Source: a virus
Taxonomy: Duplodnaviria > Caudoviricetes
Reading direction: 5' to 3' (one strand)
DNA: 60,510 bases
IMG/VR virus record: IMGVR_UViG_3300034012_000174
Coordinates: 1-60,510 of that record
This document shows, piece after piece, positions 1-60,510 of the stretch. The number at the start of each line of letters is the position of its first letter. Position 1 is the first letter of the stretch. The notes beneath the pieces are model-generated. The model saw only the letters and a program-made list of their open reading frames with translations, was not told where the DNA came from and made no database searches. Position numbers and translations under genes: made by a program.

Positions 1-127
1 TCAGAGAGTGAAGCACAAACGACTAACGGGGGCGGCAAGCCCGTTACGCGCACAGAAAGTAAGCCTGCCACAGTGGTTGCTCCGGCATCCCGAAGCACGT
101 CTTCCAAGCGGATTGTGCTGAAACAAT
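1..127. repeat. Terminal direct repeat, identical to 60384-60510 (circular assembly overlap)
   Basis: tcagagagtg...ctgaaacaat occurs at both ends; 127 bp is a common assembler k-mer length; the scaffold ORF reads in frame through the junction. Confidence 0.95.
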
Positions 128-207
128 CGCAAATAAACCTTGCGAAAAAATTGGGATTAACCCCCGAGCAGTATGCCCGGGAATATGCAAAAACTTTGGA
201 GAACTAA
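1..207 (+). CDS. C-terminal part of putative capsid scaffolding protein (continues from 59568)
   Basis: Frame 1 reads SESEAQTT...LAKKLGLTPEQYAREYAKTLEN*, in frame with the ORF starting at 59568; stop TAA at 205-207. Confidence 0.75.
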   Translation, partial: SESEAQTTNGGGKPVTRTESKPATVVAPASRSTSSKRIVLKQSQINLAKKLGLTPEQYAREYAKTLEN

Positions 208-208
208 A

Positions 209-658
209 ATGGCTGAAAACAGACTTGCACGCGAATTAGACACCCGTAGTACGGCGGAGCGCCCAAAGCAGTGGATGCGCCCCGAAACCCTGCCGCAACC
301 AGATAAGCAGCCGGGTTATGCGTACCGATGGGTGAGGGTTTCTATGCTCGATAAGGCTGATGCCCGCAACATCTCGTCAAAACTACGAGAAGGTTGGGAG
401 CCTGTCCGAATTGAGGAGCAACCCAAATTTTCACTGCTAGTCGATCCCAATAGTCGTTTTAAAGACAATATTGAGGTCGCCGGGTTGTTGCTTTGCAAGA
501 TGCCTGCTGAATTTGTTGACCAGCGCAGTAACTACTACGCTAAGATCACCAAAGACAACATGGACGCTGTAGACAACAACTTTATGAGAGAGAATGACCC
601 GAGGATGCCTCTTTTCGCTGAAAAGAAGTCCAAAACGTCATTCGGTTCTGGCAAATAA
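209..658 (+). CDS. Conserved head-module protein
   Basis: Start MAENRL directly after the scaffold stop; YRWVRVS...LREGWEPV...GLLLCKMP motif; lies between scaffold and capsid genes. Confidence 0.7.
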   Translation: MAENRLARELDTRSTAERPKQWMRPETLPQPDKQPGYAYRWVRVSMLDKADARNISSKLREGWEPVRIEEQPKFSLLVDPNSRFKDNIEVAGLLLCKMPAEFVDQRSNYYAKITKDNMDAVDNNFMRENDPRMPLFAEKKSKTSFGSGK

Positions 659-677
659 CTTTTTGTGAGGTAACAAA

Positions 678-1484
678 ATGGCTTATCCTACCGTCTCGAA
701 GCCCTACGGGCTTCTACCGATCAATTTGATCGGCGGTCAGGTGTTCGCTGGTGCTACTCGTCAGATTCCCATCGCTTCCAACTATGGCACGGCTATCTTT
801 TATGGTGACCCTGTTAAATTGGTTTCTTCGGGTACTCTGGAGCGTGACACCCCCGACGCCGCAATGACCCCTGTTGGTGTGTTCCTTGGCTGCTCTTATA
901 CCGATCCTACGTTCGGTAAAGTGTTCCGTCAGTACTATCCGCAAAACACAGTTGCAAACGACATCGTGGCTTTTGTCCAAGATGACCCGGATGCGCTGTT
1001 TAAGGCTGCGATTGTGTCTGGCACCACTGTAATTGCTGCTGTGGCCCGCACTTTCGTTGGCAATAACGTTGAAATGGTTGACAACACTGGCAGCACCACC
1101 ACTGGTGATTCTGCTGCTGGCGTCTCCGCTCCTGCGACTACTGCCACTCTGCCGCTCCGCATCGTTGATGTGGTTCCTGATACTGCGATTGTGACGACTG
1201 CTACTGCTACTACTACCAACAGTAGCACCGCAGTAACTCTGTCTGCTACTAACGCTGACATCCTGAAATATATGGAAATTTCTGGTACTGGCATTGCTGC
1301 TGGCACTACGGTTTCCGCCATTTCGGGCACTTCGTTGACCCTGTCTGCCAACGCTACCGCTTCTGGTACTGTGACGCTGACTTTTGTGGGTTATCCTGAA
1401 GTGATTTGCAAGTGGAACGCTCCTAGCGTCACTGGTCAAACTGTTGCGGGTGGACATCAGTATCTCAACCCGAACGGCGTATAA
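678..1484 (+). CDS. Putative capsid decoration/minor capsid protein
   Basis: GAGG RBS; beta-rich; immediately upstream of the MCP; carries a Thr/Ser-rich inserted beta domain (aa ~172-238). Confidence 0.65.
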   Translation: MAYPTVSKPYGLLPINLIGGQVFAGATRQIPIASNYGTAIFYGDPVKLVSSGTLERDTPDAAMTPVGVFLGCSYTDPTFGKVFRQYYPQNTVANDIVAFVQDDPDALFKAAIVSGTTVIAAVARTFVGNNVEMVDNTGSTTTGDSAAGVSAPATTATLPLRIVDVVPDTAIVTTATATTTNSSTAVTLSATNADILKYMEISGTGIAAGTTVSAISGTSLTLSANATASGTVTLTFVGYPEVICKWNAPSVTGQTVAGGHQYLNPNGV

Positions 1485-1494
1485 GGAGTGACAA

Positions 1495-2403
1495 ATGGCT
1501 ATTTCACGCGCACAACTACTTAAAGAACTCCTCCCCGGCTTGAACGCCCTATTTGGCATGGAATATGCCACCTATGGCGAAGAGCACAAGGAGATTTACG
1601 AAACCGAGACCTCCGAACGTTCGTTTGAAGAGGAAACCAAACTGTCTGGCTTCTCCGCTGCTCCGGTGAAGAACGAAGGCAGTGCGATTGCCTACGATAA
1701 CGCGCAGGAAGTCTTCACGGCTCGCTACACCCACGAAACCATTGCTCTTGGCTTCAGCCTGACTGAAGAGGCGATTGAGGACAACCTCTACGACTCTCTG
1801 TCTAGCCGATACACCAAGGCTCTGGCTCGTGCGATGGCGTACACCAAGCAGACCAAGGCTGCTGCCAACCTGAACAACGGCTTCAACTCTGCCTATCCGG
1901 GCGGTGATGGTCAGCCTCTGTTCTCGACGGCTCACCCGCTGGTTTCTGGTGGCACCAACAGCAACACGCCTACCACCCCTGCCGACCTGAACGAGACTTC
2001 TCTTGAAGCCGCCGTTATTCAGATCGCTGCATGGACGGATGAACGTGGTCTGTTGATCGCTGCGAAGCCTCGCAAACTGATCGTTCCTCCTTCGCTGCAA
2101 TTCGTTGCTACCCGTATTCTGGAGACTGAACTCCGTACGTCTACGGCTGACAACGACATCAACGCGTTGAAGAACAACGGTTCGATCCCCGAAGGTTATA
2201 CCGTCAACCACTATTTGACGGATAACGACGCTTGGTTCCTGACCACCGATGTGCCTAACGGTATGAAGCATTTCATTCGTACCCCAATGGCTAATTCGAT
2301 GGACGGCGACTTCGATACTGGTAACGTCCGTTACAAGGCTCGTGAGCGTTATTCGTTCGGTTGGTCTGATCCGTTGGGCATGTTCGGTTCGCCGGGTGCC
2401 TAA
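1495..2403 (+). CDS. Major capsid protein, Mu gpT-like (HK97 fold)
   Basis: AAGGAG RBS; MAISRAQLLKELLPGLNALFG...PRKLIVPP...YKARERYSFGWSDP pattern of this MCP family; followed by a terminator. Confidence 0.9.
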   Translation: MAISRAQLLKELLPGLNALFGMEYATYGEEHKEIYETETSERSFEEETKLSGFSAAPVKNEGSAIAYDNAQEVFTARYTHETIALGFSLTEEAIEDNLYDSLSSRYTKALARAMAYTKQTKAAANLNNGFNSAYPGGDGQPLFSTAHPLVSGGTNSNTPTTPADLNETSLEAAVIQIAAWTDERGLLIAAKPRKLIVPPSLQFVATRILETELRTSTADNDINALKNNGSIPEGYTVNHYLTDNDAWFLTTDVPNGMKHFIRTPMANSMDGDFDTGNVRYKARERYSFGWSDPLGMFGSPGA

Positions 2404-2409
2404 GTAAGA

Positions 2410-2441
2410 AAGGGAGGGGGGTAAAACCTCTTCCCTTTTTT
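2410..2441 (+). terminator. Rho-independent terminator after the MCP
   Basis: aagggaggggg-gtaaaa-cctcttccc followed by a T run. Confidence 0.7.
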
Positions 2442-2464
2442 GTTGGATGCAGTACACTTTATAC

Positions 2465-2534
2465 GTCTAGGGTTTTTTACCTGTATCGACTGACCTAGCA
2501 GACTTTGTAGAGACGATACGGGGATGTGCTACAA
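2465..2534 (+). ncRNA. Structured pseudoknotted RNA, probably the Mu-gpT-DE motif
   Basis: Interleaved pairings ctagg(2467-71)/cctag(2494-98), cctgtatcg(2480-88)/cgatacggg(2514-22), ttgtag(2505-10)/ctacaa(2529-34); directly downstream of a Mu-gpT-like capsid gene, which is the defining context of Mu-gpT-DE. Confidence 0.65.
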
Positions 2535-2549
2535 CACAGGAGATTTCTC

Positions 2550-3164
2550 ATGGCACGTACCACCTTTTCTGGCCCAGTTGCGTCTGACAACGGGTTTATC
2601 GGTGCTTTTGCAGGCACCTTGGCGATTACCGAGTCCGGTAACACAATCACCACCACGAACACTGCGACTTCCGGCACATACCAGCCGCTAGTTGTTTCCA
2701 CGACCATGTCCGGCGCTGGCGCGGACGGTGGGCGCACAAAATTTGAAATGTCCACCAACGTAGCGTTGGGTTCGTTTTCTAACGCCCTGAAAGCCGAAGT
2801 AACCTATGGCGCGACTGGCAGCACGACTGGTCTGGGTTCGGCTTTTGTTGCTGAAATGACCCTTTCTGCTGGTACTTCTGCTGGTACTTATGCTCCCGTC
2901 GAGATCGAACTGAACTGTGCTTCCGGTGCTTCTACCGGTACTGCCACTTCTTTGATCTACGCTTCGGTCAACGGTACTGGTGCTGCGACTGTGGACACTA
3001 ACGGTTATCTGCTGAATCTGGCTGGTGTGACTGTTGCTGGGTCCAAGTTGGCTGCTACTGGCACGATTACCAACGTTAATGAGATCACCCACGGTCTGAG
3101 AGTAAAGATTGCTGGTAGCGATTACTACCTGCTGGCTGCTACTGCTGCTAACTTCAACGCCTAA
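2550..3164 (+). CDS. Putative head fibre/virion structural protein
   Basis: AGGAG RBS; MARTTFSGPV start; Gly/Thr/Ala-rich; C-terminal LRVKIAGSDYYL fibre-like motif. Confidence 0.6.
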   Translation: MARTTFSGPVASDNGFIGAFAGTLAITESGNTITTTNTATSGTYQPLVVSTTMSGAGADGGRTKFEMSTNVALGSFSNALKAEVTYGATGSTTGLGSAFVAEMTLSAGTSAGTYAPVEIELNCASGASTGTATSLIYASVNGTGAATVDTNGYLLNLAGVTVAGSKLAATGTITNVNEITHGLRVKIAGSDYYLLAATAANFNA

Positions 3165-3334
3165 TGGCTACGTTAGACAAAGACTACCTGTTGGGTTTAA
3201 GGAATCAGGCACTTGAGCAACGGCAAAAGTATCTGGACCTTATCCAACAGGCTAATGGAGCAATAGCAATGGTAGATGTTTTGTTGACCGAATTAGATCG
3301 ACAAGACCTACCCGACACAGGAAAGGAAAGTTAA
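3164..3334 (+). CDS. Small coiled-coil protein (56 aa, absent from ORF track), possible fibre chaperone
   Basis: MATLDKDYLLGLRNQALEQRQKYLDLIQQANGAIAMVDVLL...; TAATG coupling at both ends. Confidence 0.65.
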   Translation: MATLDKDYLLGLRNQALEQRQKYLDLIQQANGAIAMVDVLLTELDRQDLPDTGKES

Positions 3335-3642
3335 TGGCTACTATGCAATATGACGTACTAGCGTCACAGCCGCTGACATCAACCGGCAATTTTTTAGACC
3401 AAAACGGGTTCGCTATTGGGCGTGCTCGTGTTAAATCTATTTATGCGGTCAACGGTAACAGTGCGGGTTCTGTCGTTATCCGTAACGGTTCAACTGGCAA
3501 AGTCTTGATGACCGTTAATACGGCTGCAAGCAGCACTGCTGGCTACACCATCATCCCTATCCCCGGTGAAGGCATCCTTGCAGACAACGCTCTGCATGGC
3601 ACAGTGACCGACACCACTTCGATTACTCTGATTTATGGGTGA
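3334..3642 (+). CDS. Hypothetical virion protein
   Basis: Translationally coupled start; beta-rich 102 aa in the structural operon. Confidence 0.65.
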   Translation: MATMQYDVLASQPLTSTGNFLDQNGFAIGRARVKSIYAVNGNSAGSVVIRNGSTGKVLMTVNTAASSTAGYTIIPIPGEGILADNALHGTVTDTTSITLIYG

Positions 3643-3647
3643 TCGAC

Positions 3648-3944
3648 ATGGCTACCAAACTAGTCTCTAAGAAAGCGATGCCGTGCAATAAGCCACGGTC
3701 TACGCCTACGCATCCTAAAAAATCGCACATCGTCAAAGCGTGTGAAGGGGGCAAAGAGAAAGTCATTCGGTTTGGTCAGCAGGGCAAAAAAGTTGGAACT
3801 TTGTCTGGTACGGCAGGAGCGCCCAAATCGGGCGAGTCTGCTCGTATGAAGGCAAAGCGTAAATCATTTAAAGCACGTCACGCGAAAAACATTGCTAAAG
3901 GCAAGATGAGTGCGGCGTACTGGGCAGATAAGGTGAAGTGGTAA
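3648..3944 (+). CDS. Small basic protein
   Basis: Lys-rich; VIRFGQQG...RKSFKARH...SAAYWADKVKW. Confidence 0.65.
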   Translation: MATKLVSKKAMPCNKPRSTPTHPKKSHIVKACEGGKEKVIRFGQQGKKVGTLSGTAGAPKSGESARMKAKRKSFKARHAKNIAKGKMSAAYWADKVKW

Positions 3945-4195
3945 TGGAGATGATGGTATGGAACATCATACTTACCTCGATTGTTGGCATCATGGCCTTC
4001 CTACTCAAAGGTAAGTTTGACGAATTAGATCGTCTCGGTATCTTGTTAAACAAGACCCGGGAAGAAGTTGCTCGTGACCACATCACTCGTGCTGAAGTGC
4101 ACCGTGACATGGAAAAAATTATGGAACGCTTTGATGCGGGAATCTCTCGACTTGAAGCGAAGATCGACGATCTGCGTAAAGAAAAGAGGACTTGA
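3944..4195 (+). CDS. Single-TM coiled-coil protein
   Basis: N-terminal hydrophobic helix followed by heptad repeats. Confidence 0.65.
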   Translation: MEMMVWNIILTSIVGIMAFLLKGKFDELDRLGILLNKTREEVARDHITRAEVHRDMEKIMERFDAGISRLEAKIDDLRKEKRT

Positions 4196-4197
4196 AC

Positions 4198-4527
4198 ATG
4201 GCTGATGAAAACCGCATGAAGTACCGTAAGCCTACGGAGAAAGAACAGGCCAAACTAGATAAAGCCCGCGAGATGATGCAACGTGGCATCGAGGGCGAAA
4301 AGGACTTTTTGTCCAAGATTTCTACCACAATGGCTAAATCGGCCCGCGACGAACAACGTGAAGCCAAACGCTTGCGTGAATCTGTACCCGAGGCTGCGCG
4401 TAACTACGAAGGGCTGGAAGGTATGAAGAAGGGCGGCAAGGTCAAAAAGATGGCTGCTGGAGGCTCCGCTTCCAAACGTGCTGATGGTTGTGCAGTGCGC
4501 GGCAAAACTCGTGGAAGGATGGTGTGA
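4198..4527 (+). CDS. Small basic protein with KKGG/SKRADG C-terminal motif
   Basis: Ends MKKGGKVKKMAAGGSASKRADGCAVRGKTRGRMV. Confidence 0.7.
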   Translation: MADENRMKYRKPTEKEQAKLDKAREMMQRGIEGEKDFLSKISTTMAKSARDEQREAKRLRESVPEAARNYEGLEGMKKGGKVKKMAAGGSASKRADGCAVRGKTRGRMV

Positions 4528-4528
4528 A

Positions 4529-4834
4529 ATGAAAGGCAAAGACCTACTAGGTTCGATTTCTCCTGTTTATGGCATGGCTACTGGACGCGGTGCGTTTGGG
4601 AAACTGACCGACAGCATGGGTTACGGTATGGGCGTTATTCCCGGCATGTTGGCTGACAACCGCAAGCGGAAAAAAGATGGCACTCCTATGACCCCGGTTG
4701 AAGAGGCTACGGCTGCTGCAAAACCCGCAATGAAAAAGGGGGGCAAAGTTAAAAAAATGGCCTCCGGCGGTTCCGCTTCTAAACGTGCTGACGGCATAGC
4801 CCAACGAGGTAAGACCCGTGGAAAGATGTGCTGA
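4529..4834 (+). CDS. Small basic protein with KKGG/SKRADG C-terminal motif
   Basis: Ends MKKGGKVKKMASGGSASKRADGIAQRGKTRGKMC, paralogous to the tail of the previous gene. Confidence 0.7.
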   Translation: MKGKDLLGSISPVYGMATGRGAFGKLTDSMGYGMGVIPGMLADNRKRKKDGTPMTPVEEATAAAKPAMKKGGKVKKMASGGSASKRADGIAQRGKTRGKMC

Positions 4835-5499
4835 TGTACTTGACGAGCAACATTCCGTATTTCAAATGCTGGGTGAGGAAAGAGTTCACTAATGGACACC
4901 AGAATTATCACGGAGAGTATGTGCATGCGTTGGCAGTGGCTGTCACGACTATTCCTGATCGGTGCCTTAGTTTCCAAGTCATTTTTACGGGGTGCGAAGC
5001 AGACGATGGGAGTCAACCCAACGTTCATGGCGGTGCGATGTGGGCAAGGATGCCGATTACCGCTTTGGTTGGGGACATACCGCTTGAGCAATGGCCTGAA
5101 CGTATGCAAACCCATTTGGCGCAGCCTTGGGACTGTAGTTCGTACAACCACGGTATTGTTAAGTTTCAAAGAGCGCAGCCGTCCCCTTGGCTGTGCAAAA
5201 TTAACAATGAGTTTCACACGGGGCGGTATTTGTTTACAGTAGATTATGCTGAGAGTGAGGTTGCAGAAGACCCATCGCAGCATAAACAAAGTCATGTGTT
5301 GATGTTGACAGATGCAGGAAAATGGACAGGGAATATAGTGGCGTTACCTAACAATCGAGTGCGAGTTACCAGCCCAGCCTACTGGGTAACTGGAGAAGGA
5401 GCGCCCGATTTTAGACCCAGCCAATGGATTCATTGTGCGGAGCAAGACGATTCGTACATGGACCCGGAGGTAACCTTCAACAACTTGTACAAGGAGTAG
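4834..5499 (+). CDS. Globular hypothetical protein (Trp/Cys/His-rich)
   Basis: TGATG coupling; GGAMWARMPITAL...QPWDC...HKQSH...ALPNNRVR. Confidence 0.75.
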   Translation: MYLTSNIPYFKCWVRKEFTNGHQNYHGEYVHALAVAVTTIPDRCLSFQVIFTGCEADDGSQPNVHGGAMWARMPITALVGDIPLEQWPERMQTHLAQPWDCSSYNHGIVKFQRAQPSPWLCKINNEFHTGRYLFTVDYAESEVAEDPSQHKQSHVLMLTDAGKWTGNIVALPNNRVRVTSPAYWVTGEGAPDFRPSQWIHCAEQDDSYMDPEVTFNNLYKE

Positions 5500-5504
5500 T
5501 GAAA

Positions 5505-5834
5505 ATGATGAAAGCAAAAATGGCTGCTGGTGGCGGCATGATGAAAAAAGGCTATGCGGCTGGTGGCATGCCCATGACCATGAAAGATGGCAAGAAAGTC
5601 CCAACGTTTGCGGCGGATGGCAAAGGCGCAATGGCTAAAGGCGGTGCAGCCAAGGCCAAAGCCAAAATGATGGCTGGCGGTGGTATGGCAAAGTCCAAAA
5701 TGGCTTCAAGCATGGGTAAAGTTCCAACTGGCAAACCAGCAATGGGAAGCGCATCAAAGCGTGCCGACGGTATTGCTATGAAAGGCAAGACTCGTGGCAT
5801 GGAAGTGAAGATGGCTAAGGGCGGGAAGTCCTAA
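5505..5834 (+). CDS. Low-complexity Met/Lys/Ala/Gly protein with repeated xAxGG motifs
   Basis: AAGGAG RBS; MAAGG, YAAGG, MAKGG, MAGGG and SKRADGIAMKGKTRG. Confidence 0.7.
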   Translation: MMKAKMAAGGGMMKKGYAAGGMPMTMKDGKKVPTFAADGKGAMAKGGAAKAKAKMMAGGGMAKSKMASSMGKVPTGKPAMGSASKRADGIAMKGKTRGMEVKMAKGGKS

Positions 5835-5835
5835 C

Positions 5836-6120
5836 ATGATGCCGAGCCGGGGCATGGGGGCAGTACGCCCCTCAAAGATGCCGAAAGCCAAGACCATCAA
5901 ACGGAAAGACAATCCGGATGAGGTCACCATGTACGCCGAAGGCGGCAAGGTTAAGTCTCGTGTCAACGAGGCAGGCAACTACACAAAACCCGGCATGCGC
6001 AAGCAGTTGTTCGAGCAGGTTAAGGCTGGAGGTAAGGGGGGTGCTCCGGGTCAGTGGAGTGCGAGAAAAGCACAGATGCTGGCTACGAAGTACAAGAAGG
6101 CTGGCGGGGGGTACAAGTGA
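5836..6120 (+). CDS. Small basic protein
   Basis: YAEGGKV; GQWSARKAQMLA..YKKAGGGY. Confidence 0.7.
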   Translation: MMPSRGMGAVRPSKMPKAKTIKRKDNPDEVTMYAEGGKVKSRVNEAGNYTKPGMRKQLFEQVKAGGKGGAPGQWSARKAQMLATKYKKAGGGYK

Positions 6121-6383
6121 GTGGACTCTCCAAAAGCCAAAAAAGTCTCAAAGCGTGGACCAAACAAGAGTGGCGAACCAAAAGCGGTAAGCCCTCGACG
6201 CAAGGTTCAAACGCCACGGGCGAACGCTACCTCCCGAAAAAAGCAATCAAGTCCCTCAGTTCTGCCGAGTACGCCGCAACAACCCGAGCCAAACGAGCAG
6301 GTAAAGCCCAAGGCAAACAGTTTGTGGCTCAACCTAAAAGCGTGGCTAAAAAGGTTGCTCCACATAGGAAAGTAGGCAAATGA
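6117..6383 (+). CDS. Small basic protein
   Basis: GTGA coupling; SQKSLKAWTKQEWRTKSGKPS...GERYLPKKAI. Confidence 0.65.
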   Translation: MSGLSKSQKSLKAWTKQEWRTKSGKPSTQGSNATGERYLPKKAIKSLSSAEYAATTRAKRAGKAQGKQFVAQPKSVAKKVAPHRKVGK

Positions 6384-7123
6384 CAACGTCTGGTACCAAC
6401 TCTTTTAATCTCGACCTCAATAGCCTTGTTGAAGAGGCGTTTGAGCGGTGCGGGCTTGAGTTGCGTTCTGGCTATGACATGCGCACGGCACGCCGTTCGC
6501 TCAATTTGCTAACAATTGAGTGGGCTAACCGAGGCATCAATCTGTGGACTATTGAGCAGGGTCAGATTGCTATGACGCAGGGGACGATTACGTACTCCTT
6601 GCCCGTGGACACAATTGACCTTCTTGACCATGTCATTCGGACCCAGACTGGGGTAGGACAGACAGACATCAACATTAGTCGCATCAGCGTAGATACCTAC
6701 TCTACTATCCCTAATAAGAACGCTCAAGGGCGTCCTATTCAGGTGTGGATCAATCGCCAGTCTGGTGCAACGTACCCAATCAACGGCAACCAGCCAAACA
6801 CGACAAATCCGCTTACTGGGGTCAACCCGCCCAACATCAACGTCTGGCCTGCGCCAGACCAAGATAACTTCTACACCTTTGTGTACTGGAGACTGCGTCG
6901 GATTCAAGACGCGGGGACAGGTATAAGCACCCAAGACATCCCCTTCCGTATGCTGCCTTGCTTAGTGGCAGGGCTGGCGTATTACCTCGCAATGAAACTT
7001 CCCGATGCTCTGCCGCGCCTAGAGATGTTGAAAATGGCTTACGAAGAGCAATGGGCCTTGGCGTCGAGCGAAGACCGCGAAAAAGCGTCTTTGCGGATTG
7101 CGCCACGGACTATGTTCTATTGA
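6380..7123 (+). CDS. Putative head-tail adaptor (tail tubular protein A-like)
   Basis: LVEEAFERCG...ARRSLNLL..EWANRG...VWPAPD...LVAGLAYYLA pattern of podoviral adaptors. Confidence 0.65.
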   Translation: MTTSGTNSFNLDLNSLVEEAFERCGLELRSGYDMRTARRSLNLLTIEWANRGINLWTIEQGQIAMTQGTITYSLPVDTIDLLDHVIRTQTGVGQTDINISRISVDTYSTIPNKNAQGRPIQVWINRQSGATYPINGNQPNTTNPLTGVNPPNINVWPAPDQDNFYTFVYWRLRRIQDAGTGISTQDIPFRMLPCLVAGLAYYLAMKLPDALPRLEMLKMAYEEQWALASSEDREKASLRIAPRTMFY

Positions 7124-7131
7124 GGTGAAGC

Positions 7132-7554
7132 ATGCCTACTAAGTTTGCTTCCGGTAAATGGGCAATTTGTGAATGTGATCGTTGCGGGTTTCAGTACCAA
7201 CTGAAAGAGTTGCGGGAAATCGTCATCAAAACGAAGAACACAAACATCTTGGTTTGCCCCACATGTTGGGAACCAGATCAACCGCAGTTGCAGTTGGGTA
7301 TGTATCCGGTGGACGACCCACAAGCGTTGCGCAATCCAAGACCTGATACGACGTATCTTCAGGCGGGTTATACCGGATTGCAAATTGATTCGGGCAGTGG
7401 ACCGTTAGGTAGTGGTGATGCCTCTGGGGGTAGTCGAATTATCCAGTGGGGGTGGGCACCAGTAGGTGGGAGTAGAGCCAATGACGCCGGGTTGACTCCC
7501 AATAATTTGGCGTTAGGCATTACACTGGGTACTGTGACAGTCGCAACAACTTAG
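7132..7554 (+). CDS. Conserved virion-module protein with two CxxC motifs
   Basis: CDRCGF...VCPTCWE...DPQALRNPRPD. Confidence 0.7.
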   Translation: MPTKFASGKWAICECDRCGFQYQLKELREIVIKTKNTNILVCPTCWEPDQPQLQLGMYPVDDPQALRNPRPDTTYLQAGYTGLQIDSGSGPLGSGDASGGSRIIQWGWAPVGGSRANDAGLTPNNLALGITLGTVTVATT

Positions 7555-7563
7555 GAGTGAATC

Positions 7564-7755
7564 ATGAAACACGAAGACGTAAAAATGGACAAGGCAACGA
7601 TCAAAAAAGCCGTCCATAAGCACGAAAAAGAGAAGCACCCCGGCAAGCCTCTGACCAAGTTGGCTAAGGGTGGTAAGACGAATATGCAGATGAAGACTCT
7701 GGGGCGTGGCTTGGCTAAAGTCGCTAACCAGATGAAGTCGTCTCGGGGGCGTTGA
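7564..7755 (+). CDS. Small basic protein
   Basis: AGGAG RBS; VHKHEKEKHPGKPLTKLAKGGK. Confidence 0.65.
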   Translation: MKHEDVKMDKATIKKAVHKHEKEKHPGKPLTKLAKGGKTNMQMKTLGRGLAKVANQMKSSRGR

Positions 7756-7756
7756 T

Positions 7757-7921
7757 ATGAAAACCAAGGCTATCCCAATGCACAGCAACCCTGTTAAACA
7801 AATTCCGATTGTTCCAAACAACAACGGATACCCTAACAACGTGCCCAACACGCAGACTGTAAAGACTCGTGGCACTGGTGCTGCAACTAAGGGCACTCAC
7901 TCTAGCAAAAAACTTGCATGA
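7757..7921 (+). CDS. Small basic protein (54 aa, absent from ORF track)
   Basis: MKTKAIPMH...VKTRGTGAATKGTHSSKKLA*; ATGA-coupled to the next gene. Confidence 0.6.
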   Translation: MKTKAIPMHSNPVKQIPIVPNNNGYPNNVPNTQTVKTRGTGAATKGTHSSKKLA

Positions 7922-8577
7922 ACTACACTGAACTTACTGCCGCAATCAAGGCTTATTCAGAGAACGACTTCCCCCAAGCGGTGGGAGCGGGTGGGCTTAC
8001 GTCTGCCGAACAGATTGCGCGGTTTGTTCAGCAGGCCGAACAGAGGATTTACAACTCTATTCAGTTTCCTGCTCTACGCAAAAACGTGACCGGTGCTGCG
8101 ACTAGCGGCAACAAGTATTTGGGGGCACCTGTTGACTGGCTGGCGACGTATTCGCTGGCTAGGATTAACACTGATGGCAGTTATGAGTATTTGCTGAACA
8201 AGGATGTGAACTTCATTCGTGAAGCGTTTCCTTATCCTGCTACGTCAGGAGCACCAACTCACTACGCTATTTTTGATGAAAACACTTTCATCTTAGGGCC
8301 AACGCCTGATGCTTCGTACAGCATGGAGTTGCACTACTTCTACTACCCTGAGTCAATTACTACCGCGCAAACTACTTGGTTGGGCAACAACTTTGATTCG
8401 TTGTTGCTTTACGGTTCCTTACTGGAAGCCGCAGCCTATATGAAGTCTGACACGGACGTGGTTAAAAACTATTCTGATCGGTATAACGAAGCCTTTACAA
8501 TGGCTAAACAACTTGGTGATGGCAAAGATCGTCAAGATGCTTATCGTTCTGGTCAAGTTAGGTATCCGGTGAAATAA
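7918..8577 (+). CDS. Putative head-tail connector/adaptor protein
   Basis: MNYTEL..AI...FVQQAEQRI...LGPTPD...LLLYGSLLEA pattern. Confidence 0.65.
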   Translation: MNYTELTAAIKAYSENDFPQAVGAGGLTSAEQIARFVQQAEQRIYNSIQFPALRKNVTGAATSGNKYLGAPVDWLATYSLARINTDGSYEYLLNKDVNFIREAFPYPATSGAPTHYAIFDENTFILGPTPDASYSMELHYFYYPESITTAQTTWLGNNFDSLLLYGSLLEAAAYMKSDTDVVKNYSDRYNEAFTMAKQLGDGKDRQDAYRSGQVRYPVK

Positions 8578-8988
8578 ATGGCGTTCCAAGGAAACTTTAC
8601 CTGCAATTCGTTCAAGGAAGCCTTGTTCAAAGGCGACGTGGACTTTTTGGTGGACACCATCAAGATCGCCCTGTATACCAACTCAGCAACGCTGAATGCG
8701 TCTACCACGGGGTATACCACTTCGGGGGAAGTGACGGCTTCTGGCTACACGGCTGGCGGCAACACCCTTGTTCCGACAGTAACGTTAGGTTCTAATGGAA
8801 CGGCGTATGTTGACTTTGCAGACTCTAGTTGGAATGCGGCCCTTACAGCACGAGGGGCATTGATTTACAAGAATGGCGGCACTGCCATTTGTGTGTTGGA
8901 CTTCGGTTCAGACAAAACATCAACGTCAGTTTTCACTGTTGTGTTCCCTGCAAACAGTGCGGATTCGGCGCTTATCAGGTTGAACTAA
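8578..8988 (+). CDS. Virion structural protein (paralog of 10427-10885)
   Basis: IKIALYT...EVTASGYTAGGNTL...ARGALIY...FTVVFP. Confidence 0.7.
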   Translation: MAFQGNFTCNSFKEALFKGDVDFLVDTIKIALYTNSATLNASTTGYTTSGEVTASGYTAGGNTLVPTVTLGSNGTAYVDFADSSWNAALTARGALIYKNGGTAICVLDFGSDKTSTSVFTVVFPANSADSALIRLN

Positions 8989-8997
8989 GGGGAAAGA

Positions 8998-10425
8998 ATG
9001 AGCACAGCGTTAACAGGCATCATAGGCAAAGCCCCAGTAGTGACGGTTTCTAACAATCGTCCGTTGGAAAAAGACCTCTACAAAATGATGTGGGAGCGCC
9101 CTGAGTACCGACATGTGGCTCCGGGTGAAGGTGCGGCATTTGAGTTTATGGAGCAAGCCAAACCTCCTCGTGGTGCATCTGTTATTGACCTTGGCTGCGG
9201 TACAGGCCGAGGCGCACTTAACCTTGCGTTTTTTGGTGGTCTTGATGTCACGATGGTGGACTTTGCAGATAACTGCTTGGACCCCGACATTCGCCCAATG
9301 CTAGAAACCCAAAGCCATGCGTTGCGGTTCAAAGAGCATGACTTGTCACAACCGCTTGGATTTAAAGCCGCCTACGGCTTCTGCACCGATGTGCTAGAGC
9401 ACATTCGACCTCATCACGTAGATCGTGTTCTGGATAACTGCTTAGAGGCATGCCAGCACGTTTTCTTCCAGATTTCGACCCAAGACGACGAGATGGGCAA
9501 GTTGCTTGGGCACAAACTGCATTTGAGTGTTCACCCCTATGAGTGGTGGCTCAAAAAGTTTAATGACCGCAAGTGTCTGATTCATTGGTCTAAAGAGGCT
9601 GACGGGTACGCTTACTTCTATGTGTCTGCTTGGATGTCCGGCAAAGACTTTGTTGACCGTGGAACGCTCAACACGGCAGAAGAAAAGATCAAGGAAAACG
9701 TCAAACACAACGTTGCTTTGGGCTTTCAACAAGTTCAGCCCCATCCGACTAACGACGTAGAAGTAATGATCGTTGGTGGTGGGCCTTCCTTGGCAAACAA
9801 CATTGATGAGATTCGTAGGCTACGTGAGGATGGGGTCAAACTCATCACCATCAACAACGCTTACAAATACTGTCTGGACCACGGCATCACGCCTTCTGCG
9901 ATGGTTATGGTTGATGCTCGGGAGTTCAACAATCGGTTTGTTGACCCAATTGTTCCTGAGTGCAAATACTTTATTGCTTCGCAATGCGACCCAAGTGTCT
10001 TTGCTAAGTTGCCCAAAGAGCAGACTTACATCTGGCACACCAGCGCAGAAATTATCAATGAGATACTAGCGAATCAGTATGAGCGTTGGTATCCTGTACC
10101 CGGTGGTTCGACTGTTTTGCTGCGAACCATCCCGCTCTTTAGAATGTTAGGTTTTAAACGCTTTCACGTTTTTGGCTGCGACTCTTGCTTGGATGGAGAT
10201 AAACATCACGCCTACGAGCAAAAAGAAAACGACGGTCAACCGATAGTTCCGGTAAACGTTGGCGGCAAAATTTTCCAGTGTCACCCTTGGATGGTGTCAC
10301 AGGCGCAAGAGTTCATCGACTTGATCGGGATGTTGGGTGACGAGATCGAGTTAGATGTTCGTGGTGGGTTACTTCGCCACATTTTGGAAACTGGCGCATC
10401 ATGCGCGGATTTAAAGGAGATTTAA
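8998..10425 (+). CDS. Class I SAM methyltransferase fused to a Maf/DUF115 (MAF_flag10-like) putative glycosyltransferase domain
   Basis: VIDLGCGTGRG and CTDVLEHI in the N-half; VMIVGGGPSL, INNAYKYCL..GITP...VD and GGSTV...LGFKRFHVFGCDS in the C-half. Confidence 0.7.
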   Translation: MSTALTGIIGKAPVVTVSNNRPLEKDLYKMMWERPEYRHVAPGEGAAFEFMEQAKPPRGASVIDLGCGTGRGALNLAFFGGLDVTMVDFADNCLDPDIRPMLETQSHALRFKEHDLSQPLGFKAAYGFCTDVLEHIRPHHVDRVLDNCLEACQHVFFQISTQDDEMGKLLGHKLHLSVHPYEWWLKKFNDRKCLIHWSKEADGYAYFYVSAWMSGKDFVDRGTLNTAEEKIKENVKHNVALGFQQVQPHPTNDVEVMIVGGGPSLANNIDEIRRLREDGVKLITINNAYKYCLDHGITPSAMVMVDAREFNNRFVDPIVPECKYFIASQCDPSVFAKLPKEQTYIWHTSAEIINEILANQYERWYPVPGGSTVLLRTIPLFRMLGFKRFHVFGCDSCLDGDKHHAYEQKENDGQPIVPVNVGGKIFQCHPWMVSQAQEFIDLIGMLGDEIELDVRGGLLRHILETGASCADLKEI

Positions 10426-10426
10426 A

Positions 10427-10885
10427 ATGGCTGCATCTGCGTGGCAACTTTACAACCAAGCCAAAAAGTACATCGGTAACGGTACGATTACTCTAGGCGC
10501 GGGCGTATTTAAAATGGTTCTAGCCCGTTCGGCTAGTAACGCATCAACTTTTACGATTAGTACTTATGCTTCGTTGACCAACGAAATTTCTGCAACTGGT
10601 GGCTACGCTACTGGGGGTAAAAATCTTGTTCCGGCAACTGGCATTTGGACGGTTGGTGCTTCGGCTAAACAACAGAAATTTACCTACTCTACTATCGGTC
10701 TGACTTTTACGGCTTCTGGCGCTCCTCTCACTAACGTGAAGTACGCTGTAATTCGTAATTCGACTGGTGCTGGCGCGGGCAAACTTCTGTGCTTCTGCCA
10801 ACTATCGTCTTCACAGTTCACTGTGACTTCTCCCAATACTTTGACGATCCTGCCTGCTGCTACTGGCGTGTTCACTCTTACTTAA
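10427..10885 (+). CDS. Virion structural protein (paralog of 8578-8988)
   Basis: AAGGAG RBS; FKMVLA...EISATGGYATGGKNL...YAVI...GVFTLT. Confidence 0.7.
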   Translation: MAASAWQLYNQAKKYIGNGTITLGAGVFKMVLARSASNASTFTISTYASLTNEISATGGYATGGKNLVPATGIWTVGASAKQQKFTYSTIGLTFTASGAPLTNVKYAVIRNSTGAGAGKLLCFCQLSSSQFTVTSPNTLTILPAATGVFTLT

Positions 10886-10895
10886 TAGGTGAACC

Positions 10896-12008
10896 GTGGC
10901 TAGTGGTTGGGGTACAGGCGCTTGGGGCGGAGGCGAATGGGGCCTCGGCGGAGCCATTACTCCGGGCACTGGTGCCATTGGCATTGGTCAAGGATGGGGT
11001 GTAGGTGGTTGGGGTGAACAGGCTTGGGGCGGCTTATCCGCTCCAATTGTCGTTGATGAAACGGTAATCATTCCAGCGACAGGGTCGTTGACTGTACAAG
11101 GTGTAGCACCTGAACTTTCTCTCCAAACGTTCATTACACCGGCTACAGGAGCAGTAAACGTTGTTGGCATTGCGCCATCGACGTTGATAGACACGATTGT
11201 TACGCCGAATGGAGGTGCAGTACTTGTTGGTTCGGCCCCAGCAGTAGTTGTATCTGGGACGATTATTGAAACTCAAGCCGGTGCGGTTGTCACCCAAGGC
11301 ATAGCGCCAGAAGTCAGACTTGACTTCTTTATCACCCCGGCGGTGGGTTCAGTATCTGTTGACGGTGCAGCCCCTATAATCATTAGGGAACATGTAGCAA
11401 TACCTAATGCAGGTGTCGTGACCGTAACAGGGCATGCGCCAACATTAGTGAGAGAGACGGTGGTAACGCCGTCCGGTGGTGCGATACTTATTGGGTCTGC
11501 ACCAAGTGTTGTGGTTGGTGGTACGGTTATCACACCTGATGTAGGTGCAGCCGTACTAACTGGTGTTGCACCAGTAGCAGTATCCGGAACAGTGATTGTT
11601 CCGCCAACGGGAAGTATTGATGTTGTTGGATACCCAGTAACGGTATTTAGAAACATTGACATATTCCCAGCAGCAGGAGCGGTGACAATAGCCGCAAACG
11701 AGCCTGTCATTGTGCAGGACACTCGTATTACCCCTGCTGTTGGAGCAGTAACGGCGACAGGAGCCGCGCCCACGGTGCTAGATGGAAGGGTTGCATTCCC
11801 ATCCACGGCGGCGTTAAGTCTTGTAGGAGGAACCCCGGTTGTTTCGCAGTCTCGGGTGATTACTCCTCCGAGAGGGCAACTAACTTTGGTAGGTGGCACG
11901 GTAACCATTCAAAATCCGAATTGGATACCGATCAACGATGGACAAACACCGGGGTGGAGTGTTATAAACGATAACCAAACCCCGAATTGGGTCGCAGTTG
12001 CGGCATAG
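10896..12008 (+). CDS. Repeat-rich virion protein (WG motifs plus about 14 repeats of ~20 aa)
   Basis: GWGTGAWGGGEWG N-terminus; repeats of the type ITPxxGxVxVxGxAPxV; C-terminal W..INDxQTPxW repeats. Confidence 0.7.
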   Translation: MASGWGTGAWGGGEWGLGGAITPGTGAIGIGQGWGVGGWGEQAWGGLSAPIVVDETVIIPATGSLTVQGVAPELSLQTFITPATGAVNVVGIAPSTLIDTIVTPNGGAVLVGSAPAVVVSGTIIETQAGAVVTQGIAPEVRLDFFITPAVGSVSVDGAAPIIIREHVAIPNAGVVTVTGHAPTLVRETVVTPSGGAILIGSAPSVVVGGTVITPDVGAAVLTGVAPVAVSGTVIVPPTGSIDVVGYPVTVFRNIDIFPAAGAVTIAANEPVIVQDTRITPAVGAVTATGAAPTVLDGRVAFPSTAALSLVGGTPVVSQSRVITPPRGQLTLVGGTVTIQNPNWIPINDGQTPGWSVINDNQTPNWVAVAA

Positions 12009-12017
12009 GAGTATTAA

Positions 12018-13007
12018 ATGACGATCAATCGTACAACCCTTTTGGACCTTCCTCTTCCAGTCACGGGGACTGAGTCGGGAGTTTGGGGTGACATTACAAA
12101 CAATGGTCTAAGTCAATACCTCGATATTGCAATTGCAGGCCGGACGGCGCTAACAAGTTCTGACTTTACAGGTGGTGCGCTTACTCTTTCCCTGACCGAA
12201 GGCGATGCTTCGGCAACCAACATTGCTGCGGCAAGCGCCCAGTACGGCACAATCTACGTTTCTTCGTTAGCGGCTAACTCTACGATTACAGCCCCGGCTT
12301 CTAACCGTGCTTATCGGGTTGTCAACGCTGACGCAACATACACTCTAACAATTAAAGCCGCAGGCCAAGCGGGAATAACTTTTCCTATAGGTACTTCGGG
12401 TATTGTGGTATTCAACGGCACAGACTATGTGCTGCTTGGTACTTATGCTCCAGTCTTTAACGTAGATAATCTCAAACTTGATGGCAACACCATCTCGTCA
12501 ACCAACAGCAACGGAAATATCACTCTTGCTCCTAACGGCTCAGGTCGTGTTGAGGTAGCAGGTACAAGTTCCAACGCTGGTGGCATTAACCTTTACGAAG
12601 ATACTGACAACGGCACTAACAAGGCGCTGCTCACTGCCCCTGCGGCTTTGGGTTCAGACATCACGGTGACCTTGCCGGATATAACTTCAACTCTTGGGTT
12701 TAGGAATATCCCGCCGGTAGGAACCAAAACGGGTTCATACACGCTGGCTGTAACTGATGTTGGTGAGTACGTTCAAGTTGGTTCTGGTGGCTCAATCACA
12801 ATCCCAGACGCTACGTTTGCTGAAGGTGATGCTGTTTCAATCTTCAACAACACGTCTGGCGACATCACGATCACTTGCTCGATCACCACGGCGTACATTG
12901 CGGGCACAAATACTGATAAAGCGACGGTCACTCTAGCAACTCGGGGTGTAGCAACGGTGTTGTTCATTTCTGGGACCGTCTGCGTCATTACAGGAAATGT
13001 GAGTTAA
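12018..13007 (+). CDS. Tail fibre protein
   Basis: LPVTGTESGVWGDITN N-terminal anchor; NLKLDGNTISSTNSNGNITLAPNGSG fibre repeat. Confidence 0.7.
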   Translation: MTINRTTLLDLPLPVTGTESGVWGDITNNGLSQYLDIAIAGRTALTSSDFTGGALTLSLTEGDASATNIAAASAQYGTIYVSSLAANSTITAPASNRAYRVVNADATYTLTIKAAGQAGITFPIGTSGIVVFNGTDYVLLGTYAPVFNVDNLKLDGNTISSTNSNGNITLAPNGSGRVEVAGTSSNAGGINLYEDTDNGTNKALLTAPAALGSDITVTLPDITSTLGFRNIPPVGTKTGSYTLAVTDVGEYVQVGSGGSITIPDATFAEGDAVSIFNNTSGDITITCSITTAYIAGTNTDKATVTLATRGVATVLFISGTVCVITGNVS

Positions 13008-13010
13008 GCC

Positions 13011-15641
13011 ATGACCGGAATCTTTCAGATTCTCCTTGCGAGCGGCTCTAAAACCGTTCTGGCTGACTTCCTTGTTATTGCTGGAGGTGGGGGTGGTGCT
13101 TACAGCCGAGCAGGGGGTGGTGGTGGCGGTGGCTATCGTACTAGTGCTGGCACTTCTGGCGGTGGCGCTAGTGCTGAATCGGCGTTATCACTTAACACTG
13201 GGGTTGCTTACACTGTTACTGTCGGCGCCGGAGGAACTGGCGGAACTGTAACGGGTTCGGACACCACTAGCGGATCAAATTCTGTTTTAAGCACAGTCAC
13301 TTCAACTGGTGGTGGCAAGGGTGGTATGGGGGCCAATGTTTCTTACCCTGCTGCTACTGGTGGATCAGGCGGTGGTGCTGGAAATATTAGAATGATTAAC
13401 ACCGCTGGTGCCGCTGGAACTTCTAATCAGGGTTATGCCGGTGGCGCATCAAATGCGTCTGGTGGTGATGAAGAAGGCGGTGGCGGCGGTGGCGGTGCTG
13501 GTGGAACAGGCGGGAACGCTACAGTAAATTCCAACGGTGGAAACGGTGGGTCAGGAGTTTCGTCTTCTATTACTGGTTCGTCAGTAGGAAGGGGTGGTGG
13601 CGGCGGCGGCGGTGGCGGAAAATCTACAGCCGGTGGTAGCGCTACAGATGGTGGCGGTGCTGGGGGCACAAACAACGTAGATAACGCTGTTGCTGGAACT
13701 GCAAACACAGGTGGTGGAGGCGGTGGAGGCGGTGACAATAGAAACGGTAAAAACGGCGGCTCCGGTGTCGTAATCATCAAAATCCCATCGACGCACTACG
13801 CATCATTCTCATCTGGTGTAACTTCATCGCTTTCCACATCTGTTGCTGGTTTCAACGTCTATACCGTTACTGCAACTTCTACGACTTCTGAAACAGTGAC
13901 CTTCTTTGAAGGCGCACCTGTTGACTTCCTCGTTATTGCTGGAGGGGGTAGTGGGGCGGGCAACTTTTTGAACGGTGCAGGTACGGGGGGCGGGGGTGCC
14001 GGAGGCTATCGTACTTCTGCTGGTACAAGTGGGGAGGGTTCTTCTGCTGAAAGCAAACTAGGGCTTGTATTTGGCACTGCTTACACTGTAACTGTTGGTG
14101 CAGGAGGTGCAACTCCATCGCTTGGTACTAATGGAAATGCAGGTTCTAACTCTGTATTTTCTACTATTACTTCCACTGGTGGCGGCTTTGGTTCCTACGC
14201 CAATACTTCTTCCGGAGGCTCAGGTGGTTCGGGTGGAGGTTCTGGACGAAATGTTGGTGGGCAAGTTGGTGGTGCTGGGACTGCTCTTCAGGGGTATGCT
14301 GGCGGTACAGGTTACGATGGTGTTCCTTTTCGTGGCGGTGGCGGTGGTGGAGCAAACGAACTAGGAGCCGCAGGTGTTACTTCTGGAAATGGTGGTGCTG
14401 GGCTTGCGTCCACTATTACAGGCTCGTCTGTTACCCGTGGTGGTGGCGGTGGCGGCGGCGTGTATGGAAGCACTGTGTATTCTGGCGGCTCAGGCGGATC
14501 GGGCGGCGGTGGCGCTGGCGGTGCGAGTGGTTCTTCTGCCGCTGCTGGGACTGCTGGGACAGTTAATACTGGTGGCGGTGGCGGTGGTGGTGGGTCTAAC
14601 AACTCTGTAGGGTACGCAGGCGGCGCAGGCGGCTCTGGCATTGTCATCATTAAAGTACCTGACAACGTAACCGCAACATTCTCTGGTGGCGTTACATCTA
14701 GCCTGTCCACATCTGTATCTGGGTTCAACATCTACTCTGTAACTGCTACGTCTACTACATCTGAGACTGTGACGTTTGTGCGGAAAGAAACATTTAATGC
14801 TGACTATCTAGTGATTGCTGGCGGTGCTGGTGGTGGTTCTAATCGGACTACAAACTCTGGTGGTGGAGGTGGTGCTGGTGGGTATAGGGAATTAACTTCT
14901 CAAACTCTAGTCACTTTAACAACTTACACGGTTACTGTTGGCGCTGGTGGTAACGGTTCATCTAGCGGCGGAACTCCGGGTGCGTCTGGTTCAAATTCTG
15001 TACTAAGCACAACTACATCTGCTGGTGGTGGCGGTGGGGGAGATAGTGCGACTACCGCAACAGGTGTTGCTGGAGGTTCTGGCGGTGGTGGTGGCGCTGG
15101 TTCAAGTAGTAGTGCTGGTGGTTCTGGAAATACTCCAACGCAATCCCCATCACAAGGTAACAATGGGGGCAACGGAGATTACAATTCCCCTGCTTATGCA
15201 GGTGGCGGAGGTGGTGGTGCCGGTGCAGTAGGGTCAAACGCTACAAGCACAACTGGCGGTAATGGTGGTGCTGGAACAGCCTCATCTATCACGGGTTCTT
15301 CTGTTACACGAGGAGGTGGTGGAGGTGGTGGTGCTGGCGGGTCTTCTACGGCAGGTACTGGAGGTGCAGGTGGTGGTGGTAATGGCGCAAACAACGTAGG
15401 TCAAGCCGCAAACGGTACTGCAAATACTGGCGGCGGTGGTGGGGGCCAAGGTTACGGTGGTAATGGAAATAAAAATGGTGGTAACGGCGGTTCAGGCGTA
15501 GTCATCATCAAGATACCAGATACCCGCACGGCTACTTTTTCAGGTGGTGTAACTTCATCTCTATCTACGGCTGTATCAGGGTTTAAGATTTACACCGTGA
15601 CCGCTACATCGACAACCAGCGAGACTGTAACTTTTAGTTAA
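13011..15641 (+). CDS. Glycine-rich putative receptor-binding protein with three tandem domains
   Basis: Three ~290-aa units, each beginning D(F/Y)LVIAGG and ending GGSG(V/I)VIIK(I/V)P...VTATSTTSETVTF. Confidence 0.75.
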   Translation: MTGIFQILLASGSKTVLADFLVIAGGGGGAYSRAGGGGGGGYRTSAGTSGGGASAESALSLNTGVAYTVTVGAGGTGGTVTGSDTTSGSNSVLSTVTSTGGGKGGMGANVSYPAATGGSGGGAGNIRMINTAGAAGTSNQGYAGGASNASGGDEEGGGGGGGAGGTGGNATVNSNGGNGGSGVSSSITGSSVGRGGGGGGGGGKSTAGGSATDGGGAGGTNNVDNAVAGTANTGGGGGGGGDNRNGKNGGSGVVIIKIPSTHYASFSSGVTSSLSTSVAGFNVYTVTATSTTSETVTFFEGAPVDFLVIAGGGSGAGNFLNGAGTGGGGAGGYRTSAGTSGEGSSAESKLGLVFGTAYTVTVGAGGATPSLGTNGNAGSNSVFSTITSTGGGFGSYANTSSGGSGGSGGGSGRNVGGQVGGAGTALQGYAGGTGYDGVPFRGGGGGGANELGAAGVTSGNGGAGLASTITGSSVTRGGGGGGGVYGSTVYSGGSGGSGGGGAGGASGSSAAAGTAGTVNTGGGGGGGGSNNSVGYAGGAGGSGIVIIKVPDNVTATFSGGVTSSLSTSVSGFNIYSVTATSTTSETVTFVRKETFNADYLVIAGGAGGGSNRTTNSGGGGGAGGYRELTSQTLVTLTTYTVTVGAGGNGSSSGGTPGASGSNSVLSTTTSAGGGGGGDSATTATGVAGGSGGGGGAGSSSSAGGSGNTPTQSPSQGNNGGNGDYNSPAYAGGGGGGAGAVGSNATSTTGGNGGAGTASSITGSSVTRGGGGGGGAGGSSTAGTGGAGGGGNGANNVGQAANGTANTGGGGGGQGYGGNGNKNGGNGGSGVVIIKIPDTRTATFSGGVTSSLSTAVSGFKIYTVTATSTTSETVTFS

Positions 15642-15650
15642 GGAGAACAC

Positions 15651-16049
15651 ATGGCACACTTTGCAAAACTTGATGCAAACAACGTCGTAATCTTTGTCAC
15701 GGTGGGTCGTGATGAGGATGACGGCAAAGAAGCGCAACTCAATGCTCGGACGGGGGATGTTTACAAGCAGACTTCGTACAACACTCGTGGCGGCGTTCAC
15801 TACGACCCCAACACTGGCGAGCCTAGCGCAGACCAGACCAAAGCACTTCGCAAGAATTACGCAGGTCTCGGTTACACCTACGACGCAAGTCGGGATGCTT
15901 TCATTCCCCCCAAGCCTTACAACTCTTGGGTGCTCAATGAGACCACTTGCCTGTGGGACGCCCCGGTTCCGTACCCCACGGACGGTAAGCGTTACATGTG
16001 GGATGAAGCCACGACTTCGTGGGTCGAGCAGGAAGAGGTGGCTGCGTGA
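15651..16049 (+). CDS. Conserved partner of glycine-rich fibre proteins
   Basis: MAHFAKLD...KQTSYNT...RKNYAG.GYTYD...DAFIPPKPY.SW. Confidence 0.75.
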   Translation: MAHFAKLDANNVVIFVTVGRDEDDGKEAQLNARTGDVYKQTSYNTRGGVHYDPNTGEPSADQTKALRKNYAGLGYTYDASRDAFIPPKPYNSWVLNETTCLWDAPVPYPTDGKRYMWDEATTSWVEQEEVAA

Positions 16050-16243
16050 AACTCATCAAACTGACCAACGCTACCAAGGGTCGTATTGGTGAAGGGCTTA
16101 TCCTCAACACCGATCTGATTATTTCTTTCTTTGAGCATAAGCAAGAAGATGGAACCAAAGTCACTGCGGCTTTTGGTATGAATGGCAATTCGTGGGAAGT
16201 CTCTGAGACCATCGACGAAATTGCGGAGCAAATAAATGGCTGA
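16046..16243 (+). CDS. Small hypothetical protein
   Basis: GTGA coupling; KLIKLTN...LNTDLI...WEVSETIDEI. Confidence 0.6.
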   Translation: MKLIKLTNATKGRIGEGLILNTDLIISFFEHKQEDGTKVTAAFGMNGNSWEVSETIDEIAEQING

Positions 16244-16412
16244 AAAATGGATTCAGAAAGCCATTAAAAAACCCGGTGCCCTAAAGAAGGCACTGGGTGT
16301 TGCCAAAGACAAGCCTATTCCAGCCAAAAAACTGGCTAAAGCAGCAAAAGCCCCGGGCAAACTGGGGCAACGTGCAAGGCTTGCACAAACGTTGAAAGGA
16401 CTAAAGAAATGA
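16236..16412 (+). CDS. Small very basic protein (58 aa, absent from ORF track)
   Basis: MAEKWIQKAIKKPGALKKALGV...GKLGQRARLAQTLKGLKK*; GGAG RBS. Confidence 0.7.
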   Translation: MAEKWIQKAIKKPGALKKALGVAKDKPIPAKKLAKAAKAPGKLGQRARLAQTLKGLKK

Positions 16413-16822
16413 TTTTTGGGGATAAAGACCTACGCAAAGAACAAATTACCGTAGACGCTGAGATGCGGCGTTTGGAAGCAGCATCCCCCGCTAAAGAAGT
16501 AGCGGGTAAGTCCATCGGCAAGTGGGGTCTGCTGTGCATCACCATCATTGTGATGATTGGTGTGGGTGCAAGTCTTGTCCTTGATGAATCCAAAATTGCC
16601 GCCGTGATTGGTCTGGTCAGTGCGGCTCTTACAGCGTTGATTGCTATGCTCAACGGCATTGCTGGGGCAACTCCCAAACAAGAAAAGCCTGAGTTTGAAA
16701 TCATGCGCCAGTTGATCGAACGTCTTGATCGCATGGCGGACAGAGACCCCATGCACGTTCATGTTGATGGGGAGAAGGTCACCGTTAAAAAGGGTGACAG
16801 CGAAATGACCTCTGGGAGGTAA
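16409..16822 (+). CDS. Two-TM membrane protein (possible holin/antiholin)
   Basis: Two hydrophobic helices; adjacent to lysis genes. Confidence 0.55.
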   Translation: MIFGDKDLRKEQITVDAEMRRLEAASPAKEVAGKSIGKWGLLCITIIVMIGVGASLVLDESKIAAVIGLVSAALTALIAMLNGIAGATPKQEKPEFEIMRQLIERLDRMADRDPMHVHVDGEKVTVKKGDSEMTSGR

Positions 16823-16824
16823 GT

Positions 16825-17346
16825 ATGGTTCCAATCGTAGGTGCGCTGCTTGGTACGCTGGCAGAGAGCGGGTTAAACCTGCTATCCAGCGCAATCCAAG
16901 CCAAAGGCAAGGAAGTCGTTGAGAAGACCCTTGGGGTCAAGATTTCCGACAACCCAACCCCACAAGAAGTTGAAAACCTTCGTCAACTCCAGTACGACCA
17001 CGAAGAGCGTCTGCTGGAGTTGGGTATTGAAAAGGCAAAGATTGAACAGCAAGAACTAGAAGCCTTGCTGGCTGCGCAAGCCAACCAAGAAAACAACATC
17101 TCTGATCGGTGGAAAGCGGACATGGCTTCGGACTCTAAGTTGTCCAAGAACATTCGCCCAATGACTCTGATCTACATCTTGACTGCGTACTTGCTGTTTG
17201 CCGGTCTGAGTGCTGCGGGTATCAACGTACAGGAAGCCTATGTTGCTCTTTTAGGGCAGTGGGGTATGTTGGTCATGACTGCTTATTTTGGCGGGCGCAC
17301 CGTTGAAAAAGTCATGGAAATGCGCAGAAAGGGGAAAGACGAATGA
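16825..17346 (+). CDS. Holin (GTA-type 3TM holin-like)
   Basis: RWKADM.SDS.LSKNIRP...AYFGGRT.EK motif; directly before the endolysin. Confidence 0.7.
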   Translation: MVPIVGALLGTLAESGLNLLSSAIQAKGKEVVEKTLGVKISDNPTPQEVENLRQLQYDHEERLLELGIEKAKIEQQELEALLAAQANQENNISDRWKADMASDSKLSKNIRPMTLIYILTAYLLFAGLSAAGINVQEAYVALLGQWGMLVMTAYFGGRTVEKVMEMRRKGKDE

Positions 17347-17681
17347 GCCTATCTAAAGAACAGGCAGCGTTCCTCTTGGATGCCTGCAAGTTAATTCAGT
17401 ACGCCACAGAGCAGGGCTTTATGGTGACGGGAGGGGAACTCGCTCGTACTCCTGAGCAACAAGCCATCCACGTGAAAGCGGGGCGGTCAAAGACCATGAA
17501 CTCGATTCACCTCAAACGTTGTGCAATCGACCTTAATTTCTTCAAAGATGGCAAAATTATTTGGAGCAAAGAAGTTCTTGCCCCTCTTGGAGTGTACTGG
17601 GAATCTTTGCACCCAAAAAATCGTTGGGGTGGTAACTTTAAATCATTGGTGGACTGCCCCCACTTTGAACGGAACGTTTAA
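17343..17681 (+). CDS. Endolysin, M15-family peptidase
   Basis: RT.EQQ...S.H....AID...WGG.F...D.PHFE zinc-peptidase motifs. Confidence 0.85.
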   Translation: MSLSKEQAAFLLDACKLIQYATEQGFMVTGGELARTPEQQAIHVKAGRSKTMNSIHLKRCAIDLNFFKDGKIIWSKEVLAPLGVYWESLHPKNRWGGNFKSLVDCPHFERNV

Positions 17682-17683
17682 TC

Positions 17684-19534
17684 ATGCTGCAACGCATTAC
17701 ATTTAAGCCCGGAGTTAACCGTGACCAGACTAACTATGCTGGCGAGGGGGGGTTTTTTGAGTGCGACAAAATTCGTTTTCGTTCTGGCTTCCCACAAAAA
17801 ATTGGGGGTTGGGCGCGGACTGGTATTTTTACTTTGGTGGGCATTTGCCGCCAGATGTTTAACTACATCACCAGTTTTTCCGACAACATTTTGGTGTTGG
17901 GTACAAGTGCCAAACTCTACCTTGAGGTAGGTACTAACCTTATTAACATCACCCCTTTGCGGGCCGTAAACCCAACTTACACCACACCGGATACCGACAA
18001 CTGTGTTGGCACAACCAATGGGCAAACTGGGGTCACAATCACGATTATTGGGTGTGTGCCCGTTGTAGGGAACTACGTTGAAATCTCAGGTGTCGTTGGG
18101 CCGGTGGGTGGAATCCCCGCTTCGGAAATTAACGGCAACCGCGAAATCTTAACCGCGCCTGATAACAACTCTTTTACGATTGCTACGACGACAGCAGCCA
18201 CAAGTACAGCCACAGGCGGCGGCACAGCAATAACAGTGTCGTTTGAAATTACTGTGGGGGACACCAGCACGACCTACGGTTATGGTTGGGGCACTGGTGG
18301 TTGGGGTGCTGAGGCATGGGGCACCAGCGGGTTAACTCCGGTCACAATCTTTCAGCGCGACTGGTGGATAGACAACTTCGACAATGACATAGTTGCCAAC
18401 GTACGCAACTCATCAATTTATTACTGGACCTACAACGGTAACTTTACTACTCGGGCTGTGTTGCTTTCGTCGCTACCCGGAGCAAGCGCAGTTCCCGTTC
18501 AAGCCATGCAGACTCTAGTGTCGCAGAACGATAAACACTTGCTGGCGTTTGGAAGTACTCCGTTTGGTGGGGGTGCCTTCGATCCACTGCTGATCCGTTG
18601 GGCTAACCAAGACGAGCCTACAAACTGGACACCCAGCCCTACCAATTCAGCCGGTTTTATCCGAGTGTCCCGTGGCTCTCAGATCATTAGGGCACTGCCG
18701 ACACGGCAGGAGATTTTGGTCTTTACCAACTCTAATCTGTACTCTTTGCAGTATCTGGGTACAACCGATGTATTTGGCTTGCAAGAGTACGCAGACAACA
18801 TTTCCATCATGTCGCCACGAGCCGTTATTTCGGCTAACAACGTGACCTACTGGATGGGCATAGATAAGTTTTATATCTACTCAGGCCGAGTTGAGACGCT
18901 GCCTTGCACCTTGCGCAACCACGTGTTTCAGAACTTTAATTACGACCAAGCCGATCAGGTCGTTTGCGGTACGAACGAAGCGTGGCATGAAATTTGGTGG
19001 TTCTACCCGACTGCAAACTCGCAGATAAATAACGCCTACGTCATCTACAACTACCTTGAAAAGGTTTGGTACTACGGGTCTATCCAACGCACCGCGTGGT
19101 TGGATTCTTCACTGCGTAGGTATCCGCAAGCCGTGGGGGGTTACTTCCTCTACAACCATGAAGAAGGTGTCAACGACGACACCTTACCGATGACCTCGTT
19201 TATCACGACAAACGATTTTGACGTAGGTGATGGGGAAAACTTTTTGTTGGTTAAGCGGATTATCCCTGACGTTAACTTTGAAGGGTCCACAACAACCAAC
19301 CCTAAAGTGTTGATGACTATGCGTCCTCGCAACTTTCCGGGCACTAACTACACGGCGTCTAACGAACCAGATGTGACTCGTACTGCTACGGTACCCATAG
19401 AACAGTACACTGAACAAGTGTTTATTCGGGCACGTGCACGTCAGATGGGTTTCAGAATAACTTCCGAAGACTTGGGCGTGCAGTGGCAACTTGGTGCTCC
19501 CCGTCTTGACGGACGTAGCGATGGAAAGCGGTAA
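17684..19534 (+). CDS. Putative tail nozzle/stabilization protein (tail tubular B-like)
   Basis: FKPGVNRD...DKIRFR.GFPQKIGGW start; beta-propeller-like body; position before internal virion genes. Confidence 0.7.
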   Translation: MLQRITFKPGVNRDQTNYAGEGGFFECDKIRFRSGFPQKIGGWARTGIFTLVGICRQMFNYITSFSDNILVLGTSAKLYLEVGTNLINITPLRAVNPTYTTPDTDNCVGTTNGQTGVTITIIGCVPVVGNYVEISGVVGPVGGIPASEINGNREILTAPDNNSFTIATTTAATSTATGGGTAITVSFEITVGDTSTTYGYGWGTGGWGAEAWGTSGLTPVTIFQRDWWIDNFDNDIVANVRNSSIYYWTYNGNFTTRAVLLSSLPGASAVPVQAMQTLVSQNDKHLLAFGSTPFGGGAFDPLLIRWANQDEPTNWTPSPTNSAGFIRVSRGSQIIRALPTRQEILVFTNSNLYSLQYLGTTDVFGLQEYADNISIMSPRAVISANNVTYWMGIDKFYIYSGRVETLPCTLRNHVFQNFNYDQADQVVCGTNEAWHEIWWFYPTANSQINNAYVIYNYLEKVWYYGSIQRTAWLDSSLRRYPQAVGGYFLYNHEEGVNDDTLPMTSFITTNDFDVGDGENFLLVKRIIPDVNFEGSTTTNPKVLMTMRPRNFPGTNYTASNEPDVTRTATVPIEQYTEQVFIRARARQMGFRITSEDLGVQWQLGAPRLDGRSDGKR

Positions 19535-20377
19535 ATGGCCCTTGAAAAGTTCCGCGCCTCTCCACTGCCTATCCCCGGGCTTGAGTATGACCAGCAATAC
19601 ATGCTGCAACTCATCCGGGTTATCGGGCTTTACTTTAGCCAGTTAGACTCCCTTACCCCAAATCAAGCCGAGTCTTACCGAGCCGATCAATTTATTGGCT
19701 CTCAGTTTCGAGGTAATGATTTTTTCGGAGGTTTTTTTAAGGGATTTGGTAGTGGCATGGAAACAGCATATGCCATGCTCATGTCAGACCAAGATCAAAG
19801 TAGTGCGGGTGTAACCTCAGAAAATTTAATTTCGTACAACACACCCGTCTTCCAAAACGGAATTTATGTTGAAAGCAATACGCGATTGCGGTTTCAGTAC
19901 GCTGGGCAATATCTAATCATCGTTAACTGTCAGTTTACTAACCGAAGTAATTCAGCGGCTGAGTTTGAGATATGGGCTAAAAATTCAGGGGTCAACTACC
20001 CGCTAAGTAATACGCGCTTTGACATCCCAGCCCGTAAAAGCGTTTCAATCTACAGTCATGTAGTTGCCGTCATTAACGGCATTTTTACGGTGACAAACCC
20101 AGAAACAGAGTACCTAGAAATTGCGTGGTGGTCAGACAACGCAAATGTTTACTTGGAACACTATGCTGCTGGAACAAGCCCTACAAGGCCGGAGATTCCT
20201 TCAGTCATTCTGACGGCTAACTTTGTATCCGCTCTTCCAGCGGCGTTTTTCTTCCCACAACCCGAGGCTTTAGTTTTGGCTGGTGCTGCACCAAGTCTGT
20301 TACGTGGCGTGGCCCGGACACCCCCACAAGCGGCTTTGGTCTTGACTGGGGCCGCACCTACTGTAACTATTGCCTAA
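19535..20377 (+). CDS. Virion protein (tail needle/spike-like)
   Basis: LPIP..EYDQQY N-terminus, beta-sandwich body and a C-terminal repeat similar to 10896-12008. Confidence 0.55.
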   Translation: MALEKFRASPLPIPGLEYDQQYMLQLIRVIGLYFSQLDSLTPNQAESYRADQFIGSQFRGNDFFGGFFKGFGSGMETAYAMLMSDQDQSSAGVTSENLISYNTPVFQNGIYVESNTRLRFQYAGQYLIIVNCQFTNRSNSAAEFEIWAKNSGVNYPLSNTRFDIPARKSVSIYSHVVAVINGIFTVTNPETEYLEIAWWSDNANVYLEHYAAGTSPTRPEIPSVILTANFVSALPAAFFFPQPEALVLAGAAPSLLRGVARTPPQAALVLTGAAPTVTIA

Positions 20378-20396
20378 TATCAAGGATAATCTAACT

Positions 20397-22046
20397 ATGC
20401 AATATCCTGTCATCGCCCAACCACAATCCGCATTTGCTCCCACGTTCGCTCGTGGCGGTCTGGCTGACGCTGCTCGGGCGGTTCAGGCTCAAGGCCGAAA
20501 CAAAGACACGATGCTTGTGCACATGACCCCTAGCGAAGTAAAAGGGTTGCAAGCACTGGCTATGTCTCAAGGCGGTTCTCTAACAATTAACCCTTCTACG
20601 GGTTTACCCGAGGCTGGCTTCCTCGATGCTATCCTGCCTATCGTAGCGGGTTTTGCGCTTGGTCCGGCAGGTTTTGCCTTGATGTCGGCTCCGGCTGCGG
20701 CTCTTACCGTGGGTGGCGTGACCGCTGCAATGACAGGTGACCTTGGTAAAGGTTTGATGGCAGGTCTGGGTGCATTTGGTGGTGCCAATATCGGTGCCGC
20801 TTTGTCGTCTACGGGTACTGAAGCAGCCAAATTGTCGATGTTGCCTGAAGGTGGTATGACCGTGGCGGAGGGTATCCCTGCCAGTCTAGGTGGCTCGGGG
20901 GCTACCACAGGTTCAACGCTGGCGGATATTGCTGGAAAAAGTGCAACCACTGCGTCTGGGCCTATGTCGATGGCTCCTTGGGCGCAACCTAGTGTGGCTT
21001 CCCAACTGGGTATAAACGCTGCGCCCGTAGCAATGACCCCTTCCCAAGTTGCTGCCTTGCAATCAACGGCCCCTACTGGTTTTAGCAGCGTAGGTGCGGG
21101 AGCAAAAGACTTGTTTACCACGGGTGGTTTTGACCGTTTTGGTACGGCGCTTTCCCAACAGGCGGGCGGTGGCCTTGGTGCTACGGCTAGTCTGGCAGGT
21201 GTGGGCTTGCCTATTGTCGAGGCTCTTCAACCTACGTATGACTTCCCCGAAGTCGCTGAGGCTACAAGCAACTATGCAGGGCCGTATGTACCCAACCCAC
21301 GTGAGGTTCGTTTCAAACCCGAAGACGACAAACGCACTTCGGAGTTTGCGTATTTCACGCCGTCTAATCCGGTTCCGGGCTTCCAACCTGCGTACGCTGC
21401 TGCGGGCGGCTACATGCAACGCTACCAAGAAGGTGGCGAGGTTATGCCTGACGTAGATCGTGCGGTCCGTACAGCACCTGCGACCTACCAAGCCGGAACA
21501 GCCCCCGAGTTCAATTACAACTTCAAACCTGTTGGCATTCAAGGGCGCAACGAGTTCGGTCTGACACCAGAACAAATGGCTACCTTGAACATGGGGAATG
21601 CACTTTCCCAAACAGGGGGTTCTAGCGGATTGTTTGGGCGTTTGTTCAATTCGTTGGGTGAGCAAATGAAGGACTCGGTGAATCCTTACGTAGACTTGAC
21701 CAACTACCGCTACGATGCAGACACCCAACAAATGACACCAATGGCGCAAGGTGGTCTGGCTGCACTTAATGCGTTTAACAAGGGGGGTACCCCCAAAGGT
21801 CGTTTTTTACAGGGTGCCGGTGATGGCACAAGTGACTCTATCCCTGCCACGATAGGTGGAACTCAACCAGCACGTCTGGCTGACGGGGAGTTTGTGGTAG
21901 ATGCCCGCACTGTGTCTGAGATTGGTAACGGCTCTTCCAAGGCAGGTGCCAAGAAGTTGTACGCCATGATGGAGCGTGTGCACAGTGCACGCAAAAAAGC
22001 CCGTCGAGGACAAGACTCTAACGCCGACAGGTATCTGCCAGCATGA
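20397..22046 (+). CDS. Internal virion (ejection) protein
   Basis: GRNKDTMLVHM...INPSTGLPEA; hydrophobic Gly/Ala segment; GAGDGTSDSIPA...LADGEFVV; several xxxGG motifs. Confidence 0.65.
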   Translation: MQYPVIAQPQSAFAPTFARGGLADAARAVQAQGRNKDTMLVHMTPSEVKGLQALAMSQGGSLTINPSTGLPEAGFLDAILPIVAGFALGPAGFALMSAPAAALTVGGVTAAMTGDLGKGLMAGLGAFGGANIGAALSSTGTEAAKLSMLPEGGMTVAEGIPASLGGSGATTGSTLADIAGKSATTASGPMSMAPWAQPSVASQLGINAAPVAMTPSQVAALQSTAPTGFSSVGAGAKDLFTTGGFDRFGTALSQQAGGGLGATASLAGVGLPIVEALQPTYDFPEVAEATSNYAGPYVPNPREVRFKPEDDKRTSEFAYFTPSNPVPGFQPAYAAAGGYMQRYQEGGEVMPDVDRAVRTAPATYQAGTAPEFNYNFKPVGIQGRNEFGLTPEQMATLNMGNALSQTGGSSGLFGRLFNSLGEQMKDSVNPYVDLTNYRYDADTQQMTPMAQGGLAALNAFNKGGTPKGRFLQGAGDGTSDSIPATIGGTQPARLADGEFVVDARTVSEIGNGSSKAGAKKLYAMMERVHSARKKARRGQDSNADRYLPA

Positions 22047-22948
22047 TGGAATTACAGATAAGCACTTTGTGGATTGAGCGGCTTTTAAAGAAGCCCTTCC
22101 ATAAGTATTGTCTGTTGGGGGACAAAAAGTTTTTTGACCCCTATTCCTTCCCACTAGCAAAAGAGTTGGAAGATAATTTCTCTGCCATTCAAGCCGAACT
22201 TAAAGAGATTCTTAAGCGTTACGACGACTTTGCTCCGTTTCAAAGCATCTCACCCGATCAGACCTACATCTCCAACGATGACAAGTGGCGAATGTTCTTT
22301 TTTAAGGCTGCTGGAGTAAACTTTGGACGTAACCAACAGTTTGCACCAAAGACGTTTGAGATTTTGAACAGGCACAAGTATGTAATTTCAGCCTACATAT
22401 CTGTGCTTGGTCCTCATAAGATGCTTATGCCACATGAAGGTCCGTGGTCTGGCATTTTGCGTATGCACTTAGGGGTAGTAATTCCCGGCAACAAAGAGTG
22501 CACGCTGGTCAACGGTGGCGAGAAGTACCACTGGGAGGAAGGCAAGGTAGTCCTGTTTGACGATACATATGAGCATATTGCCGTCAATGAGACCGATCAG
22601 ATTCGGGCTATCCTGTTTTTGGATGTGATGCGTCCTCTTCCGCAACCGTGGAAGTTTATTAACTGGGCGATCCTGCGCCTGTCGGTGTTGTTTCCATATA
22701 TCTGGATTCCATACTTCCGACACAAGCGGTGGGAGAAGCAGTTCTACGGAGAAGACGAATGCAATGCACAATGGTCCCTAGCGAGCACGTTAAAGAAATT
22801 TGGAGCCAAGTTGAAGGCTACCTTGAAGGGGCTGCTGAATACACTCATGGTCGGTATGACGTGGATGACATCTACGATTCAATCATGGGCTACGACCATA
22901 CGCTCTGGATTGCTTTCACGGAAGAAGGCATCAAAGGGGCAGTTGTGA
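22043..22948 (+). CDS. Aspartyl/asparaginyl beta-hydroxylase family (LpxO-like) Fe(II)/2OG dioxygenase
   Basis: PHEGP..GILRMHLGV..P, W.EG..VLFDDTYEH.A.N, R.ILFLD..RP. Confidence 0.8.
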   Translation: MMELQISTLWIERLLKKPFHKYCLLGDKKFFDPYSFPLAKELEDNFSAIQAELKEILKRYDDFAPFQSISPDQTYISNDDKWRMFFFKAAGVNFGRNQQFAPKTFEILNRHKYVISAYISVLGPHKMLMPHEGPWSGILRMHLGVVIPGNKECTLVNGGEKYHWEEGKVVLFDDTYEHIAVNETDQIRAILFLDVMRPLPQPWKFINWAILRLSVLFPYIWIPYFRHKRWEKQFYGEDECNAQWSLASTLKKFGAKLKATLKGLLNTLMVGMTWMTSTIQSWATTIRSGLLSRKKASKGQL

Positions 22949-23199
22949 CAAATTTCATGTTTTACCCACGCAAGAAATATCTTGTAATGACTTTTTGCGG
23001 CGGCGTGGAACTGGAAACATGGAAAGACCCGATGCTGAAGTTGTTGCAGCATTTTGCGTTTGATACCCACTGTGATGGTATTGAGGCGACTGCAAGACCG
23101 GGCTGGGCCAAGATGTTTAAGAACGACGGGCATGTTCCGTTGTGGCAAACCTTTCAACTTCCTGCGGCTGAGGCAGGGTTAGGAGCACAAAATGGGTAA
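22759..23199 (+). CDS. Putative GNAT-fold protein of the ejection module
   Basis: GGAG RBS before ATG 22759; W..VEGYL..A...LWIA...GAVVT...YPRKK...CGG...CDGIEA.ARPGW. Confidence 0.6.
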   Translation: MQCTMVPSEHVKEIWSQVEGYLEGAAEYTHGRYDVDDIYDSIMGYDHTLWIAFTEEGIKGAVVTNFMFYPRKKYLVMTFCGGVELETWKDPMLKLLQHFAFDTHCDGIEATARPGWAKMFKNDGHVPLWQTFQLPAAEAGLGAQNG

Positions 23200-24100
23200 A
23201 GGCGGCGGCGGTGGTGGTGCACCCCCAACACAACAAACGGTAACGCAGACTAACCTGCCGGAATACGCACGTCCGTATTTTGAAAACATCATGCAGCGCG
23301 GTCAGGCTGAGTCCTACCGTGCCTACACCCCATATCAAGGGGAGCGTCTTGCTGACTTTACGCCGGGGCAGACGGCTGCGCAGACTGAAACTCTTGGTAT
23401 GAAGACCCCCGGGCAGTTTGCACCTGCAACAGCAGGCACTGCCGCTGGTACGACTTTGGGTCTTGGTACAGGGGTTCAAGGACTAGGTGCTGCCTTTACT
23501 GACCCAACGCAAATGATGTCGCCTTACTACCAAGGCGTGGTTGATGTTCAAAAACGGCAGGCCATTACGGATGCGCAAAAACAGCAACTCGGAACAAATC
23601 TTGCAGCGGCTCGTCAGGGTACTTATGGTGGTGCTCGTCAGTTACTGGCGCAGACTGAACGAGAAAAGAATCTTGGGCAGCAACTCGGTGACATCCAGTC
23701 GCGTGGACTTCAAGCGGCGTATGAAGCAGCGGCACAGCGCGGTCAGATGCTAGGCCAACTGGGAATGCAAGGTCTGGGTATGGGTCTGCAAGGCTCGCAA
23801 CAACTCGGACAACTGGGTGCTCAACAGCAGGCTACCGATCTTGCTCGTATCCAAGCACAAGCAGCCGCTGGCGCTGAACAACGTCAAATTGAACAGCAAC
23901 GTATGGATATGGCTTACGCCGACTTCCTGCGTCAGCGTGACTACCCGATGGAGCAGTTGGGCTACTTCAGTAATTTGCTTCGTGGCGTGCCCGTTCAGTT
24001 GGGTTCAACTGCAACCACATACGCACAACCCCCGTCTCTCGCCTCTCAAGTTAGTGGTCTTGGTTTGGCAGGGTTGGGCTTGTACAACCTAGCAAAATAA
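23192..24100 (+). CDS. Internal virion protein
   Basis: MGKGGGGG...LPEYARPY; Gln/Gly/Ala-rich helical; hydrophobic C-terminus. Confidence 0.7.
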   Translation: MGKGGGGGGAPPTQQTVTQTNLPEYARPYFENIMQRGQAESYRAYTPYQGERLADFTPGQTAAQTETLGMKTPGQFAPATAGTAAGTTLGLGTGVQGLGAAFTDPTQMMSPYYQGVVDVQKRQAITDAQKQQLGTNLAAARQGTYGGARQLLAQTEREKNLGQQLGDIQSRGLQAAYEAAAQRGQMLGQLGMQGLGMGLQGSQQLGQLGAQQQATDLARIQAQAAAGAEQRQIEQQRMDMAYADFLRQRDYPMEQLGYFSNLLRGVPVQLGSTATTYAQPPSLASQVSGLGLAGLGLYNLAK

Positions 24101-24109
24101 GAGGCAGAC

Positions 24110-26065
24110 ATGGAAACTAAACCTTACGCAATCCAGTCGCCCGAAGACATCGCCAAAGAATACGGTGGTAACAAACAACGTATTGCGCAGGCTGCGCAGA
24201 TTGGTCTGCTTGACCCTACCGCTGCGGTGTTGGCGGGTATGTTTATTGACCGCATGCGCGGTGCTCAGATGCAAGAGCAGGCTCCGCAACGCACAGTGGC
24301 TCAACAAGTTCTGGCACCACAACCTGCGGCCCCTCAAATGCCTGCGGGTGCTGGCTTAGGTGCAACTCCTGAAGCCTCTCAATTGGCAGCGGCTTATCCC
24401 GCTGAAGGCGCACCTCCCCCAGTTCCCGGTCCGTCCATGCCGCAAGAAGAGCCTATGATGGCTGCGGATGGTGGGTTGATGTCACTGCCTGTTGATGACG
24501 CTATGTTTGAGCCGTCCTATAACTCGGGCGGCATTGTTGCTTTTGCAGCGGGTACAAAAGACGCTATTCGTAGTGGCATAACTGACGAAGATGCTCGCCG
24601 TCTGGGTTACGGTAGCGCAGCAGAGTATGAAGAGTTTGCCCGTATACGTGGAAGCAGTCCGGGCGTTACTACTGCTGTACCGGCTCCTCCAGTTATCGAG
24701 GCTACACCCATCGCTCCGACTTTTTCGGACTCAATCGACCGGTCCGCGATGGAGAGAAAAATAGCCGGTGAAGTACCCCGAGGTGATAACTACTTAACTG
24801 GTGTGAACTCAATTCGTTCGGGTACCAATATATTTGATAACGCAGGCACGGAAGAGGTTTTCCTTACCCAGCCTAAGCCGGGTCGTTCCGGCCCAACGCC
24901 GGAAAATGCTGCACGACTTACATCTCGTGCGGACGCCGCTCCTGCGGTAGTCGATAAAGGCCCAGCGGGTAATGTTAAGACTGTTACAGATGCAGAAGTG
25001 GCTGCTGCCGCTGTAGATGCTGACCCCAAGGCTGCTGAGGCTGCGGTCAAGAAAGACGGCATTCCCGGTCTGCGTGCGTATGTCGATCAGTACAAGCAGT
25101 TGCTTGGTGAAGTACCAGAAGGTGAAGGACTCAAAGAGTACAAGGAGTACTTGAAAAGCCTGCCCGGTGAACTCGACAAGCGCAAGAAAGAAGACCTGTG
25201 GGGTGCACTCACCCAGTTTGGTTTCAACCTTGCTGGCTCGCAGTCTCCATACTTCTTGCAAGCCGCTGGTCAAGCGGGCGCTCAGACGATGCCTGCCATC
25301 ACTGGTGCTATCAAAGAACGTCGTAGTGCTGAAGCCGAGGCCCGTAAGTCTCGTGCTGAACTTGACAAGATGACCCGTGCTGAGGGGATCAAAGCAATTG
25401 AGGGTGGTGTCAAGTTGTACGGTGACGACCAAACTCGTCAGGCTCAGTTGGATGCAGCCCGTATGGCGGCTAACAAACTTACCGACATGCGCAGTTATGT
25501 GGCTGACTACGTACAGTCTGCTCGTGCGGCGGGTGATAAAGACACTCCGGATGCTGTGTTGCGTCAACAGGGTGCAGAGAAATACCTGAACCTGTACAGC
25601 GCCTCGGGTGCTCGTGCACAGGCTGCGCTTACCCAAGCCGACGTTGCTACACGTCAAGCAGAGACTAATATTCAGGATCGTGCCCGTGACAACGTGGATA
25701 CCTCGTTGGCTAAGAACTGGAATAGCCCTGAAAACAAGAAGATTCGTGAGTTTCAAAAGCAAGACCGACAGAACAACAAAGAGGGCAAGCCGTCCAATCT
25801 TGCTGGCGAGTACATTCAGGGTCTGTACAAAACGGAAGAAACCCGTATTCGCGGGTCTCAACCTGCTCCGGCTGCTCCGGCTGCTCCTGCCCCGGCCCCT
25901 GCTGCGGCACCCAAACCTGCAACGGGTGAAGTCAAGTCTCCATCCGGTAAGGTTATCCCTGCCGCTGCGGTTGCTCAGTTGAAGGCTGGTGACACACCAA
26001 CAGCAAGGAAACAGTTTGATGAGGTCTTCGGTGCGGGTGCTGCTGCCAAAGTGCTTGGTAAATAA
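24110..26065 (+). CDS. Internal virion protein
   Basis: MAADGGL, YNSGGIVAFA motifs; helical, Pro/Ala linkers. Confidence 0.7.
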   Translation: METKPYAIQSPEDIAKEYGGNKQRIAQAAQIGLLDPTAAVLAGMFIDRMRGAQMQEQAPQRTVAQQVLAPQPAAPQMPAGAGLGATPEASQLAAAYPAEGAPPPVPGPSMPQEEPMMAADGGLMSLPVDDAMFEPSYNSGGIVAFAAGTKDAIRSGITDEDARRLGYGSAAEYEEFARIRGSSPGVTTAVPAPPVIEATPIAPTFSDSIDRSAMERKIAGEVPRGDNYLTGVNSIRSGTNIFDNAGTEEVFLTQPKPGRSGPTPENAARLTSRADAAPAVVDKGPAGNVKTVTDAEVAAAAVDADPKAAEAAVKKDGIPGLRAYVDQYKQLLGEVPEGEGLKEYKEYLKSLPGELDKRKKEDLWGALTQFGFNLAGSQSPYFLQAAGQAGAQTMPAITGAIKERRSAEAEARKSRAELDKMTRAEGIKAIEGGVKLYGDDQTRQAQLDAARMAANKLTDMRSYVADYVQSARAAGDKDTPDAVLRQQGAEKYLNLYSASGARAQAALTQADVATRQAETNIQDRARDNVDTSLAKNWNSPENKKIREFQKQDRQNNKEGKPSNLAGEYIQGLYKTEETRIRGSQPAPAAPAAPAPAPAAAPKPATGEVKSPSGKVIPAAAVAQLKAGDTPTARKQFDEVFGAGAAAKVLGK

Positions 26066-26076
26066 AGGGAGCCGTT

Positions 26077-29000
26077 GTGGAGAACCCCTTCGCAAAATAC
26101 AGGGAACAAGAGGAACCTAATCCGTTTCGTAAGTTCGCCCAAGAAGAACCTGTTGCAGCCCCGGCCCCTAAGAAGGAAGAGGCTGTTCCAGTAGCAGCAC
26201 CTGCGGCTGCGCCCGCACCTAAACCCGCAGAGGTCAATCCGTTTGCACAATATGCACCCGGTGCGCCTGCTGTCGCTCCGCAAGAAGAAGGTTCATTCTG
26301 GGGTGAAATCAAGAAGGGTTTTGGTTCGGCTTGGGAACAAATTAAATATCTTCCCGACGCATTAAAGTTACAAGCAAGTTCTGAAGCAATTGACATGAAC
26401 AAGCAATTGCTCAATGCGTATGCACAGATCGACGCGGGCAAAGAGTTTTCTCCGGCTGAGGCGTCTCAGTTGCGGATGGACTATGCCATGCTGCGTAACT
26501 ACCAAAAAGCCAACCCGACCAAACGTGCAGAGATTAAGGGTGGTGGGGAAACGTTTGTTAAAGAACGCTCGAAACAAATTATTGATGCTATCCCTGCGTA
26601 TGCGGAGTATCAAAAACGCCTAGAGCCATACAAGGGTCGTGTGCCTGATGCCACCGACATTACGTCGCTGAAAGACTTCCGTGACTGGCTGGGCTTTAAC
26701 GTAGCCTCCGGTGCTGTGCAGTTAGTGCCTGTTATGGCTGCTGCCTACACTACTGGCGGTGCGGGTGCTTTCACTGTTGGTACTGGTCTTGCTATGCAAG
26801 AAGGTATTCAGAACCGACTCAATTTCGTTCTCGACAAGGTAAAGAGTCTCTCTCCTGAAGAACAGGCTACGGCAGTACAAGAATACCTCAGAGCGACGGG
26901 AGACACCACTATGGCTGTCGCTCTTGCTTCGGGTGCCCTTGATCTTGCTGGCCCTGTGGGGACCATCTTACGCAAGCAGTTGTCCAAAGAAGTTGGCAAA
27001 GAAGCCGTCAAATTTGAAACCAAAAGACAAGCCGCTAAGGCTGCGGCTAAAGAAGCCCCTCGTGAGATTGGTGAGGAGTTTCTTACGGGTGGTGCACAGG
27101 AAATTGCGCAGATTGCTGGCGAGCGCAACGTTGGCGAACAGACCGGAGACATATTCTCCAAAGAAAACGTCAAGCGTGTGTTTAACGCTGCGGCTGCGGA
27201 AGCAGCAGGAAGCCTCAGTGGTAGCGGCATCAACGTAACCACTGCTGTGGGTAAGCAAGCCTTGCAGGAACGTGCCGAACGTCTTGCTCAGGAAGAACTT
27301 ACAAACCAAGTCCGCGAGATGGAGCGGCGTACTCGTCAGGCCGACGTATCGGCTGCGGCTGACAAGATTGGACCCACTTTTGATGCGCTGGTGGCGAAAT
27401 ACCAAGCCGAAGGCATGTCTGAAACTGATGCGTTCAAAGCGGCGGGTGCCGACATAGCGCAAGGGAGGGTTGATCTTGGAGACATTGGAACTGACACCGG
27501 AAGAGGTGAGCCTAGCGTTTCTGTGCCTAGTGGGGGAGCAGAAGTCGTCGAGTCTGCCGCCGAGCCTTCAGAAACTGGAACTGCACCAGTGGCAGTACCT
27601 AGCGCACCTGTTGGCGATGCTGGAGCAGGAACGCAACCTGTCGCAACTGCACTAGAAGGTCGAGTTGAGCCTTCGCTGGATGTCGAAGCACTCGCTGCCT
27701 TACCTGTTGAACCCGGCCCGACGTTGGATGTAGATGCGCTTATGGCGCAAGAACCCCGTCAATTAGGACGTACGGAACCAAGCCTTGAGCCTATGGCTGC
27801 GGCAGAACCCGGGTCGTTGGAAGAACAAGTTCGTCAGGCTTACGAGCCGTCTATCGCTGACCAGATCATTGCACGGGCTAATGAGATTACCCAAGAAGCC
27901 GCTGATCTAGGCGCATCAGTAAATCCGGAACTGGCTCTACGTGCTGCTGAAGCGCAGGTTACTGAGGTTCTGGACGAGGCTGCATTGACCGAAACTGCCG
28001 CACCTACGGAGACTGTGGAAACTGCCGCACCTACGGAGACTGTGGAAACTGAAGCGGAAACCGAAACTGCTGCCCCTGCTGAAACCGTGGCTTTGGACGC
28101 GGTGACTGAAGACACTCCTGCTTCTGCGCTACCTGTAAACCCTGAGACGGGTTTAAAACCAAAAGGTAAACGTGGTCGTAAGCCTGTAGAGCGTACGCCG
28201 GAAGAACAGACTGCTGCCGAGGCTCAACGCAAAGAACGTCAAAAAGTCGGGCGGGATTCCATTCGCACTGCGGAAAAAGCCCGTGCTGTTATTGAAAAAC
28301 CGTTCAATGTGGACGACTACGACTCTATGGATGCTGCTAGAGCGGCGGCTATCGAGTTGCAACAGGAGCGAGACAACGCACTTGTTGAGGCTTACCGTAT
28401 TCTGAATGACCGCAACATCAGCCCAACTTCTAAGGCCAAGCAGGTTGCCAAGCGCATCATCGACCATCCAAGCGTTGATTTCCAAGAAAAACAGCGAGCG
28501 CAAGTACGTGCCAAACAGCCGGATACTGCCCGTGCAGACTTTCTCCAAGGTTCGACCAACGCCCAGCCGGATACGTTCTACGAGACCGTGACGGACGCAA
28601 CCAAGGCAATCGACCATGTTATTAAGACTGGGAACGCTTTTGAGAAACTGCTCGCCCAACGCATCAAACCCTTCCTTAAAGGGGTAAATGTTGTCATCGT
28701 CAGTGACCCTGAGACTGACATTCCTGATGCCCGTACCCGCCGTAACTTCCGTGGCGCGATGGGTCTGTACGTCGAAAAAGGCAAGCAGCGCACCATCTAT
28801 CTAAGCAACAAGCCGGGTTTGCGTGGCATCAACAACATGACGTTCCTGCACGAAGCACTTCACGGTGCGACGATGGCGCAGATCAACGCATGGACAAAAG
28901 ACCCTAACTCGGTAAGTCCACAAGCCCGCGCTGCCGTTGCCGATTTGCAGAAGGTGATGCTCCAAGCGTACAAGTATTACGCGGTGATGAACGTGTCGGG

Positions 29001-32000
29001 TAAAACTGACCCGCTAGAGGATGCGCTTTTTGATTTGGGGGCGTTTACTGATCTCAAGGAGTTTGTTGCCTACGGTCTGACCCAGCCCGAGATGCAAGAC
29101 TTCCTGATGAAGGTGCCCGGTCAATACAAGTTTGATGGCGACACCCTTAACCGTGGACTGCTCACTAAGTTTGTGCAGTCTATTCGCAAGATGTTTAGCA
29201 TGGGGCCGCAGTATGACTCTGCGTTCCAAGACCTTGTGGTGGTAACGGATCGTCTGCTACGTGCAGCCCCTGCCCCTTCTTCTCAGAGCACTATCATGGC
29301 TCTGGCAAAGAAAATTACCGCAAAGCAAAACAAGACTCTTGGCAAACTGGCAAAGTCGCAAAGTGCAACGGATTTGAACGCTAGTGTGGGCGAGTTAATG
29401 ATGCAAACCCGTAACGCCAAAGATGCGGTGCGGCTGCTTAAGTCTGCATATAGTGCTTTGTCTGTGGGTACTATACGTAAAATTTTGCCCACGCAAACTA
29501 CGATGGACATCACACGCTGGGTGGGTGATCGCATCAACAACCTCAAAGTCATCAACGACGCAGTGCAAGACATGGCTGGCATGCGTGCCAAGATGATTCG
29601 GGAACTGGCGCAGAAAGTCCCTGAGTGGGTGGCGTTTGGTCAGAAGTACGAAGACGGTGCTCGGGCGCTAGGCGATGTCATGCACGCATCTACGTTGCTA
29701 GGTGTTGACCCAACAGCGCACTCAGACCTTACCGATGCGTTGAAGAACGACACTCAATTGCAGCAGTTAAAAGCCGACTACCAAGCCGCACTTACTGACC
29801 CTAACAAGTCACCCAAACAACGAGCCACTGCCAAAGGCAACGTCACCAAACGTGAGAACGAGTTGAAGGTGGTGTACGAAGGTGGCTTGGTGGTGAACCC
29901 TCATACCGGGGAGAAGTACAACATTAGTGGTTGGGAGAGCCTTGCCAAGCCCATATTCGGTAACGGTGAAGGGCAGCGCATCTACGTCATGGCGCGTGAT
30001 GCCTACCGGGATACGTTTGACCTGCATCAAAAGTTGCTGATCGAGAAGATCACTAAGGCCAACATTCCGGGCAAAGCCAACCAACCCAATACCCCCAAGG
30101 GCAAACTGATTGCCCAGATTACGCAGACTTTCCAAGAAGCCCAACAGTTAGGGGTGTACTTCCCCCTCATGCGTTACGGCAACTACTGGTTGCGTATCGG
30201 TAAAGGCAAGTCGGGTGAGTTCTATATGTTCGAAACCGCAACGGCTCGTAACAACTATGCCCGTAAGCGTGCGGAAGAATCTGGCAAAACGCTCGATGAC
30301 ATGATCGAGAACCAAGATTACGATGTGGGTGATGACCTGCGCGAGATGCGTAACGACATCGTTGAGTCCAGTCAAATGCTCAAGGACATCTTCAAGGCAC
30401 TGGAAGACAGCGCCAAGATGGACCCCACTACCGGTAAGGCTGGCATTTCGGATGTAGACGCGATCAAAGATCAGGTCTACCAGATGTACCTGATGACGCT
30501 GCCTGATCGGGACATCCGCCGTAAGTTTACCCACCGCCAAGGTAAGACTGGTTTCAGTGCCGACGTGCTTCGTAACTTCATTGTGTCCCAGCACACTGCG
30601 GCTAACCAACTGGCACGCCTTGCCTACTCCGACAAGATTCGTCTGGGTATTGGTTCCGCTTATGCTGAACTTGCAGGCAACCCTGACAAGTTGAAACTCG
30701 GTGCGTTCGTGGATGAGATTGCTACGCGAGCCAGTGCAGAGATGACCCCCGCAGTTCCGGGCGAGTTTAACTGGGACCAAATGGCAAGCCTTGGTAACCA
30801 AGTGGTGTTTTACTACATGCTGACTTCGCCTAAGTCGGCCTTGGTGCAAATGACGCAGTTGCCGATTGTTGGCTTACCAGTCCTGACCGCCGAGTATGGT
30901 GCAACCGAGACGGCAAAAGTTACCGCTCGTTACTCCAACCTGTTTAACAAACTTGGCACTACTAAGGTAGACAAGAACGGCAACGTGACCACTAAGTGGG
31001 GCGAGCCTTCGATCAACGATTCCAACTACGTTAATAAGCATCCAGACCCTGAGTACCGCAAGGCACTCAAGCGTGCATGGGAAGCCGCCCAAGACCGAGA
31101 CATCTTCATGTCTACCTACGCTGCCGACATGACAAGCCGTGCCGCTGTGCCCACTGGCAAGTACGAAGGCTGGATGAAGAAGGGCACTCGGGCTACGTTG
31201 AACTTGATGGGCGGTGCCTTCCACCACTTGGAGCGCATCACACGTGAAATTATGTACATGTCCACGTTTGAACTGGAATTTGCTCGTGCTAAGAAAGAAG
31301 GGCTAAACAACTCAGACGCTACGGACCGTGCGATCAATGCTGCAACCAACATAGTGTACGAGGCGCTGTTTAACTACACCCAGTACAACAAACCGCGCAT
31401 CATGAAGGCTGGTGCTATTCCTCGTTTGGCTACCCAGTTCATGACTTACCCGCTTCAGATGACTTCATATCTGGTGCGCAACTTCTATGGAATGCTCCCC
31501 TACTTAAACAAAGAAGACAAACGTGATGCTGCCATCAAGTTCTTTGGTACGATGGGTATGACTGGCCTGTTTGCGGGTGTGGTCGGCCTGCCCGGGTACA
31601 GCATGATTATGGGTATGGCAGAGGGAATTCGAGAAGCACTTCGCCCTGACATGGAAGATGATGATTCCGATGAAGAGTACGACGAGGACGATGAAGGCGA
31701 CCCGCTGGGCAAACGCAGTCTCGACTTGTGGTTCCGTGAGTGGTTCATTCCAACTTACTTTGGTCGGGGTAGTGACCTTGCTAAGGCAATGGGTCTGACC
31801 GAAGAACAGGCTCTGGCTCTGCAACGTGGCGTTAAGATGGGGCCGATCTCTGCACTGACTGACCTGAACATTGGTGCATCGGTGTCGCTGGATGGTCTGT
31901 GGTTCCGTGACGATGTACCTGCGGAAGACTCCAAGGCTGCATTTACGCAGTTCATTTTTAACTTTGTGACTGGCCCATTCGGTAGCATGGGGCAACAGAT

Positions 32001-32544
32001 TGCCTCTGCTTTCGATGACTTCAACAACGGTCAATTTAACCGTGGGGTTGAAAAAATGCTTCCTGCGTTCTTCCGTGGTGGGGCAAAGGCCCTCCGGCTA
32101 TCGGAAGAGGGGGAAAAAAATCGCCAAGGAGATAAAATCCGTAGTGCCGAGTGGTACACCACGGGCAAATTGTTGGGCACGGCACTGGGTTTCCAAAGCA
32201 CTGAAGTAGCCGAGATTCAGAAAAAGAACTTCATTGCCAAACGCATGGAGATGGATATCGACAAAGACCGTAAAAAAGTGTTGGATGATCTTGATCTTGC
32301 AGTGCAGCGGTATGAAGACAATCCGACGGACCGCAACGAGACTCGTCTTGAAGACTCTCTAGTAGCCATTGACCGTTTTAACTACAAGAACGGAATGAAG
32401 GCTATCAGTGGTGAGACCGTGTCGAAGTCGTTGTCTGGTCGGGCACAGCGCCGTATGGAAGCAGTTGAAGGACTTAGCGTCAGCCCTCAATTTGCGCCAT
32501 ATATTTATCCACTGCTCGAACGCTCTCAAGTGCCGCAGGAATAA
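26077..32544 (+). CDS. Very large internal virion (polyvalent-type ejection) protein with a zincin-like HExxH
   Basis: 2155 aa; last gene of the late arm; G.Y...TIYL...TFLHEALHGAT...EFVAYG; Gly-rich hydrophobic segments near the C-terminus. Confidence 0.75.
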   Translation: MENPFAKYREQEEPNPFRKFAQEEPVAAPAPKKEEAVPVAAPAAAPAPKPAEVNPFAQYAPGAPAVAPQEEGSFWGEIKKGFGSAWEQIKYLPDALKLQASSEAIDMNKQLLNAYAQIDAGKEFSPAEASQLRMDYAMLRNYQKANPTKRAEIKGGGETFVKERSKQIIDAIPAYAEYQKRLEPYKGRVPDATDITSLKDFRDWLGFNVASGAVQLVPVMAAAYTTGGAGAFTVGTGLAMQEGIQNRLNFVLDKVKSLSPEEQATAVQEYLRATGDTTMAVALASGALDLAGPVGTILRKQLSKEVGKEAVKFETKRQAAKAAAKEAPREIGEEFLTGGAQEIAQIAGERNVGEQTGDIFSKENVKRVFNAAAAEAAGSLSGSGINVTTAVGKQALQERAERLAQEELTNQVREMERRTRQADVSAAADKIGPTFDALVAKYQAEGMSETDAFKAAGADIAQGRVDLGDIGTDTGRGEPSVSVPSGGAEVVESAAEPSETGTAPVAVPSAPVGDAGAGTQPVATALEGRVEPSLDVEALAALPVEPGPTLDVDALMAQEPRQLGRTEPSLEPMAAAEPGSLEEQVRQAYEPSIADQIIARANEITQEAADLGASVNPELALRAAEAQVTEVLDEAALTETAAPTETVETAAPTETVETEAETETAAPAETVALDAVTEDTPASALPVNPETGLKPKGKRGRKPVERTPEEQTAAEAQRKERQKVGRDSIRTAEKARAVIEKPFNVDDYDSMDAARAAAIELQQERDNALVEAYRILNDRNISPTSKAKQVAKRIIDHPSVDFQEKQRAQVRAKQPDTARADFLQGSTNAQPDTFYETVTDATKAIDHVIKTGNAFEKLLAQRIKPFLKGVNVVIVSDPETDIPDARTRRNFRGAMGLYVEKGKQRTIYLSNKPGLRGINNMTFLHEALHGATMAQINAWTKDPNSVSPQARAAVADLQKVMLQAYKYYAVMNVSGKTDPLEDALFDLGAFTDLKEFVAYGLTQPEMQDFLMKVPGQYKFDGDTLNRGLLTKFVQSIRKMFSMGPQYDSAFQDLVVVTDRLLRAAPAPSSQSTIMALAKKITAKQNKTLGKLAKSQSATDLNASVGELMMQTRNAKDAVRLLKSAYSALSVGTIRKILPTQTTMDITRWVGDRINNLKVINDAVQDMAGMRAKMIRELAQKVPEWVAFGQKYEDGARALGDVMHASTLLGVDPTAHSDLTDALKNDTQLQQLKADYQAALTDPNKSPKQRATAKGNVTKRENELKVVYEGGLVVNPHTGEKYNISGWESLAKPIFGNGEGQRIYVMARDAYRDTFDLHQKLLIEKITKANIPGKANQPNTPKGKLIAQITQTFQEAQQLGVYFPLMRYGNYWLRIGKGKSGEFYMFETATARNNYARKRAEESGKTLDDMIENQDYDVGDDLREMRNDIVESSQMLKDIFKALEDSAKMDPTTGKAGISDVDAIKDQVYQMYLMTLPDRDIRRKFTHRQGKTGFSADVLRNFIVSQHTAANQLARLAYSDKIRLGIGSAYAELAGNPDKLKLGAFVDEIATRASAEMTPAVPGEFNWDQMASLGNQVVFYYMLTSPKSALVQMTQLPIVGLPVLTAEYGATETAKVTARYSNLFNKLGTTKVDKNGNVTTKWGEPSINDSNYVNKHPDPEYRKALKRAWEAAQDRDIFMSTYAADMTSRAAVPTGKYEGWMKKGTRATLNLMGGAFHHLERITREIMYMSTFELEFARAKKEGLNNSDATDRAINAATNIVYEALFNYTQYNKPRIMKAGAIPRLATQFMTYPLQMTSYLVRNFYGMLPYLNKEDKRDAAIKFFGTMGMTGLFAGVVGLPGYSMIMGMAEGIREALRPDMEDDDSDEEYDEDDEGDPLGKRSLDLWFREWFIPTYFGRGSDLAKAMGLTEEQALALQRGVKMGPISALTDLNIGASVSLDGLWFRDDVPAEDSKAAFTQFIFNFVTGPFGSMGQQIASAFDDFNNGQFNRGVEKMLPAFFRGGAKALRLSEEGEKNRQGDKIRSAEWYTTGKLLGTALGFQSTEVAEIQKKNFIAKRMEMDIDKDRKKVLDDLDLAVQRYEDNPTDRNETRLEDSLVAIDRFNYKNGMKAISGETVSKSLSGRAQRRMEAVEGLSVSPQFAPYIYPLLERSQVPQE
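27991..28051 (+). repeat. In-frame 27-bp tandem repeat (ETAAPTETV x2)
   Basis: gaaactgccgcacctacggagactgtg at 27991 and 28018. Confidence 0.85.
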
Positions 32545-32569
32545 AAAACCCCGGGAATAACCCCGGGGT
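32543..32569 (-). terminator. Terminator between the convergent late and replication arms
   Basis: aaaaaa-ccccggg-aataac-cccggggt hairpin; U tract on the - strand. Confidence 0.75.
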
Positions 32570-32627
32570 GTAAGGTAGGCAACTACGCCAAGAAAGCGGA
32601 AGGAGCGATTCTTCCGCGCTCAGTATA

Positions 32628-32822
32628 TCAAAGACGCCATATCCGTAAACCCCTAACGCCGTCTTCAATCACAACTTTGGTCAGAATGTTGTACCGAAAC
32701 CTCTGTGTGGTACGACGAATCTCTTTCTCTGCAACAGGCGGGTTCAGGCAAGGGATGAAAAACGAGCACCCTTTCCTAAACTTTTTCCAGTTCACTTGGT
32801 AACTAACCTTCTCCACCAGCAT
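32628..32822 (-). CDS. Small hypothetical protein
   Basis: MLVEKVSYQVNWKKF..G.SFFIPC...GLRIWR. Confidence 0.6.
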   Translation of the reverse strand: MLVEKVSYQVNWKKFRKGCSFFIPCLNPPVAEKEIRRTTQRFRYNILTKVVIEDGVRGLRIWRL

Positions 32823-35634
32823 CGTTAGCACTCGGGGTTGCAAACTCATCCATGCTGATAAACTCAGTATTGGAGCAGTCAAAGATTAGCGAGTGCACCC
32901 CGGGCGATACAACCTTCATGCCTTTAGATAGTCGCTTGTTCATGGTGCCGAGGAAGATACCTTTCTTTTCCAACTGCGCCAGCGTGTCTTTGTAGTTCAC
33001 TTGGAATTTGACGCAATCATTCTTAAACGGCTTGGCGGCTAAAAACATCTTCTTAGTGTCTGGCTCATAGCGTATGAGCAACTCACCGCGAGGCTCCAGT
33101 GTCGGCAACATTGCCATGTTGGTGCGGCGATCAACCTCGTCGTTCACAACCAAGATGCTCTGCATGTGGCGGTTAATGTAGTCACCAACGACTGCCATCA
33201 CATCACTTGCTGGTGGCTTCACCTCCACACGTAAGCCTAAGATCATTTGGGTAGCCCACTTGTAGATGACTTTCATGTCCCAGTCGATCAGGCCAATGCT
33301 CTTGGCAATCAAACCACCAGTAATGTTTGCGGCAACTACGGCAGACCAGAAACGTTCACGCTGCGTAAGTTTAAGTTCCTTGTCAATCTTGGCTTGAATG
33401 CCAAGGACCGTGTTCTTTGCTTCTTCCAGATTGTCTACTAGCCACTTGGCATACAGGTCACCTGCGTATCCAAAGTTCTGTTTCAGTTGGTGATCGAACA
33501 TTTGCTTGGCTTCTGCCACGTCAATTGCTGGGCTGTAGTCGATCTTGTACTCAATCAGTCGCATCATCTCGCCGTCAGGGCTGCTTTTGAGTGAAGCCAT
33601 CTTCTCGTAGAACGAAGCGTTTGATGAGCACAAAGACATTGACTGCCACGAAGTGAGGTTTAGACGCAACTCGTTGGCGTTAGCCTTAACCCGATCACGT
33701 CCCCGTCCCTGCGACATGCTGTATGCCAATGTCGAAAAGTCTGCCGGAGTGGTGTTGGTCATCTCATCCACGGTGAATGGCAGGTTGTTCATCACACCAA
33801 GGCGCAACAGTTTTGCTTGTAGGGTGTCATCCCACATCGCACACAGTCTGCCGGGGTCTCCGTACACGCTGTTGCACATGTGCAAGATGGTGGTCTTACC
33901 TGTACCTGAGTTGGGATGAATAACGTTAATGATGGCTCCGTTCTGCCCCAAGAATTTAAGCAGGGGGGAACCAAAGGCTGTCAGCGTTGCAAACGCATGT
34001 GGTTCCAGACCGGGTCTACCATACAGGGCAAACACTTCTTTCCACTTGTCCAGTGTGCCCGTAGGTTGCATGTGTTGTGCTAGGTTGTGCGTAGTGCTCG
34101 ACGGCGGACTATGAAAGATGCCGTCTGGTGTAATTTCTCGGTCACCGATAATGAACTTGCTGTCCCTATCGGCCCATCCAAATTGTTGCCTCATGTGTTC
34201 TGCTCTCCGTTTATATTGAAGTTCTTTGATAGAGAGGAATAGGTACTCCATCAACAGATTAAAAGGTTTCGTGCTGCAAACTACGCCGTGACTAGAAAGC
34301 ACTTTGCGTAATTCGGTTTTGTCCGTGACTTGCACGTTCGACACAACAAACTCTTTAACCCCATCCCGAGGTAGGTGCAGTTTCATTACGATGACTTCAC
34401 CCAACACAGGGTCACGCATGCGCTTGACCACATACAGGTCGTGCTCATAGACCCGCAAGGGTTCTTCTTCGTCCCCCACCATCTTGTAAATACCACCATT
34501 CTTGCCACGAAAAAATGGGCTGGGGTACTTGGGGATGGTGTGAACTTCGGTGTCTTCGTCCTCCTCGTTCTCAACAACGACGGTGTTGTCTTCTTCCGTC
34601 GCCTCGGCAATCTCTTTCCCCAACACAATCGGAGATTTAATCTTGCCTTTGTGAGGGCATCCATCACACCCACCGGGGTTGCTGCGTTCAAACTCTGCGC
34701 AACTGTGCGGGCCAACTATGTGCACTACCTTTGCTTCAGTAGTTGCATAGTCATAATCTGGGTGGCCCTCGGACATCTTGTGGATGGCAACGTCACGGTC
34801 ACTGCAAAACTTTGCAATCGACAGCGCGTCAAACCATCGGGGTTCTGACAAAGTCTCGCGGTCTTCAAAAGCCGAAAGCAACTGTCTGCACCCGCCTTCC
34901 CCGCGCAACATAATCTTGCGGAAAGATGACGTGGTGTTCTGCATCATGGCTTTTGCCAATTCCGTCAACTCCCGTTTGGGGGCTGCGGGCTGTATCTCTT
35001 TGACTCCCAAAATCTTGCGGAAGTCATCGTAGTCAACAGGCTGGGCGTCGCTGATAATCTCTACCAGCGTAGGTGGATTGTCTTTAAAGTTGAATGTGCC
35101 GGGTATTCTCAGCACACGGGCAACTTCAAAAACTTTCCCGTCGATGTGGAAGTTGTGAAGAACACAAAGTTCGCGTAACCGCTCTGCGACTGGTTCCCAC
35201 TCCTCACGGGTAACTTCACGAGTCAGAGGCCAATATGCGTGGATGCCACGTCCGGAGTTGACTAGCAGTGGTCTTGGAAGCCCGATCTTCTTACAGAAGG
35301 TTTGTAGTTCTTGCAGTCCAGTTGCTTGGTCAATGTATCCATCGGGGCGTCCGGTCTTTTCGTTGATTGCGACTTTGGATTCTCCGCAGTCAATATCTAG
35401 CCAGAATGACTTCAGCCCTTTAACGTTTGGCTTTTTACGATTTTGGTCTGTCGCAAACTTGGCGACCCCAAAATAAACGTTTCGCTCTTGCGCCACAAAT
35501 TCTGCGGCGACTTGGTCTACTTCTTCGCGTGTTGCTACCAGTTTTTGCCTGACATCGTCTTCACCTTTTATGCCCAGCACTGCAAACCACCCATCGGGCG
35601 GTTGAACAATACTTAAAAGGTCTTTATCTATCAT
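32803..35634 (-). CDS. Primase-helicase (AEP/RepB-like primase, Cys-rich domain, DUF927 and P-loop helicase)
   Basis: FWLDID, NSGRGIHAYW, RVLRIPGT.N primase motifs; HSC...CDGCPH; SGTGKTT Walker A; TVDE Walker B. Confidence 0.85.
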   Translation of the reverse strand: MIDKDLLSIVQPPDGWFAVLGIKGEDDVRQKLVATREEVDQVAAEFVAQERNVYFGVAKFATDQNRKKPNVKGLKSFWLDIDCGESKVAINEKTGRPDGYIDQATGLQELQTFCKKIGLPRPLLVNSGRGIHAYWPLTREVTREEWEPVAERLRELCVLHNFHIDGKVFEVARVLRIPGTFNFKDNPPTLVEIISDAQPVDYDDFRKILGVKEIQPAAPKRELTELAKAMMQNTTSSFRKIMLRGEGGCRQLLSAFEDRETLSEPRWFDALSIAKFCSDRDVAIHKMSEGHPDYDYATTEAKVVHIVGPHSCAEFERSNPGGCDGCPHKGKIKSPIVLGKEIAEATEEDNTVVVENEEDEDTEVHTIPKYPSPFFRGKNGGIYKMVGDEEEPLRVYEHDLYVVKRMRDPVLGEVIVMKLHLPRDGVKEFVVSNVQVTDKTELRKVLSSHGVVCSTKPFNLLMEYLFLSIKELQYKRRAEHMRQQFGWADRDSKFIIGDREITPDGIFHSPPSSTTHNLAQHMQPTGTLDKWKEVFALYGRPGLEPHAFATLTAFGSPLLKFLGQNGAIINVIHPNSGTGKTTILHMCNSVYGDPGRLCAMWDDTLQAKLLRLGVMNNLPFTVDEMTNTTPADFSTLAYSMSQGRGRDRVKANANELRLNLTSWQSMSLCSSNASFYEKMASLKSSPDGEMMRLIEYKIDYSPAIDVAEAKQMFDHQLKQNFGYAGDLYAKWLVDNLEEAKNTVLGIQAKIDKELKLTQRERFWSAVVAANITGGLIAKSIGLIDWDMKVIYKWATQMILGLRVEVKPPASDVMAVVGDYINRHMQSILVVNDEVDRRTNMAMLPTLEPRGELLIRYEPDTKKMFLAAKPFKNDCVKFQVNYKDTLAQLEKKGIFLGTMNKRLSKGMKVVSPGVHSLIFDCSNTEFISMDEFATPSANDAGGEG

Positions 35635-35688
35635 GTCGAAAAAGGGGGCACTACCCCCTAGACTCCGTGTCCAAGGCGTTAAAAAGAA

Positions 35689-35919
35689 TCAGGTGAAAGA
35701 TTTGAGCAAGGTTTCGACTGCACCTACTGACTGATTCAAAGGGGTATTAGCCCCAGTGAACCAGTTGTAGACCGTCTGTCGGCTAACCCCAAGTCGGGAT
35801 GCAACAAGCGAGACAGGGATATTGCGTTTGATGCAAATCCTGCCTAACTTGACACCCAGTAACTTAGAGTCAGCCTCCTTGTTCAGAGCAATCAGCCGTG
35901 CGCTGTAGCCGTAACTCAT
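35689..35919 (-). CDS. Cro/XRE-like HTH regulator
   Basis: VASRLGVSRQTVYNWFTG helix-turn-helix. Confidence 0.8.
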   Translation of the reverse strand: MSYGYSARLIALNKEADSKLLGVKLGRICIKRNIPVSLVASRLGVSRQTVYNWFTGANTPLNQSVGAVETLLKSFT

Positions 35920-35923
35920 CGAG

Positions 35924-36850
35924 TTACTCGTCTTCGCCCCACTGACTTACAACGTCAGCAAGACTTGCCTTAGCCTTGGGCGCAGGCTCGGCTTTTTTAA
36001 CTTGGCGCTTTACAGGCTCTTCGATTGCTTCGTCTTCGGGTTCATCCGAACGAACGACTGCCTTCTTCGGCTCGACATCGTCAACCTTTACCTTGGCTTT
36101 GTTTTCCACGGCAGGGGGCTGCTTCTTAACACCATCGGCTTGTGCCACGGTAATCATGGTGTACATCTTGGTCTCAGGCTTGGATTGCGCAGCCTTGACC
36201 AGTTCGTACTCTTCGTCGCTGATGTTGCGCAACGGGGTAAACAGCAGTTCCATAGAATCTGCGTTTAAGTCGTAACTGATGTTGGTCATCACATTGTCAG
36301 GAGACTCGCCATTGGCGATCAAGAACTTGACGTATGACTCGAACGGATGCACGTTACCGTGACCCTTGCCGAACAGAGATTTGGCAGGGACGTTGAACTG
36401 GTACACATCACCACTGGAATCACCCTCGACCATCACCGAGATGCGACGCTGATAGCGGCAGGCTTTACCACCGTTGTCGCCGGAACCCTTAATGTTCTGA
36501 GGGCAGTCAGCGCAGTTGTCGTGTTGCTTGTCACCAGCAGCGGCTTCAGGTTTGTCACCAAGATTAGACCAGCAGTTCGGCAGAGTGGGTTCGCCGTTGG
36601 GGTCATACTTCTCTTTGTAATAGATACGAGAGACCTTGGGCAGTGCACCCACGATGATGACGTTGATCTCGCCACGGATGGCGTTACCAATCTGCTCACC
36701 GTTGACGATGCGCTTGAACGTACCGTTGGTATTGGTCTGGATACGACGCGAGGTCGTAGACGATGCCAAAGATTTGGCGAGGTCGCTTAGTTGGCGGTTA
36801 CCCGAAACGGCGACGGCGTTTTGCTGTTTGAAGATGGCGAGATTGCCCAT
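35924..36850 (-). CDS. Putative ssDNA-binding protein
   Basis: R.YY...CWS...CADCPQN..GS...KACR Zn motif; acidic/aromatic C-tail (QWGEDE); replication module. Confidence 0.6.
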   Translation of the reverse strand: MGNLAIFKQQNAVAVSGNRQLSDLAKSLASSTTSRRIQTNTNGTFKRIVNGEQIGNAIRGEINVIIVGALPKVSRIYYKEKYDPNGEPTLPNCWSNLGDKPEAAAGDKQHDNCADCPQNIKGSGDNGGKACRYQRRISVMVEGDSSGDVYQFNVPAKSLFGKGHGNVHPFESYVKFLIANGESPDNVMTNISYDLNADSMELLFTPLRNISDEEYELVKAAQSKPETKMYTMITVAQADGVKKQPPAVENKAKVKVDDVEPKKAVVRSDEPEDEAIEEPVKRQVKKAEPAPKAKASLADVVSQWGEDE

Positions 36851-36984
36851 TACTTTGCTCCTTTGAGAAATTGGTAAAAAGTTTGTGCGTACTGCACAAC
36901 CTGCTCAGGGGTTGCCCCCACTACTTGAATTGCGAGTTGTAGCGCAGTCACCCGCGCCTGCAACTCCAGTTGCTTCTCATCCAT
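36850..36984 (-). CDS. Small hypothetical protein (44 aa, absent from ORF track)
   Basis: AAGGAG RBS; MDEKQLELQARVTALQLA...AQTFYQFLKGAK*. Confidence 0.6.
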   Translation of the reverse strand: MDEKQLELQARVTALQLAIQVVGATPEQVVQYAQTFYQFLKGAK

Positions 36985-36993
36985 AGTCGCTCC

Positions 36994-37401
36994 TTACTTG
37001 GCAGTTGGTTTACGGACTTGCACGGTGTACTTGCGCTCATTCTGAAGCCCAGCCGGAAACTTGTCTGGGTTGTCCTCCAAGAACTGTCGCATGTTGGAAT
37101 TGTGGATTCGTTGCTCCAATAGGAAAGGTGCATCGTTGTTCTTGATGAACTGATACATCGAATCCCAATCGCTCGTCCAGTACCGTGACGACACCCGGCG
37201 AGAGATTGTTCCTACTGGTGTTCTGATGCTGTCCATGTTCTGCTCGTTGCAGATTTCAAGCAACTTGTTGCCGACCACGTCGAACTGATCTTTCAGTTCT
37301 TGTAGTTCAGTTTTGTGCTGCTCTTCTTTTGCTTCGATGGCAGTACGAATCTTGAGATAGATGCTCACAAGTTCGTCAATGGTCAATTCTGTTTCTGTCA
37401 T
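36994..37401 (-). CDS. Conserved replication-module protein
   Basis: AAGGAG RBS; coiled coil then SIRTPVGT...DWDS...LLEQRI. Confidence 0.75.
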   Translation of the reverse strand: MTETELTIDELVSIYLKIRTAIEAKEEQHKTELQELKDQFDVVGNKLLEICNEQNMDSIRTPVGTISRRVSSRYWTSDWDSMYQFIKNNDAPFLLEQRIHNSNMRQFLEDNPDKFPAGLQNERKYTVQVRKPTAK

Positions 37402-37431
37402 GAGGTCGCTCCTTCTTGCTTTGGAAAGTTG

Positions 37432-37459
37432 AGTATAACACAACTTTTGACTTTGTCAA
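37432..37459 (-). promoter_or_regulatory. Sigma70-type (middle) promoter
   Basis: TTGACA-16 nt-TATACT with TG extension; spacer nearly identical to the promoter at 44889-44916. Confidence 0.7.
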
Positions 37460-39015
37460 ACGTCTTGTGAAATTTCTTGGCGATACAGGTCCACGATTTT
37501 TTCGTGGTTTGTTATGTTGTTCTGGAGCATGCTGTACAGCCTGCTCTCAACTTCGCTGCCTTTGATGTGCACGATGGTCATCGCGTTTTTCTGACCCGGA
37601 CGGTTGATTCGGGCGTTGGCTTGCAGGTAAGTCTCCACGCTTGTAACGGGGGCGTACCAAATAATTGTGTCTGCTGCGGTAAGCGTAAGGCCATGAGAGG
37701 CTGCTTGCGGCTGGATGATGAGCACGTGAGGGTCAGATTTTTCTTGGAAGTCTTTGACCAATTCACTGCGTTTGTTGACGCTGACTTGCCCGTTGATGAC
37801 ACCGCACGAAATGTTGTTCTTCTCCAGCACTTCACGGAGTAACTCGATGGTGTGCGTGAACGGTACAAAGACCAGCACTTTGTGGGAGGCTTCTTCGATG
37901 ACTTCAAGGATGACCTGTATCCGGTTGGATACATCAAACTCAATCACCTCGCGGTTGTCGGTATAGACCGCACCGCCTGAGATTTGCAGCAACTTGTTGA
38001 TGTTAGTCGCTGCGTTGACTGCTGTGACTTCTTCGCCAGCGGCGCTGATCGTCATCTGCTTCTTGAGCATCCGGTAGTACTTCAACTGCTGCGGCGTCAA
38101 GGGGGCTTCGCGTTCAACGAATGTCACCTCGGGCAGGTCAAGACACTGATCTTTCTCAAATCGAATGGCGGGTTGCAAAACTTTATGCACCACACCTTGT
38201 GCTTGAGGCTTAGGTAGCCACCGGAACTGCGACACTTTGTACATCACTTGGTCACGGAACTGACCAAAGTATTTTGGAGAACCTTCAGGGTTGACCAGTT
38301 TTGCCAGCCCGTATGCGTCTAGCGGAGACTGCGCAGCCGGAGTGCCTGTCAGCATCCAAAGCCAGTCAGCCTTGGCGGCAACTTCTTTGAGTACTTTCCA
38401 GCGGTTGGTCTGCGGGTTCTTGTATGCGTTGGCTTCATCGACCACGATCAAATCAAAGCCACCGTTGAGGATTTCTTGCTTAACGACAGCCAGTCCGTCA
38501 AAGTTAATGATGACAAAGTCCGAACCTGCGTTGATGACTTTGGCTCTGGTCTTGGCATCCCCGTGAGCAACAGAGCAGGAGCGGTGCATGGCGAACTTGA
38601 ACAAGTCTTGCTGCCATGCGGATTTCATAATAGACAGAGGGCACAAAACAAGCACACGCTTTACGCGCCCAATCTTCATCAGGTAGTCAGCCGCCCAAAT
38701 GACGGACGCTGTCTTACCCGTACCCTGTTCGTTGAAGCAGAAGGCTTTGGGGTAGAGGGTCAGAAAAGATGCGGTCTCTTTCTGATGAGCAAACGGAGTT
38801 AGTCTGCCAGTCCACTTGTAGTCGCGCAGGATGGGCGACGGGGCATCTTTGATACCCAACCGTGCGAGGGCTTGTGCCTCTTTCAATCCCCAGTTGACAG
38901 CAACTTCGTAGACACCGTCCTCTTGGGAGAGGACTGCGCTCTTTTTGATCTGTTCAGTGATGGGGTGTGGCTGCTTAGTCTGGAGCAGCAGGACTTTGTT
39001 ATCTACGATTTGCAC
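37456..39015 (-). CDS. SNF2-family helicase
   Basis: EQGTGKT, VVDEA, LTGTP, HGLTLT, QANARINRPGQ motifs. Confidence 0.9.
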   Translation of the reverse strand: MQIVDNKVLLLQTKQPHPITEQIKKSAVLSQEDGVYEVAVNWGLKEAQALARLGIKDAPSPILRDYKWTGRLTPFAHQKETASFLTLYPKAFCFNEQGTGKTASVIWAADYLMKIGRVKRVLVLCPLSIMKSAWQQDLFKFAMHRSCSVAHGDAKTRAKVINAGSDFVIINFDGLAVVKQEILNGGFDLIVVDEANAYKNPQTNRWKVLKEVAAKADWLWMLTGTPAAQSPLDAYGLAKLVNPEGSPKYFGQFRDQVMYKVSQFRWLPKPQAQGVVHKVLQPAIRFEKDQCLDLPEVTFVEREAPLTPQQLKYYRMLKKQMTISAAGEEVTAVNAATNINKLLQISGGAVYTDNREVIEFDVSNRIQVILEVIEEASHKVLVFVPFTHTIELLREVLEKNNISCGVINGQVSVNKRSELVKDFQEKSDPHVLIIQPQAASHGLTLTAADTIIWYAPVTSVETYLQANARINRPGQKNAMTIVHIKGSEVESRLYSMLQNNITNHEKIVDLYRQEISQDV

Positions 39016-39304
39016 TCTTTCGCTCTCTTGGACTTAGTTCGGAAACGAGTTTGTTCTTTGCATCACGATCAAAAGAACGGTTTTTCGCTGCCGAAATGAC
39101 TTGTAGTTTGCCTTTGTTGCTACCACCCTTGGACAAAGCCGTGGTGTGGTGCACATCTTTGCCGTCGCCTTTAGTCGCTTTGCCGTCTTGCACTGCCTTA
39201 CGGCGGGCGGCATTGCGCTTGGCGCGGTTCTTCTTTTGTTCTTCAGTGCCTTGGTACTGTTCGTACTCTTTTTTATAGGGTCTGGGTTTGTTGACGTATG
39301 GCAT
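38999..39304 (-). CDS. HNH-like small nuclease-fold protein
   Basis: RAKRNAARR...KDVHH...GGSN...L.V.S...NRS. Confidence 0.6.
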   Translation of the reverse strand: MPYVNKPRPYKKEYEQYQGTEEQKKNRAKRNAARRKAVQDGKATKGDGKDVHHTTALSKGGSNKGKLQVISAAKNRSFDRDAKNKLVSELSPRERKSANRR

Positions 39305-39312
39305 GTTGGCTC

Positions 39313-39981
39313 CTATCGTTTCCGATTATGCTCACATGATACGACGGGGCAGAACTTACATAAAGGCCCAGTATTCGTATTCCACACTCCTGTTTCTTGA
39401 GCAGTAGCAAGCCTATCTAGGTCCGGCTCAAATGTCGCAAAATAGGAGTCCCGCATCTCGGCAAAATGTTCCTTGTGGATAAACTCATTGCTGACCACGA
39501 AAGCCAAGGCAGACTTGATCTTCTTGACCTGTGGAAAGTGCGTGAACAAGGCAGCGGCTAGGATGTCCAACTGCTTGAGGTCTGCGTATTTGGCGTTCTT
39601 GCTGGTTTTGTAATCCAAGGAAAACGCCAGTTCGTCCTGTACCACAATCACGTCACCGATGCCACGCCACCAGACATCCTTGTCAAAGAAGCCACAAGGC
39701 TCGTAGCCAGTGTCGGTCTTTCTGACACCCAGTTTGAGTTCGCAGTGCTTCTCGCCGGGGATGTTCTTGATGGCATCCACCGTCTCTTGAATGTAACCAA
39801 ACTTGGGTGGGATGGGCTTGCCTTCTTTGATGTAGTCCTCAGCCGCTTTGTGTAACTCTTGTCCATACAACGTGGCCTCACTGCCTTCGTCTTTGACATC
39901 TTTGACTACCTTCAGGTGGTAGTACTTCTTTGGGCACTGCTCAAATGTCTTGAGCGAGGAGTAAGACCATGTGATGTTCAT
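39313..39981 (-). CDS. PD-(D/E)XK (Cas4/RecB-like) exonuclease
   Basis: WSYSSL..FEQCP, G..D, DYKT, QL, C..CPV..C. Confidence 0.85.
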   Translation of the reverse strand: MNITWSYSSLKTFEQCPKKYYHLKVVKDVKDEGSEATLYGQELHKAAEDYIKEGKPIPPKFGYIQETVDAIKNIPGEKHCELKLGVRKTDTGYEPCGFFDKDVWWRGIGDVIVVQDELAFSLDYKTSKNAKYADLKQLDILAAALFTHFPQVKKIKSALAFVVSNEFIHKEHFAEMRDSYFATFEPDLDRLATAQETGVWNTNTGPLCKFCPVVSCEHNRKR

Positions 39982-40250
39982 TCGGAAACCCGTTCGTATG
40001 TGGCATAAAAAATGTCTGGCTTACAAGGATACACCTCACCTTGGATACCGCGAATAATCCAATCCCCGATGGTGGCTTCCATAACCCCCTCAAGCGTCTG
40101 GATGTGCATCGTGCAGTGTCCATCCGGCATGCGTGTCACCGCCACCTGACGAGAACCCTGTGACGCCAGCGCCATAACTTTCTCTATGGCTTCGTCGTTA
40201 GGGAGAAACTGCTCGGCTTCGATGACGACGGGTTTCTTTTTAAACTTCAT
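39978..40250 (-). CDS. Conserved phage hypothetical protein
   Basis: KKPVVIEA.QF...TLEG...GDWII.G..GE.YPCKPDIF..TYE. Confidence 0.75.
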   Translation of the reverse strand: MKFKKKPVVIEAEQFLPNDEAIEKVMALASQGSRQVAVTRMPDGHCTMHIQTLEGVMEATIGDWIIRGIQGEVYPCKPDIFYATYERVSE

Positions 40251-40425
40251 TTTTTAACTCCTTTACTTGCTTTCGCAACTCTAATAGTTCCTCCAGCATT
40301 CTCTCCATGTCGTCGTTTTCTCCACATGCCCTGACTGCTTCTTTCCATACGAACCGAGCGTTGCTTTCCCCAACCACCCTACGTTCGGGTGGCGTCAAAG
40401 TTGCCCACCATTCGTCAAAGTTCAT
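40240..40425 (-). CDS. Hypothetical protein
   Basis: Coupled ORF; MNFDEWW. Confidence 0.55.
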   Translation of the reverse strand: MNFDEWWATLTPPERRVVGESNARFVWKEAVRACGENDDMERMLEELLELRKQVKELKNEV

Positions 40426-40631
40426 GGCTTTACCCTATAAAATTTCTGACTACCGACACGCACCACTTCAACAATACTTGTTCGCTCTAGGTCTCGCAGA
40501 ATACGAGCAACGTGGCTTTGGCTGAACATGAGTCGTTTAGCAAGTGTTGCCGCCAGTACAGGCGTTTTATGCTCGACCAAGTACCTCCAAATTTTTTCTT
40601 CAGCGTTTTCCACATTGCTCCTTTTCTGCAT
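40422..40631 (-). CDS. Winged-helix DNA-binding protein
   Basis: LAATLAKRLMFSQSHVARILRDLE...GSQKFY; true start may be slightly downstream. Confidence 0.6.
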   Translation of the reverse strand: MQKRSNVENAEEKIWRYLVEHKTPVLAATLAKRLMFSQSHVARILRDLERTSIVEVVRVGSQKFYRVKP

Positions 40632-40758
40632 TCACATACCCAGCCATGTAACCAGCGTTGTAACCAGTCATGTAGGCTTCACGCCCTTGGTAGTACCCCA
40701 AGAACAAAATGCCTATGCCGATAGACGCAACCAACAAGACAGCAAAGACCCACTTCAT
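40600..40758 (-). CDS. Small membrane protein (52 aa, absent from ORF track)
   Basis: MKWVFAVLLVASIGIGILFLGYYQGREAYMTGYNAGYMAGY... Confidence 0.55.
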   Translation of the reverse strand: MKWVFAVLLVASIGIGILFLGYYQGREAYMTGYNAGYMAGYVNAEKEQCGKR

Positions 40759-41231
40759 GTCAGCCCTCGCATAGAACTGCCCATCAGTTCTTCATACGAA
40801 AACTTCTTTTTAAGTGCGTCACGGATGTCTACCATCGCCTCTGAGTAGCCAAAACAGCCATTGTCAAAGATAAAAGCATATTTGGGAATTAGGGTACGCC
40901 CGATGACGAACGCACGACCTTTGTCCGTTAGACGCCATCTTCCGGATGCTTTCTTATCCTCATCTTTCTCATCCTTGGCAGCAGGTTCGACCAGACCCCA
41001 CCATTTGGCAGTAGACATAGGTTTGGAGCGCAGTATCCAATCAGGAGCACGACCAAGGTCAATCCAGTGGTTCTGAGGAAAGTTGGTGTACATCCAGATC
41101 AGACCCTTGGCCTGAGTGCTGGTAATTTGGTAGGGGTTGATCTTCCCCCACCGACCACAGCAGGGGCAGTCCATCCCTTCGCCCCTGATGGCTCCCCCGA
41201 AACGTTCTTTGGCTTCGGTGAGTGTGGTCAT
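40755..41231 (-). CDS. Hypothetical protein with CPCC motif and winged-helix-like end
   Basis: DCPCCGR; WGLVE...GRWRLTDKGRAFV. Confidence 0.65.
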   Translation of the reverse strand: MTTLTEAKERFGGAIRGEGMDCPCCGRWGKINPYQITSTQAKGLIWMYTNFPQNHWIDLGRAPDWILRSKPMSTAKWWGLVEPAAKDEKDEDKKASGRWRLTDKGRAFVIGRTLIPKYAFIFDNGCFGYSEAMVDIRDALKKKFSYEELMGSSMRGLT

Positions 41232-41728
41232 TCGTTCCCCCCAAGAACTTCGAGTAACTTATCGAGGTAGTGACGGGCTTTCTTCAGGTCTTCAACACCA
41301 CCCTTCTTGTCAGCACGGGCAAGATACTTGATGGCGTTACCACGCAAGAAACCAGCGAATGCTTCCGTGGACATCCAAGCCTCCATCGCCTTCCACGGTT
41401 GCACACCCATGTTGACGTAGTGGTCGCCACCATACTGTTGGGCGTTGGCTTGGTTGCTTGCTTGAAAGCGTTGTTTACGCCCAAGGGATGCTTGGTAGAC
41501 GAGGTTGGCAGCGTTTTGATCGAGGACTGCAACTTCGTCAATAGCCACAGGCTTGTTGCTCGTCATGATGGCAGCAGTTTTCCAATCACTACCAGCCAAT
41601 GCCTGCTTGCGTATGGCGTAGATGGTGGGCATCGCCACCTTGAACTTAGCGGCGGCGTCTTTTGGTTTGGCGTTTGGATTCGTTCGGAAGAACGCAATCA
41701 TCTTGGACTTCTTGGTTTGGGCTTTCAT
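41228..41728 (-). CDS. DUF3310 (T7 gp1.7-like nucleotide kinase) domain with an N-terminal HTH-like region
   Basis: QYGGDHY...QPW...GFLRGNAIKY.AR...KGG.EDLKKA.HYL. Confidence 0.75.
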   Translation of the reverse strand: MKAQTKKSKMIAFFRTNPNAKPKDAAAKFKVAMPTIYAIRKQALAGSDWKTAAIMTSNKPVAIDEVAVLDQNAANLVYQASLGRKQRFQASNQANAQQYGGDHYVNMGVQPWKAMEAWMSTEAFAGFLRGNAIKYLARADKKGGVEDLKKARHYLDKLLEVLGGNE

Positions 41729-41738
41729 TTGTTCACTC

Positions 41739-41909
41739 CTAAAAAGGTGATTCTTCAAAATTGTCGAGTTGCTTGCGCTTCTCGTTCCTTTGTTCCTTTC
41801 GGAACCACTGTGCCACCAAGACCCGTTCCTCCGGTGTCTTGAAAGGCCAGTTCCATCGCTCCCAAGTGAGACCACTCGGGTGCTTATCCTGCGTACTTTT
41901 CTTGCTCAT
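41739..41909 (-). CDS. Hypothetical protein
   Basis: WNWPFKTPEER; ends EESPF. Confidence 0.5.
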   Translation of the reverse strand: MSKKSTQDKHPSGLTWERWNWPFKTPEERVLVAQWFRKEQRNEKRKQLDNFEESPF

Positions 41910-42072
41910 GTTTGATGGCATTCAAAGTAAGTTTTGTTTCTACGAGTGCTTGCAGCGCAGCCTCAATGGCTTGCTCATACTTGCGCTCTAGCATGGCGTC
42001 ATGTAAGTCCTTCAGTGCCCGTTCTGCTTTCATGCAAGGGGCGGCGTAATCAACAACGATGTCTTCTTTCAT
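41884..42072 (-). CDS. Hypothetical protein
   Basis: Coupled ORF; VDYA.PCM.AE.ALK..H. Confidence 0.6.
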   Translation of the reverse strand: MKEDIVVDYAAPCMKAERALKDLHDAMLERKYEQAIEAALQALVETKLTLNAIKHEQEKYAG

Positions 42073-42350
42073 CTCACGAGTGCTTTAAGTTTTGCGACAG
42101 AGTAGATGCTTTGCTGTGCTTCGTCCTCTTGCTGTTCACCATGCAACAGTTCGGTCATGATGTCCTTGTGCATGGCATCCATCTGAATCTCACTGTACTT
42201 CTGATTGATGGCGGCACGTTCGTCCTCCGACAGGTAAGAGTCATAGTCTTGGATGATTCTGTTCCACCGCACTTGGCGAGGGCTAGACGACATGAACTCA
42301 TGCGGGTTACTCTCCATACGTTTCAAAATAAGTTCAACGGCTTGGTGCAT
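42069..42350 (-). CDS. Hypothetical protein (paralog of 44260-44580)
   Basis: AVELILKRMESNPHEF. Confidence 0.65.
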   Translation of the reverse strand: MHQAVELILKRMESNPHEFMSSSPRQVRWNRIIQDYDSYLSEDERAAINQKYSEIQMDAMHKDIMTELLHGEQQEDEAQQSIYSVAKLKALVR

Positions 42351-44173
42351 CAGCAGTCTCCATAAGAATGACCCACGCCGGACTCACAGTTCAGCGGCAG
42401 GTCGAGTGCCCACTTGGGACGGATACGCATCGCCATCTCTACAAACTCCCGAGCAGTCTCGGCTTCGTGTGTGGGTACGATGCAAGCAATAGCGTCATGA
42501 ACAGTCATGACGACTCGATACTTTTTGGCAATGAGGAGCATTTGCTCTCCGATAGCGATACGTGCCAGTGCTTGGCAGACGTTCTCAATAACTTTACCAC
42601 CGTAAATTCGATTTGGTATGACGGCTTTTCCTCTTTTGGTGTCGTAAACGAGTTCTTCTTTTCCTGAGTCATTTGTCCAGCGTCGTAAATTGGGGTACTT
42701 GATGTACAGCCCGTTGGGTAAACGGATGCCCTTGGCTCCTTCCACGGAGAGAACATCGGGGCGTCCCAGTGGTGCACTCTGACCGTTAGCGATAGCAAGC
42801 AAGGCGTTGCCTGCTTCCCGCCACAGCATCGGAATCATTGGGTATGTTTGGCGATACACCATGATGATGCGTTCGCATTCTTCTTGTGGTAGGTCAACGT
42901 TGAATGTTTTCAACTGAGCACGGAACTTCTTTGCCCCCATGCCGTAACCCGCACCAAGAATTGTGGTCTTACCCACAAAGCGTTCGTCCTTCGTGATGTC
43001 ATCGACAGGCTTGCCGTAGATGGCAGATGCCATGATCTTGTACACATCCTCGCCTCGGTCAAAGGCTTCGACCAAGTCGTTCTGCTCTGCAAGCCATGCC
43101 AGTGTACGGGCTTCAATCTGCGACGAATCAGAGTCAATCATCATGTGCCCTTGCGGTGCAAGGATGGCACGTTTGAGTGGGGATGAGCGCGGCAGGTTCT
43201 GCATGTTCACCTTGTCATCACCACCCCAGCGCCCAGTGTGTGCTGCATAGTAGCGTAGGGGGATGGGCATAGTGCCCCGCCCGGCGATCTCGATAAAGCG
43301 TTGGGTGCGTGTTTCTTCGATAGTGGACTTGACTCCAAGTCGTGCGGCAACAAGGGCTTGCACCGTCTCCTTCTCATGCTCCAGTAGGGCTTTGAACTCT
43401 TCGTCCGTCTTGGAGAAAGCGAATGTCTCTTTGCCCGTGGTGGGGCTAATCTTCATCGGAGGCTCGACACCTTGAGCACGGAGCAGTTCGGCAAACTGAG
43501 GGTTGCTCATCAGCATGTCTTTGCTCTCGTCGATGCCTTCCATCAGACGGGCTTTGGACTCCTGCACGTTGGTCAGGTGCTGTTGCAATACGCCAGTATC
43601 CAGTTCAAGCACAGGCTCGGAGAACATCCGGATGGTCAAGTCAATCAGGTTCAGTTCGCTTATGGGGAAATTAGGAGCAAGGCAACCAAAGAGGCGATAA
43701 GTAAGATCGACATCGTTGATGCAATAGCCAGCGTAACGGGACAGGTCTTCATCAGAAAAATCAATTCGTCTTTTACCCAACGCATTTACAACCTCCGTTC
43801 CTTTTTCACCAAGTTGATAATGTTGAACCAGTACGCCAAGACTACCGCCAACTTCAGTACCGTGGATGGCTCTTGCCATTGACAGCGTATCAGCAATCTT
43901 TTTAGGGCTAATCCCGTAGCGCCAGTTAAGAATCGCCATGTCGAACATTGCATTGTGGGCGAGTGCAATCGAGTGCGCCCAGTCGAACTTCTGCAAGAAC
44001 TTCCAAGTCTCCTTCTCGGTTCCACTGAACCACTCGGTCTCGCCATCGTTGACCTTCACGGCTACGCCGATAGTTTCAAACAATTCCGAGCGGATGTACT
44101 CCTCGGTGGTCATCTTCGATAGAGAAAAGTCTCGGTCATAGTACGTTTCAAAGTCGATGGTCAATAAGTTCAT
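42350..44173 (-). CDS. DNA polymerase, family A, with 3'-5' exonuclease domain
   Basis: IDFETYY (Exo I), HNAMFD, TGRW, NMQNLP, DSSQIEAR (motif A), RFVGKTTILGAGYG (motif B), TVHDAI (motif C). Confidence 0.92.
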   Translation of the reverse strand: MNLLTIDFETYYDRDFSLSKMTTEEYIRSELFETIGVAVKVNDGETEWFSGTEKETWKFLQKFDWAHSIALAHNAMFDMAILNWRYGISPKKIADTLSMARAIHGTEVGGSLGVLVQHYQLGEKGTEVVNALGKRRIDFSDEDLSRYAGYCINDVDLTYRLFGCLAPNFPISELNLIDLTIRMFSEPVLELDTGVLQQHLTNVQESKARLMEGIDESKDMLMSNPQFAELLRAQGVEPPMKISPTTGKETFAFSKTDEEFKALLEHEKETVQALVAARLGVKSTIEETRTQRFIEIAGRGTMPIPLRYYAAHTGRWGGDDKVNMQNLPRSSPLKRAILAPQGHMMIDSDSSQIEARTLAWLAEQNDLVEAFDRGEDVYKIMASAIYGKPVDDITKDERFVGKTTILGAGYGMGAKKFRAQLKTFNVDLPQEECERIIMVYRQTYPMIPMLWREAGNALLAIANGQSAPLGRPDVLSVEGAKGIRLPNGLYIKYPNLRRWTNDSGKEELVYDTKRGKAVIPNRIYGGKVIENVCQALARIAIGEQMLLIAKKYRVVMTVHDAIACIVPTHEAETAREFVEMAMRIRPKWALDLPLNCESGVGHSYGDC

Positions 44174-44259
44174 GCGTTTTTCTCTTGGGTTTGGTTTGCG
44201 TAATTGATGGGGCTAGTTCCGACTTGTTGCATGCCGTTCCACTTCTTTGGTCACTATCA

Positions 44260-44580
44260 TCACGTCTGTTTTTCCCCATCACAGTCCTCATCTTCGGTAC
44301 GTAGGATTCGGCGCATGAACTCCTTGTTCAACTCGCCCCTACCAATCTCTATAAACTTTTCCCATATCATCTGTATTTCAGTATCACTAAGAACAACAAG
44401 ATGTAGTTTGTCGTCGCCCGTACCGACCAAGCGTTGACGGCACAGACTTAGCACGTCAGCCCACTTGCCGCCGCGCCGCAGGTGAAATTCTTGGGGGTTG
44501 GAATCCATGCGCTTGAGTAGCAGTTTCACTGCGTCGCATGGCTCTGCTAGGTCGTCTAGGTGTCGCCTCTGTTTTCGCAT
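44260..44580 (-). CDS. Hypothetical protein (paralog of 42069-42350)
   Basis: AVKLLLKRMDSNPQEF. Confidence 0.6.
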   Translation of the reverse strand: MRKQRRHLDDLAEPCDAVKLLLKRMDSNPQEFHLRRGGKWADVLSLCRQRLVGTGDDKLHLVVLSDTEIQMIWEKFIEIGRGELNKEFMRRILRTEDEDCDGEKQT

Positions 44581-44879
44581 CCATGTTCCTTGAGTAGTTG
44601 CACAATCTGATCTACTTTGTGTAGATTCTCTTCGTTGACTACAATGGCACTACCTCCTGCGGAAGCAATAGCATGTAGTTCTCGCTCTTGCAGCGCCGTG
44701 GGTTTATTGTTGCCTGCCTTGCATTCAATCGCAAGGAAGCGTCCATCGACACAGCAGATGATGTCAGGAACGCCCGAGCGTCCCATGCCGTAGGTGGCAG
44801 GAAAGAAGTAGTAAACGCCCTGTTCTTTCAGGACTTTCACTACCTTGTCTTTGACCTTCTTCTCGGGTGTGCTTGCCAT
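44556..44879 (-). CDS. VRR-NUC domain nuclease/resolvase
   Basis: TPEKKVK...GVPDII...FLAIECKA...PTALQ...GG.AIVV. Confidence 0.85.
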   Translation of the reverse strand: MASTPEKKVKDKVVKVLKEQGVYYFFPATYGMGRSGVPDIICCVDGRFLAIECKAGNNKPTALQERELHAIASAGGSAIVVNEENLHKVDQIVQLLKEHGCENRGDT

Positions 44880-44888
44880 AGTGAGTCC

Positions 44889-44916
44889 ATCATATCACAG
44901 TTTTGGACTTTGTCAA
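44889..44916 (-). promoter_or_regulatory. Sigma70-type (middle) promoter for the replication operon
   Basis: TTGACA-16 nt-TATGAT with TG extension, about 10 nt from the ATG at 44879. Confidence 0.7.
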
Positions 44917-44925
44917 ACACTGGGC

Positions 44926-44953
44926 AATAAAAAACCCGCCACGAGGGCGGGTT
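44926..44953 (-). terminator. Terminator ending the early operon
   Basis: On the - strand: aacccgcc-ctcgt-ggcgggtt followed by tttta. Confidence 0.75.
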
Positions 44954-44987
44954 GGAAACTACCTAACAATGTTAGGTTGTGACTACG

Positions 44988-45131
44988 TTAGCAGGTGATT
45001 GGTCTGAACGGGCCATCTTTATCTGTATCCCAACAGCAGATACCTCCGCGCCCGTCAGGGATGCACTTGGTTGCGGCTATCGCGCCACTGCTCATCAACG
45101 TCACACACAGAATCGCTATTACTTTTTTCAT
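44988..45131 (-). CDS. Small secreted Cys-rich peptide (47 aa, absent from ORF track)
   Basis: AAGGAG RBS; MKKVIAILCVTLMSSGAIA-ATKCIPDGRGGICCWDTDKDGPFRPITC*. Confidence 0.65.
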   Translation of the reverse strand: MKKVIAILCVTLMSSGAIAATKCIPDGRGGICCWDTDKDGPFRPITC

Positions 45132-45300
45132 GGTTATGCTCCTTTGCATAGTTGGTTAGTACTTCCCTCATCTTCCCCGTGTAACTGGGGAATCCTTTAT
45201 AGAACTCCAATACGTCATGAGACAGTCGGAGATTCACGTGTACCTTGGCAAGGTGTTTACCCTTACCTCGTACCTTTTTGGTGGTAGGCGCATCACTCAT
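45055..45300 (-). CDS. BrnA-antitoxin-like ribbon-helix-helix DNA-binding protein
   Basis: RGKGK...KVHVNLRLSHDVLEFYK...YTGKMREVL. Confidence 0.65.
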   Translation of the reverse strand: MSDAPTTKKVRGKGKHLAKVHVNLRLSHDVLEFYKGFPSYTGKMREVLTNYAKEHNHEKSNSDSVCDVDEQWRDSRNQVHP

Positions 45301-46177
45301 CGCTCACCTCCTTGACCACAAAGAATGCTTGGTCGTGAATCTTGAGACCCGCACTCTTGATGAAATACTTTGGCTCGACCAGTTTAAGCATACCTACGCT
45401 TCGCTTGATATGGGGTGGCAATGTTTCGGTTGAGAAGATGCGTATATTGTGCTCGCCCGTATCGTCGTTGCCCATAACAGCATAGTCGCTTCCATGAATT
45501 AGTACCACAGCCCCCGTATTGTTTTGCTGACATTGATGAATCTCCCTCGTGATCTTGAACTCTTCATGGGCATTCACTAACTTGCCCACCGTGTCTGCGT
45601 TTGCACCATCCTGTACTGCGATAGGCGCAAGGCTTTCGTAGTTAGCCATGATGTACGGCATCAAGTGTTTGGCGATGTGGTCGTACGTCCGTTGGAACGT
45701 ATTCGCTCGGTCTTGAAACACTCGGTAGATTTCATTAGCCGCATCGTTGTTCGCCTCAGCCAGTCGCTCGTTGATGGTCTTGGCTCCGAACATCTTGCCC
45801 ACAATCTTGACCGCCTTGTTCAAGTCCTTGGTCTTGGTTGTGTCACCACGTTGCCGACTGGTGCTAATACGCTCGTTGTTAATGGCGTAGACTTTCTCTC
45901 GGCTACGTCCGTAGTCCGTACTGATCTGACCCAGTGCTTCGCGCCCGTCATACACATAGAATCGGTATGCTTCAGCATAGGGTTCAGCATTGTCGGGACG
46001 CTGATGCCAAAACTGGGTAGACACGAACCGCCATTGCGGATACTTCTTGGCAAGGGCTTCCACGAATGGCTTGATGTCTTTCTCCACGCGAATCTCGCGG
46101 CGCTCCTTGTCTTTCTCCCATCTGCCTACGATGTTAGGCAGAGTGAGTTCGATGTAGTCGTATTTCAAATCTTCCAT
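45293..46177 (-). CDS. Hypothetical early protein
   Basis: AAGGAG RBS before ATG 46177; C-terminal LP..I...VGMLKL. Confidence 0.7.
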   Translation of the reverse strand: MEDLKYDYIELTLPNIVGRWEKDKERREIRVEKDIKPFVEALAKKYPQWRFVSTQFWHQRPDNAEPYAEAYRFYVYDGREALGQISTDYGRSREKVYAINNERISTSRQRGDTTKTKDLNKAVKIVGKMFGAKTINERLAEANNDAANEIYRVFQDRANTFQRTYDHIAKHLMPYIMANYESLAPIAVQDGANADTVGKLVNAHEEFKITREIHQCQQNNTGAVVLIHGSDYAVMGNDDTGEHNIRIFSTETLPPHIKRSVGMLKLVEPKYFIKSAGLKIHDQAFFVVKEVSDE

Positions 46178-46187
46178 GATCGGCTCC

Positions 46188-47045
46188 TTACCATTCATAC
46201 TGCTTGAGGATTGCATCAAGTTTGTCCTTCATGCCCTTGCGCACTTCGGGACTCTCTTTGATTGCGTCGATGTCAGCCCCTAACATTGTTAGTTCGAGGT
46301 CACGTCGGGCTTGCTCCAACTTCGCATCCTTCGTTACGTTGAGGTGCGTCAGCAAAGAGCACAGGCTCTGCGCATTTGTGATGAGGGTATCGTGGTATCG
46401 CTTCTTGGACTCGTCCTCGCCATCCACGTCCGTCAACTTCTCGCTCATGCCCGTGAGCAACTTGTGCAGTCTGTCCCACGGCTCACGCATGGCTTCAGCC
46501 AGTCGATCATTGAAATTCATTTCGTACTGCTGGCGTAGATCATCCAAGTCCTGCTCTGCTACTTGCAAGCGGAAATCACCGGACTCAGGCACAGGGCTAA
46601 ACACAAGTCGGAAGCCGAACTTGCTTCGCACCTCGTCCACGCTCGGGTAGTCCTCATGGTTGAACAGAGTGCCCAAGTAATTGTTGGCAGTCTGCACCAG
46701 TGCGGGGTACTGCTGAATGAAGGTGTCCACCATCTTGTTGAAGGTGTCCCTGCGCACGTTAGCCTCGGACTTGTAGTCCATGAACAGGCTTGTGGATAAC
46801 AGCCTAGCCCCTTTGTCTGCCCACGGCAGGGTACGGGTGTTGTGCCACAGGCGGCATCCTGCGGCGTAGTCCGCGATGTCCTTGCGGAGTGTGGTTCCCG
46901 CCATCAGGTTCTTGCGAACTTGTGCGGCGTTTTGCACGGCGGCGTTGTCACTCACCACCTTCTCTGTTGCACTCTTGTCGAGTTTGTTTGCAGTCCATAC
47001 CGAGATGTTCATCTCAACAAGTACTGCGCTAGATGTAATACTCAT
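46188..47045 (-). CDS. DUF3150-like helical protein associated with the AAA/vWA pair
   Basis: AVLVEMNISVWT..K.D...TLPW...G.RLL...YP...E...KF. Confidence 0.6.
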   Translation of the reverse strand: MSITSSAVLVEMNISVWTANKLDKSATEKVVSDNAAVQNAAQVRKNLMAGTTLRKDIADYAAGCRLWHNTRTLPWADKGARLLSTSLFMDYKSEANVRRDTFNKMVDTFIQQYPALVQTANNYLGTLFNHEDYPSVDEVRSKFGFRLVFSPVPESGDFRLQVAEQDLDDLRQQYEMNFNDRLAEAMREPWDRLHKLLTGMSEKLTDVDGEDESKKRYHDTLITNAQSLCSLLTHLNVTKDAKLEQARRDLELTMLGADIDAIKESPEVRKGMKDKLDAILKQYEW

Positions 47046-47079
47046 GGGTCGCTCCTTTGCTTTCAGTTATCTAACAATG

Positions 47080-47265
47080 TTAGGGGTTGTTTTTCTTCAT
47101 CTTGATCTCCATGCCATCCTCGGTGGCACGGATAGTCGCCTCGCCATGCGCGACTTGGAACAGCAGGCGCATCGTCATCACGTGAATGCGATGAAGATTG
47201 AGGAAGCGCCAGATCACAAACAGGTTTAGCGTTACGCTGATAGCCAGTAACTCACTCATACTCAA
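47080..47265 (-). CDS. Small membrane protein
   Basis: N-terminal hydrophobic helix; stop codon lies within a palindrome copy. Confidence 0.55.
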   Translation of the reverse strand: MSMSELLAISVTLNLFVIWRFLNLHRIHVMTMRLLFQVAHGEATIRATEDGMEIKMKKNNP

Positions 47266-47510
47266 CTCACTTTCTCAGGTTTACCTGCCATCTTTGCCAT
47301 GTGGTAGAACGCCATCGGCACTACTTTCAACTCACGCAGTCCGTCATTGGTGTCCTGCGGGTAGACGTGGTAGGTCGTCCCGCCCTCCTCCGACTTGCGC
47401 CACTTCTCTTCGTACAACTCAGCGTCGGCCAGCAACTCTAAAAGTGCTAGGGCTTTTGAAGTATCCAGTACGAAATTGCTATACCCCACGCGAATGATTG
47501 CTTTCTTCAT
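47262..47510 (-). CDS. Hypothetical protein
   Basis: MKKAIIRVGY...YHMAKMAGKP. Confidence 0.65.
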   Translation of the reverse strand: MKKAIIRVGYSNFVLDTSKALALLELLADAELYEEKWRKSEEGGTTYHVYPQDTNDGLRELKVVPMAFYHMAKMAGKPEKVS

Positions 47511-47514
47511 GAGA

Positions 47515-48741
47515 TTAGTCCTTAATATGAACAGTCTTACCGCATGGGGCATAGACATCCGATGCTCCATTGCAAATCGTCCAAAGAATCGGAGCATTCC
47601 AGTCATCACCCCAGTCTCCTATGTAGCCATCAGTGAGCATCACGATGCACTCGGGCGTGACGTTCTTATCCTTCAGGTAGGTCATCATTGCGGTAGGGTC
47701 AGTGCCCCCACCCCCTCTTGGTTTGGTAGAACTAACAATGTTAGGTACTGACAACTCGTCGTACTCTTCATGTGCCGCTACCACGCTATCCCAATAGATC
47801 AAGTCAACAGACTGCGGATTGACATCCTCAGCGATGGACTTCACCTCCGACAGGAAGCGGTTCAACTCCGACCCACCGATGGAACCCGATGTGTCGATGC
47901 CGATGGCGATGCGCCCCACACGTTCACCTATTAGCGTAGGCATGTAGACATCACTCGACAGATAGCGCCGATTTACTCTGCGCCATGAACTCGCATCCTT
48001 GGCGTTGCAGATGGACTTGACGAACTCGCGCAGGATTTCGCGCCAATCAATTTGTGGTTCGAGCAGGTCACCCAACTCTCGCCCCATGTCACCCGCACCT
48101 TTGCCGTGAATCTTTTGGTGCGCAATCTGACCTTGGCGCAGGGCTTGATCGACCTCACGCTCCAACTGCTTGCGCTCGGCTTCGTCCAACTCCTTGGCTC
48201 CGTCCCAGTCGTGCGAGTCGAATCCACCGTGTCCACCACTTTCACCATCACCTTCACCGCCTGCGCCGCCCTTACCCTCTTGCTCCTGCTTGAGAATGTC
48301 GAACACTTGCTTGGCGTTCATGTTGGCGAACTTGGCATCCAGTAGCCCGTAGACTTTTCCGTTCTTGCGAGGGATTGCCACAGTGGCTTCGTTCGGATCG
48401 GACTTTACGATCATCAGGTTAATGACGTAGTCACAAGCGGCGTTAGCCAACTGCGGGTTCTCGTCATACAACTTGCGCCACACGAACAGATGACGGAACG
48501 CTTTGTGCAGGTTCTCGTGTAGCACCACGAACCCCAACTCCTTGTCGTCCAGTCCTTCGATGAACGTGCGCCCGTAGATTTCATCCCGTCCGTTGGTGCA
48601 TGCCGTGGGGACTGCATCACTGACCTCGGTCTTGCCTAGCATCAGGATGCCCGACCACAGTGCGAACTTGGGGTTGCGCATCAGGGCGATCTTTACTTTC
48701 TTCAGCCGTCGCTCGGCTTTGTCTTGTACCTGCTCTAACAT
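47515..48741 (-). CDS. DUF2201-type metallopeptidase (HExxH) plus vWA domain protein
   Basis: PTACTNG, VVLHENLHK..RH, NAACDYVIN; IDTSGSI MIDAS, GGGTD, LTDG; AGGAG RBS before ATG 48741. Confidence 0.85.
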   Translation of the reverse strand: MLEQVQDKAERRLKKVKIALMRNPKFALWSGILMLGKTEVSDAVPTACTNGRDEIYGRTFIEGLDDKELGFVVLHENLHKAFRHLFVWRKLYDENPQLANAACDYVINLMIVKSDPNEATVAIPRKNGKVYGLLDAKFANMNAKQVFDILKQEQEGKGGAGGEGDGESGGHGGFDSHDWDGAKELDEAERKQLEREVDQALRQGQIAHQKIHGKGAGDMGRELGDLLEPQIDWREILREFVKSICNAKDASSWRRVNRRYLSSDVYMPTLIGERVGRIAIGIDTSGSIGGSELNRFLSEVKSIAEDVNPQSVDLIYWDSVVAAHEEYDELSVPNIVSSTKPRGGGGTDPTAMMTYLKDKNVTPECIVMLTDGYIGDWGDDWNAPILWTICNGASDVYAPCGKTVHIKD

Positions 48742-48758
48742 TGTTAGGCTCCTTTCGA

Positions 48759-49826
48759 TCACAGCAAATCTTCGTTCTTCGCCACCCAGTCGGCGAACGC
48801 AGTCGAACTGAATGCCACCGCTTGCTTGGTCGGGGACTTCGCCACGTTGATGGCAAAGCATGCTTGCCACTCAGGCTCGAACCGTTCGAGGTACTGCATG
48901 AATGGGGTGATGGAGTCCTTGGCGATCTTTGCGATGGCTCCGAACACAAGCACAGCACATGCACCTGCGCTAGTAGGTACGTCCGCACTCTTGGGGTTCT
49001 TGATGATGGCTTCCCAAGTCGGCAACTGATCTTGGTACTCCACGAACGCTTGCATGTCACGGGCGGCGGCTTCGCCAACTGCCCCCGTCATTGCGGCAAT
49101 CAGCGTATCGGTATCAATCTGTTCACGCACCCTAACAATGTTAGAGGCTCGTTCGAGAGAGCGAGGCGAGACAAAGGCAGTCTGCACCTTCTTCGGGTTG
49201 TAGATGTAGGGGTTGTCGCCGTGCGCGGCATCGGTGTAGGAAGCCAAGGCATGCGGGAACTGACGCACCCACGCCATGATGACTGGCTCTACGTCGTTAT
49301 TCACAGCCCACTCAAGCCACTCGTCGGAGTCAGGCTTGCGCACGTTGAGCGGGATGATGCGGTTTCGGCTATGCGCCTTCAGGTTATCACCCACGCCATC
49401 GGATGACAGGTTGCCCGTCAGGAACACGATGGAGTCGGGGTGCACCGAGATGTCACCCAGTCGAGGGTTTGCCACTTCGAGCAGAGGGTGAAGCATGTTC
49501 TTGATTGGCTCCGCACCTTTGGTGAACTCATCTAACATTGTTATGACGGGCTTGCCGGTGTGGACTTTGAACCTGCTGTTAGGGTAGTAGGTGGTAGTCT
49601 TGGTCTCGTGGTTGATGACAGGCATAGCGATGTCACCCAAGTCCATGTTGGGCACGTCGATGTATGCCACCTCGTGCTCGGGCAGGCTTGCGGATAACGT
49701 CTTAAGCAGAGAGGATTTGCCGATTCCCGGCTCGCCTTGTAAAAGGTAGCGGTTCTGCGGGGTTGCGAGAATGATGCTCGCGGCTTGCTTCAGGGACACT
49801 TGTGTGCCGAATGTGATTGCGCTCAT
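48759..49826 (-). CDS. MoxR-like AAA+ ATPase
   Basis: GEPGIGKS Walker A, MLDEF Walker B, TGN sensor, SPRS. Confidence 0.85.
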   Translation of the reverse strand: MSAITFGTQVSLKQAASIILATPQNRYLLQGEPGIGKSSLLKTLSASLPEHEVAYIDVPNMDLGDIAMPVINHETKTTTYYPNSRFKVHTGKPVITMLDEFTKGAEPIKNMLHPLLEVANPRLGDISVHPDSIVFLTGNLSSDGVGDNLKAHSRNRIIPLNVRKPDSDEWLEWAVNNDVEPVIMAWVRQFPHALASYTDAAHGDNPYIYNPKKVQTAFVSPRSLERASNIVRVREQIDTDTLIAAMTGAVGEAAARDMQAFVEYQDQLPTWEAIIKNPKSADVPTSAGACAVLVFGAIAKIAKDSITPFMQYLERFEPEWQACFAINVAKSPTKQAVAFSSTAFADWVAKNEDLL

Positions 49827-49929
49827 TGGTCTTTCCTTCTTGGTTAGTTACACTTACTTCATTACACCTAACATTGTTAGGCAGGCTCACGGTGGCTCAT
49901 CTGAACTCAGACTCCCACTCTTTTTTAAC

Positions 49930-49958
49930 ATTGTACCACATAAAGATGTTCAAGTCAA
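49930..49958 (-). promoter_or_regulatory. Early sigma70 promoter
   Basis: TTGACT-17 nt-TACAAT; near duplicate of 52411-52439. Confidence 0.75.
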
Positions 49959-49976
49959 GGGCTTCGGTCATCGGTT

Positions 49977-50876
49977 TTAATTTCCGCGACCAAAGAACTT
50001 GGCGTACGGGTCACGCACCACCTCACCGCCTTGGGCTTCGACTTCCACGAAACACTCGTCCCGATGGGCGAGCAGGATGTACTCGTCGAGATACTTGAGC
50101 ATGTCCTGCGCCGTAGGTCTCCACCGATCTTGCCGCATGCCGTACTTTGACGCGCTTCGCGCAAGCCACAGTGACGCCTTGTACTGATCGGCGGCTTCCC
50201 CCGACTTGGCTAGGTCTAGGAACGCAAGGATGTCGCTCGCCTTCATGTTGTGCGCTGTCGTGACTTGCAGTTGGGCGGGGTAGTTGGGCAGTCCGTCTCG
50301 CACCCATCCGAACACGTCACCGAACTCCTGACCGCTGAAGCCATCATCCCGTAGGCGCATGGTTCGCATCACGTAGTCCTTGAAGGGCTTGTATGCTTTC
50401 CTAACATTGTTAGCCCCTGCTCGGTTGATCTTGTGCGTCTTGATCTGCATGGGGTTCTGAAACTCCAAGTCCCCGTGCTGATTGCGCCGGAACGTATTTA
50501 CCCCGTGGGTGTGCAGTGCGTACATGCCGACCTGCGTGCACCCTTCTCGGGTTGCACCTATCCACGCATGGTTATGCTGAATGCACCCGCGTACGTTGAG
50601 CACCTCTTCGATGAAGGCGATGGTTGACTGGCTTGCCCACCCGTCCAAGAGGATGTCGATGCGCCCGTCTTTGTGGTACGTCACCACGTCCGTGTTGTAG
50701 AGGCGGCATGCGATGGACTCGTCTGCGTCCTTGCGGATAGTCACGTGGGTGTTGCGCCGCTTGCCCAGTGGCTTGCACTCGGGGTTGCGCCCACGGATGA
50801 GTTGTGTGTCGCGCTCCTTGAGGGTCGCATCCATCCAGTTGTAGAGGGTTGGTAATTCGTATCTGGCTCCGTACAT
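49977..50876 (-). CDS. Hypothetical early protein
   Basis: AAGGAG RBS; IRGR...PLG.R...LYNTDVVTY..DG. Confidence 0.75.
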   Translation of the reverse strand: MYGARYELPTLYNWMDATLKERDTQLIRGRNPECKPLGKRRNTHVTIRKDADESIACRLYNTDVVTYHKDGRIDILLDGWASQSTIAFIEEVLNVRGCIQHNHAWIGATREGCTQVGMYALHTHGVNTFRRNQHGDLEFQNPMQIKTHKINRAGANNVRKAYKPFKDYVMRTMRLRDDGFSGQEFGDVFGWVRDGLPNYPAQLQVTTAHNMKASDILAFLDLAKSGEAADQYKASLWLARSASKYGMRQDRWRPTAQDMLKYLDEYILLAHRDECFVEVEAQGGEVVRDPYAKFFGRGN

Positions 50877-50877
50877 A

Positions 50878-51045
50878 TCACTGCTCCTTCTCGTCTATGT
50901 CTAACATTGTTAGGGGTTGCTGCTCCGCCTTGGCTTTGTGTCGCCCTGCGTTGCGCTTGGGATTTTTTAACAATGCCGCCACCACAGGGTTGCGCGGCTT
51001 CTTGGTCAGCACGGGCTTGTGCTTGCTCGGTTTGTTCTTGTGCAT
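50878..51045 (-). CDS. Small basic protein (55 aa, absent from ORF track)
   Basis: GAGG RBS; MHKNKPSKHKPVLTKKPRNPVVAALLKNPKRNAGRHK... Confidence 0.55.
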   Translation of the reverse strand: MHKNKPSKHKPVLTKKPRNPVVAALLKNPKRNAGRHKAKAEQQPLTMLDIDEKEQ

Positions 51046-51052
51046 GTCTACC

Positions 51053-51127
51053 TCACACGTTCAGGTAGATCAGCATGGCGATCACCGCAAGGACTGCACC
51101 CCACACCATAATTAAGTATCCCCACAT
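51053..51127 (-). CDS. Membrane microprotein (24 aa)
   Basis: MWGYLIMVWGAVLAVIAMLIYLNV*; fills the gap between flanking genes. Confidence 0.5.
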   Translation of the reverse strand: MWGYLIMVWGAVLAVIAMLIYLNV

Positions 51128-51129
51128 GC

Positions 51130-51351
51130 TTATCCCTTTCCGTACCACAGTGTTGTGTACACTTTGCGCTCGTCCATCGACACGATGACGATACAGTCGG
51201 GTCGGATGTCGTAGACGTAGTGCGGTTTGTTGCGTAGGTGTACCACATCACCTACTTGCACATCCTTCTCGCGCAAAGACTTAACGAATGCCACCGTGGT
51301 CGTGCTCATGGCGTAGCCATTGTGGGTTTGGGTTGTCGGAGTTATTTTCAT
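51130..51351 (-). CDS. Small SH3/KOW-like beta protein
   Basis: VQVGDVVHLRNKPHYV. Confidence 0.55.
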   Translation of the reverse strand: MKITPTTQTHNGYAMSTTTVAFVKSLREKDVQVGDVVHLRNKPHYVYDIRPDCIVIVSMDERKVYTTLWYGKG

Positions 51352-51431
51352 TTCAGCCACACCTCCACAAGCCACACTAGGAACATCAGCCCAAGCACAG
51401 TGCCGCCGATGATTGCGAATGTCTCTTTCAT
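51348..51431 (-). CDS. Membrane microprotein (27 aa)
   Basis: MKETFAIIGGTVLGLMFLVWLVEVWLK*; ATGA-coupled at both ends. Confidence 0.55.
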   Translation of the reverse strand: MKETFAIIGGTVLGLMFLVWLVEVWLK

Positions 51432-51562
51432 TCGGTCTCTCCTTCTTGCACTTCCGCTCGGACGGTGCGTATACCCTCGAACACTTCGACCACCTCGAAC
51501 GCCACCCCGTTGTCGTCGAGGATTTCGTACAGGCGGTCAGCCGTCATTGGTTTTTCGCTCAT
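51428..51562 (-). CDS. Small acidic protein (44 aa)
   Basis: MSEKPMTADRLYEILDDNGVAFEVVEVFEG...; AGGAG RBS. Confidence 0.55.
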   Translation of the reverse strand: MSEKPMTADRLYEILDDNGVAFEVVEVFEGIRTVRAEVQEGETE

Positions 51563-51741
51563 TTGAACCACTCCTTCACAGGTTTACCGATGAACATGCA
51601 CTCGTGGGCATGGCGTTCGCCCTTCGCGTCGATGTAGGTCTCCCCGCATCCCGCCATCCACTCCAACAGCATCACGGCGAGAAAAGCGGAGAAGGCCAGC
51701 GTGCCTAACATTGTTAGGATTACTTCAGTAGGTCTTTTCAT
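51559..51741 (-). CDS. Small membrane protein
   Basis: TM helix followed by EWMAGCGETYIDA.G..H..EC. Confidence 0.6.
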   Translation of the reverse strand: MKRPTEVILTMLGTLAFSAFLAVMLLEWMAGCGETYIDAKGERHAHECMFIGKPVKEWFK

Positions 51742-51745
51742 TTGG

Positions 51746-51910
51746 TTACTCCTCAATTAAGTCCATTGGGTCACAGGTAAAAAACGGATACTGAGGGCGA
51801 ATCTCGCACATCTCATACAGCCTGCTTGCTTCTTTCGTCGCCTGCTCGGGGCTATCCGCTTCCACTTCCACGTAGTCTGAGGTTGTCATCAGCACATTCC
51901 ACTTAGGCAT
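51746..51910 (-). CDS. Small hypothetical protein
   Basis: VEVEADSPEQA motif. Confidence 0.6.
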   Translation of the reverse strand: MPKWNVLMTTSDYVEVEADSPEQATKEASRLYEMCEIRPQYPFFTCDPMDLIEE

Positions 51911-52109
51911 TTTCTCTCCCCCCGACAAGTTCAAGGTATTTGGGGTTGACCATCAACTCCAACTGGTAGCCCAGTCGCTCGATGTCCTCAAGCACGGGAC
52001 GGGTCAGCGTCTTAGTCCCCGCTATCCGCGCAAGTAGTTTTGCCTTCTCACATACGGGGTAGACCTTGGTCTCCCCGTAGACTTCTTTCATCTCGATCTG
52101 AATCTTCAT
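51903..52109 (-). CDS. Small conserved phage protein
   Basis: KEVYG...YPVC..A.L.A.IAGTKTL. Confidence 0.65.
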   Translation of the reverse strand: MKIQIEMKEVYGETKVYPVCEKAKLLARIAGTKTLTRPVLEDIERLGYQLELMVNPKYLELVGGRENA

Positions 52110-52321
52110 GCTCGTTGCTCCTTCGGGTTGGTGTTGAATAAGTCCTTGGGGTCATAGACCAGTTGGTATGCACCCTTGGAGTAGGGGATAGCCACAGTCC
52201 ATCGCTTCTGTTTTGCCAGTGCATCACCGCAGAACTTGCAGTGGTGGTAGCCGAGATTCCATCGTTCGACGTGCACATCGTCACCGCAAGATATGCACTC
52301 ACGCCAGTCATAGTCACTCAT
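52106..52321 (-). CDS. Zn-finger protein (two CxxC)
   Basis: CISCG...R..LGY..C..CGD...KGAY...NPK. Confidence 0.7.
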   Translation of the reverse strand: MSDYDWRECISCGDDVHVERWNLGYHHCKFCGDALAKQKRWTVAIPYSKGAYQLVYDPKDLFNTNPKEQRA

Positions 52322-52410
52322 CGGTTCGCTCCTTCTGTCATGTACCTAACATTGTTAGGCGGGTTGTCCGTGTTACCACGGGGTTTGGTTAAACTTTCAC
52401 TTTTTCTTAT

Positions 52411-52439
52411 ATTGTACCACAATAAAGTATCCAAGTCAA
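52411..52439 (-). promoter_or_regulatory. Early sigma70 promoter
   Basis: TTGACT-17 nt-TACAAT. Confidence 0.75.
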
Positions 52440-52459
52440 GTACTTTGATCGCGGGGTGC

Positions 52460-53050
52460 GACTAGAGGATGTTAGGAAGTAAGCAGAGGACGACGAAACC
52501 TAACAATTCGCTAACATTGAAGAAGCCAGTGTTGATGCGGGTTTGCGGGGCTTTTGTTATAATGTTATAATGTTATGAGAGAAAAAGAGAGAGGGGGGGT
52601 TTTTTGTTTTTGCACTGGTGCGTGGAACTGCACTTGCGGAGAGCCTCGTTTTTCCGTTCATTCTCCAAAATCACGCTAACATTATAACATTTGACGAAAG
52701 TTGTTTTAAATCAACGACTTACGCAATGTTCACTTCTAACATTACGCTCTAACAAAACCAACAAACCTAACATTGTTAGCCCCATGTCCATCCACCTCTC
52801 TGGTCACTATCATGGTCGCCTTGGTGATACGCGAGAAATCCTAACTTTACCCCGACCATCTCGTCCCACCGCTCTGGTCACTATCATTGTCCCTAAACCA
52901 AAAGACGCTAGGGGAAACACAAAAGCCCGCACCCCCTAACATTGTTAGGTCGAGCAGGCTAGGTGTACGGGAAACAAAAAGCCCGCACGGCGTGAAAACC
53001 GGACGGGCAAAAGAAAACCCCCGCGAGGGCGGGGGCTAGGTTAGGGGGGT
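52460..53050. other. Non-coding repeat-rich control region, candidate replication origin
   Basis: 15-bp inverted repeat (52561-75/52677-91), many TAACA half-sites, 22-bp and ~20-bp direct repeats, stacked hairpins. Confidence 0.45.
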
Positions 53051-53051
53051 T

Positions 53052-53126
53052 TCAGTACGGGTAAGAGGCGATGACCGCCAACACCAAAGTGAAAAGATAA
53101 AGCCACAAAATACTGATTCGGCGCAT
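53052..53126 (-). CDS. Membrane microprotein (24 aa)
   Basis: GGAG RBS; MRRISILWLYLFTLVLAVIASYPY*. Confidence 0.45.
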   Translation of the reverse strand: MRRISILWLYLFTLVLAVIASYPY

Positions 53127-53182
53127 AGTGATTCTCCGGTAAGCCTAACAATGTTAGGCGGGGGTTTCCCCCCGCCCTCCTC

Positions 53183-53692
53183 TTACTTCACCATGCTCAG
53201 GTCAACACCCAAGGCCATCAGCGCGGAGGCGATGAATTTTTGCGCCTCGGTTACTTTCGCAGGGAGTGATTCCTGCTTCGCGTTGAATTTGTAGAGGGCA
53301 ATCAATTCCTCCACGTTGCGGGTCACTGCATCGCGGGGGGTGTTACCTGCGCCCTCGCTCTCACCCGCGCCCTCGGCGGTCTCACCCTCGGCGGGTTTGC
53401 CGTGACGCTCTTCGCGCCCATACTTGCGAATCCGCGCCCATACTGTAGAAGGGTTAGAGTGTTTCGCCGCCTTCAATTCCACATACAGGGCTTTCTTTTC
53501 GCCGTGCACAGGCTTGGCGGTCTCGCTCGAATCGTTCGCTTCGATGTCGAACCAATCGAACCCCACGAACAGAGCATTCAGGGCAATCGCATAATCGCGC
53601 TCGGCACCGTAAGCCCGTACTACTGCATCCGCAACACCCTTGCGGAGGGTTTCAAGTGATACCGTGTTACCGTTGACAATGACGTTTTCCAT
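53183..53692 (-). CDS. First gene of the early arm, hypothetical
   Basis: AAAGGA RBS; HSNPSTVWARIRKYG; flanked by palindrome copies. Confidence 0.75.
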   Translation of the reverse strand: MENVIVNGNTVSLETLRKGVADAVVRAYGAERDYAIALNALFVGFDWFDIEANDSSETAKPVHGEKKALYVELKAAKHSNPSTVWARIRKYGREERHGKPAEGETAEGAGESEGAGNTPRDAVTRNVEELIALYKFNAKQESLPAKVTEAQKFIASALMALGVDLSMVK

Positions 53693-53767
53693 TTTGAATT
53701 TCCTTTATCTAACATTGTTAGGGAACCGCCTAACCGGATGCAATTCGTTTTCGTTTTGCATGGTGCC

Positions 53768-53800
53768 ATTATATCAAAACGTGGTACAGAAAAGCCACTA
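53768..53800 (-). promoter_or_regulatory. Candidate early promoter (extended -10)
   Basis: TGaTATAAT on the - strand (-10 at 53768-53773); lies between palindromes at 53708 and 53823. Confidence 0.5.
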
Positions 53801-54228
53801 TTTTGGAAACAACAATTCACCCCCTAACATTGTTAGGCTAGGCGCGACCCCACTACCCCGCCACCCCCCAAACCACAAAACGAGGAGGTGTGGTCCCCCT
53901 ATACTTACTAATCCACACATTGGATCGCAGCCCCCGACGTTTCCCCATCTAACTTCGTACCACATTCTTATCCCCACGCCTTAACTCGGCTAATCTCCGT
54001 ATGCGTCTCGCCGCCACTCCGGTAAAGATGTTTCCCGTGGAACTAAGGTGTATCTGGATATTCACGTAGGGGTACCCCCTTCACTTTGTCCGCCAAGACG
54101 TACCTAGTTCGATCCTAGAAACACCCCCCTTCATTTTTCTTTACCTCCCCTACCCCCGGGGGGTATTATTTTTTAAGGTAAAAATTTTTACCTTGCTTTC
54201 AGCAGCACGCCCGTCTCCTTCCGGGCTT

Positions 54229-54259
54229 GGGGTGTGAATTTAGTTCACACCCCTTTTTT
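54229..54259 (+). terminator. Terminator-like hairpin upstream of the late arm
   Basis: ggggtgtgaa-tttag-ttcacacccc followed by TTTTTT. Confidence 0.7.
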
Positions 54260-54268
54260 ATTTATTTA

Positions 54269-54299
54269 TTGACACTGCTGCTACGTTACTGTGTATACT
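54269..54299 (+). promoter_or_regulatory. Candidate late promoter with a long spacer
   Basis: TTGACA-19 nt-TATACT upstream of the terminase small subunit. Confidence 0.45.
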
Positions 54300-54331
54300 G
54301 CGTGCAACTGGAGCCACAAACAGTTCCTTAC

Positions 54332-54994
54332 ATGCCTGTAGTTAACATAGAACCCACTGACCAACATCCTGTGCCTTTTGACACGGCGGATGAAGTCGTC
54401 TCTACTTTTGCTGAAGAAGTAGCGGTTGCAGGCAATACGGCAGAACTTCAAGTCGCCTTGGGCGCATCCCTCGAAGTAGATGAAGCCACAGCGGACAAAG
54501 AGAAAAATCTGATCGAGCAAGCGATCAAGAACCGCAAGGCTAAAAACCTAACAAACCCCAATACAGCGTTCGCGGCAGCAGCATTCCTGCGAACCTACGG
54601 TCAGCAGATTGCCTTGGATGTAGCCCAAGCGCGGTCAGCCATCACGCATAAACTCATGGAGATTGCCAACTGTGGCGACCCCAGATACGAGTTGAAAGCC
54701 CTAGAACTACTAGGTAAGCACAGTGATATTGGCCTGTTCACTGAACGTAGTGAGATCACGATCAACTACAAGAACCCCGAAGACTTGGAGAGTGCCATTA
54801 AGGAGCGCGTTAAGCGCCTGCTTAATGCAGAGGTCATTGACATTACTCCTATTGGAGCAGACCTAGATGAACAACTGGGGATAGCCGGACAGGAAGAGGA
54901 CGATGAGTTGCCTCCACTGGCTAGTGAGTTGAACGACGAGGGTGAAACCGAGGACGAGGCGACAAATGACGACAGCCCAACAAGCCCTCAGTAA
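54332..54994 (+). CDS. terS: Terminase small subunit
   Basis: LKALELLGKH..IGLF.E motif; directly upstream of and overlapping TerL. Confidence 0.65.
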   Translation: MPVVNIEPTDQHPVPFDTADEVVSTFAEEVAVAGNTAELQVALGASLEVDEATADKEKNLIEQAIKNRKAKNLTNPNTAFAAAAFLRTYGQQIALDVAQARSAITHKLMEIANCGDPRYELKALELLGKHSDIGLFTERSEITINYKNPEDLESAIKERVKRLLNAEVIDITPIGADLDEQLGIAGQEEDDELPPLASELNDEGETEDEATNDDSPTSPQ

Positions 54995-56504
54995 CGTCTC
55001 CCTCAAGGACATTCCTAACATCCTGCCGCTACTGTCGTTGCCGGAGCAGGAGAAACTACTCGCTGAACTCGAAAAACTCCAAGAACTCAAGATGCGCAAA
55101 CTGGCGCAGACTAAGTTTCTGGCCTTCGTTAAAGAGGTCTGGCCTACATTTATCAGTGGTAAACACCACGCCAAGATGGCAGCGGCCTTCGAGCGAGTAG
55201 CCGAGGGCAAGTGCAAGAGGCTCATTATCAACATGCCTCCCCGGCATACTAAGTCCGAGTTTGCCTCATACCTGCTTCCGGCATGGTTCCTCGGCAAATT
55301 TCCACACAAGAAGGTCATCCAGACCTCCCACACGGCAGAACTGGCTGTGGGCTTCGGACGTAAAGTTAGAAACTTGGTGGACCAAGAGGTGTATGCAAAG
55401 ATTTTTCCGGGGGTTGGGCTGCAAGCCGACTCAAAAGCGGCTGGACGCTGGGCGACAAACAAGCAAGGTGACTACTTCGCTATCGGTGTGGGCGGTGCGG
55501 TGACCGGTAAAGGTGCTGACCTGCTCATCATCGACGACCCACACAGTGAACAAGAGGCCGCGCTGGCGGAAACTAACCCCGAGATATACGACAAGACCTA
55601 CGAGTGGTACACATCAGGCCCTCGGCAGCGTCTGCAACCGGGTGGAGCCATCGTGATCGTGATGACGCGGTGGTCAAAGAAGGATTTGACGGGCCAAGTT
55701 ATCAAGGCAGAGGCCCAACGGGGCGGCGAAGAGTGGGAAGTCATCGACTTTCCGGCTATTTTGCCCTCTGGAAACCCCCTGTGGCCTGAGTTTTGGTCAC
55801 TTATTGAGTTGCAAGCCCTCCAAAAAGAACTCCCAAACAGCAAGTGGATGGCGCAGTACATGCAGCAGCCCACTTCGGAGACCTCCGCCATCGTCAAACG
55901 TGACTGGTGGCAAGAATGGGATCGGGATGACCCACCGTTCTGTGACTTTACCCTGATGTCATGGGATACGGCCTTCGAGAAGTCCAACCGTGCTGACTAT
56001 TCAGCCTGTACGACGTGGGGTGTGTTCTACCAAGAGAACCCCGATACGGGCAAAACAGATACAAACATCATCCTCCTAAATGCCTTCCGAGACCGGATGG
56101 AGTTTCCAGAACTCAAACGAGTGGCTATCGAGCACTACAAAGAGTGGCAACCCGACTCCGTGATAATCGAGAAAAGAGCATCGGGGGCACCCTTGATATA
56201 CGAGTTGCGAGCGATGGGCATACCAGTCCAAGAGTTCACTCCAGTCAAAGGTAACGATAAGATTTCGAGATTGAATGCGGTGTCTGACTTATTCGCCTCT
56301 GGGCGGGTATGGGCACCCAACACCCATTGGGCAGAAGAGGTCATTGATGAGGTTGCCAGTTTCCCCTCCGGCGAGCATGATGACTATGTTGACTCGGTAT
56401 CTCTTGCGTTAATGAGATTCCGTAAAGGCGGCTATATCCGTACCTCACTCGATGAGGAAGATGAGCCGATAATGTTCAGACGCAAGTTTGAGGGGTATTA
56501 CTAA
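54966..56504 (+). CDS. terL: Terminase large subunit
   Basis: MPPRHTKS Walker A, LIIDDP Walker B, MTRW, SWDTA, IEKRASG, HDDYVDS nuclease motifs. Confidence 0.93.
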   Translation: MTTAQQALSNVSLKDIPNILPLLSLPEQEKLLAELEKLQELKMRKLAQTKFLAFVKEVWPTFISGKHHAKMAAAFERVAEGKCKRLIINMPPRHTKSEFASYLLPAWFLGKFPHKKVIQTSHTAELAVGFGRKVRNLVDQEVYAKIFPGVGLQADSKAAGRWATNKQGDYFAIGVGGAVTGKGADLLIIDDPHSEQEAALAETNPEIYDKTYEWYTSGPRQRLQPGGAIVIVMTRWSKKDLTGQVIKAEAQRGGEEWEVIDFPAILPSGNPLWPEFWSLIELQALQKELPNSKWMAQYMQQPTSETSAIVKRDWWQEWDRDDPPFCDFTLMSWDTAFEKSNRADYSACTTWGVFYQENPDTGKTDTNIILLNAFRDRMEFPELKRVAIEHYKEWQPDSVIIEKRASGAPLIYELRAMGIPVQEFTPVKGNDKISRLNAVSDLFASGRVWAPNTHWAEEVIDEVASFPSGEHDDYVDSVSLALMRFRKGGYIRTSLDEEDEPIMFRRKFEGYY

Positions 56505-56515
56505 AAGGACACATC

Positions 56516-58963
56516 ATGGCAATAGATAAAGCACTAGCACAAGCCCCGATGGGGTTAACCGATCTGTTAGAAGGCCAAGAGCCTGATATTGAGATTGAGA
56601 TTGAAGACCCAGAGGAAGTAAAAATTCGTGCTGGTGGTCTTGAAATTGAGATCGAACCGGCTGAAAAAGAGGACGATGACTTCGGTGCCAACCTTGCGGA
56701 AGAAATGGACGACAAGGTCTTGGCGGAACTCGCGGGTAATCTGCTAGGCGACTTTGATGAGGACATATCGTCACGTAAAGACTGGATGCAGACTTATACC
56801 GACGGTCTTGAGTTGCTAGGTATGAAGATCGAAGATCGTACCGAGCCTTGGCCCGGAGCATGCGGTGTGTATCACCCGCTACTGTCTGAAGCACTGGTAA
56901 AGTTCCAAGCCGAGACCATGATGGAGACATTCCCAGCCAGTGGGCCGGTGCGCACGCAGATTATTGGTAAAGAGACTGCCGAGAAGCGCGAAGCCGCTAT
57001 TCGTGTCAAAGATGACATGAACTACGAGTTGACCGAGGTAATGGTCGAGTATCGCCCTGAGCATGAGCGCATGCTGTGGGGTTTGGGTCTGGCTGGTAAT
57101 GCCTTCAAGAAGGTGTACTTCGATCCGTCATTGAATCGCCAGACGGCAGTGTTCGTTCCCGCAGAAGATATTGTGGTGCCCTACGGCGCGTCAAACATCG
57201 AGACTGCCGAGCGTGTAACTCACGTTATGCGCAAGACCCCTAACGAGTTGCGCAAACTTCAAGTAGCGGGCTTCTACCTTGACGTTGAGTTGGGTGAGCC
57301 ACAAGATACCTTCGACGAGGTTGAGAAGAAGATTGCCGAGAAGATGGGCTTCCGTGCTTCTCAGGATGACCGCTACAAACTGTTGGAGATGCACGTTGAC
57401 ATCGACCTCGAAGGTTACGAGGACAAAGATGAGGATGGTGAATCAACAGGCATCGCTCTACCTTATGTGGTGACTATCGAAAAGTCTACGCAGACTATTC
57501 TTGCAATCCGCCGCAACTGGAACCCCGACGATGAGACTAAACAGAAGCGGAACCACTTCATCCACTACCCATATATTCCGGGTTTTGGCTTCTATGCCTT
57601 TGGCCTTATTCATCTTATCGGCGCTTTTGCTAAGTCTGGTACTAGCATTATTCGTCAGTTGGTGGATGCTGGTACTCTCTCCAACCTACCGGGTGGCTTC
57701 AAGACGAAGGGTCTACGGGTCAAGGGGGATGACACGCCGATTGCCCCCGCAGAGTTCCGCGACGTTGACGTAACCAGCGGTACGATCAAGGACAACATCA
57801 TGACGCTCCCCTACAAGGAGCCGTCCCAAGTCCTGTACTCGTTGCTCGGTACCATCGTTGAAGAAGGACGCCGCTTTGCAGCAGCCGCTGATCTCAAGGT
57901 CAGTGACATGTCTGCTCAGGCTCCAGTAGGTACAACGCTGGCGATTCTTGAGCGCACGCTAAAAGTGATGTCTGCTGTTCAGGCTCGCATTCACTATGCG
58001 ATGAAGCAAGAGTTCCGCTTGCTCAAGAACATCATCCGTGACTACACCCCCGAGGACTACGACTACGAGCCGTACGATGCGACGCCGCATGCCAAGCGTA
58101 GCGACTACGACATGGTGGAGGTCATTCCGGTATCGGACCCCAACGCCGCGACTATGTCGCAGAAGGTGGTTCAGTACCAAGCCGTGATGCAACTGGCGCA
58201 GACTGCGCCTCAACTGTATGACTTGCCCTACCTGCATCGTCAGATGCTGGAGGTGCTGGGCATTAAGAACGCTGCGAAACTGGTGCCGATGGAGGATGAC
58301 TTCAAGCCGCGTGATCCTGTCTCTGAAAACATGGACATGATTAACGGCAAGCCTGTCAAAGCCTTCATCTACCAAGACCATGAGGCACACATCACCGTGC
58401 ACATGGCTGCGGCGCAAGACCCCAAGATTGCGCAGTTGATCGGTCAAAGCCCGAACGCTCGCACTATCCAAGCAGCATTGGCTGCACACATCCAAGAACA
58501 CCTTGCCTTCGAGTATCGCAAACAGATCGAAGAGGCTGCTGGTGTGCCTTACCCCGCTCCGGACTCCGAGATGTCGGAAGACACCGAAGTGCAAATCTCT
58601 CGTCTGGCTGCTGCCGCTGCCCAGCAAGTTCTCCAAAAGAACAAAGCCTCGGTTGCGCAGGAACAGGCGATGCAAGCCGCACAAGACCCTATTGTGCAAA
58701 TGCAGCAAGCCGAACTTCAGATCAAGCAACAAGAAGCCGAGATCAAGAAGCAAAAACTTGTCATCGACGCCGCCGCCAAAAAGGATCAACTGGCTGTCGA
58801 ACGAGAGCGTATTGCTGCACAGAAAGAAATCGCAGGTGCCCAGATTGGCGCAAAGGTTGGTATCGACAAAGCCAAACAACAAGCCGAGGGTATGCGCATA
58901 GGTATGGAACTCGCCCGCGAGGCGAAACAAGATTTGCAACCACCGAAGAAGGAGAATGAATGA
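56516..58963 (+). CDS. Portal protein
   Basis: Follows TerL; GNAFKKVYFD, PGFGFYAFGLI, RQLVDAG; C-terminal Gln-rich coiled-coil barrel. Confidence 0.85.
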   Translation: MAIDKALAQAPMGLTDLLEGQEPDIEIEIEDPEEVKIRAGGLEIEIEPAEKEDDDFGANLAEEMDDKVLAELAGNLLGDFDEDISSRKDWMQTYTDGLELLGMKIEDRTEPWPGACGVYHPLLSEALVKFQAETMMETFPASGPVRTQIIGKETAEKREAAIRVKDDMNYELTEVMVEYRPEHERMLWGLGLAGNAFKKVYFDPSLNRQTAVFVPAEDIVVPYGASNIETAERVTHVMRKTPNELRKLQVAGFYLDVELGEPQDTFDEVEKKIAEKMGFRASQDDRYKLLEMHVDIDLEGYEDKDEDGESTGIALPYVVTIEKSTQTILAIRRNWNPDDETKQKRNHFIHYPYIPGFGFYAFGLIHLIGAFAKSGTSIIRQLVDAGTLSNLPGGFKTKGLRVKGDDTPIAPAEFRDVDVTSGTIKDNIMTLPYKEPSQVLYSLLGTIVEEGRRFAAAADLKVSDMSAQAPVGTTLAILERTLKVMSAVQARIHYAMKQEFRLLKNIIRDYTPEDYDYEPYDATPHAKRSDYDMVEVIPVSDPNAATMSQKVVQYQAVMQLAQTAPQLYDLPYLHRQMLEVLGIKNAAKLVPMEDDFKPRDPVSENMDMINGKPVKAFIYQDHEAHITVHMAAAQDPKIAQLIGQSPNARTIQAALAAHIQEHLAFEYRKQIEEAAGVPYPAPDSEMSEDTEVQISRLAAAAAQQVLQKNKASVAQEQAMQAAQDPIVQMQQAELQIKQQEAEIKKQKLVIDAAAKKDQLAVERERIAAQKEIAGAQIGAKVGIDKAKQQAEGMRIGMELAREAKQDLQPPKKENE

Positions 58964-59154
58964 GTGATGACCTTCTAACGTATCTCTCAAAAAAGATACG
59001 TGATGAGCAAAAACTCATCGAAGAAGATTTGGTAATAGGTAAAGCCAAGGACTACGGCGCGTATCAACATGCGTGCGGTGTGTACCGTGGCCTGCTAATT
59101 GCCAACAATATGCTGCTTGAAACCAAAGAAAGGATGGAGAACTCAGATGACTGA
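58960..59154 (+). CDS. Small helical head-module protein
   Basis: DY..Y...CG.YRGL. Confidence 0.65.
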   Translation: MSDDLLTYLSKKIRDEQKLIEEDLVIGKAKDYGAYQHACGVYRGLLIANNMLLETKERMENSDD

Positions 59155-59557
59155 AATTTTAATTGGGCAGGACGCAACTGACCCAAACAACACAACCGTG
59201 CTGCCCCAAACGGCAGAAGAGAAGGCCAAGCAACTGCCGCAACCTTCCGGCTATCGCATTCTCTGCGCAATTCCAGAGATTGAGAACACGTATGAAAGCG
59301 GGATTGTCAAAGCCGACATCACGCTACAGCACGAAGAACTTCTGACTACGGTGTTATTCGTAGTGAAGTTGGGTCCAGATTGCTTTAAGGACGAAAAGCG
59401 TTTTCCAAGTGGCCCTTGGTGCAAGGAGGGGGACTTTATTTTGGTCCGTCCCCATGCAGGCACAAGGCTAAAAATTCACGGACAAGAGTTCCGCATCATC
59501 AACGACGACAGTGTTGAGGGGGTTGTTCAAGACCCTCGCGGCATTTCGCGCAAATAA
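59147..59557 (+). CDS. GroES-like co-chaperonin
   Basis: P.GYRIL...ESGI...VVKLGPD...KEGD.IL...AGT.LKI.G.E.RIINDD.V.GVV. Confidence 0.85.
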   Translation: MTEILIGQDATDPNNTTVLPQTAEEKAKQLPQPSGYRILCAIPEIENTYESGIVKADITLQHEELLTTVLFVVKLGPDCFKDEKRFPSGPWCKEGDFILVRPHAGTRLKIHGQEFRIINDDSVEGVVQDPRGISRK

Positions 59558-59567
59558 GGAGTGACAC

Positions 59568-60510
59568 ATGCCTCTACCTAAACCCCCAGAAGCAAAGGAC
59601 GATTTCGAGTTTGAAATCGAAGGTCAAGAACAGGCCAAACCACCTGTCGAAACTAAGGGTAAACCCGCACAACAGGAACCCGAAGTCGAGATTGTTGACG
59701 ATACGCCTGAAGAGGATCGTGACCCAGTAACGGGTCGCGTCCGTGAGCCACTCCCGAAAGAAATCGTTGATGAACTAGAGCAAGACGAACTTGAGGACTA
59801 CTCGGAAAAGGTAAAGATTCGTCTCAAGCAGATGAAGAAAGTCTGGCATGACGAGCGTCGTGCTAAAGAGGCGGCTCTACGCGAGCAGCAAGAAGCAATA
59901 ACTCTTGCCCAGCGTATTGTCGAAGAGAATAAACGCCTCAAGACTCAACTCACTGCTGGCGAACAGTCCTATATTGACACGGTTAAAAACGCTGTCGAAC
60001 TTGAGTTGGAAATGGCGAAGCGAGCCTATAAAGAGGCTTACGACTCCGGGGATGCTGACCAGATCATGGCAGCGCAGGAAAAATTTAATACTGCGTCTTT
60101 CAAGATGCAGCAAGTAAATAATTACCGACCCCCTTTACAAACTCAAGAAATTGAGGTAAATACTGTACCTGAGAAGGTGCAAGTTCCGACTCCAGATTCC
60201 AAGACCCTTGCGTGGCAAGAGCGCAATCCTTGGTGGGGGACGGACCCAGAGATGACTGCTTTGGCCCTTGGCTTCCATCAAAAACTGGAACGCGAAGAAG
60301 GTAAACAGTATGTCGGCACCGATGATTACTGGCGTCGTATTGACAGTACAATGCGGCGTCGATTCCCTGAGTACTTCGGTACTTCAGAGAGTGAAGCACA
60401 AACGACTAACGGGGGCGGCAAGCCCGTTACGCGCACAGAAAGTAAGCCTGCCACAGTGGTTGCTCCGGCATCCCGAAGCACGTCTTCCAAGCGGATTGTG
60501 CTGAAACAAT
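59568..60510 (+). CDS. Putative capsid scaffolding protein (about 340 aa, spans the junction to position 207)
   Basis: AAGGAG RBS; acidic N-terminus and coiled coil; open to the end of the window; lies between GroES and the capsid genes. Confidence 0.75.
   Translation, partial: MPLPKPPEAKDDFEFEIEGQEQAKPPVETKGKPAQQEPEVEIVDDTPEEDRDPVTGRVREPLPKEIVDELEQDELEDYSEKVKIRLKQMKKVWHDERRAKEAALREQQEAITLAQRIVEENKRLKTQLTAGEQSYIDTVKNAVELELEMAKRAYKEAYDSGDADQIMAAQEKFNTASFKMQQVNNYRPPLQTQEIEVNTVPEKVQVPTPDSKTLAWQERNPWWGTDPEMTALALGFHQKLEREEGKQYVGTDDYWRRIDSTMRRRFPEYFGTSESEAQTTNGGGKPVTRTESKPATVVAPASRSTSSKRIVLKQ
60384..60510. repeat. Terminal direct repeat, copy of 1-127
   Basis: Exact match to the first 127 nt. Confidence 0.95.

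Follow-up and report, generated by a model that had tools for sequence, protein, structure and literature searches.

A 15-bp palindrome repeated 17 times in one arm of a phage genome: a candidate operator array for early transcription

Why should a phage repeat one short palindrome, between genes and inside them, in a single arm of its genome? The stretch of DNA analysed here (the window, 60,510 bp) is a whole virus record, a complete genome whose ends share a 127 bp repeat, so that the absence of copies elsewhere holds for the entire genome. The source of the phage is lake water. A scan of the whole record with CCTAACAWTGTTAGG at up to two mismatches gave 17 matches, all in 44962-53837, of which 7 are perfect, 9 have one mismatch and 1 (49531) has two. 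These are the copies, coordinates and mismatch classes that the first-pass annotation had given, and its claim that no full copy lies outside this interval is likewise confirmed. The expected count from 100 dinucleotide shuffles was 0.05, with a maximum of 1, and a control pattern read backwards had no match in the whole record. Nearly all mismatches affect the outermost bases; 16 of the 17 copies contain the 13-mer CTAACAWTGTTAG unchanged, and the remaining copy has one mismatch to it. The motif is a 13-15 bp DNA palindrome, present in 17 copies and restricted to an arm of about 9 kb, with a mean spacing of about 550 bp (Table 1).

The domain so marked is one minus-strand transcription unit, which runs from a divergent promoter region to a terminator and which, judging from the layout, is probably early. 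As had been claimed, the array ends just before the terminator, whose hairpin (44953-44933, minus strand) directly follows copy 17. The next unit encodes a resolvase-like nuclease and DNA polymerase A, and no motif copies occur downstream of its promoter-like site. The peptides previously read from the intragenic copies (LTML, PNIV/SNIV, NNVR and ITML), the start codon inside copy 13 and the stop codon overlapped by copy 15 are all as described. Two of the orphan half-sites overlap the -10 of a further promoter-like site at 52710-52681.

Table 1. Motif copies and associated features of the motif-bearing arm
Feature	Position	Strand	Context
Copy 1, perfect	53823..53837		intergenic; centre ~66 bp upstream of inferred start of first early promoter
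First early promoter (inferred)	53771..53800	-	extended -10 TGATATAAT at 53779-53771; weak -35 ~17 bp upstream
Copy 2, one mismatch	53708..53722		5' leader of 53183-53692, 15 nt before ATG; ~+42..+56 from inferred start
First early gene, 169 aa, candidate binder	53183..53692	-	
Copy 3, perfect	53144..53158		intergenic; 18 nt ahead of 24-codon hydrophobic ORF
Copy 4, perfect	52935..52949		intergenic; flanked by two gtgcgggctttt-type repeat copies
Copy 5, one mismatch	52766..52780		intergenic
Six clustered orphan half-sites (CTAACAW / WTGTTAG)	52469..52755		non-coding DNA
Promoter-like site TTGACT-17-TACAAT	52411..52439	-	copy 6 at ~+45..+59
Copy 6, perfect	52345..52359		5' leader of zinc-ribbon gene 52106-52321, 24 nt before ATG
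Copy 7, perfect	51704..51718		within ORF 51559-51756; LTML
Copy 8, one mismatch	50900..50914		3' end of ORF 50878-51045 (LTML); 24 nt before ATG of 49977-50876
Copy 9, one mismatch	50400..50414		within 299-aa gene; NNVR; kept in 37/57 homologues
Promoter-like site TTGACT-17-TACAAT	49930..49958	-	copy 10 at ~+42..+56
Copy 10, perfect	49867..49881		leader of AAA ATPase gene 48759-49826
Copy 11, two mismatches	49531..49545		within ATPase; ITML, just before LDE of Walker B region
Copy 12, one mismatch	49131..49145		within ATPase; SNIVR; kept in 62/79 homologues
Copy 13, one mismatch	48734..48748		contains ATG (48741-48739) of metallopeptidase/vWA gene 47515-48741
Copy 14, one mismatch	47731..47745		within vWA gene; PNIVS; kept in 59/86 homologues
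Copy 15, one mismatch	47070..47084		overlaps stop of ORF 47080-47265; 25 nt before ATG of 46188-47045
Copy 16, one mismatch	46279..46293		within 285-aa gene; LTML; kept in 62/79 homologues
Copy 17, perfect, last	44962..44976		directly before terminator
Intrinsic-terminator-like hairpin and T run	44933..44953	-	end of motif-bearing transcription unit
Strong promoter-like site TTGACA-16-TATGAT, 11/12 matches	44889..44916	-	drives next unit

Inside genes, selection acts on the nucleotides, and the motif is kept at the cost of codon and amino-acid choice. Synonymous shuffling with amino acids and per-gene codon usage held fixed gave a mean of 0.44 and a maximum of 3 intragenic copies, compared with 7 observed, a number that none of the 1000 shuffles reached. 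Counted at five orthologous places within genes, homologues with the motif number 62/79, 38/79, 59/86, 62/79 and 37/57, against 1.7, 0.15, 3.3, 3.2 and 1.7 expected, in the same order, from their own peptides and codon usage; the second of these is the degenerate copy 11, retained in the same degenerate form. The codons TCT, ATT and GTT are retained at 0.80-0.88, compared with a mean of 0.59 for columns of conserved residues. In homologues of the 299-aa protein the central codon swaps between Asn and Ile while the motif stays, and the peptides ANNVR and ANIVR alternate along with the central A/T. The first-pass annotation had proposed selection on the DNA rather than on the proteins, with a codon-preserving shuffle and synonymous-site conservation as checks, and its proposal is borne out by both.

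The array is not peculiar to this phage; it is shared by many uncultured relatives. At least 119 IMG/VR stretches contain the 15-mer without mismatch, and a single locus can have as many as 24 copies of the core. Among relatives sampled by the ATPase alone (80 of 444 found), 62 of 80 have at least five core copies, in the same arm, and one or more are present in 71; no array was found in the fetched stretch of L174, L195 and perhaps L172 (2-3 of the 80). Five records that are at least 95% complete hold 79 core copies, confined in each to one segment of 9-12.6 kb with one clear outlier, and the earlier view that the sites delimit one domain is true of these relatives as of the window. In nine mapped loci no copy lies in the terminase, portal or DNA polymerase genes; three of the nine (L051, L081 and L118) have one copy in the resolvase-like nuclease gene beside the polymerase. 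Symmetric variants of the motif occur among relatives, namely ATAACAWTGTTAT, GTAACAWTGTTAC, GTTACAWTGTAAC and CTAACA-WW-TGTTAG. L188 is 87-93% identical to L187/L167 in the ATPase, 92-96% in the 285-aa protein and 92-94% in the polymerase, and differs from them in motif version at corresponding places. By such comparisons, the members of an array evolve in concert. In L138, L140, L141 and L144, 1-bp and 2-bp spacers are mixed between identical half-sites, which is awkward for a rigid dimer.

The sites also stand in a regular geometry to promoters. Among 653 non-redundant sites, sense-strand -10-like hexamers cluster 50-80 nt upstream of the site centre, with 172 in seven 5-nt bins compared with about 5-7 in other bins, and -35-like hexamers peak near -90, with a smaller pile at +55 to +75. 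Three promoter-like sites of the window have a copy at about +42 to +59, and the first promoter has one at about -66. That promoter was absent from the list of a consensus promoter scan and was read directly from the sequence; an inverted repeat, ATGCAA..TTGCAT, follows it in the 5' leader. Its TTGnnT, TGnTAYAAT and leader repeat are kept in five relatives, with a compensated change in L125, and the conserved islands of the five-way alignment are the site, -35, TGnTAYAAT, leader hairpin, second site and SD-ATG. The core of copy 1 does not vary in the five aligned relatives. Conserved sigma-70-type promoters are found about 60 bp from sites, and the first has a site on each side, at about -66 and +49. 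Neighbouring sites that lie close together are spaced by about 80-100 bp at the least, most often by 110-150 bp; helical phasing among these short spacings is weak after de-duplication (R ~0.2, nominal p ~0.02, five periods tried). Of 735 sites, 35% lie within -8 to +60 nt of a start, compared with 18% of random positions.

We favour, with about half of our confidence, an operator array through which a dimeric regulator would throttle early transcription or switch it off. The 17 copies would be double-stranded operators, each with two inverted (C)TAACA half-sites around a central A/T, read by a two-fold symmetric, sequence-specific DNA-binding protein that is probably phage-encoded. The unit marked by the array would be the early arm on the minus strand, which begins near 53.85 kb and ends with the terminator at 44.93 kb, and in which host sigma-70 RNA polymerase would start from several promoters. 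Since many copies lie about 60 bp on either side of promoters, bound protein could loop over the promoter, a closure known from the gal operators. Other copies lie in 5' leaders, beside ribosome-binding sites, and protein bound at the intragenic copies would serve as a roadblock. As the net effect, early transcription would be turned down throughout the arm at a set time, when the binder has accumulated. The array, its restriction to one arm, the selection on the nucleotides, the half-site properties and the promoter geometry are observed, whereas binding by a protein, repression and the identity of the binder are inferred; the site at -66 might just as well serve activation.

The binder is, by our estimate, somewhat more apt to be phage-encoded than to be a host protein, the latter being nearly as probable. 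Of four phage proteins put forward earlier, the product of the first early gene (53183-53692) is now the best candidate, to which the evidence points weakly. The other three find no support: the winged-helix protein (40422) has relatives in only 2 of 76 loci and the HTH protein (35689) in 10 of 119, few loci reaching that far; the DNA-reading strand of the RHH protein (45055) varies freely among phages with an identical motif. No protein was found that has a recognised DNA-binding fold and is both family-conserved and motif-linked. In the 53183 family, NPS stands at the start of the most conserved helix in 74 of 96 ORFs. AAR replaces it in both paralogues of L188, whose core alone among the phages is changed (to TTACA), and NGR is found at this position in L154, which has GTAACA. 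L135, L136 and L148 have NKY there, yet carry the standard motif, so that only two lineages connect the helix with the motif, and imperfectly. The fold of the 53183 protein is confidently predicted (pLDDT 86), and the model matches no known DNA-binding fold. Its homodimer model scored 0.68, compared with 0.00 for the best of three controls, a mark that 20 of 30 proteins solved as one-chain pairs and 1 of 23 single-chain structures attain, counts that are only rough here because our own alignment was used; contacts are shared between runs to at least 79%, with a partner pLDDT of at least 78. The family is often duplicated, amid the densest motif copies, and a contig from an RNA library of a related strain, which may contain DNA, spans the gene and, upstream of it, a motif copy. 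These observations make the family the leading, still tentative, candidate. Across phages, the family and other variable early proteins are 28-96% identical beside an identical motif, which fits better with a conserved host factor.

Could the copies function as hairpins? The sense-strand central base is A in 438 and T in 308 sites (58.7% A, compared with a background A/(A+T) of 55.9%), and G or C only 19 times. In 101 loci of the window's type (801 non-redundant sites), mirror positions 2 and 14 deviate independently (668/65/63/5, Fisher p = 0.82), and 271 of 713 sites have C..G as their outermost pair, the number that independent preferences at the two positions would give. Folding into a hairpin yields only -2.7 kcal/mol for DNA and -4.4 for RNA, and no fold is obtained for the conserved ATPase copy. 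With no central strand bias, uncompensated half-site deviations within genomes, a weak hairpin and orphan half-sites, the site acts like duplex DNA made of two independent half-sites rather than like a hairpin. These features make it very unlikely that the copies act in single-stranded DNA, or as RNA translational operators, processing sites or nut-like sites in 5' leaders, even though a copy would pair into a stem of 5-6 bp closed by a 3-nt loop, many copies overlap a ribosome-binding site or start codon or immediately precede one, changes between phages preserve pairing, and the palindrome is extended to 19-24 bp in relatives. The virion RNA polymerase of phage N4 uses hairpin promoters in single-stranded DNA, and the genome layout and ATPase/vWA pair are N4-like, the best tblastn matches to the vWA protein (~30% identity) being to N4-like phages. 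However, the analysis found no gene for an RNA polymerase: the virion protein of 2155 aa, with LPD39 and HExxH, matches an 'internal virion protein' chain and has no other sequence match in PDB and no RNA polymerase domain in Pfam. Nor does a -10-like element lie at a fixed short distance downstream, and an Rfam search gave no match. Extremely improbable is a repeat that is neutral or selfish, for instance a mobile miniature palindrome or a homing target, and that invaded one arm without any role in regulation. Short palindromic repeats do spread in genomes, and one bacterial MAG contains multiple copies of this very word, but the flanks of the sites hold no information, and hence there is no larger element; copies occupy orthologous places in proteins only 25-30% identical, leave the reading frames that contain them intact, and differ jointly, as a set, between close relatives.

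Two further accounts keep the double-stranded site and change its reader or purpose. A host global regulator or nucleoid-associated protein might bind the copies, so that the phage gates its first genes or has its incoming DNA handled, and motif variants would mirror different hosts. Phages whose small early proteins share only 25-50% identity have the very same motif, and a host jump would produce just such an abrupt switch as separates L188 from L187/L167; L188 also differs from these relatives in its first early genes, however, so the change is just as well explained by a switch encoded in the phage. The 21 exact copies of the 13-mer in a Dinoroseobacter MAG (about 0.1 expected) indicate that cellular DNA can be enriched for it, but they lie inside longer, REP-like palindromes at the 3' ends of convergent genes, and the match is plausibly coincidence with 596 billion bases scanned. 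A precedent exists in SrpA, a host protein described as binding palindromes in the phage K5 genome (PMC5945682). Taken as a whole, the host account is unlikely. Decidedly unlikely are loading sites of the parS, KorB or matS type, from which a clamp or bridging protein would spread over or condense the first-entering 15% of the genome for long-range silencing, protection or DNA handling rather than for classical operator repression. The array shares the architecture of KorB and matS sites: a 13-bp palindrome in many copies, some near promoters and others distant or intragenic, confined to a domain. KorB loads at its operator, slides up to 1.5 kb and silences promoters, its operators lying from 4-10 bp to more than 1,000 bp from their targets (PMC11790492), and the mean spacing in the window would permit coverage of the whole arm. 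Against this, no ParB-family, CTPase or MatP-like protein was found among the roughly 60 ORFs of the window that were scanned with PHROGs or Pfam, and the regular distance of about 60 bp to promoters points to local action.

The favoured reading, an operator array that turns down early transcription, would place these sites with the arrays of the stoperator, phiC31-CIR or KorB kind. Of the roles first proposed for the motif, which also included parS-like loading, handles for first-injected DNA and decoys for a host regulator, stoperator-like or roadblock silencing fits best, with the qualification that, unlike stoperators, the sites described here are palindromic and orientation-free, and many of them bracket promoters.

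The palindrome CCTAACAWTGTTAGG had been reported in 17 copies confined to the early region, and both points stand. Allowing up to two mismatches, 17 copies are found (7 perfect, 9 with one mismatch and 1 with two), all within 8.9 kb of the 60.5 kb and none elsewhere in the record. Because the window is the entire virus record (60,510 bp, with ends that share a 127-bp repeat), this absence holds genome-wide. In dinucleotide-preserving shuffles the mean number of copies is 0.05 and never exceeds one. Variation falls on the outermost bases: 16 copies have the 13-mer CTAACAWTGTTAG unchanged, and the 17th departs from it by one base. The peptide readings given for the intragenic copies by the first-pass annotation were verified, as were the copy that contains the start codon of the metallopeptidase/vWA gene (48734) and the one that contains the stop codon of ORF 47080-47265 (47070). 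Seven of the 17 copies are entirely intragenic. The arm that carries them, on the minus strand, is called early because its layout, its gene content and its promoters of sigma-70 type suggest it.

Features of the early arm in order of transcription, followed by other features of the record
Feature	Position	Strand	Description
Arm start			divergent intergenic region adjoining the small and large terminase genes (plus strand from 54.2 kb)
Conserved block	~53915-53945	-	upstream of the first copy
Motif array	44962-53837		17 copies
Extended -10	53779-53771		found by eye
Arm gene 1	53183-53692	-	169-aa protein
Region after gene 1	52321-53183	-	~860 bp without long ORFs
Hydrophobic ORF	start 53127		24 codons
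Hairpin	53037-53016		terminator-like
Promoter-like site	52710-52681		-10 embedded in two half-sites
Orphan half-sites	52469-52755		cluster of six
Promoter-like site	52439-52411		found by consensus scan
Small ORFs			several, including the zinc-ribbon protein
299-aa protein	49977-50876	-	hypervariable
Promoter-like site	49958-49930		found by consensus scan
ATPase			AAA_5
Metallopeptidase/vWA protein			DUF2201
285-aa protein			among the last genes of the arm
308-aa protein	45293-46219	-	among the last genes of the arm; hypervariable
RHH protein	45055		BrnA-like; among the last genes of the arm
Arm end	44953-44933		terminator-like hairpin immediately past the last copy
Promoter beyond the terminator			near-consensus TTGACA-16-TATGAT, for the resolvase-like nuclease and DNA polymerase A
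Winged-helix protein	40422
HTH protein	35689
2155-aa virion protein	26077-32544	+	late protein
Asp/Asn beta-hydroxylase-like protein	22043-22948	+	structural module
Methyltransferase, class I	8998-10425	+	structural module; fused to an MptE-like domain

The sense strand of the region after the first gene is without any ORF of 50 codons. Besides the short hydrophobic ORF and the hairpin, four complete copies of the motif lie in the region, as do two copies of a 16-bp direct repeat, atgatagtgaccagag, and a tandem ATAACATT repeat; the region has no match in Rfam. A small RNA may start at the promoter-like site within it. The block at the arm start, ATCCAATGTG..GATTAGTAAGTA.AGGGGG followed by a G-rich run, is conserved in five relatives, and may be a physical genome end or a packaging signal, unlike the arbitrary ends of the record.

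Selection on the DNA, proposed from the scatter of copies through coding sequence, is borne out by synonymous shuffling. In 1000 rounds over the 15 ORFs of the arm, with the protein sequences and the codon usage of each gene fixed, the mean was 0.44 intragenic copies and no round gave more than 3, where the window has 7. For five of its intragenic positions orthologues exist, and the motif is kept at each far more often than the peptides would predict.

Motif kept at intragenic positions (at most one core mismatch), with the number expected from the homologues' own peptides and family codon usage; the homologues are phylogenetically non-independent, and synonymous sites elsewhere are near saturation
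Position	Homologues with motif	Expected
ATPase, first	62/79	1.7
ATPase, second	38/79	0.15
vWA	59/86	3.3
285-aa protein	62/79	3.2
299-aa protein	37/57	1.7

At the ATPase site the codons TCT, ATT and GTT are used in 80-88% of homologues, the mean for conserved-residue columns being 59%. The 299-aa protein keeps its site although it is 22-33% identical across most of its family, and its peptide switches between ANNVR and ANIVR with A or T as the central base. The existence of the array, its restriction to one arm and the selection on it are firmly established. At fixed places in conserved phage enzymes, in a phage family widespread in lake water, a non-coding signal can take precedence over the choice of codon, and even of amino acid. 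As a separate observation, the 308-aa protein is as variable as the 299-aa protein in most relatives, while their neighbours are 55-75% identical, and 90% in close pairs such as the loci L188 and L187; proteins engaged in an arms race with the host would be expected to look like this.

At least 119 IMG/VR stretches contain the exact 15-mer, often many times over, and the core reaches as many as 24 copies within 12 kb. These loci are syntenic with the window, the ATPase being 57-99%, the vWA protein 52-95% and the terminase 56-97% identical. Sampling by ATPase profile, which is independent of the motif, found 444 relatives; among the best 80 of these, 71 carry at least one core copy and 62 at least five. 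Most of the remainder carry a symmetric variant of the motif, and in L174, L195 and perhaps L172 the stretch of DNA fetched contains no array. Five records at least 95% complete (60-67 kb) have 79 copies of the 11-bp core, in a single segment of 9-12.6 kb in each, with one clear outlier. In nine mapped loci the terminase, portal and polymerase genes are free of copies, and three of the nine (L051, L081 and L118) have one copy inside the resolvase-like nuclease gene that adjoins the polymerase.

A megablast search of the arm against phage records gave no match. By terminase (53-57%), the nearest cultured phages are DSL-LC04, 023Pt_psg01, the pelagiphages HTVC027P and HTVC023P, and a group of Planktothrix and Synechococcus phages. 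The structural module is common to these and the window phage; the two inspected have no ATPase/vWA arm, no motif and no other repeated 11-mer. The best cultured-phage matches of the vWA protein, at about 30% identity, are to phages that we take to be N4-like. In the literature outside subscription journals the 13-mer was found, in either form, in no paper, and searches on stoperators and palindromes, phiC31, KorB and HTVC023P gave no description of the motif or of the phage family. In environmental data, a 677-nt contig of a freshwater metatranscriptome (run X24) extends over 53067-53695, covering the first early gene and running upstream through one copy; its 32 differences from the window indicate a related strain. 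Over the 40-58 kb examined in one RNA library, in which DNA is possibly present, contigs occur only at 43.6-53.8 kb; there are none on the terminase/portal side or at 40-43.6 kb, where lack of cover proves nothing. In lake-water DNA runs from many studies, 64-100% of the sampled words of the arm are present.

The sites stand in a definite relation to putative promoters. The two promoter-like sites found by consensus scan have inferred starts 42-59 nt upstream of a copy, as has the extended -10, TGATATAAT. Among 653 non-redundant sites in relatives, -10-like hexamers on the sense strand number 172 in the seven bins 50-80 nt upstream of the site centre, compared with about 5-7 in each of the other bins. 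Hexamers like the -35 peak near -90, and a smaller pile of -10-like hexamers is seen at +55 to +75. Five-way alignment of the first promoter region shows conserved islands amid otherwise diverged DNA, in the order copy, TTGnnT, TGnTAYAAT, leader inverted repeat, second copy and SD-ATG. The first promoter is thus bracketed at about -66 and +49 by copies 115 bp apart. The leader repeat has a compensated change in one relative (L125), and the second copy overlaps the SD in three. Neighbouring copies are rarely less than 80-100 bp apart, and the commonest short spacings are 110-150 bp; a 10-11 bp periodicity of the spacings, apparently strong before de-duplication, is weak when related pairs are collapsed. 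Sites are also enriched near gene starts: the share within -8 to +60 nt of a probable start codon is 35% (of 735 sites), and for positions drawn at random from these arms it is 18%.

Several findings suggest that the site acts as duplex DNA, composed of two half-sites. Read on the sense strand, 438 sites have A at the centre and 308 have T (58.7% A), indistinguishable from the A/(A+T) of the arm (55.9%), and only 19 have G or C; two-base spacers are AA (26), TT (25) or AT (14). In 801 non-redundant sites from 101 loci of the window's type, the mirror positions 2 and 14 deviate independently (668, 65, 63 and 5 sites in the four classes; Fisher p = 0.82), and the deviations mirror each other (C to A 56, G to T 52). 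At the outermost pair, 271 of 713 sites have C..G, the value predicted by independent preferences. Orphan half-sites exist, and information content is about zero outside the 15 bp. Awkward for the two-half-site reading are the mixing of 1-bp and 2-bp spacers within some genomes and a longer palindrome in some relatives, of about 24 bp in L187 and L167 (TCNGA-CTAACAWWTGTTAG-TCNGA) and of 19 bp in L188 (GTT-GTTACAWTGTAAC-AAC). In these three loci nearly all copies are 20-35 nt upstream of a ribosome-binding site. An operator in the form of an RNA hairpin, either boxB/nut-like or translational, was also weighed and is unlikely: the stem lacks compensatory change and the loop shows no preference for the sense strand. 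The 15-mer hairpin is weak, at -2.7 kcal/mol for DNA and -4.4 for RNA, the degenerate ATPase copy, conserved in position, does not fold at all, and no Rfam family was found. The minority of copies that adjoin an SD or ATG may have a side role as RNA operators.

A different use of a hairpin is known from phage N4, whose virion RNA polymerase uses hairpin promoters. The present sites resemble these in having a short stem and a 3-nt loop, and in their location, a region that enters first, in a podophage whose gene arrangement is N4-like. A promoter of this type was rejected, since a virion RNA polymerase was not detected, there is neither strand specificity nor pairing constraint, and stability is low. 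The 2155-aa protein does have a PHROG hit named virion RNA polymerase, in which only residues 805-1081 match, against positions 1995-2263 of the profile, a non-polymerase segment. The protein has a long N-terminal part rich in Ala, Glu and Pro, an HExxH motif and an LPD39 domain, and is similar to giant 'DarB-like' and internal virion proteins; in a PDB sequence search with E up to 1 it matches a single chain, that of an internal virion protein (9sfn_G). It is an internal virion protein of the polyvalent type rather than an RNA polymerase, and a search for RNA polymerase found no polymerase domain in the other large ORFs. A mobile palindrome of the REP/MITE kind was discarded too, as the copies share no flanking sequence past 15 bp.

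The 15-mer was also sought in genome contigs, where scattered single hits over all phyla occur as chance predicts and give no host call. The exceptions are two MAGs. A Dinoroseobacter MAG of 3.8 Mb (G001; loci L227, L257 and L264) has 21 exact copies of the 13-mer against about 0.1 expected, often paired 81-113 bp apart and within longer palindromes at gene 3' ends, for example between an Lrp-type regulator gene and a convergent P450 gene; these look REP-like. In a gammaproteobacterial MAG (L234; G002, contig 17, 43.5-48.6 kb) three copies lie within 5 kb, with shared extended flanks that include a further GTTGTTAG. They look to be placed between small genes of toxin-antitoxin type, and their half-sites match what we take to be the integron core-site consensus (RYYYAAC / GTTRRRY).

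Motif variants in relatives alter both half-sites jointly (ATAACA..TGTTAT, GTAACA..TGTTAC, GTTACA..TGTAAC, or a 2-bp spacer). Even close relatives can differ: L188 has a motif version other than that of L187 and L167 at corresponding places, with identities between them of 87-93% in the ATPase, 79-89% in the vWA protein, 92-96% in the 285-aa protein and 92-94% in the polymerase. The determinant of specificity must therefore be a variable early protein or a host factor. The RHH protein and the winged-helix and HTH proteins of the replication arm had been put forward as binders, and none of them is well supported. The beta-strand of the RHH protein varies widely among phages with an identical motif, and in L188, whose motif differs from the window's, it resembles that of the window. 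Relatives of the winged-helix protein occur in only 2 of 76 loci, and those of the HTH protein in 10 of 119, few of which extend that far. The zinc-ribbon protein was rejected because it is 84% identical between L188 and L187 though their motifs differ.

The best of the candidates considered is the family of the first early gene product (the 53183 family), a tentative choice that may well be wrong. The gene is frequently duplicated and lies amid the densest copies. In 74 of 96 ORFs the most conserved segment of the family has NPS where its helix begins; the position reads AAR in both L188 paralogues and NGR in L154, which has the GTAACA motif. Against the link, it reads NKY in L135, L136 and L148, all with the standard motif, and the family is very divergent. 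The monomer is modeled with a pLDDT of 86. The homodimer model, from a self-built alignment, scores 0.68, compared with 0.00 for the best of three controls. Of 30 homodimers of solved structure, 20 attain the mark set by the 0.68 of the model, as does 1 of 23 proteins whose solved structure is a single chain; the runs of the model have at least 79% contact agreement and a pLDDT of at least 78. Foldseek finds no match to the model at E <=0.001 in PDB or BFVD, and the best Z in a wide VIA-align search, 7.0, is among helical bundles, a range common for the tool; these failed searches do not show a new fold. A profile search gave 625 homologues at E <=0.001 among 8000 scored candidates. The 120 homologues listed have no Pfam domain and are unnamed or called 'hypothetical protein', with one exception that its source labels a RuvA-type DNA-binding subunit.

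We infer, from the patterns described, that the sites are bound and that binding represses, and the identity of the binder likewise. A fuller proposal is possible, which we consider unlikely as a whole. The 53183 family would be a new all-helical dimeric DNA-binding fold, made by the very first gene, that reads the private 'operator code' of a large family of uncultured lake phages, written over the 15% of the genome that enters first, conserved enzyme genes included. It would co-evolve with some 20 sites, for instance by Asn to Ala as the A of TAACA becomes T, or by Ser to Arg as the flanking C becomes G, and would give arm-wide early shut-off by looping and roadblock. Virulent phages would then own a self-timed early shut-off, a class of regulation whose known cases come mostly from temperate phages and plasmids. 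The system, a single 13-bp word in some 20 copies with variants provided by nature, is clean and testable, and could reveal by what means a virulent phage silences its first genes, and how specificity shifts jointly in a binding protein and its many scattered sites. The motif is also a practical metagenome marker that defines the early arm, probably the entering end, of these genomes, and if the binder is a host protein it would help name the host.

Among known systems, the stoperators of cluster A mycobacteriophages (L5 gp71, Bxb1, D29) are asymmetric, oriented with transcription, present in both arms and mostly intergenic, and are read by the immunity repressor of a temperate phage. The array is like them in that dozens of copies of a 13-bp site occur in one genome, some far from promoters. 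Unlike stoperators, the present site is palindromic and free of orientation, and its copies occur in one arm only, here and in five complete relatives, seven of the window's 17 being wholly inside genes. The array thus lacks the defining stoperator features of asymmetry, orientation and spread over both arms. Neither an integrase nor an immunity repressor was found among the ORFs scanned. Both stoperators and the present sites, whose motif recurs throughout the family, would act by halting polymerase during elongation. According to PMC12266134, stoperators are operator-like elements scattered over the D29 genome.

The CIRs of Streptomyces phage phiC31, a temperate actinophage, are 17 bp long, intergenic and bound by the c repressor. 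Here too many copies of a highly conserved inverted repeat lie in the early region beside early promoters, which in our case are predictions supported by conservation. The present repeat differs in being 13-15 bp and in having conserved intragenic copies, and searches of the arm against Pfam and PHROGs yielded nothing repressor-like. Sites limited to one domain are also known from matS, which MatP reads in the Ter domain of E. coli. In plasmid RK2, according to PMC11790492, the KorB and KorA operators are short palindromes near and far from promoters that serve element-wide silencing. The present sites are like both in being short palindromes at either distance from promoters. Those systems require a ParB-type CTPase clamp or MatP, and neither was detected here; no ParB-family CTPase was found among about 60 ORFs scanned, a set in which small ORFs are only partly covered and from which remote homologues could escape. 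The element here is an arm of a virulent-looking phage. In gal, the operators OE and OI lie at -60.5 and +53.5, and GalR forms a loop between them. The pair at 53823 and 53708 around the extended -10 is similar, in that two identical palindromes about 115 bp apart are centred on a sigma-70 promoter. Unlike the gal pair, it belongs to an array of 17-24 copies that runs into coding sequence, with putative looping and weak helical phasing. By analogy, the working principle of the array would be closest to these four: stoperators, phiC31 CIRs, the KorB/KorA network of RK2 and gal-like bracketing pairs.
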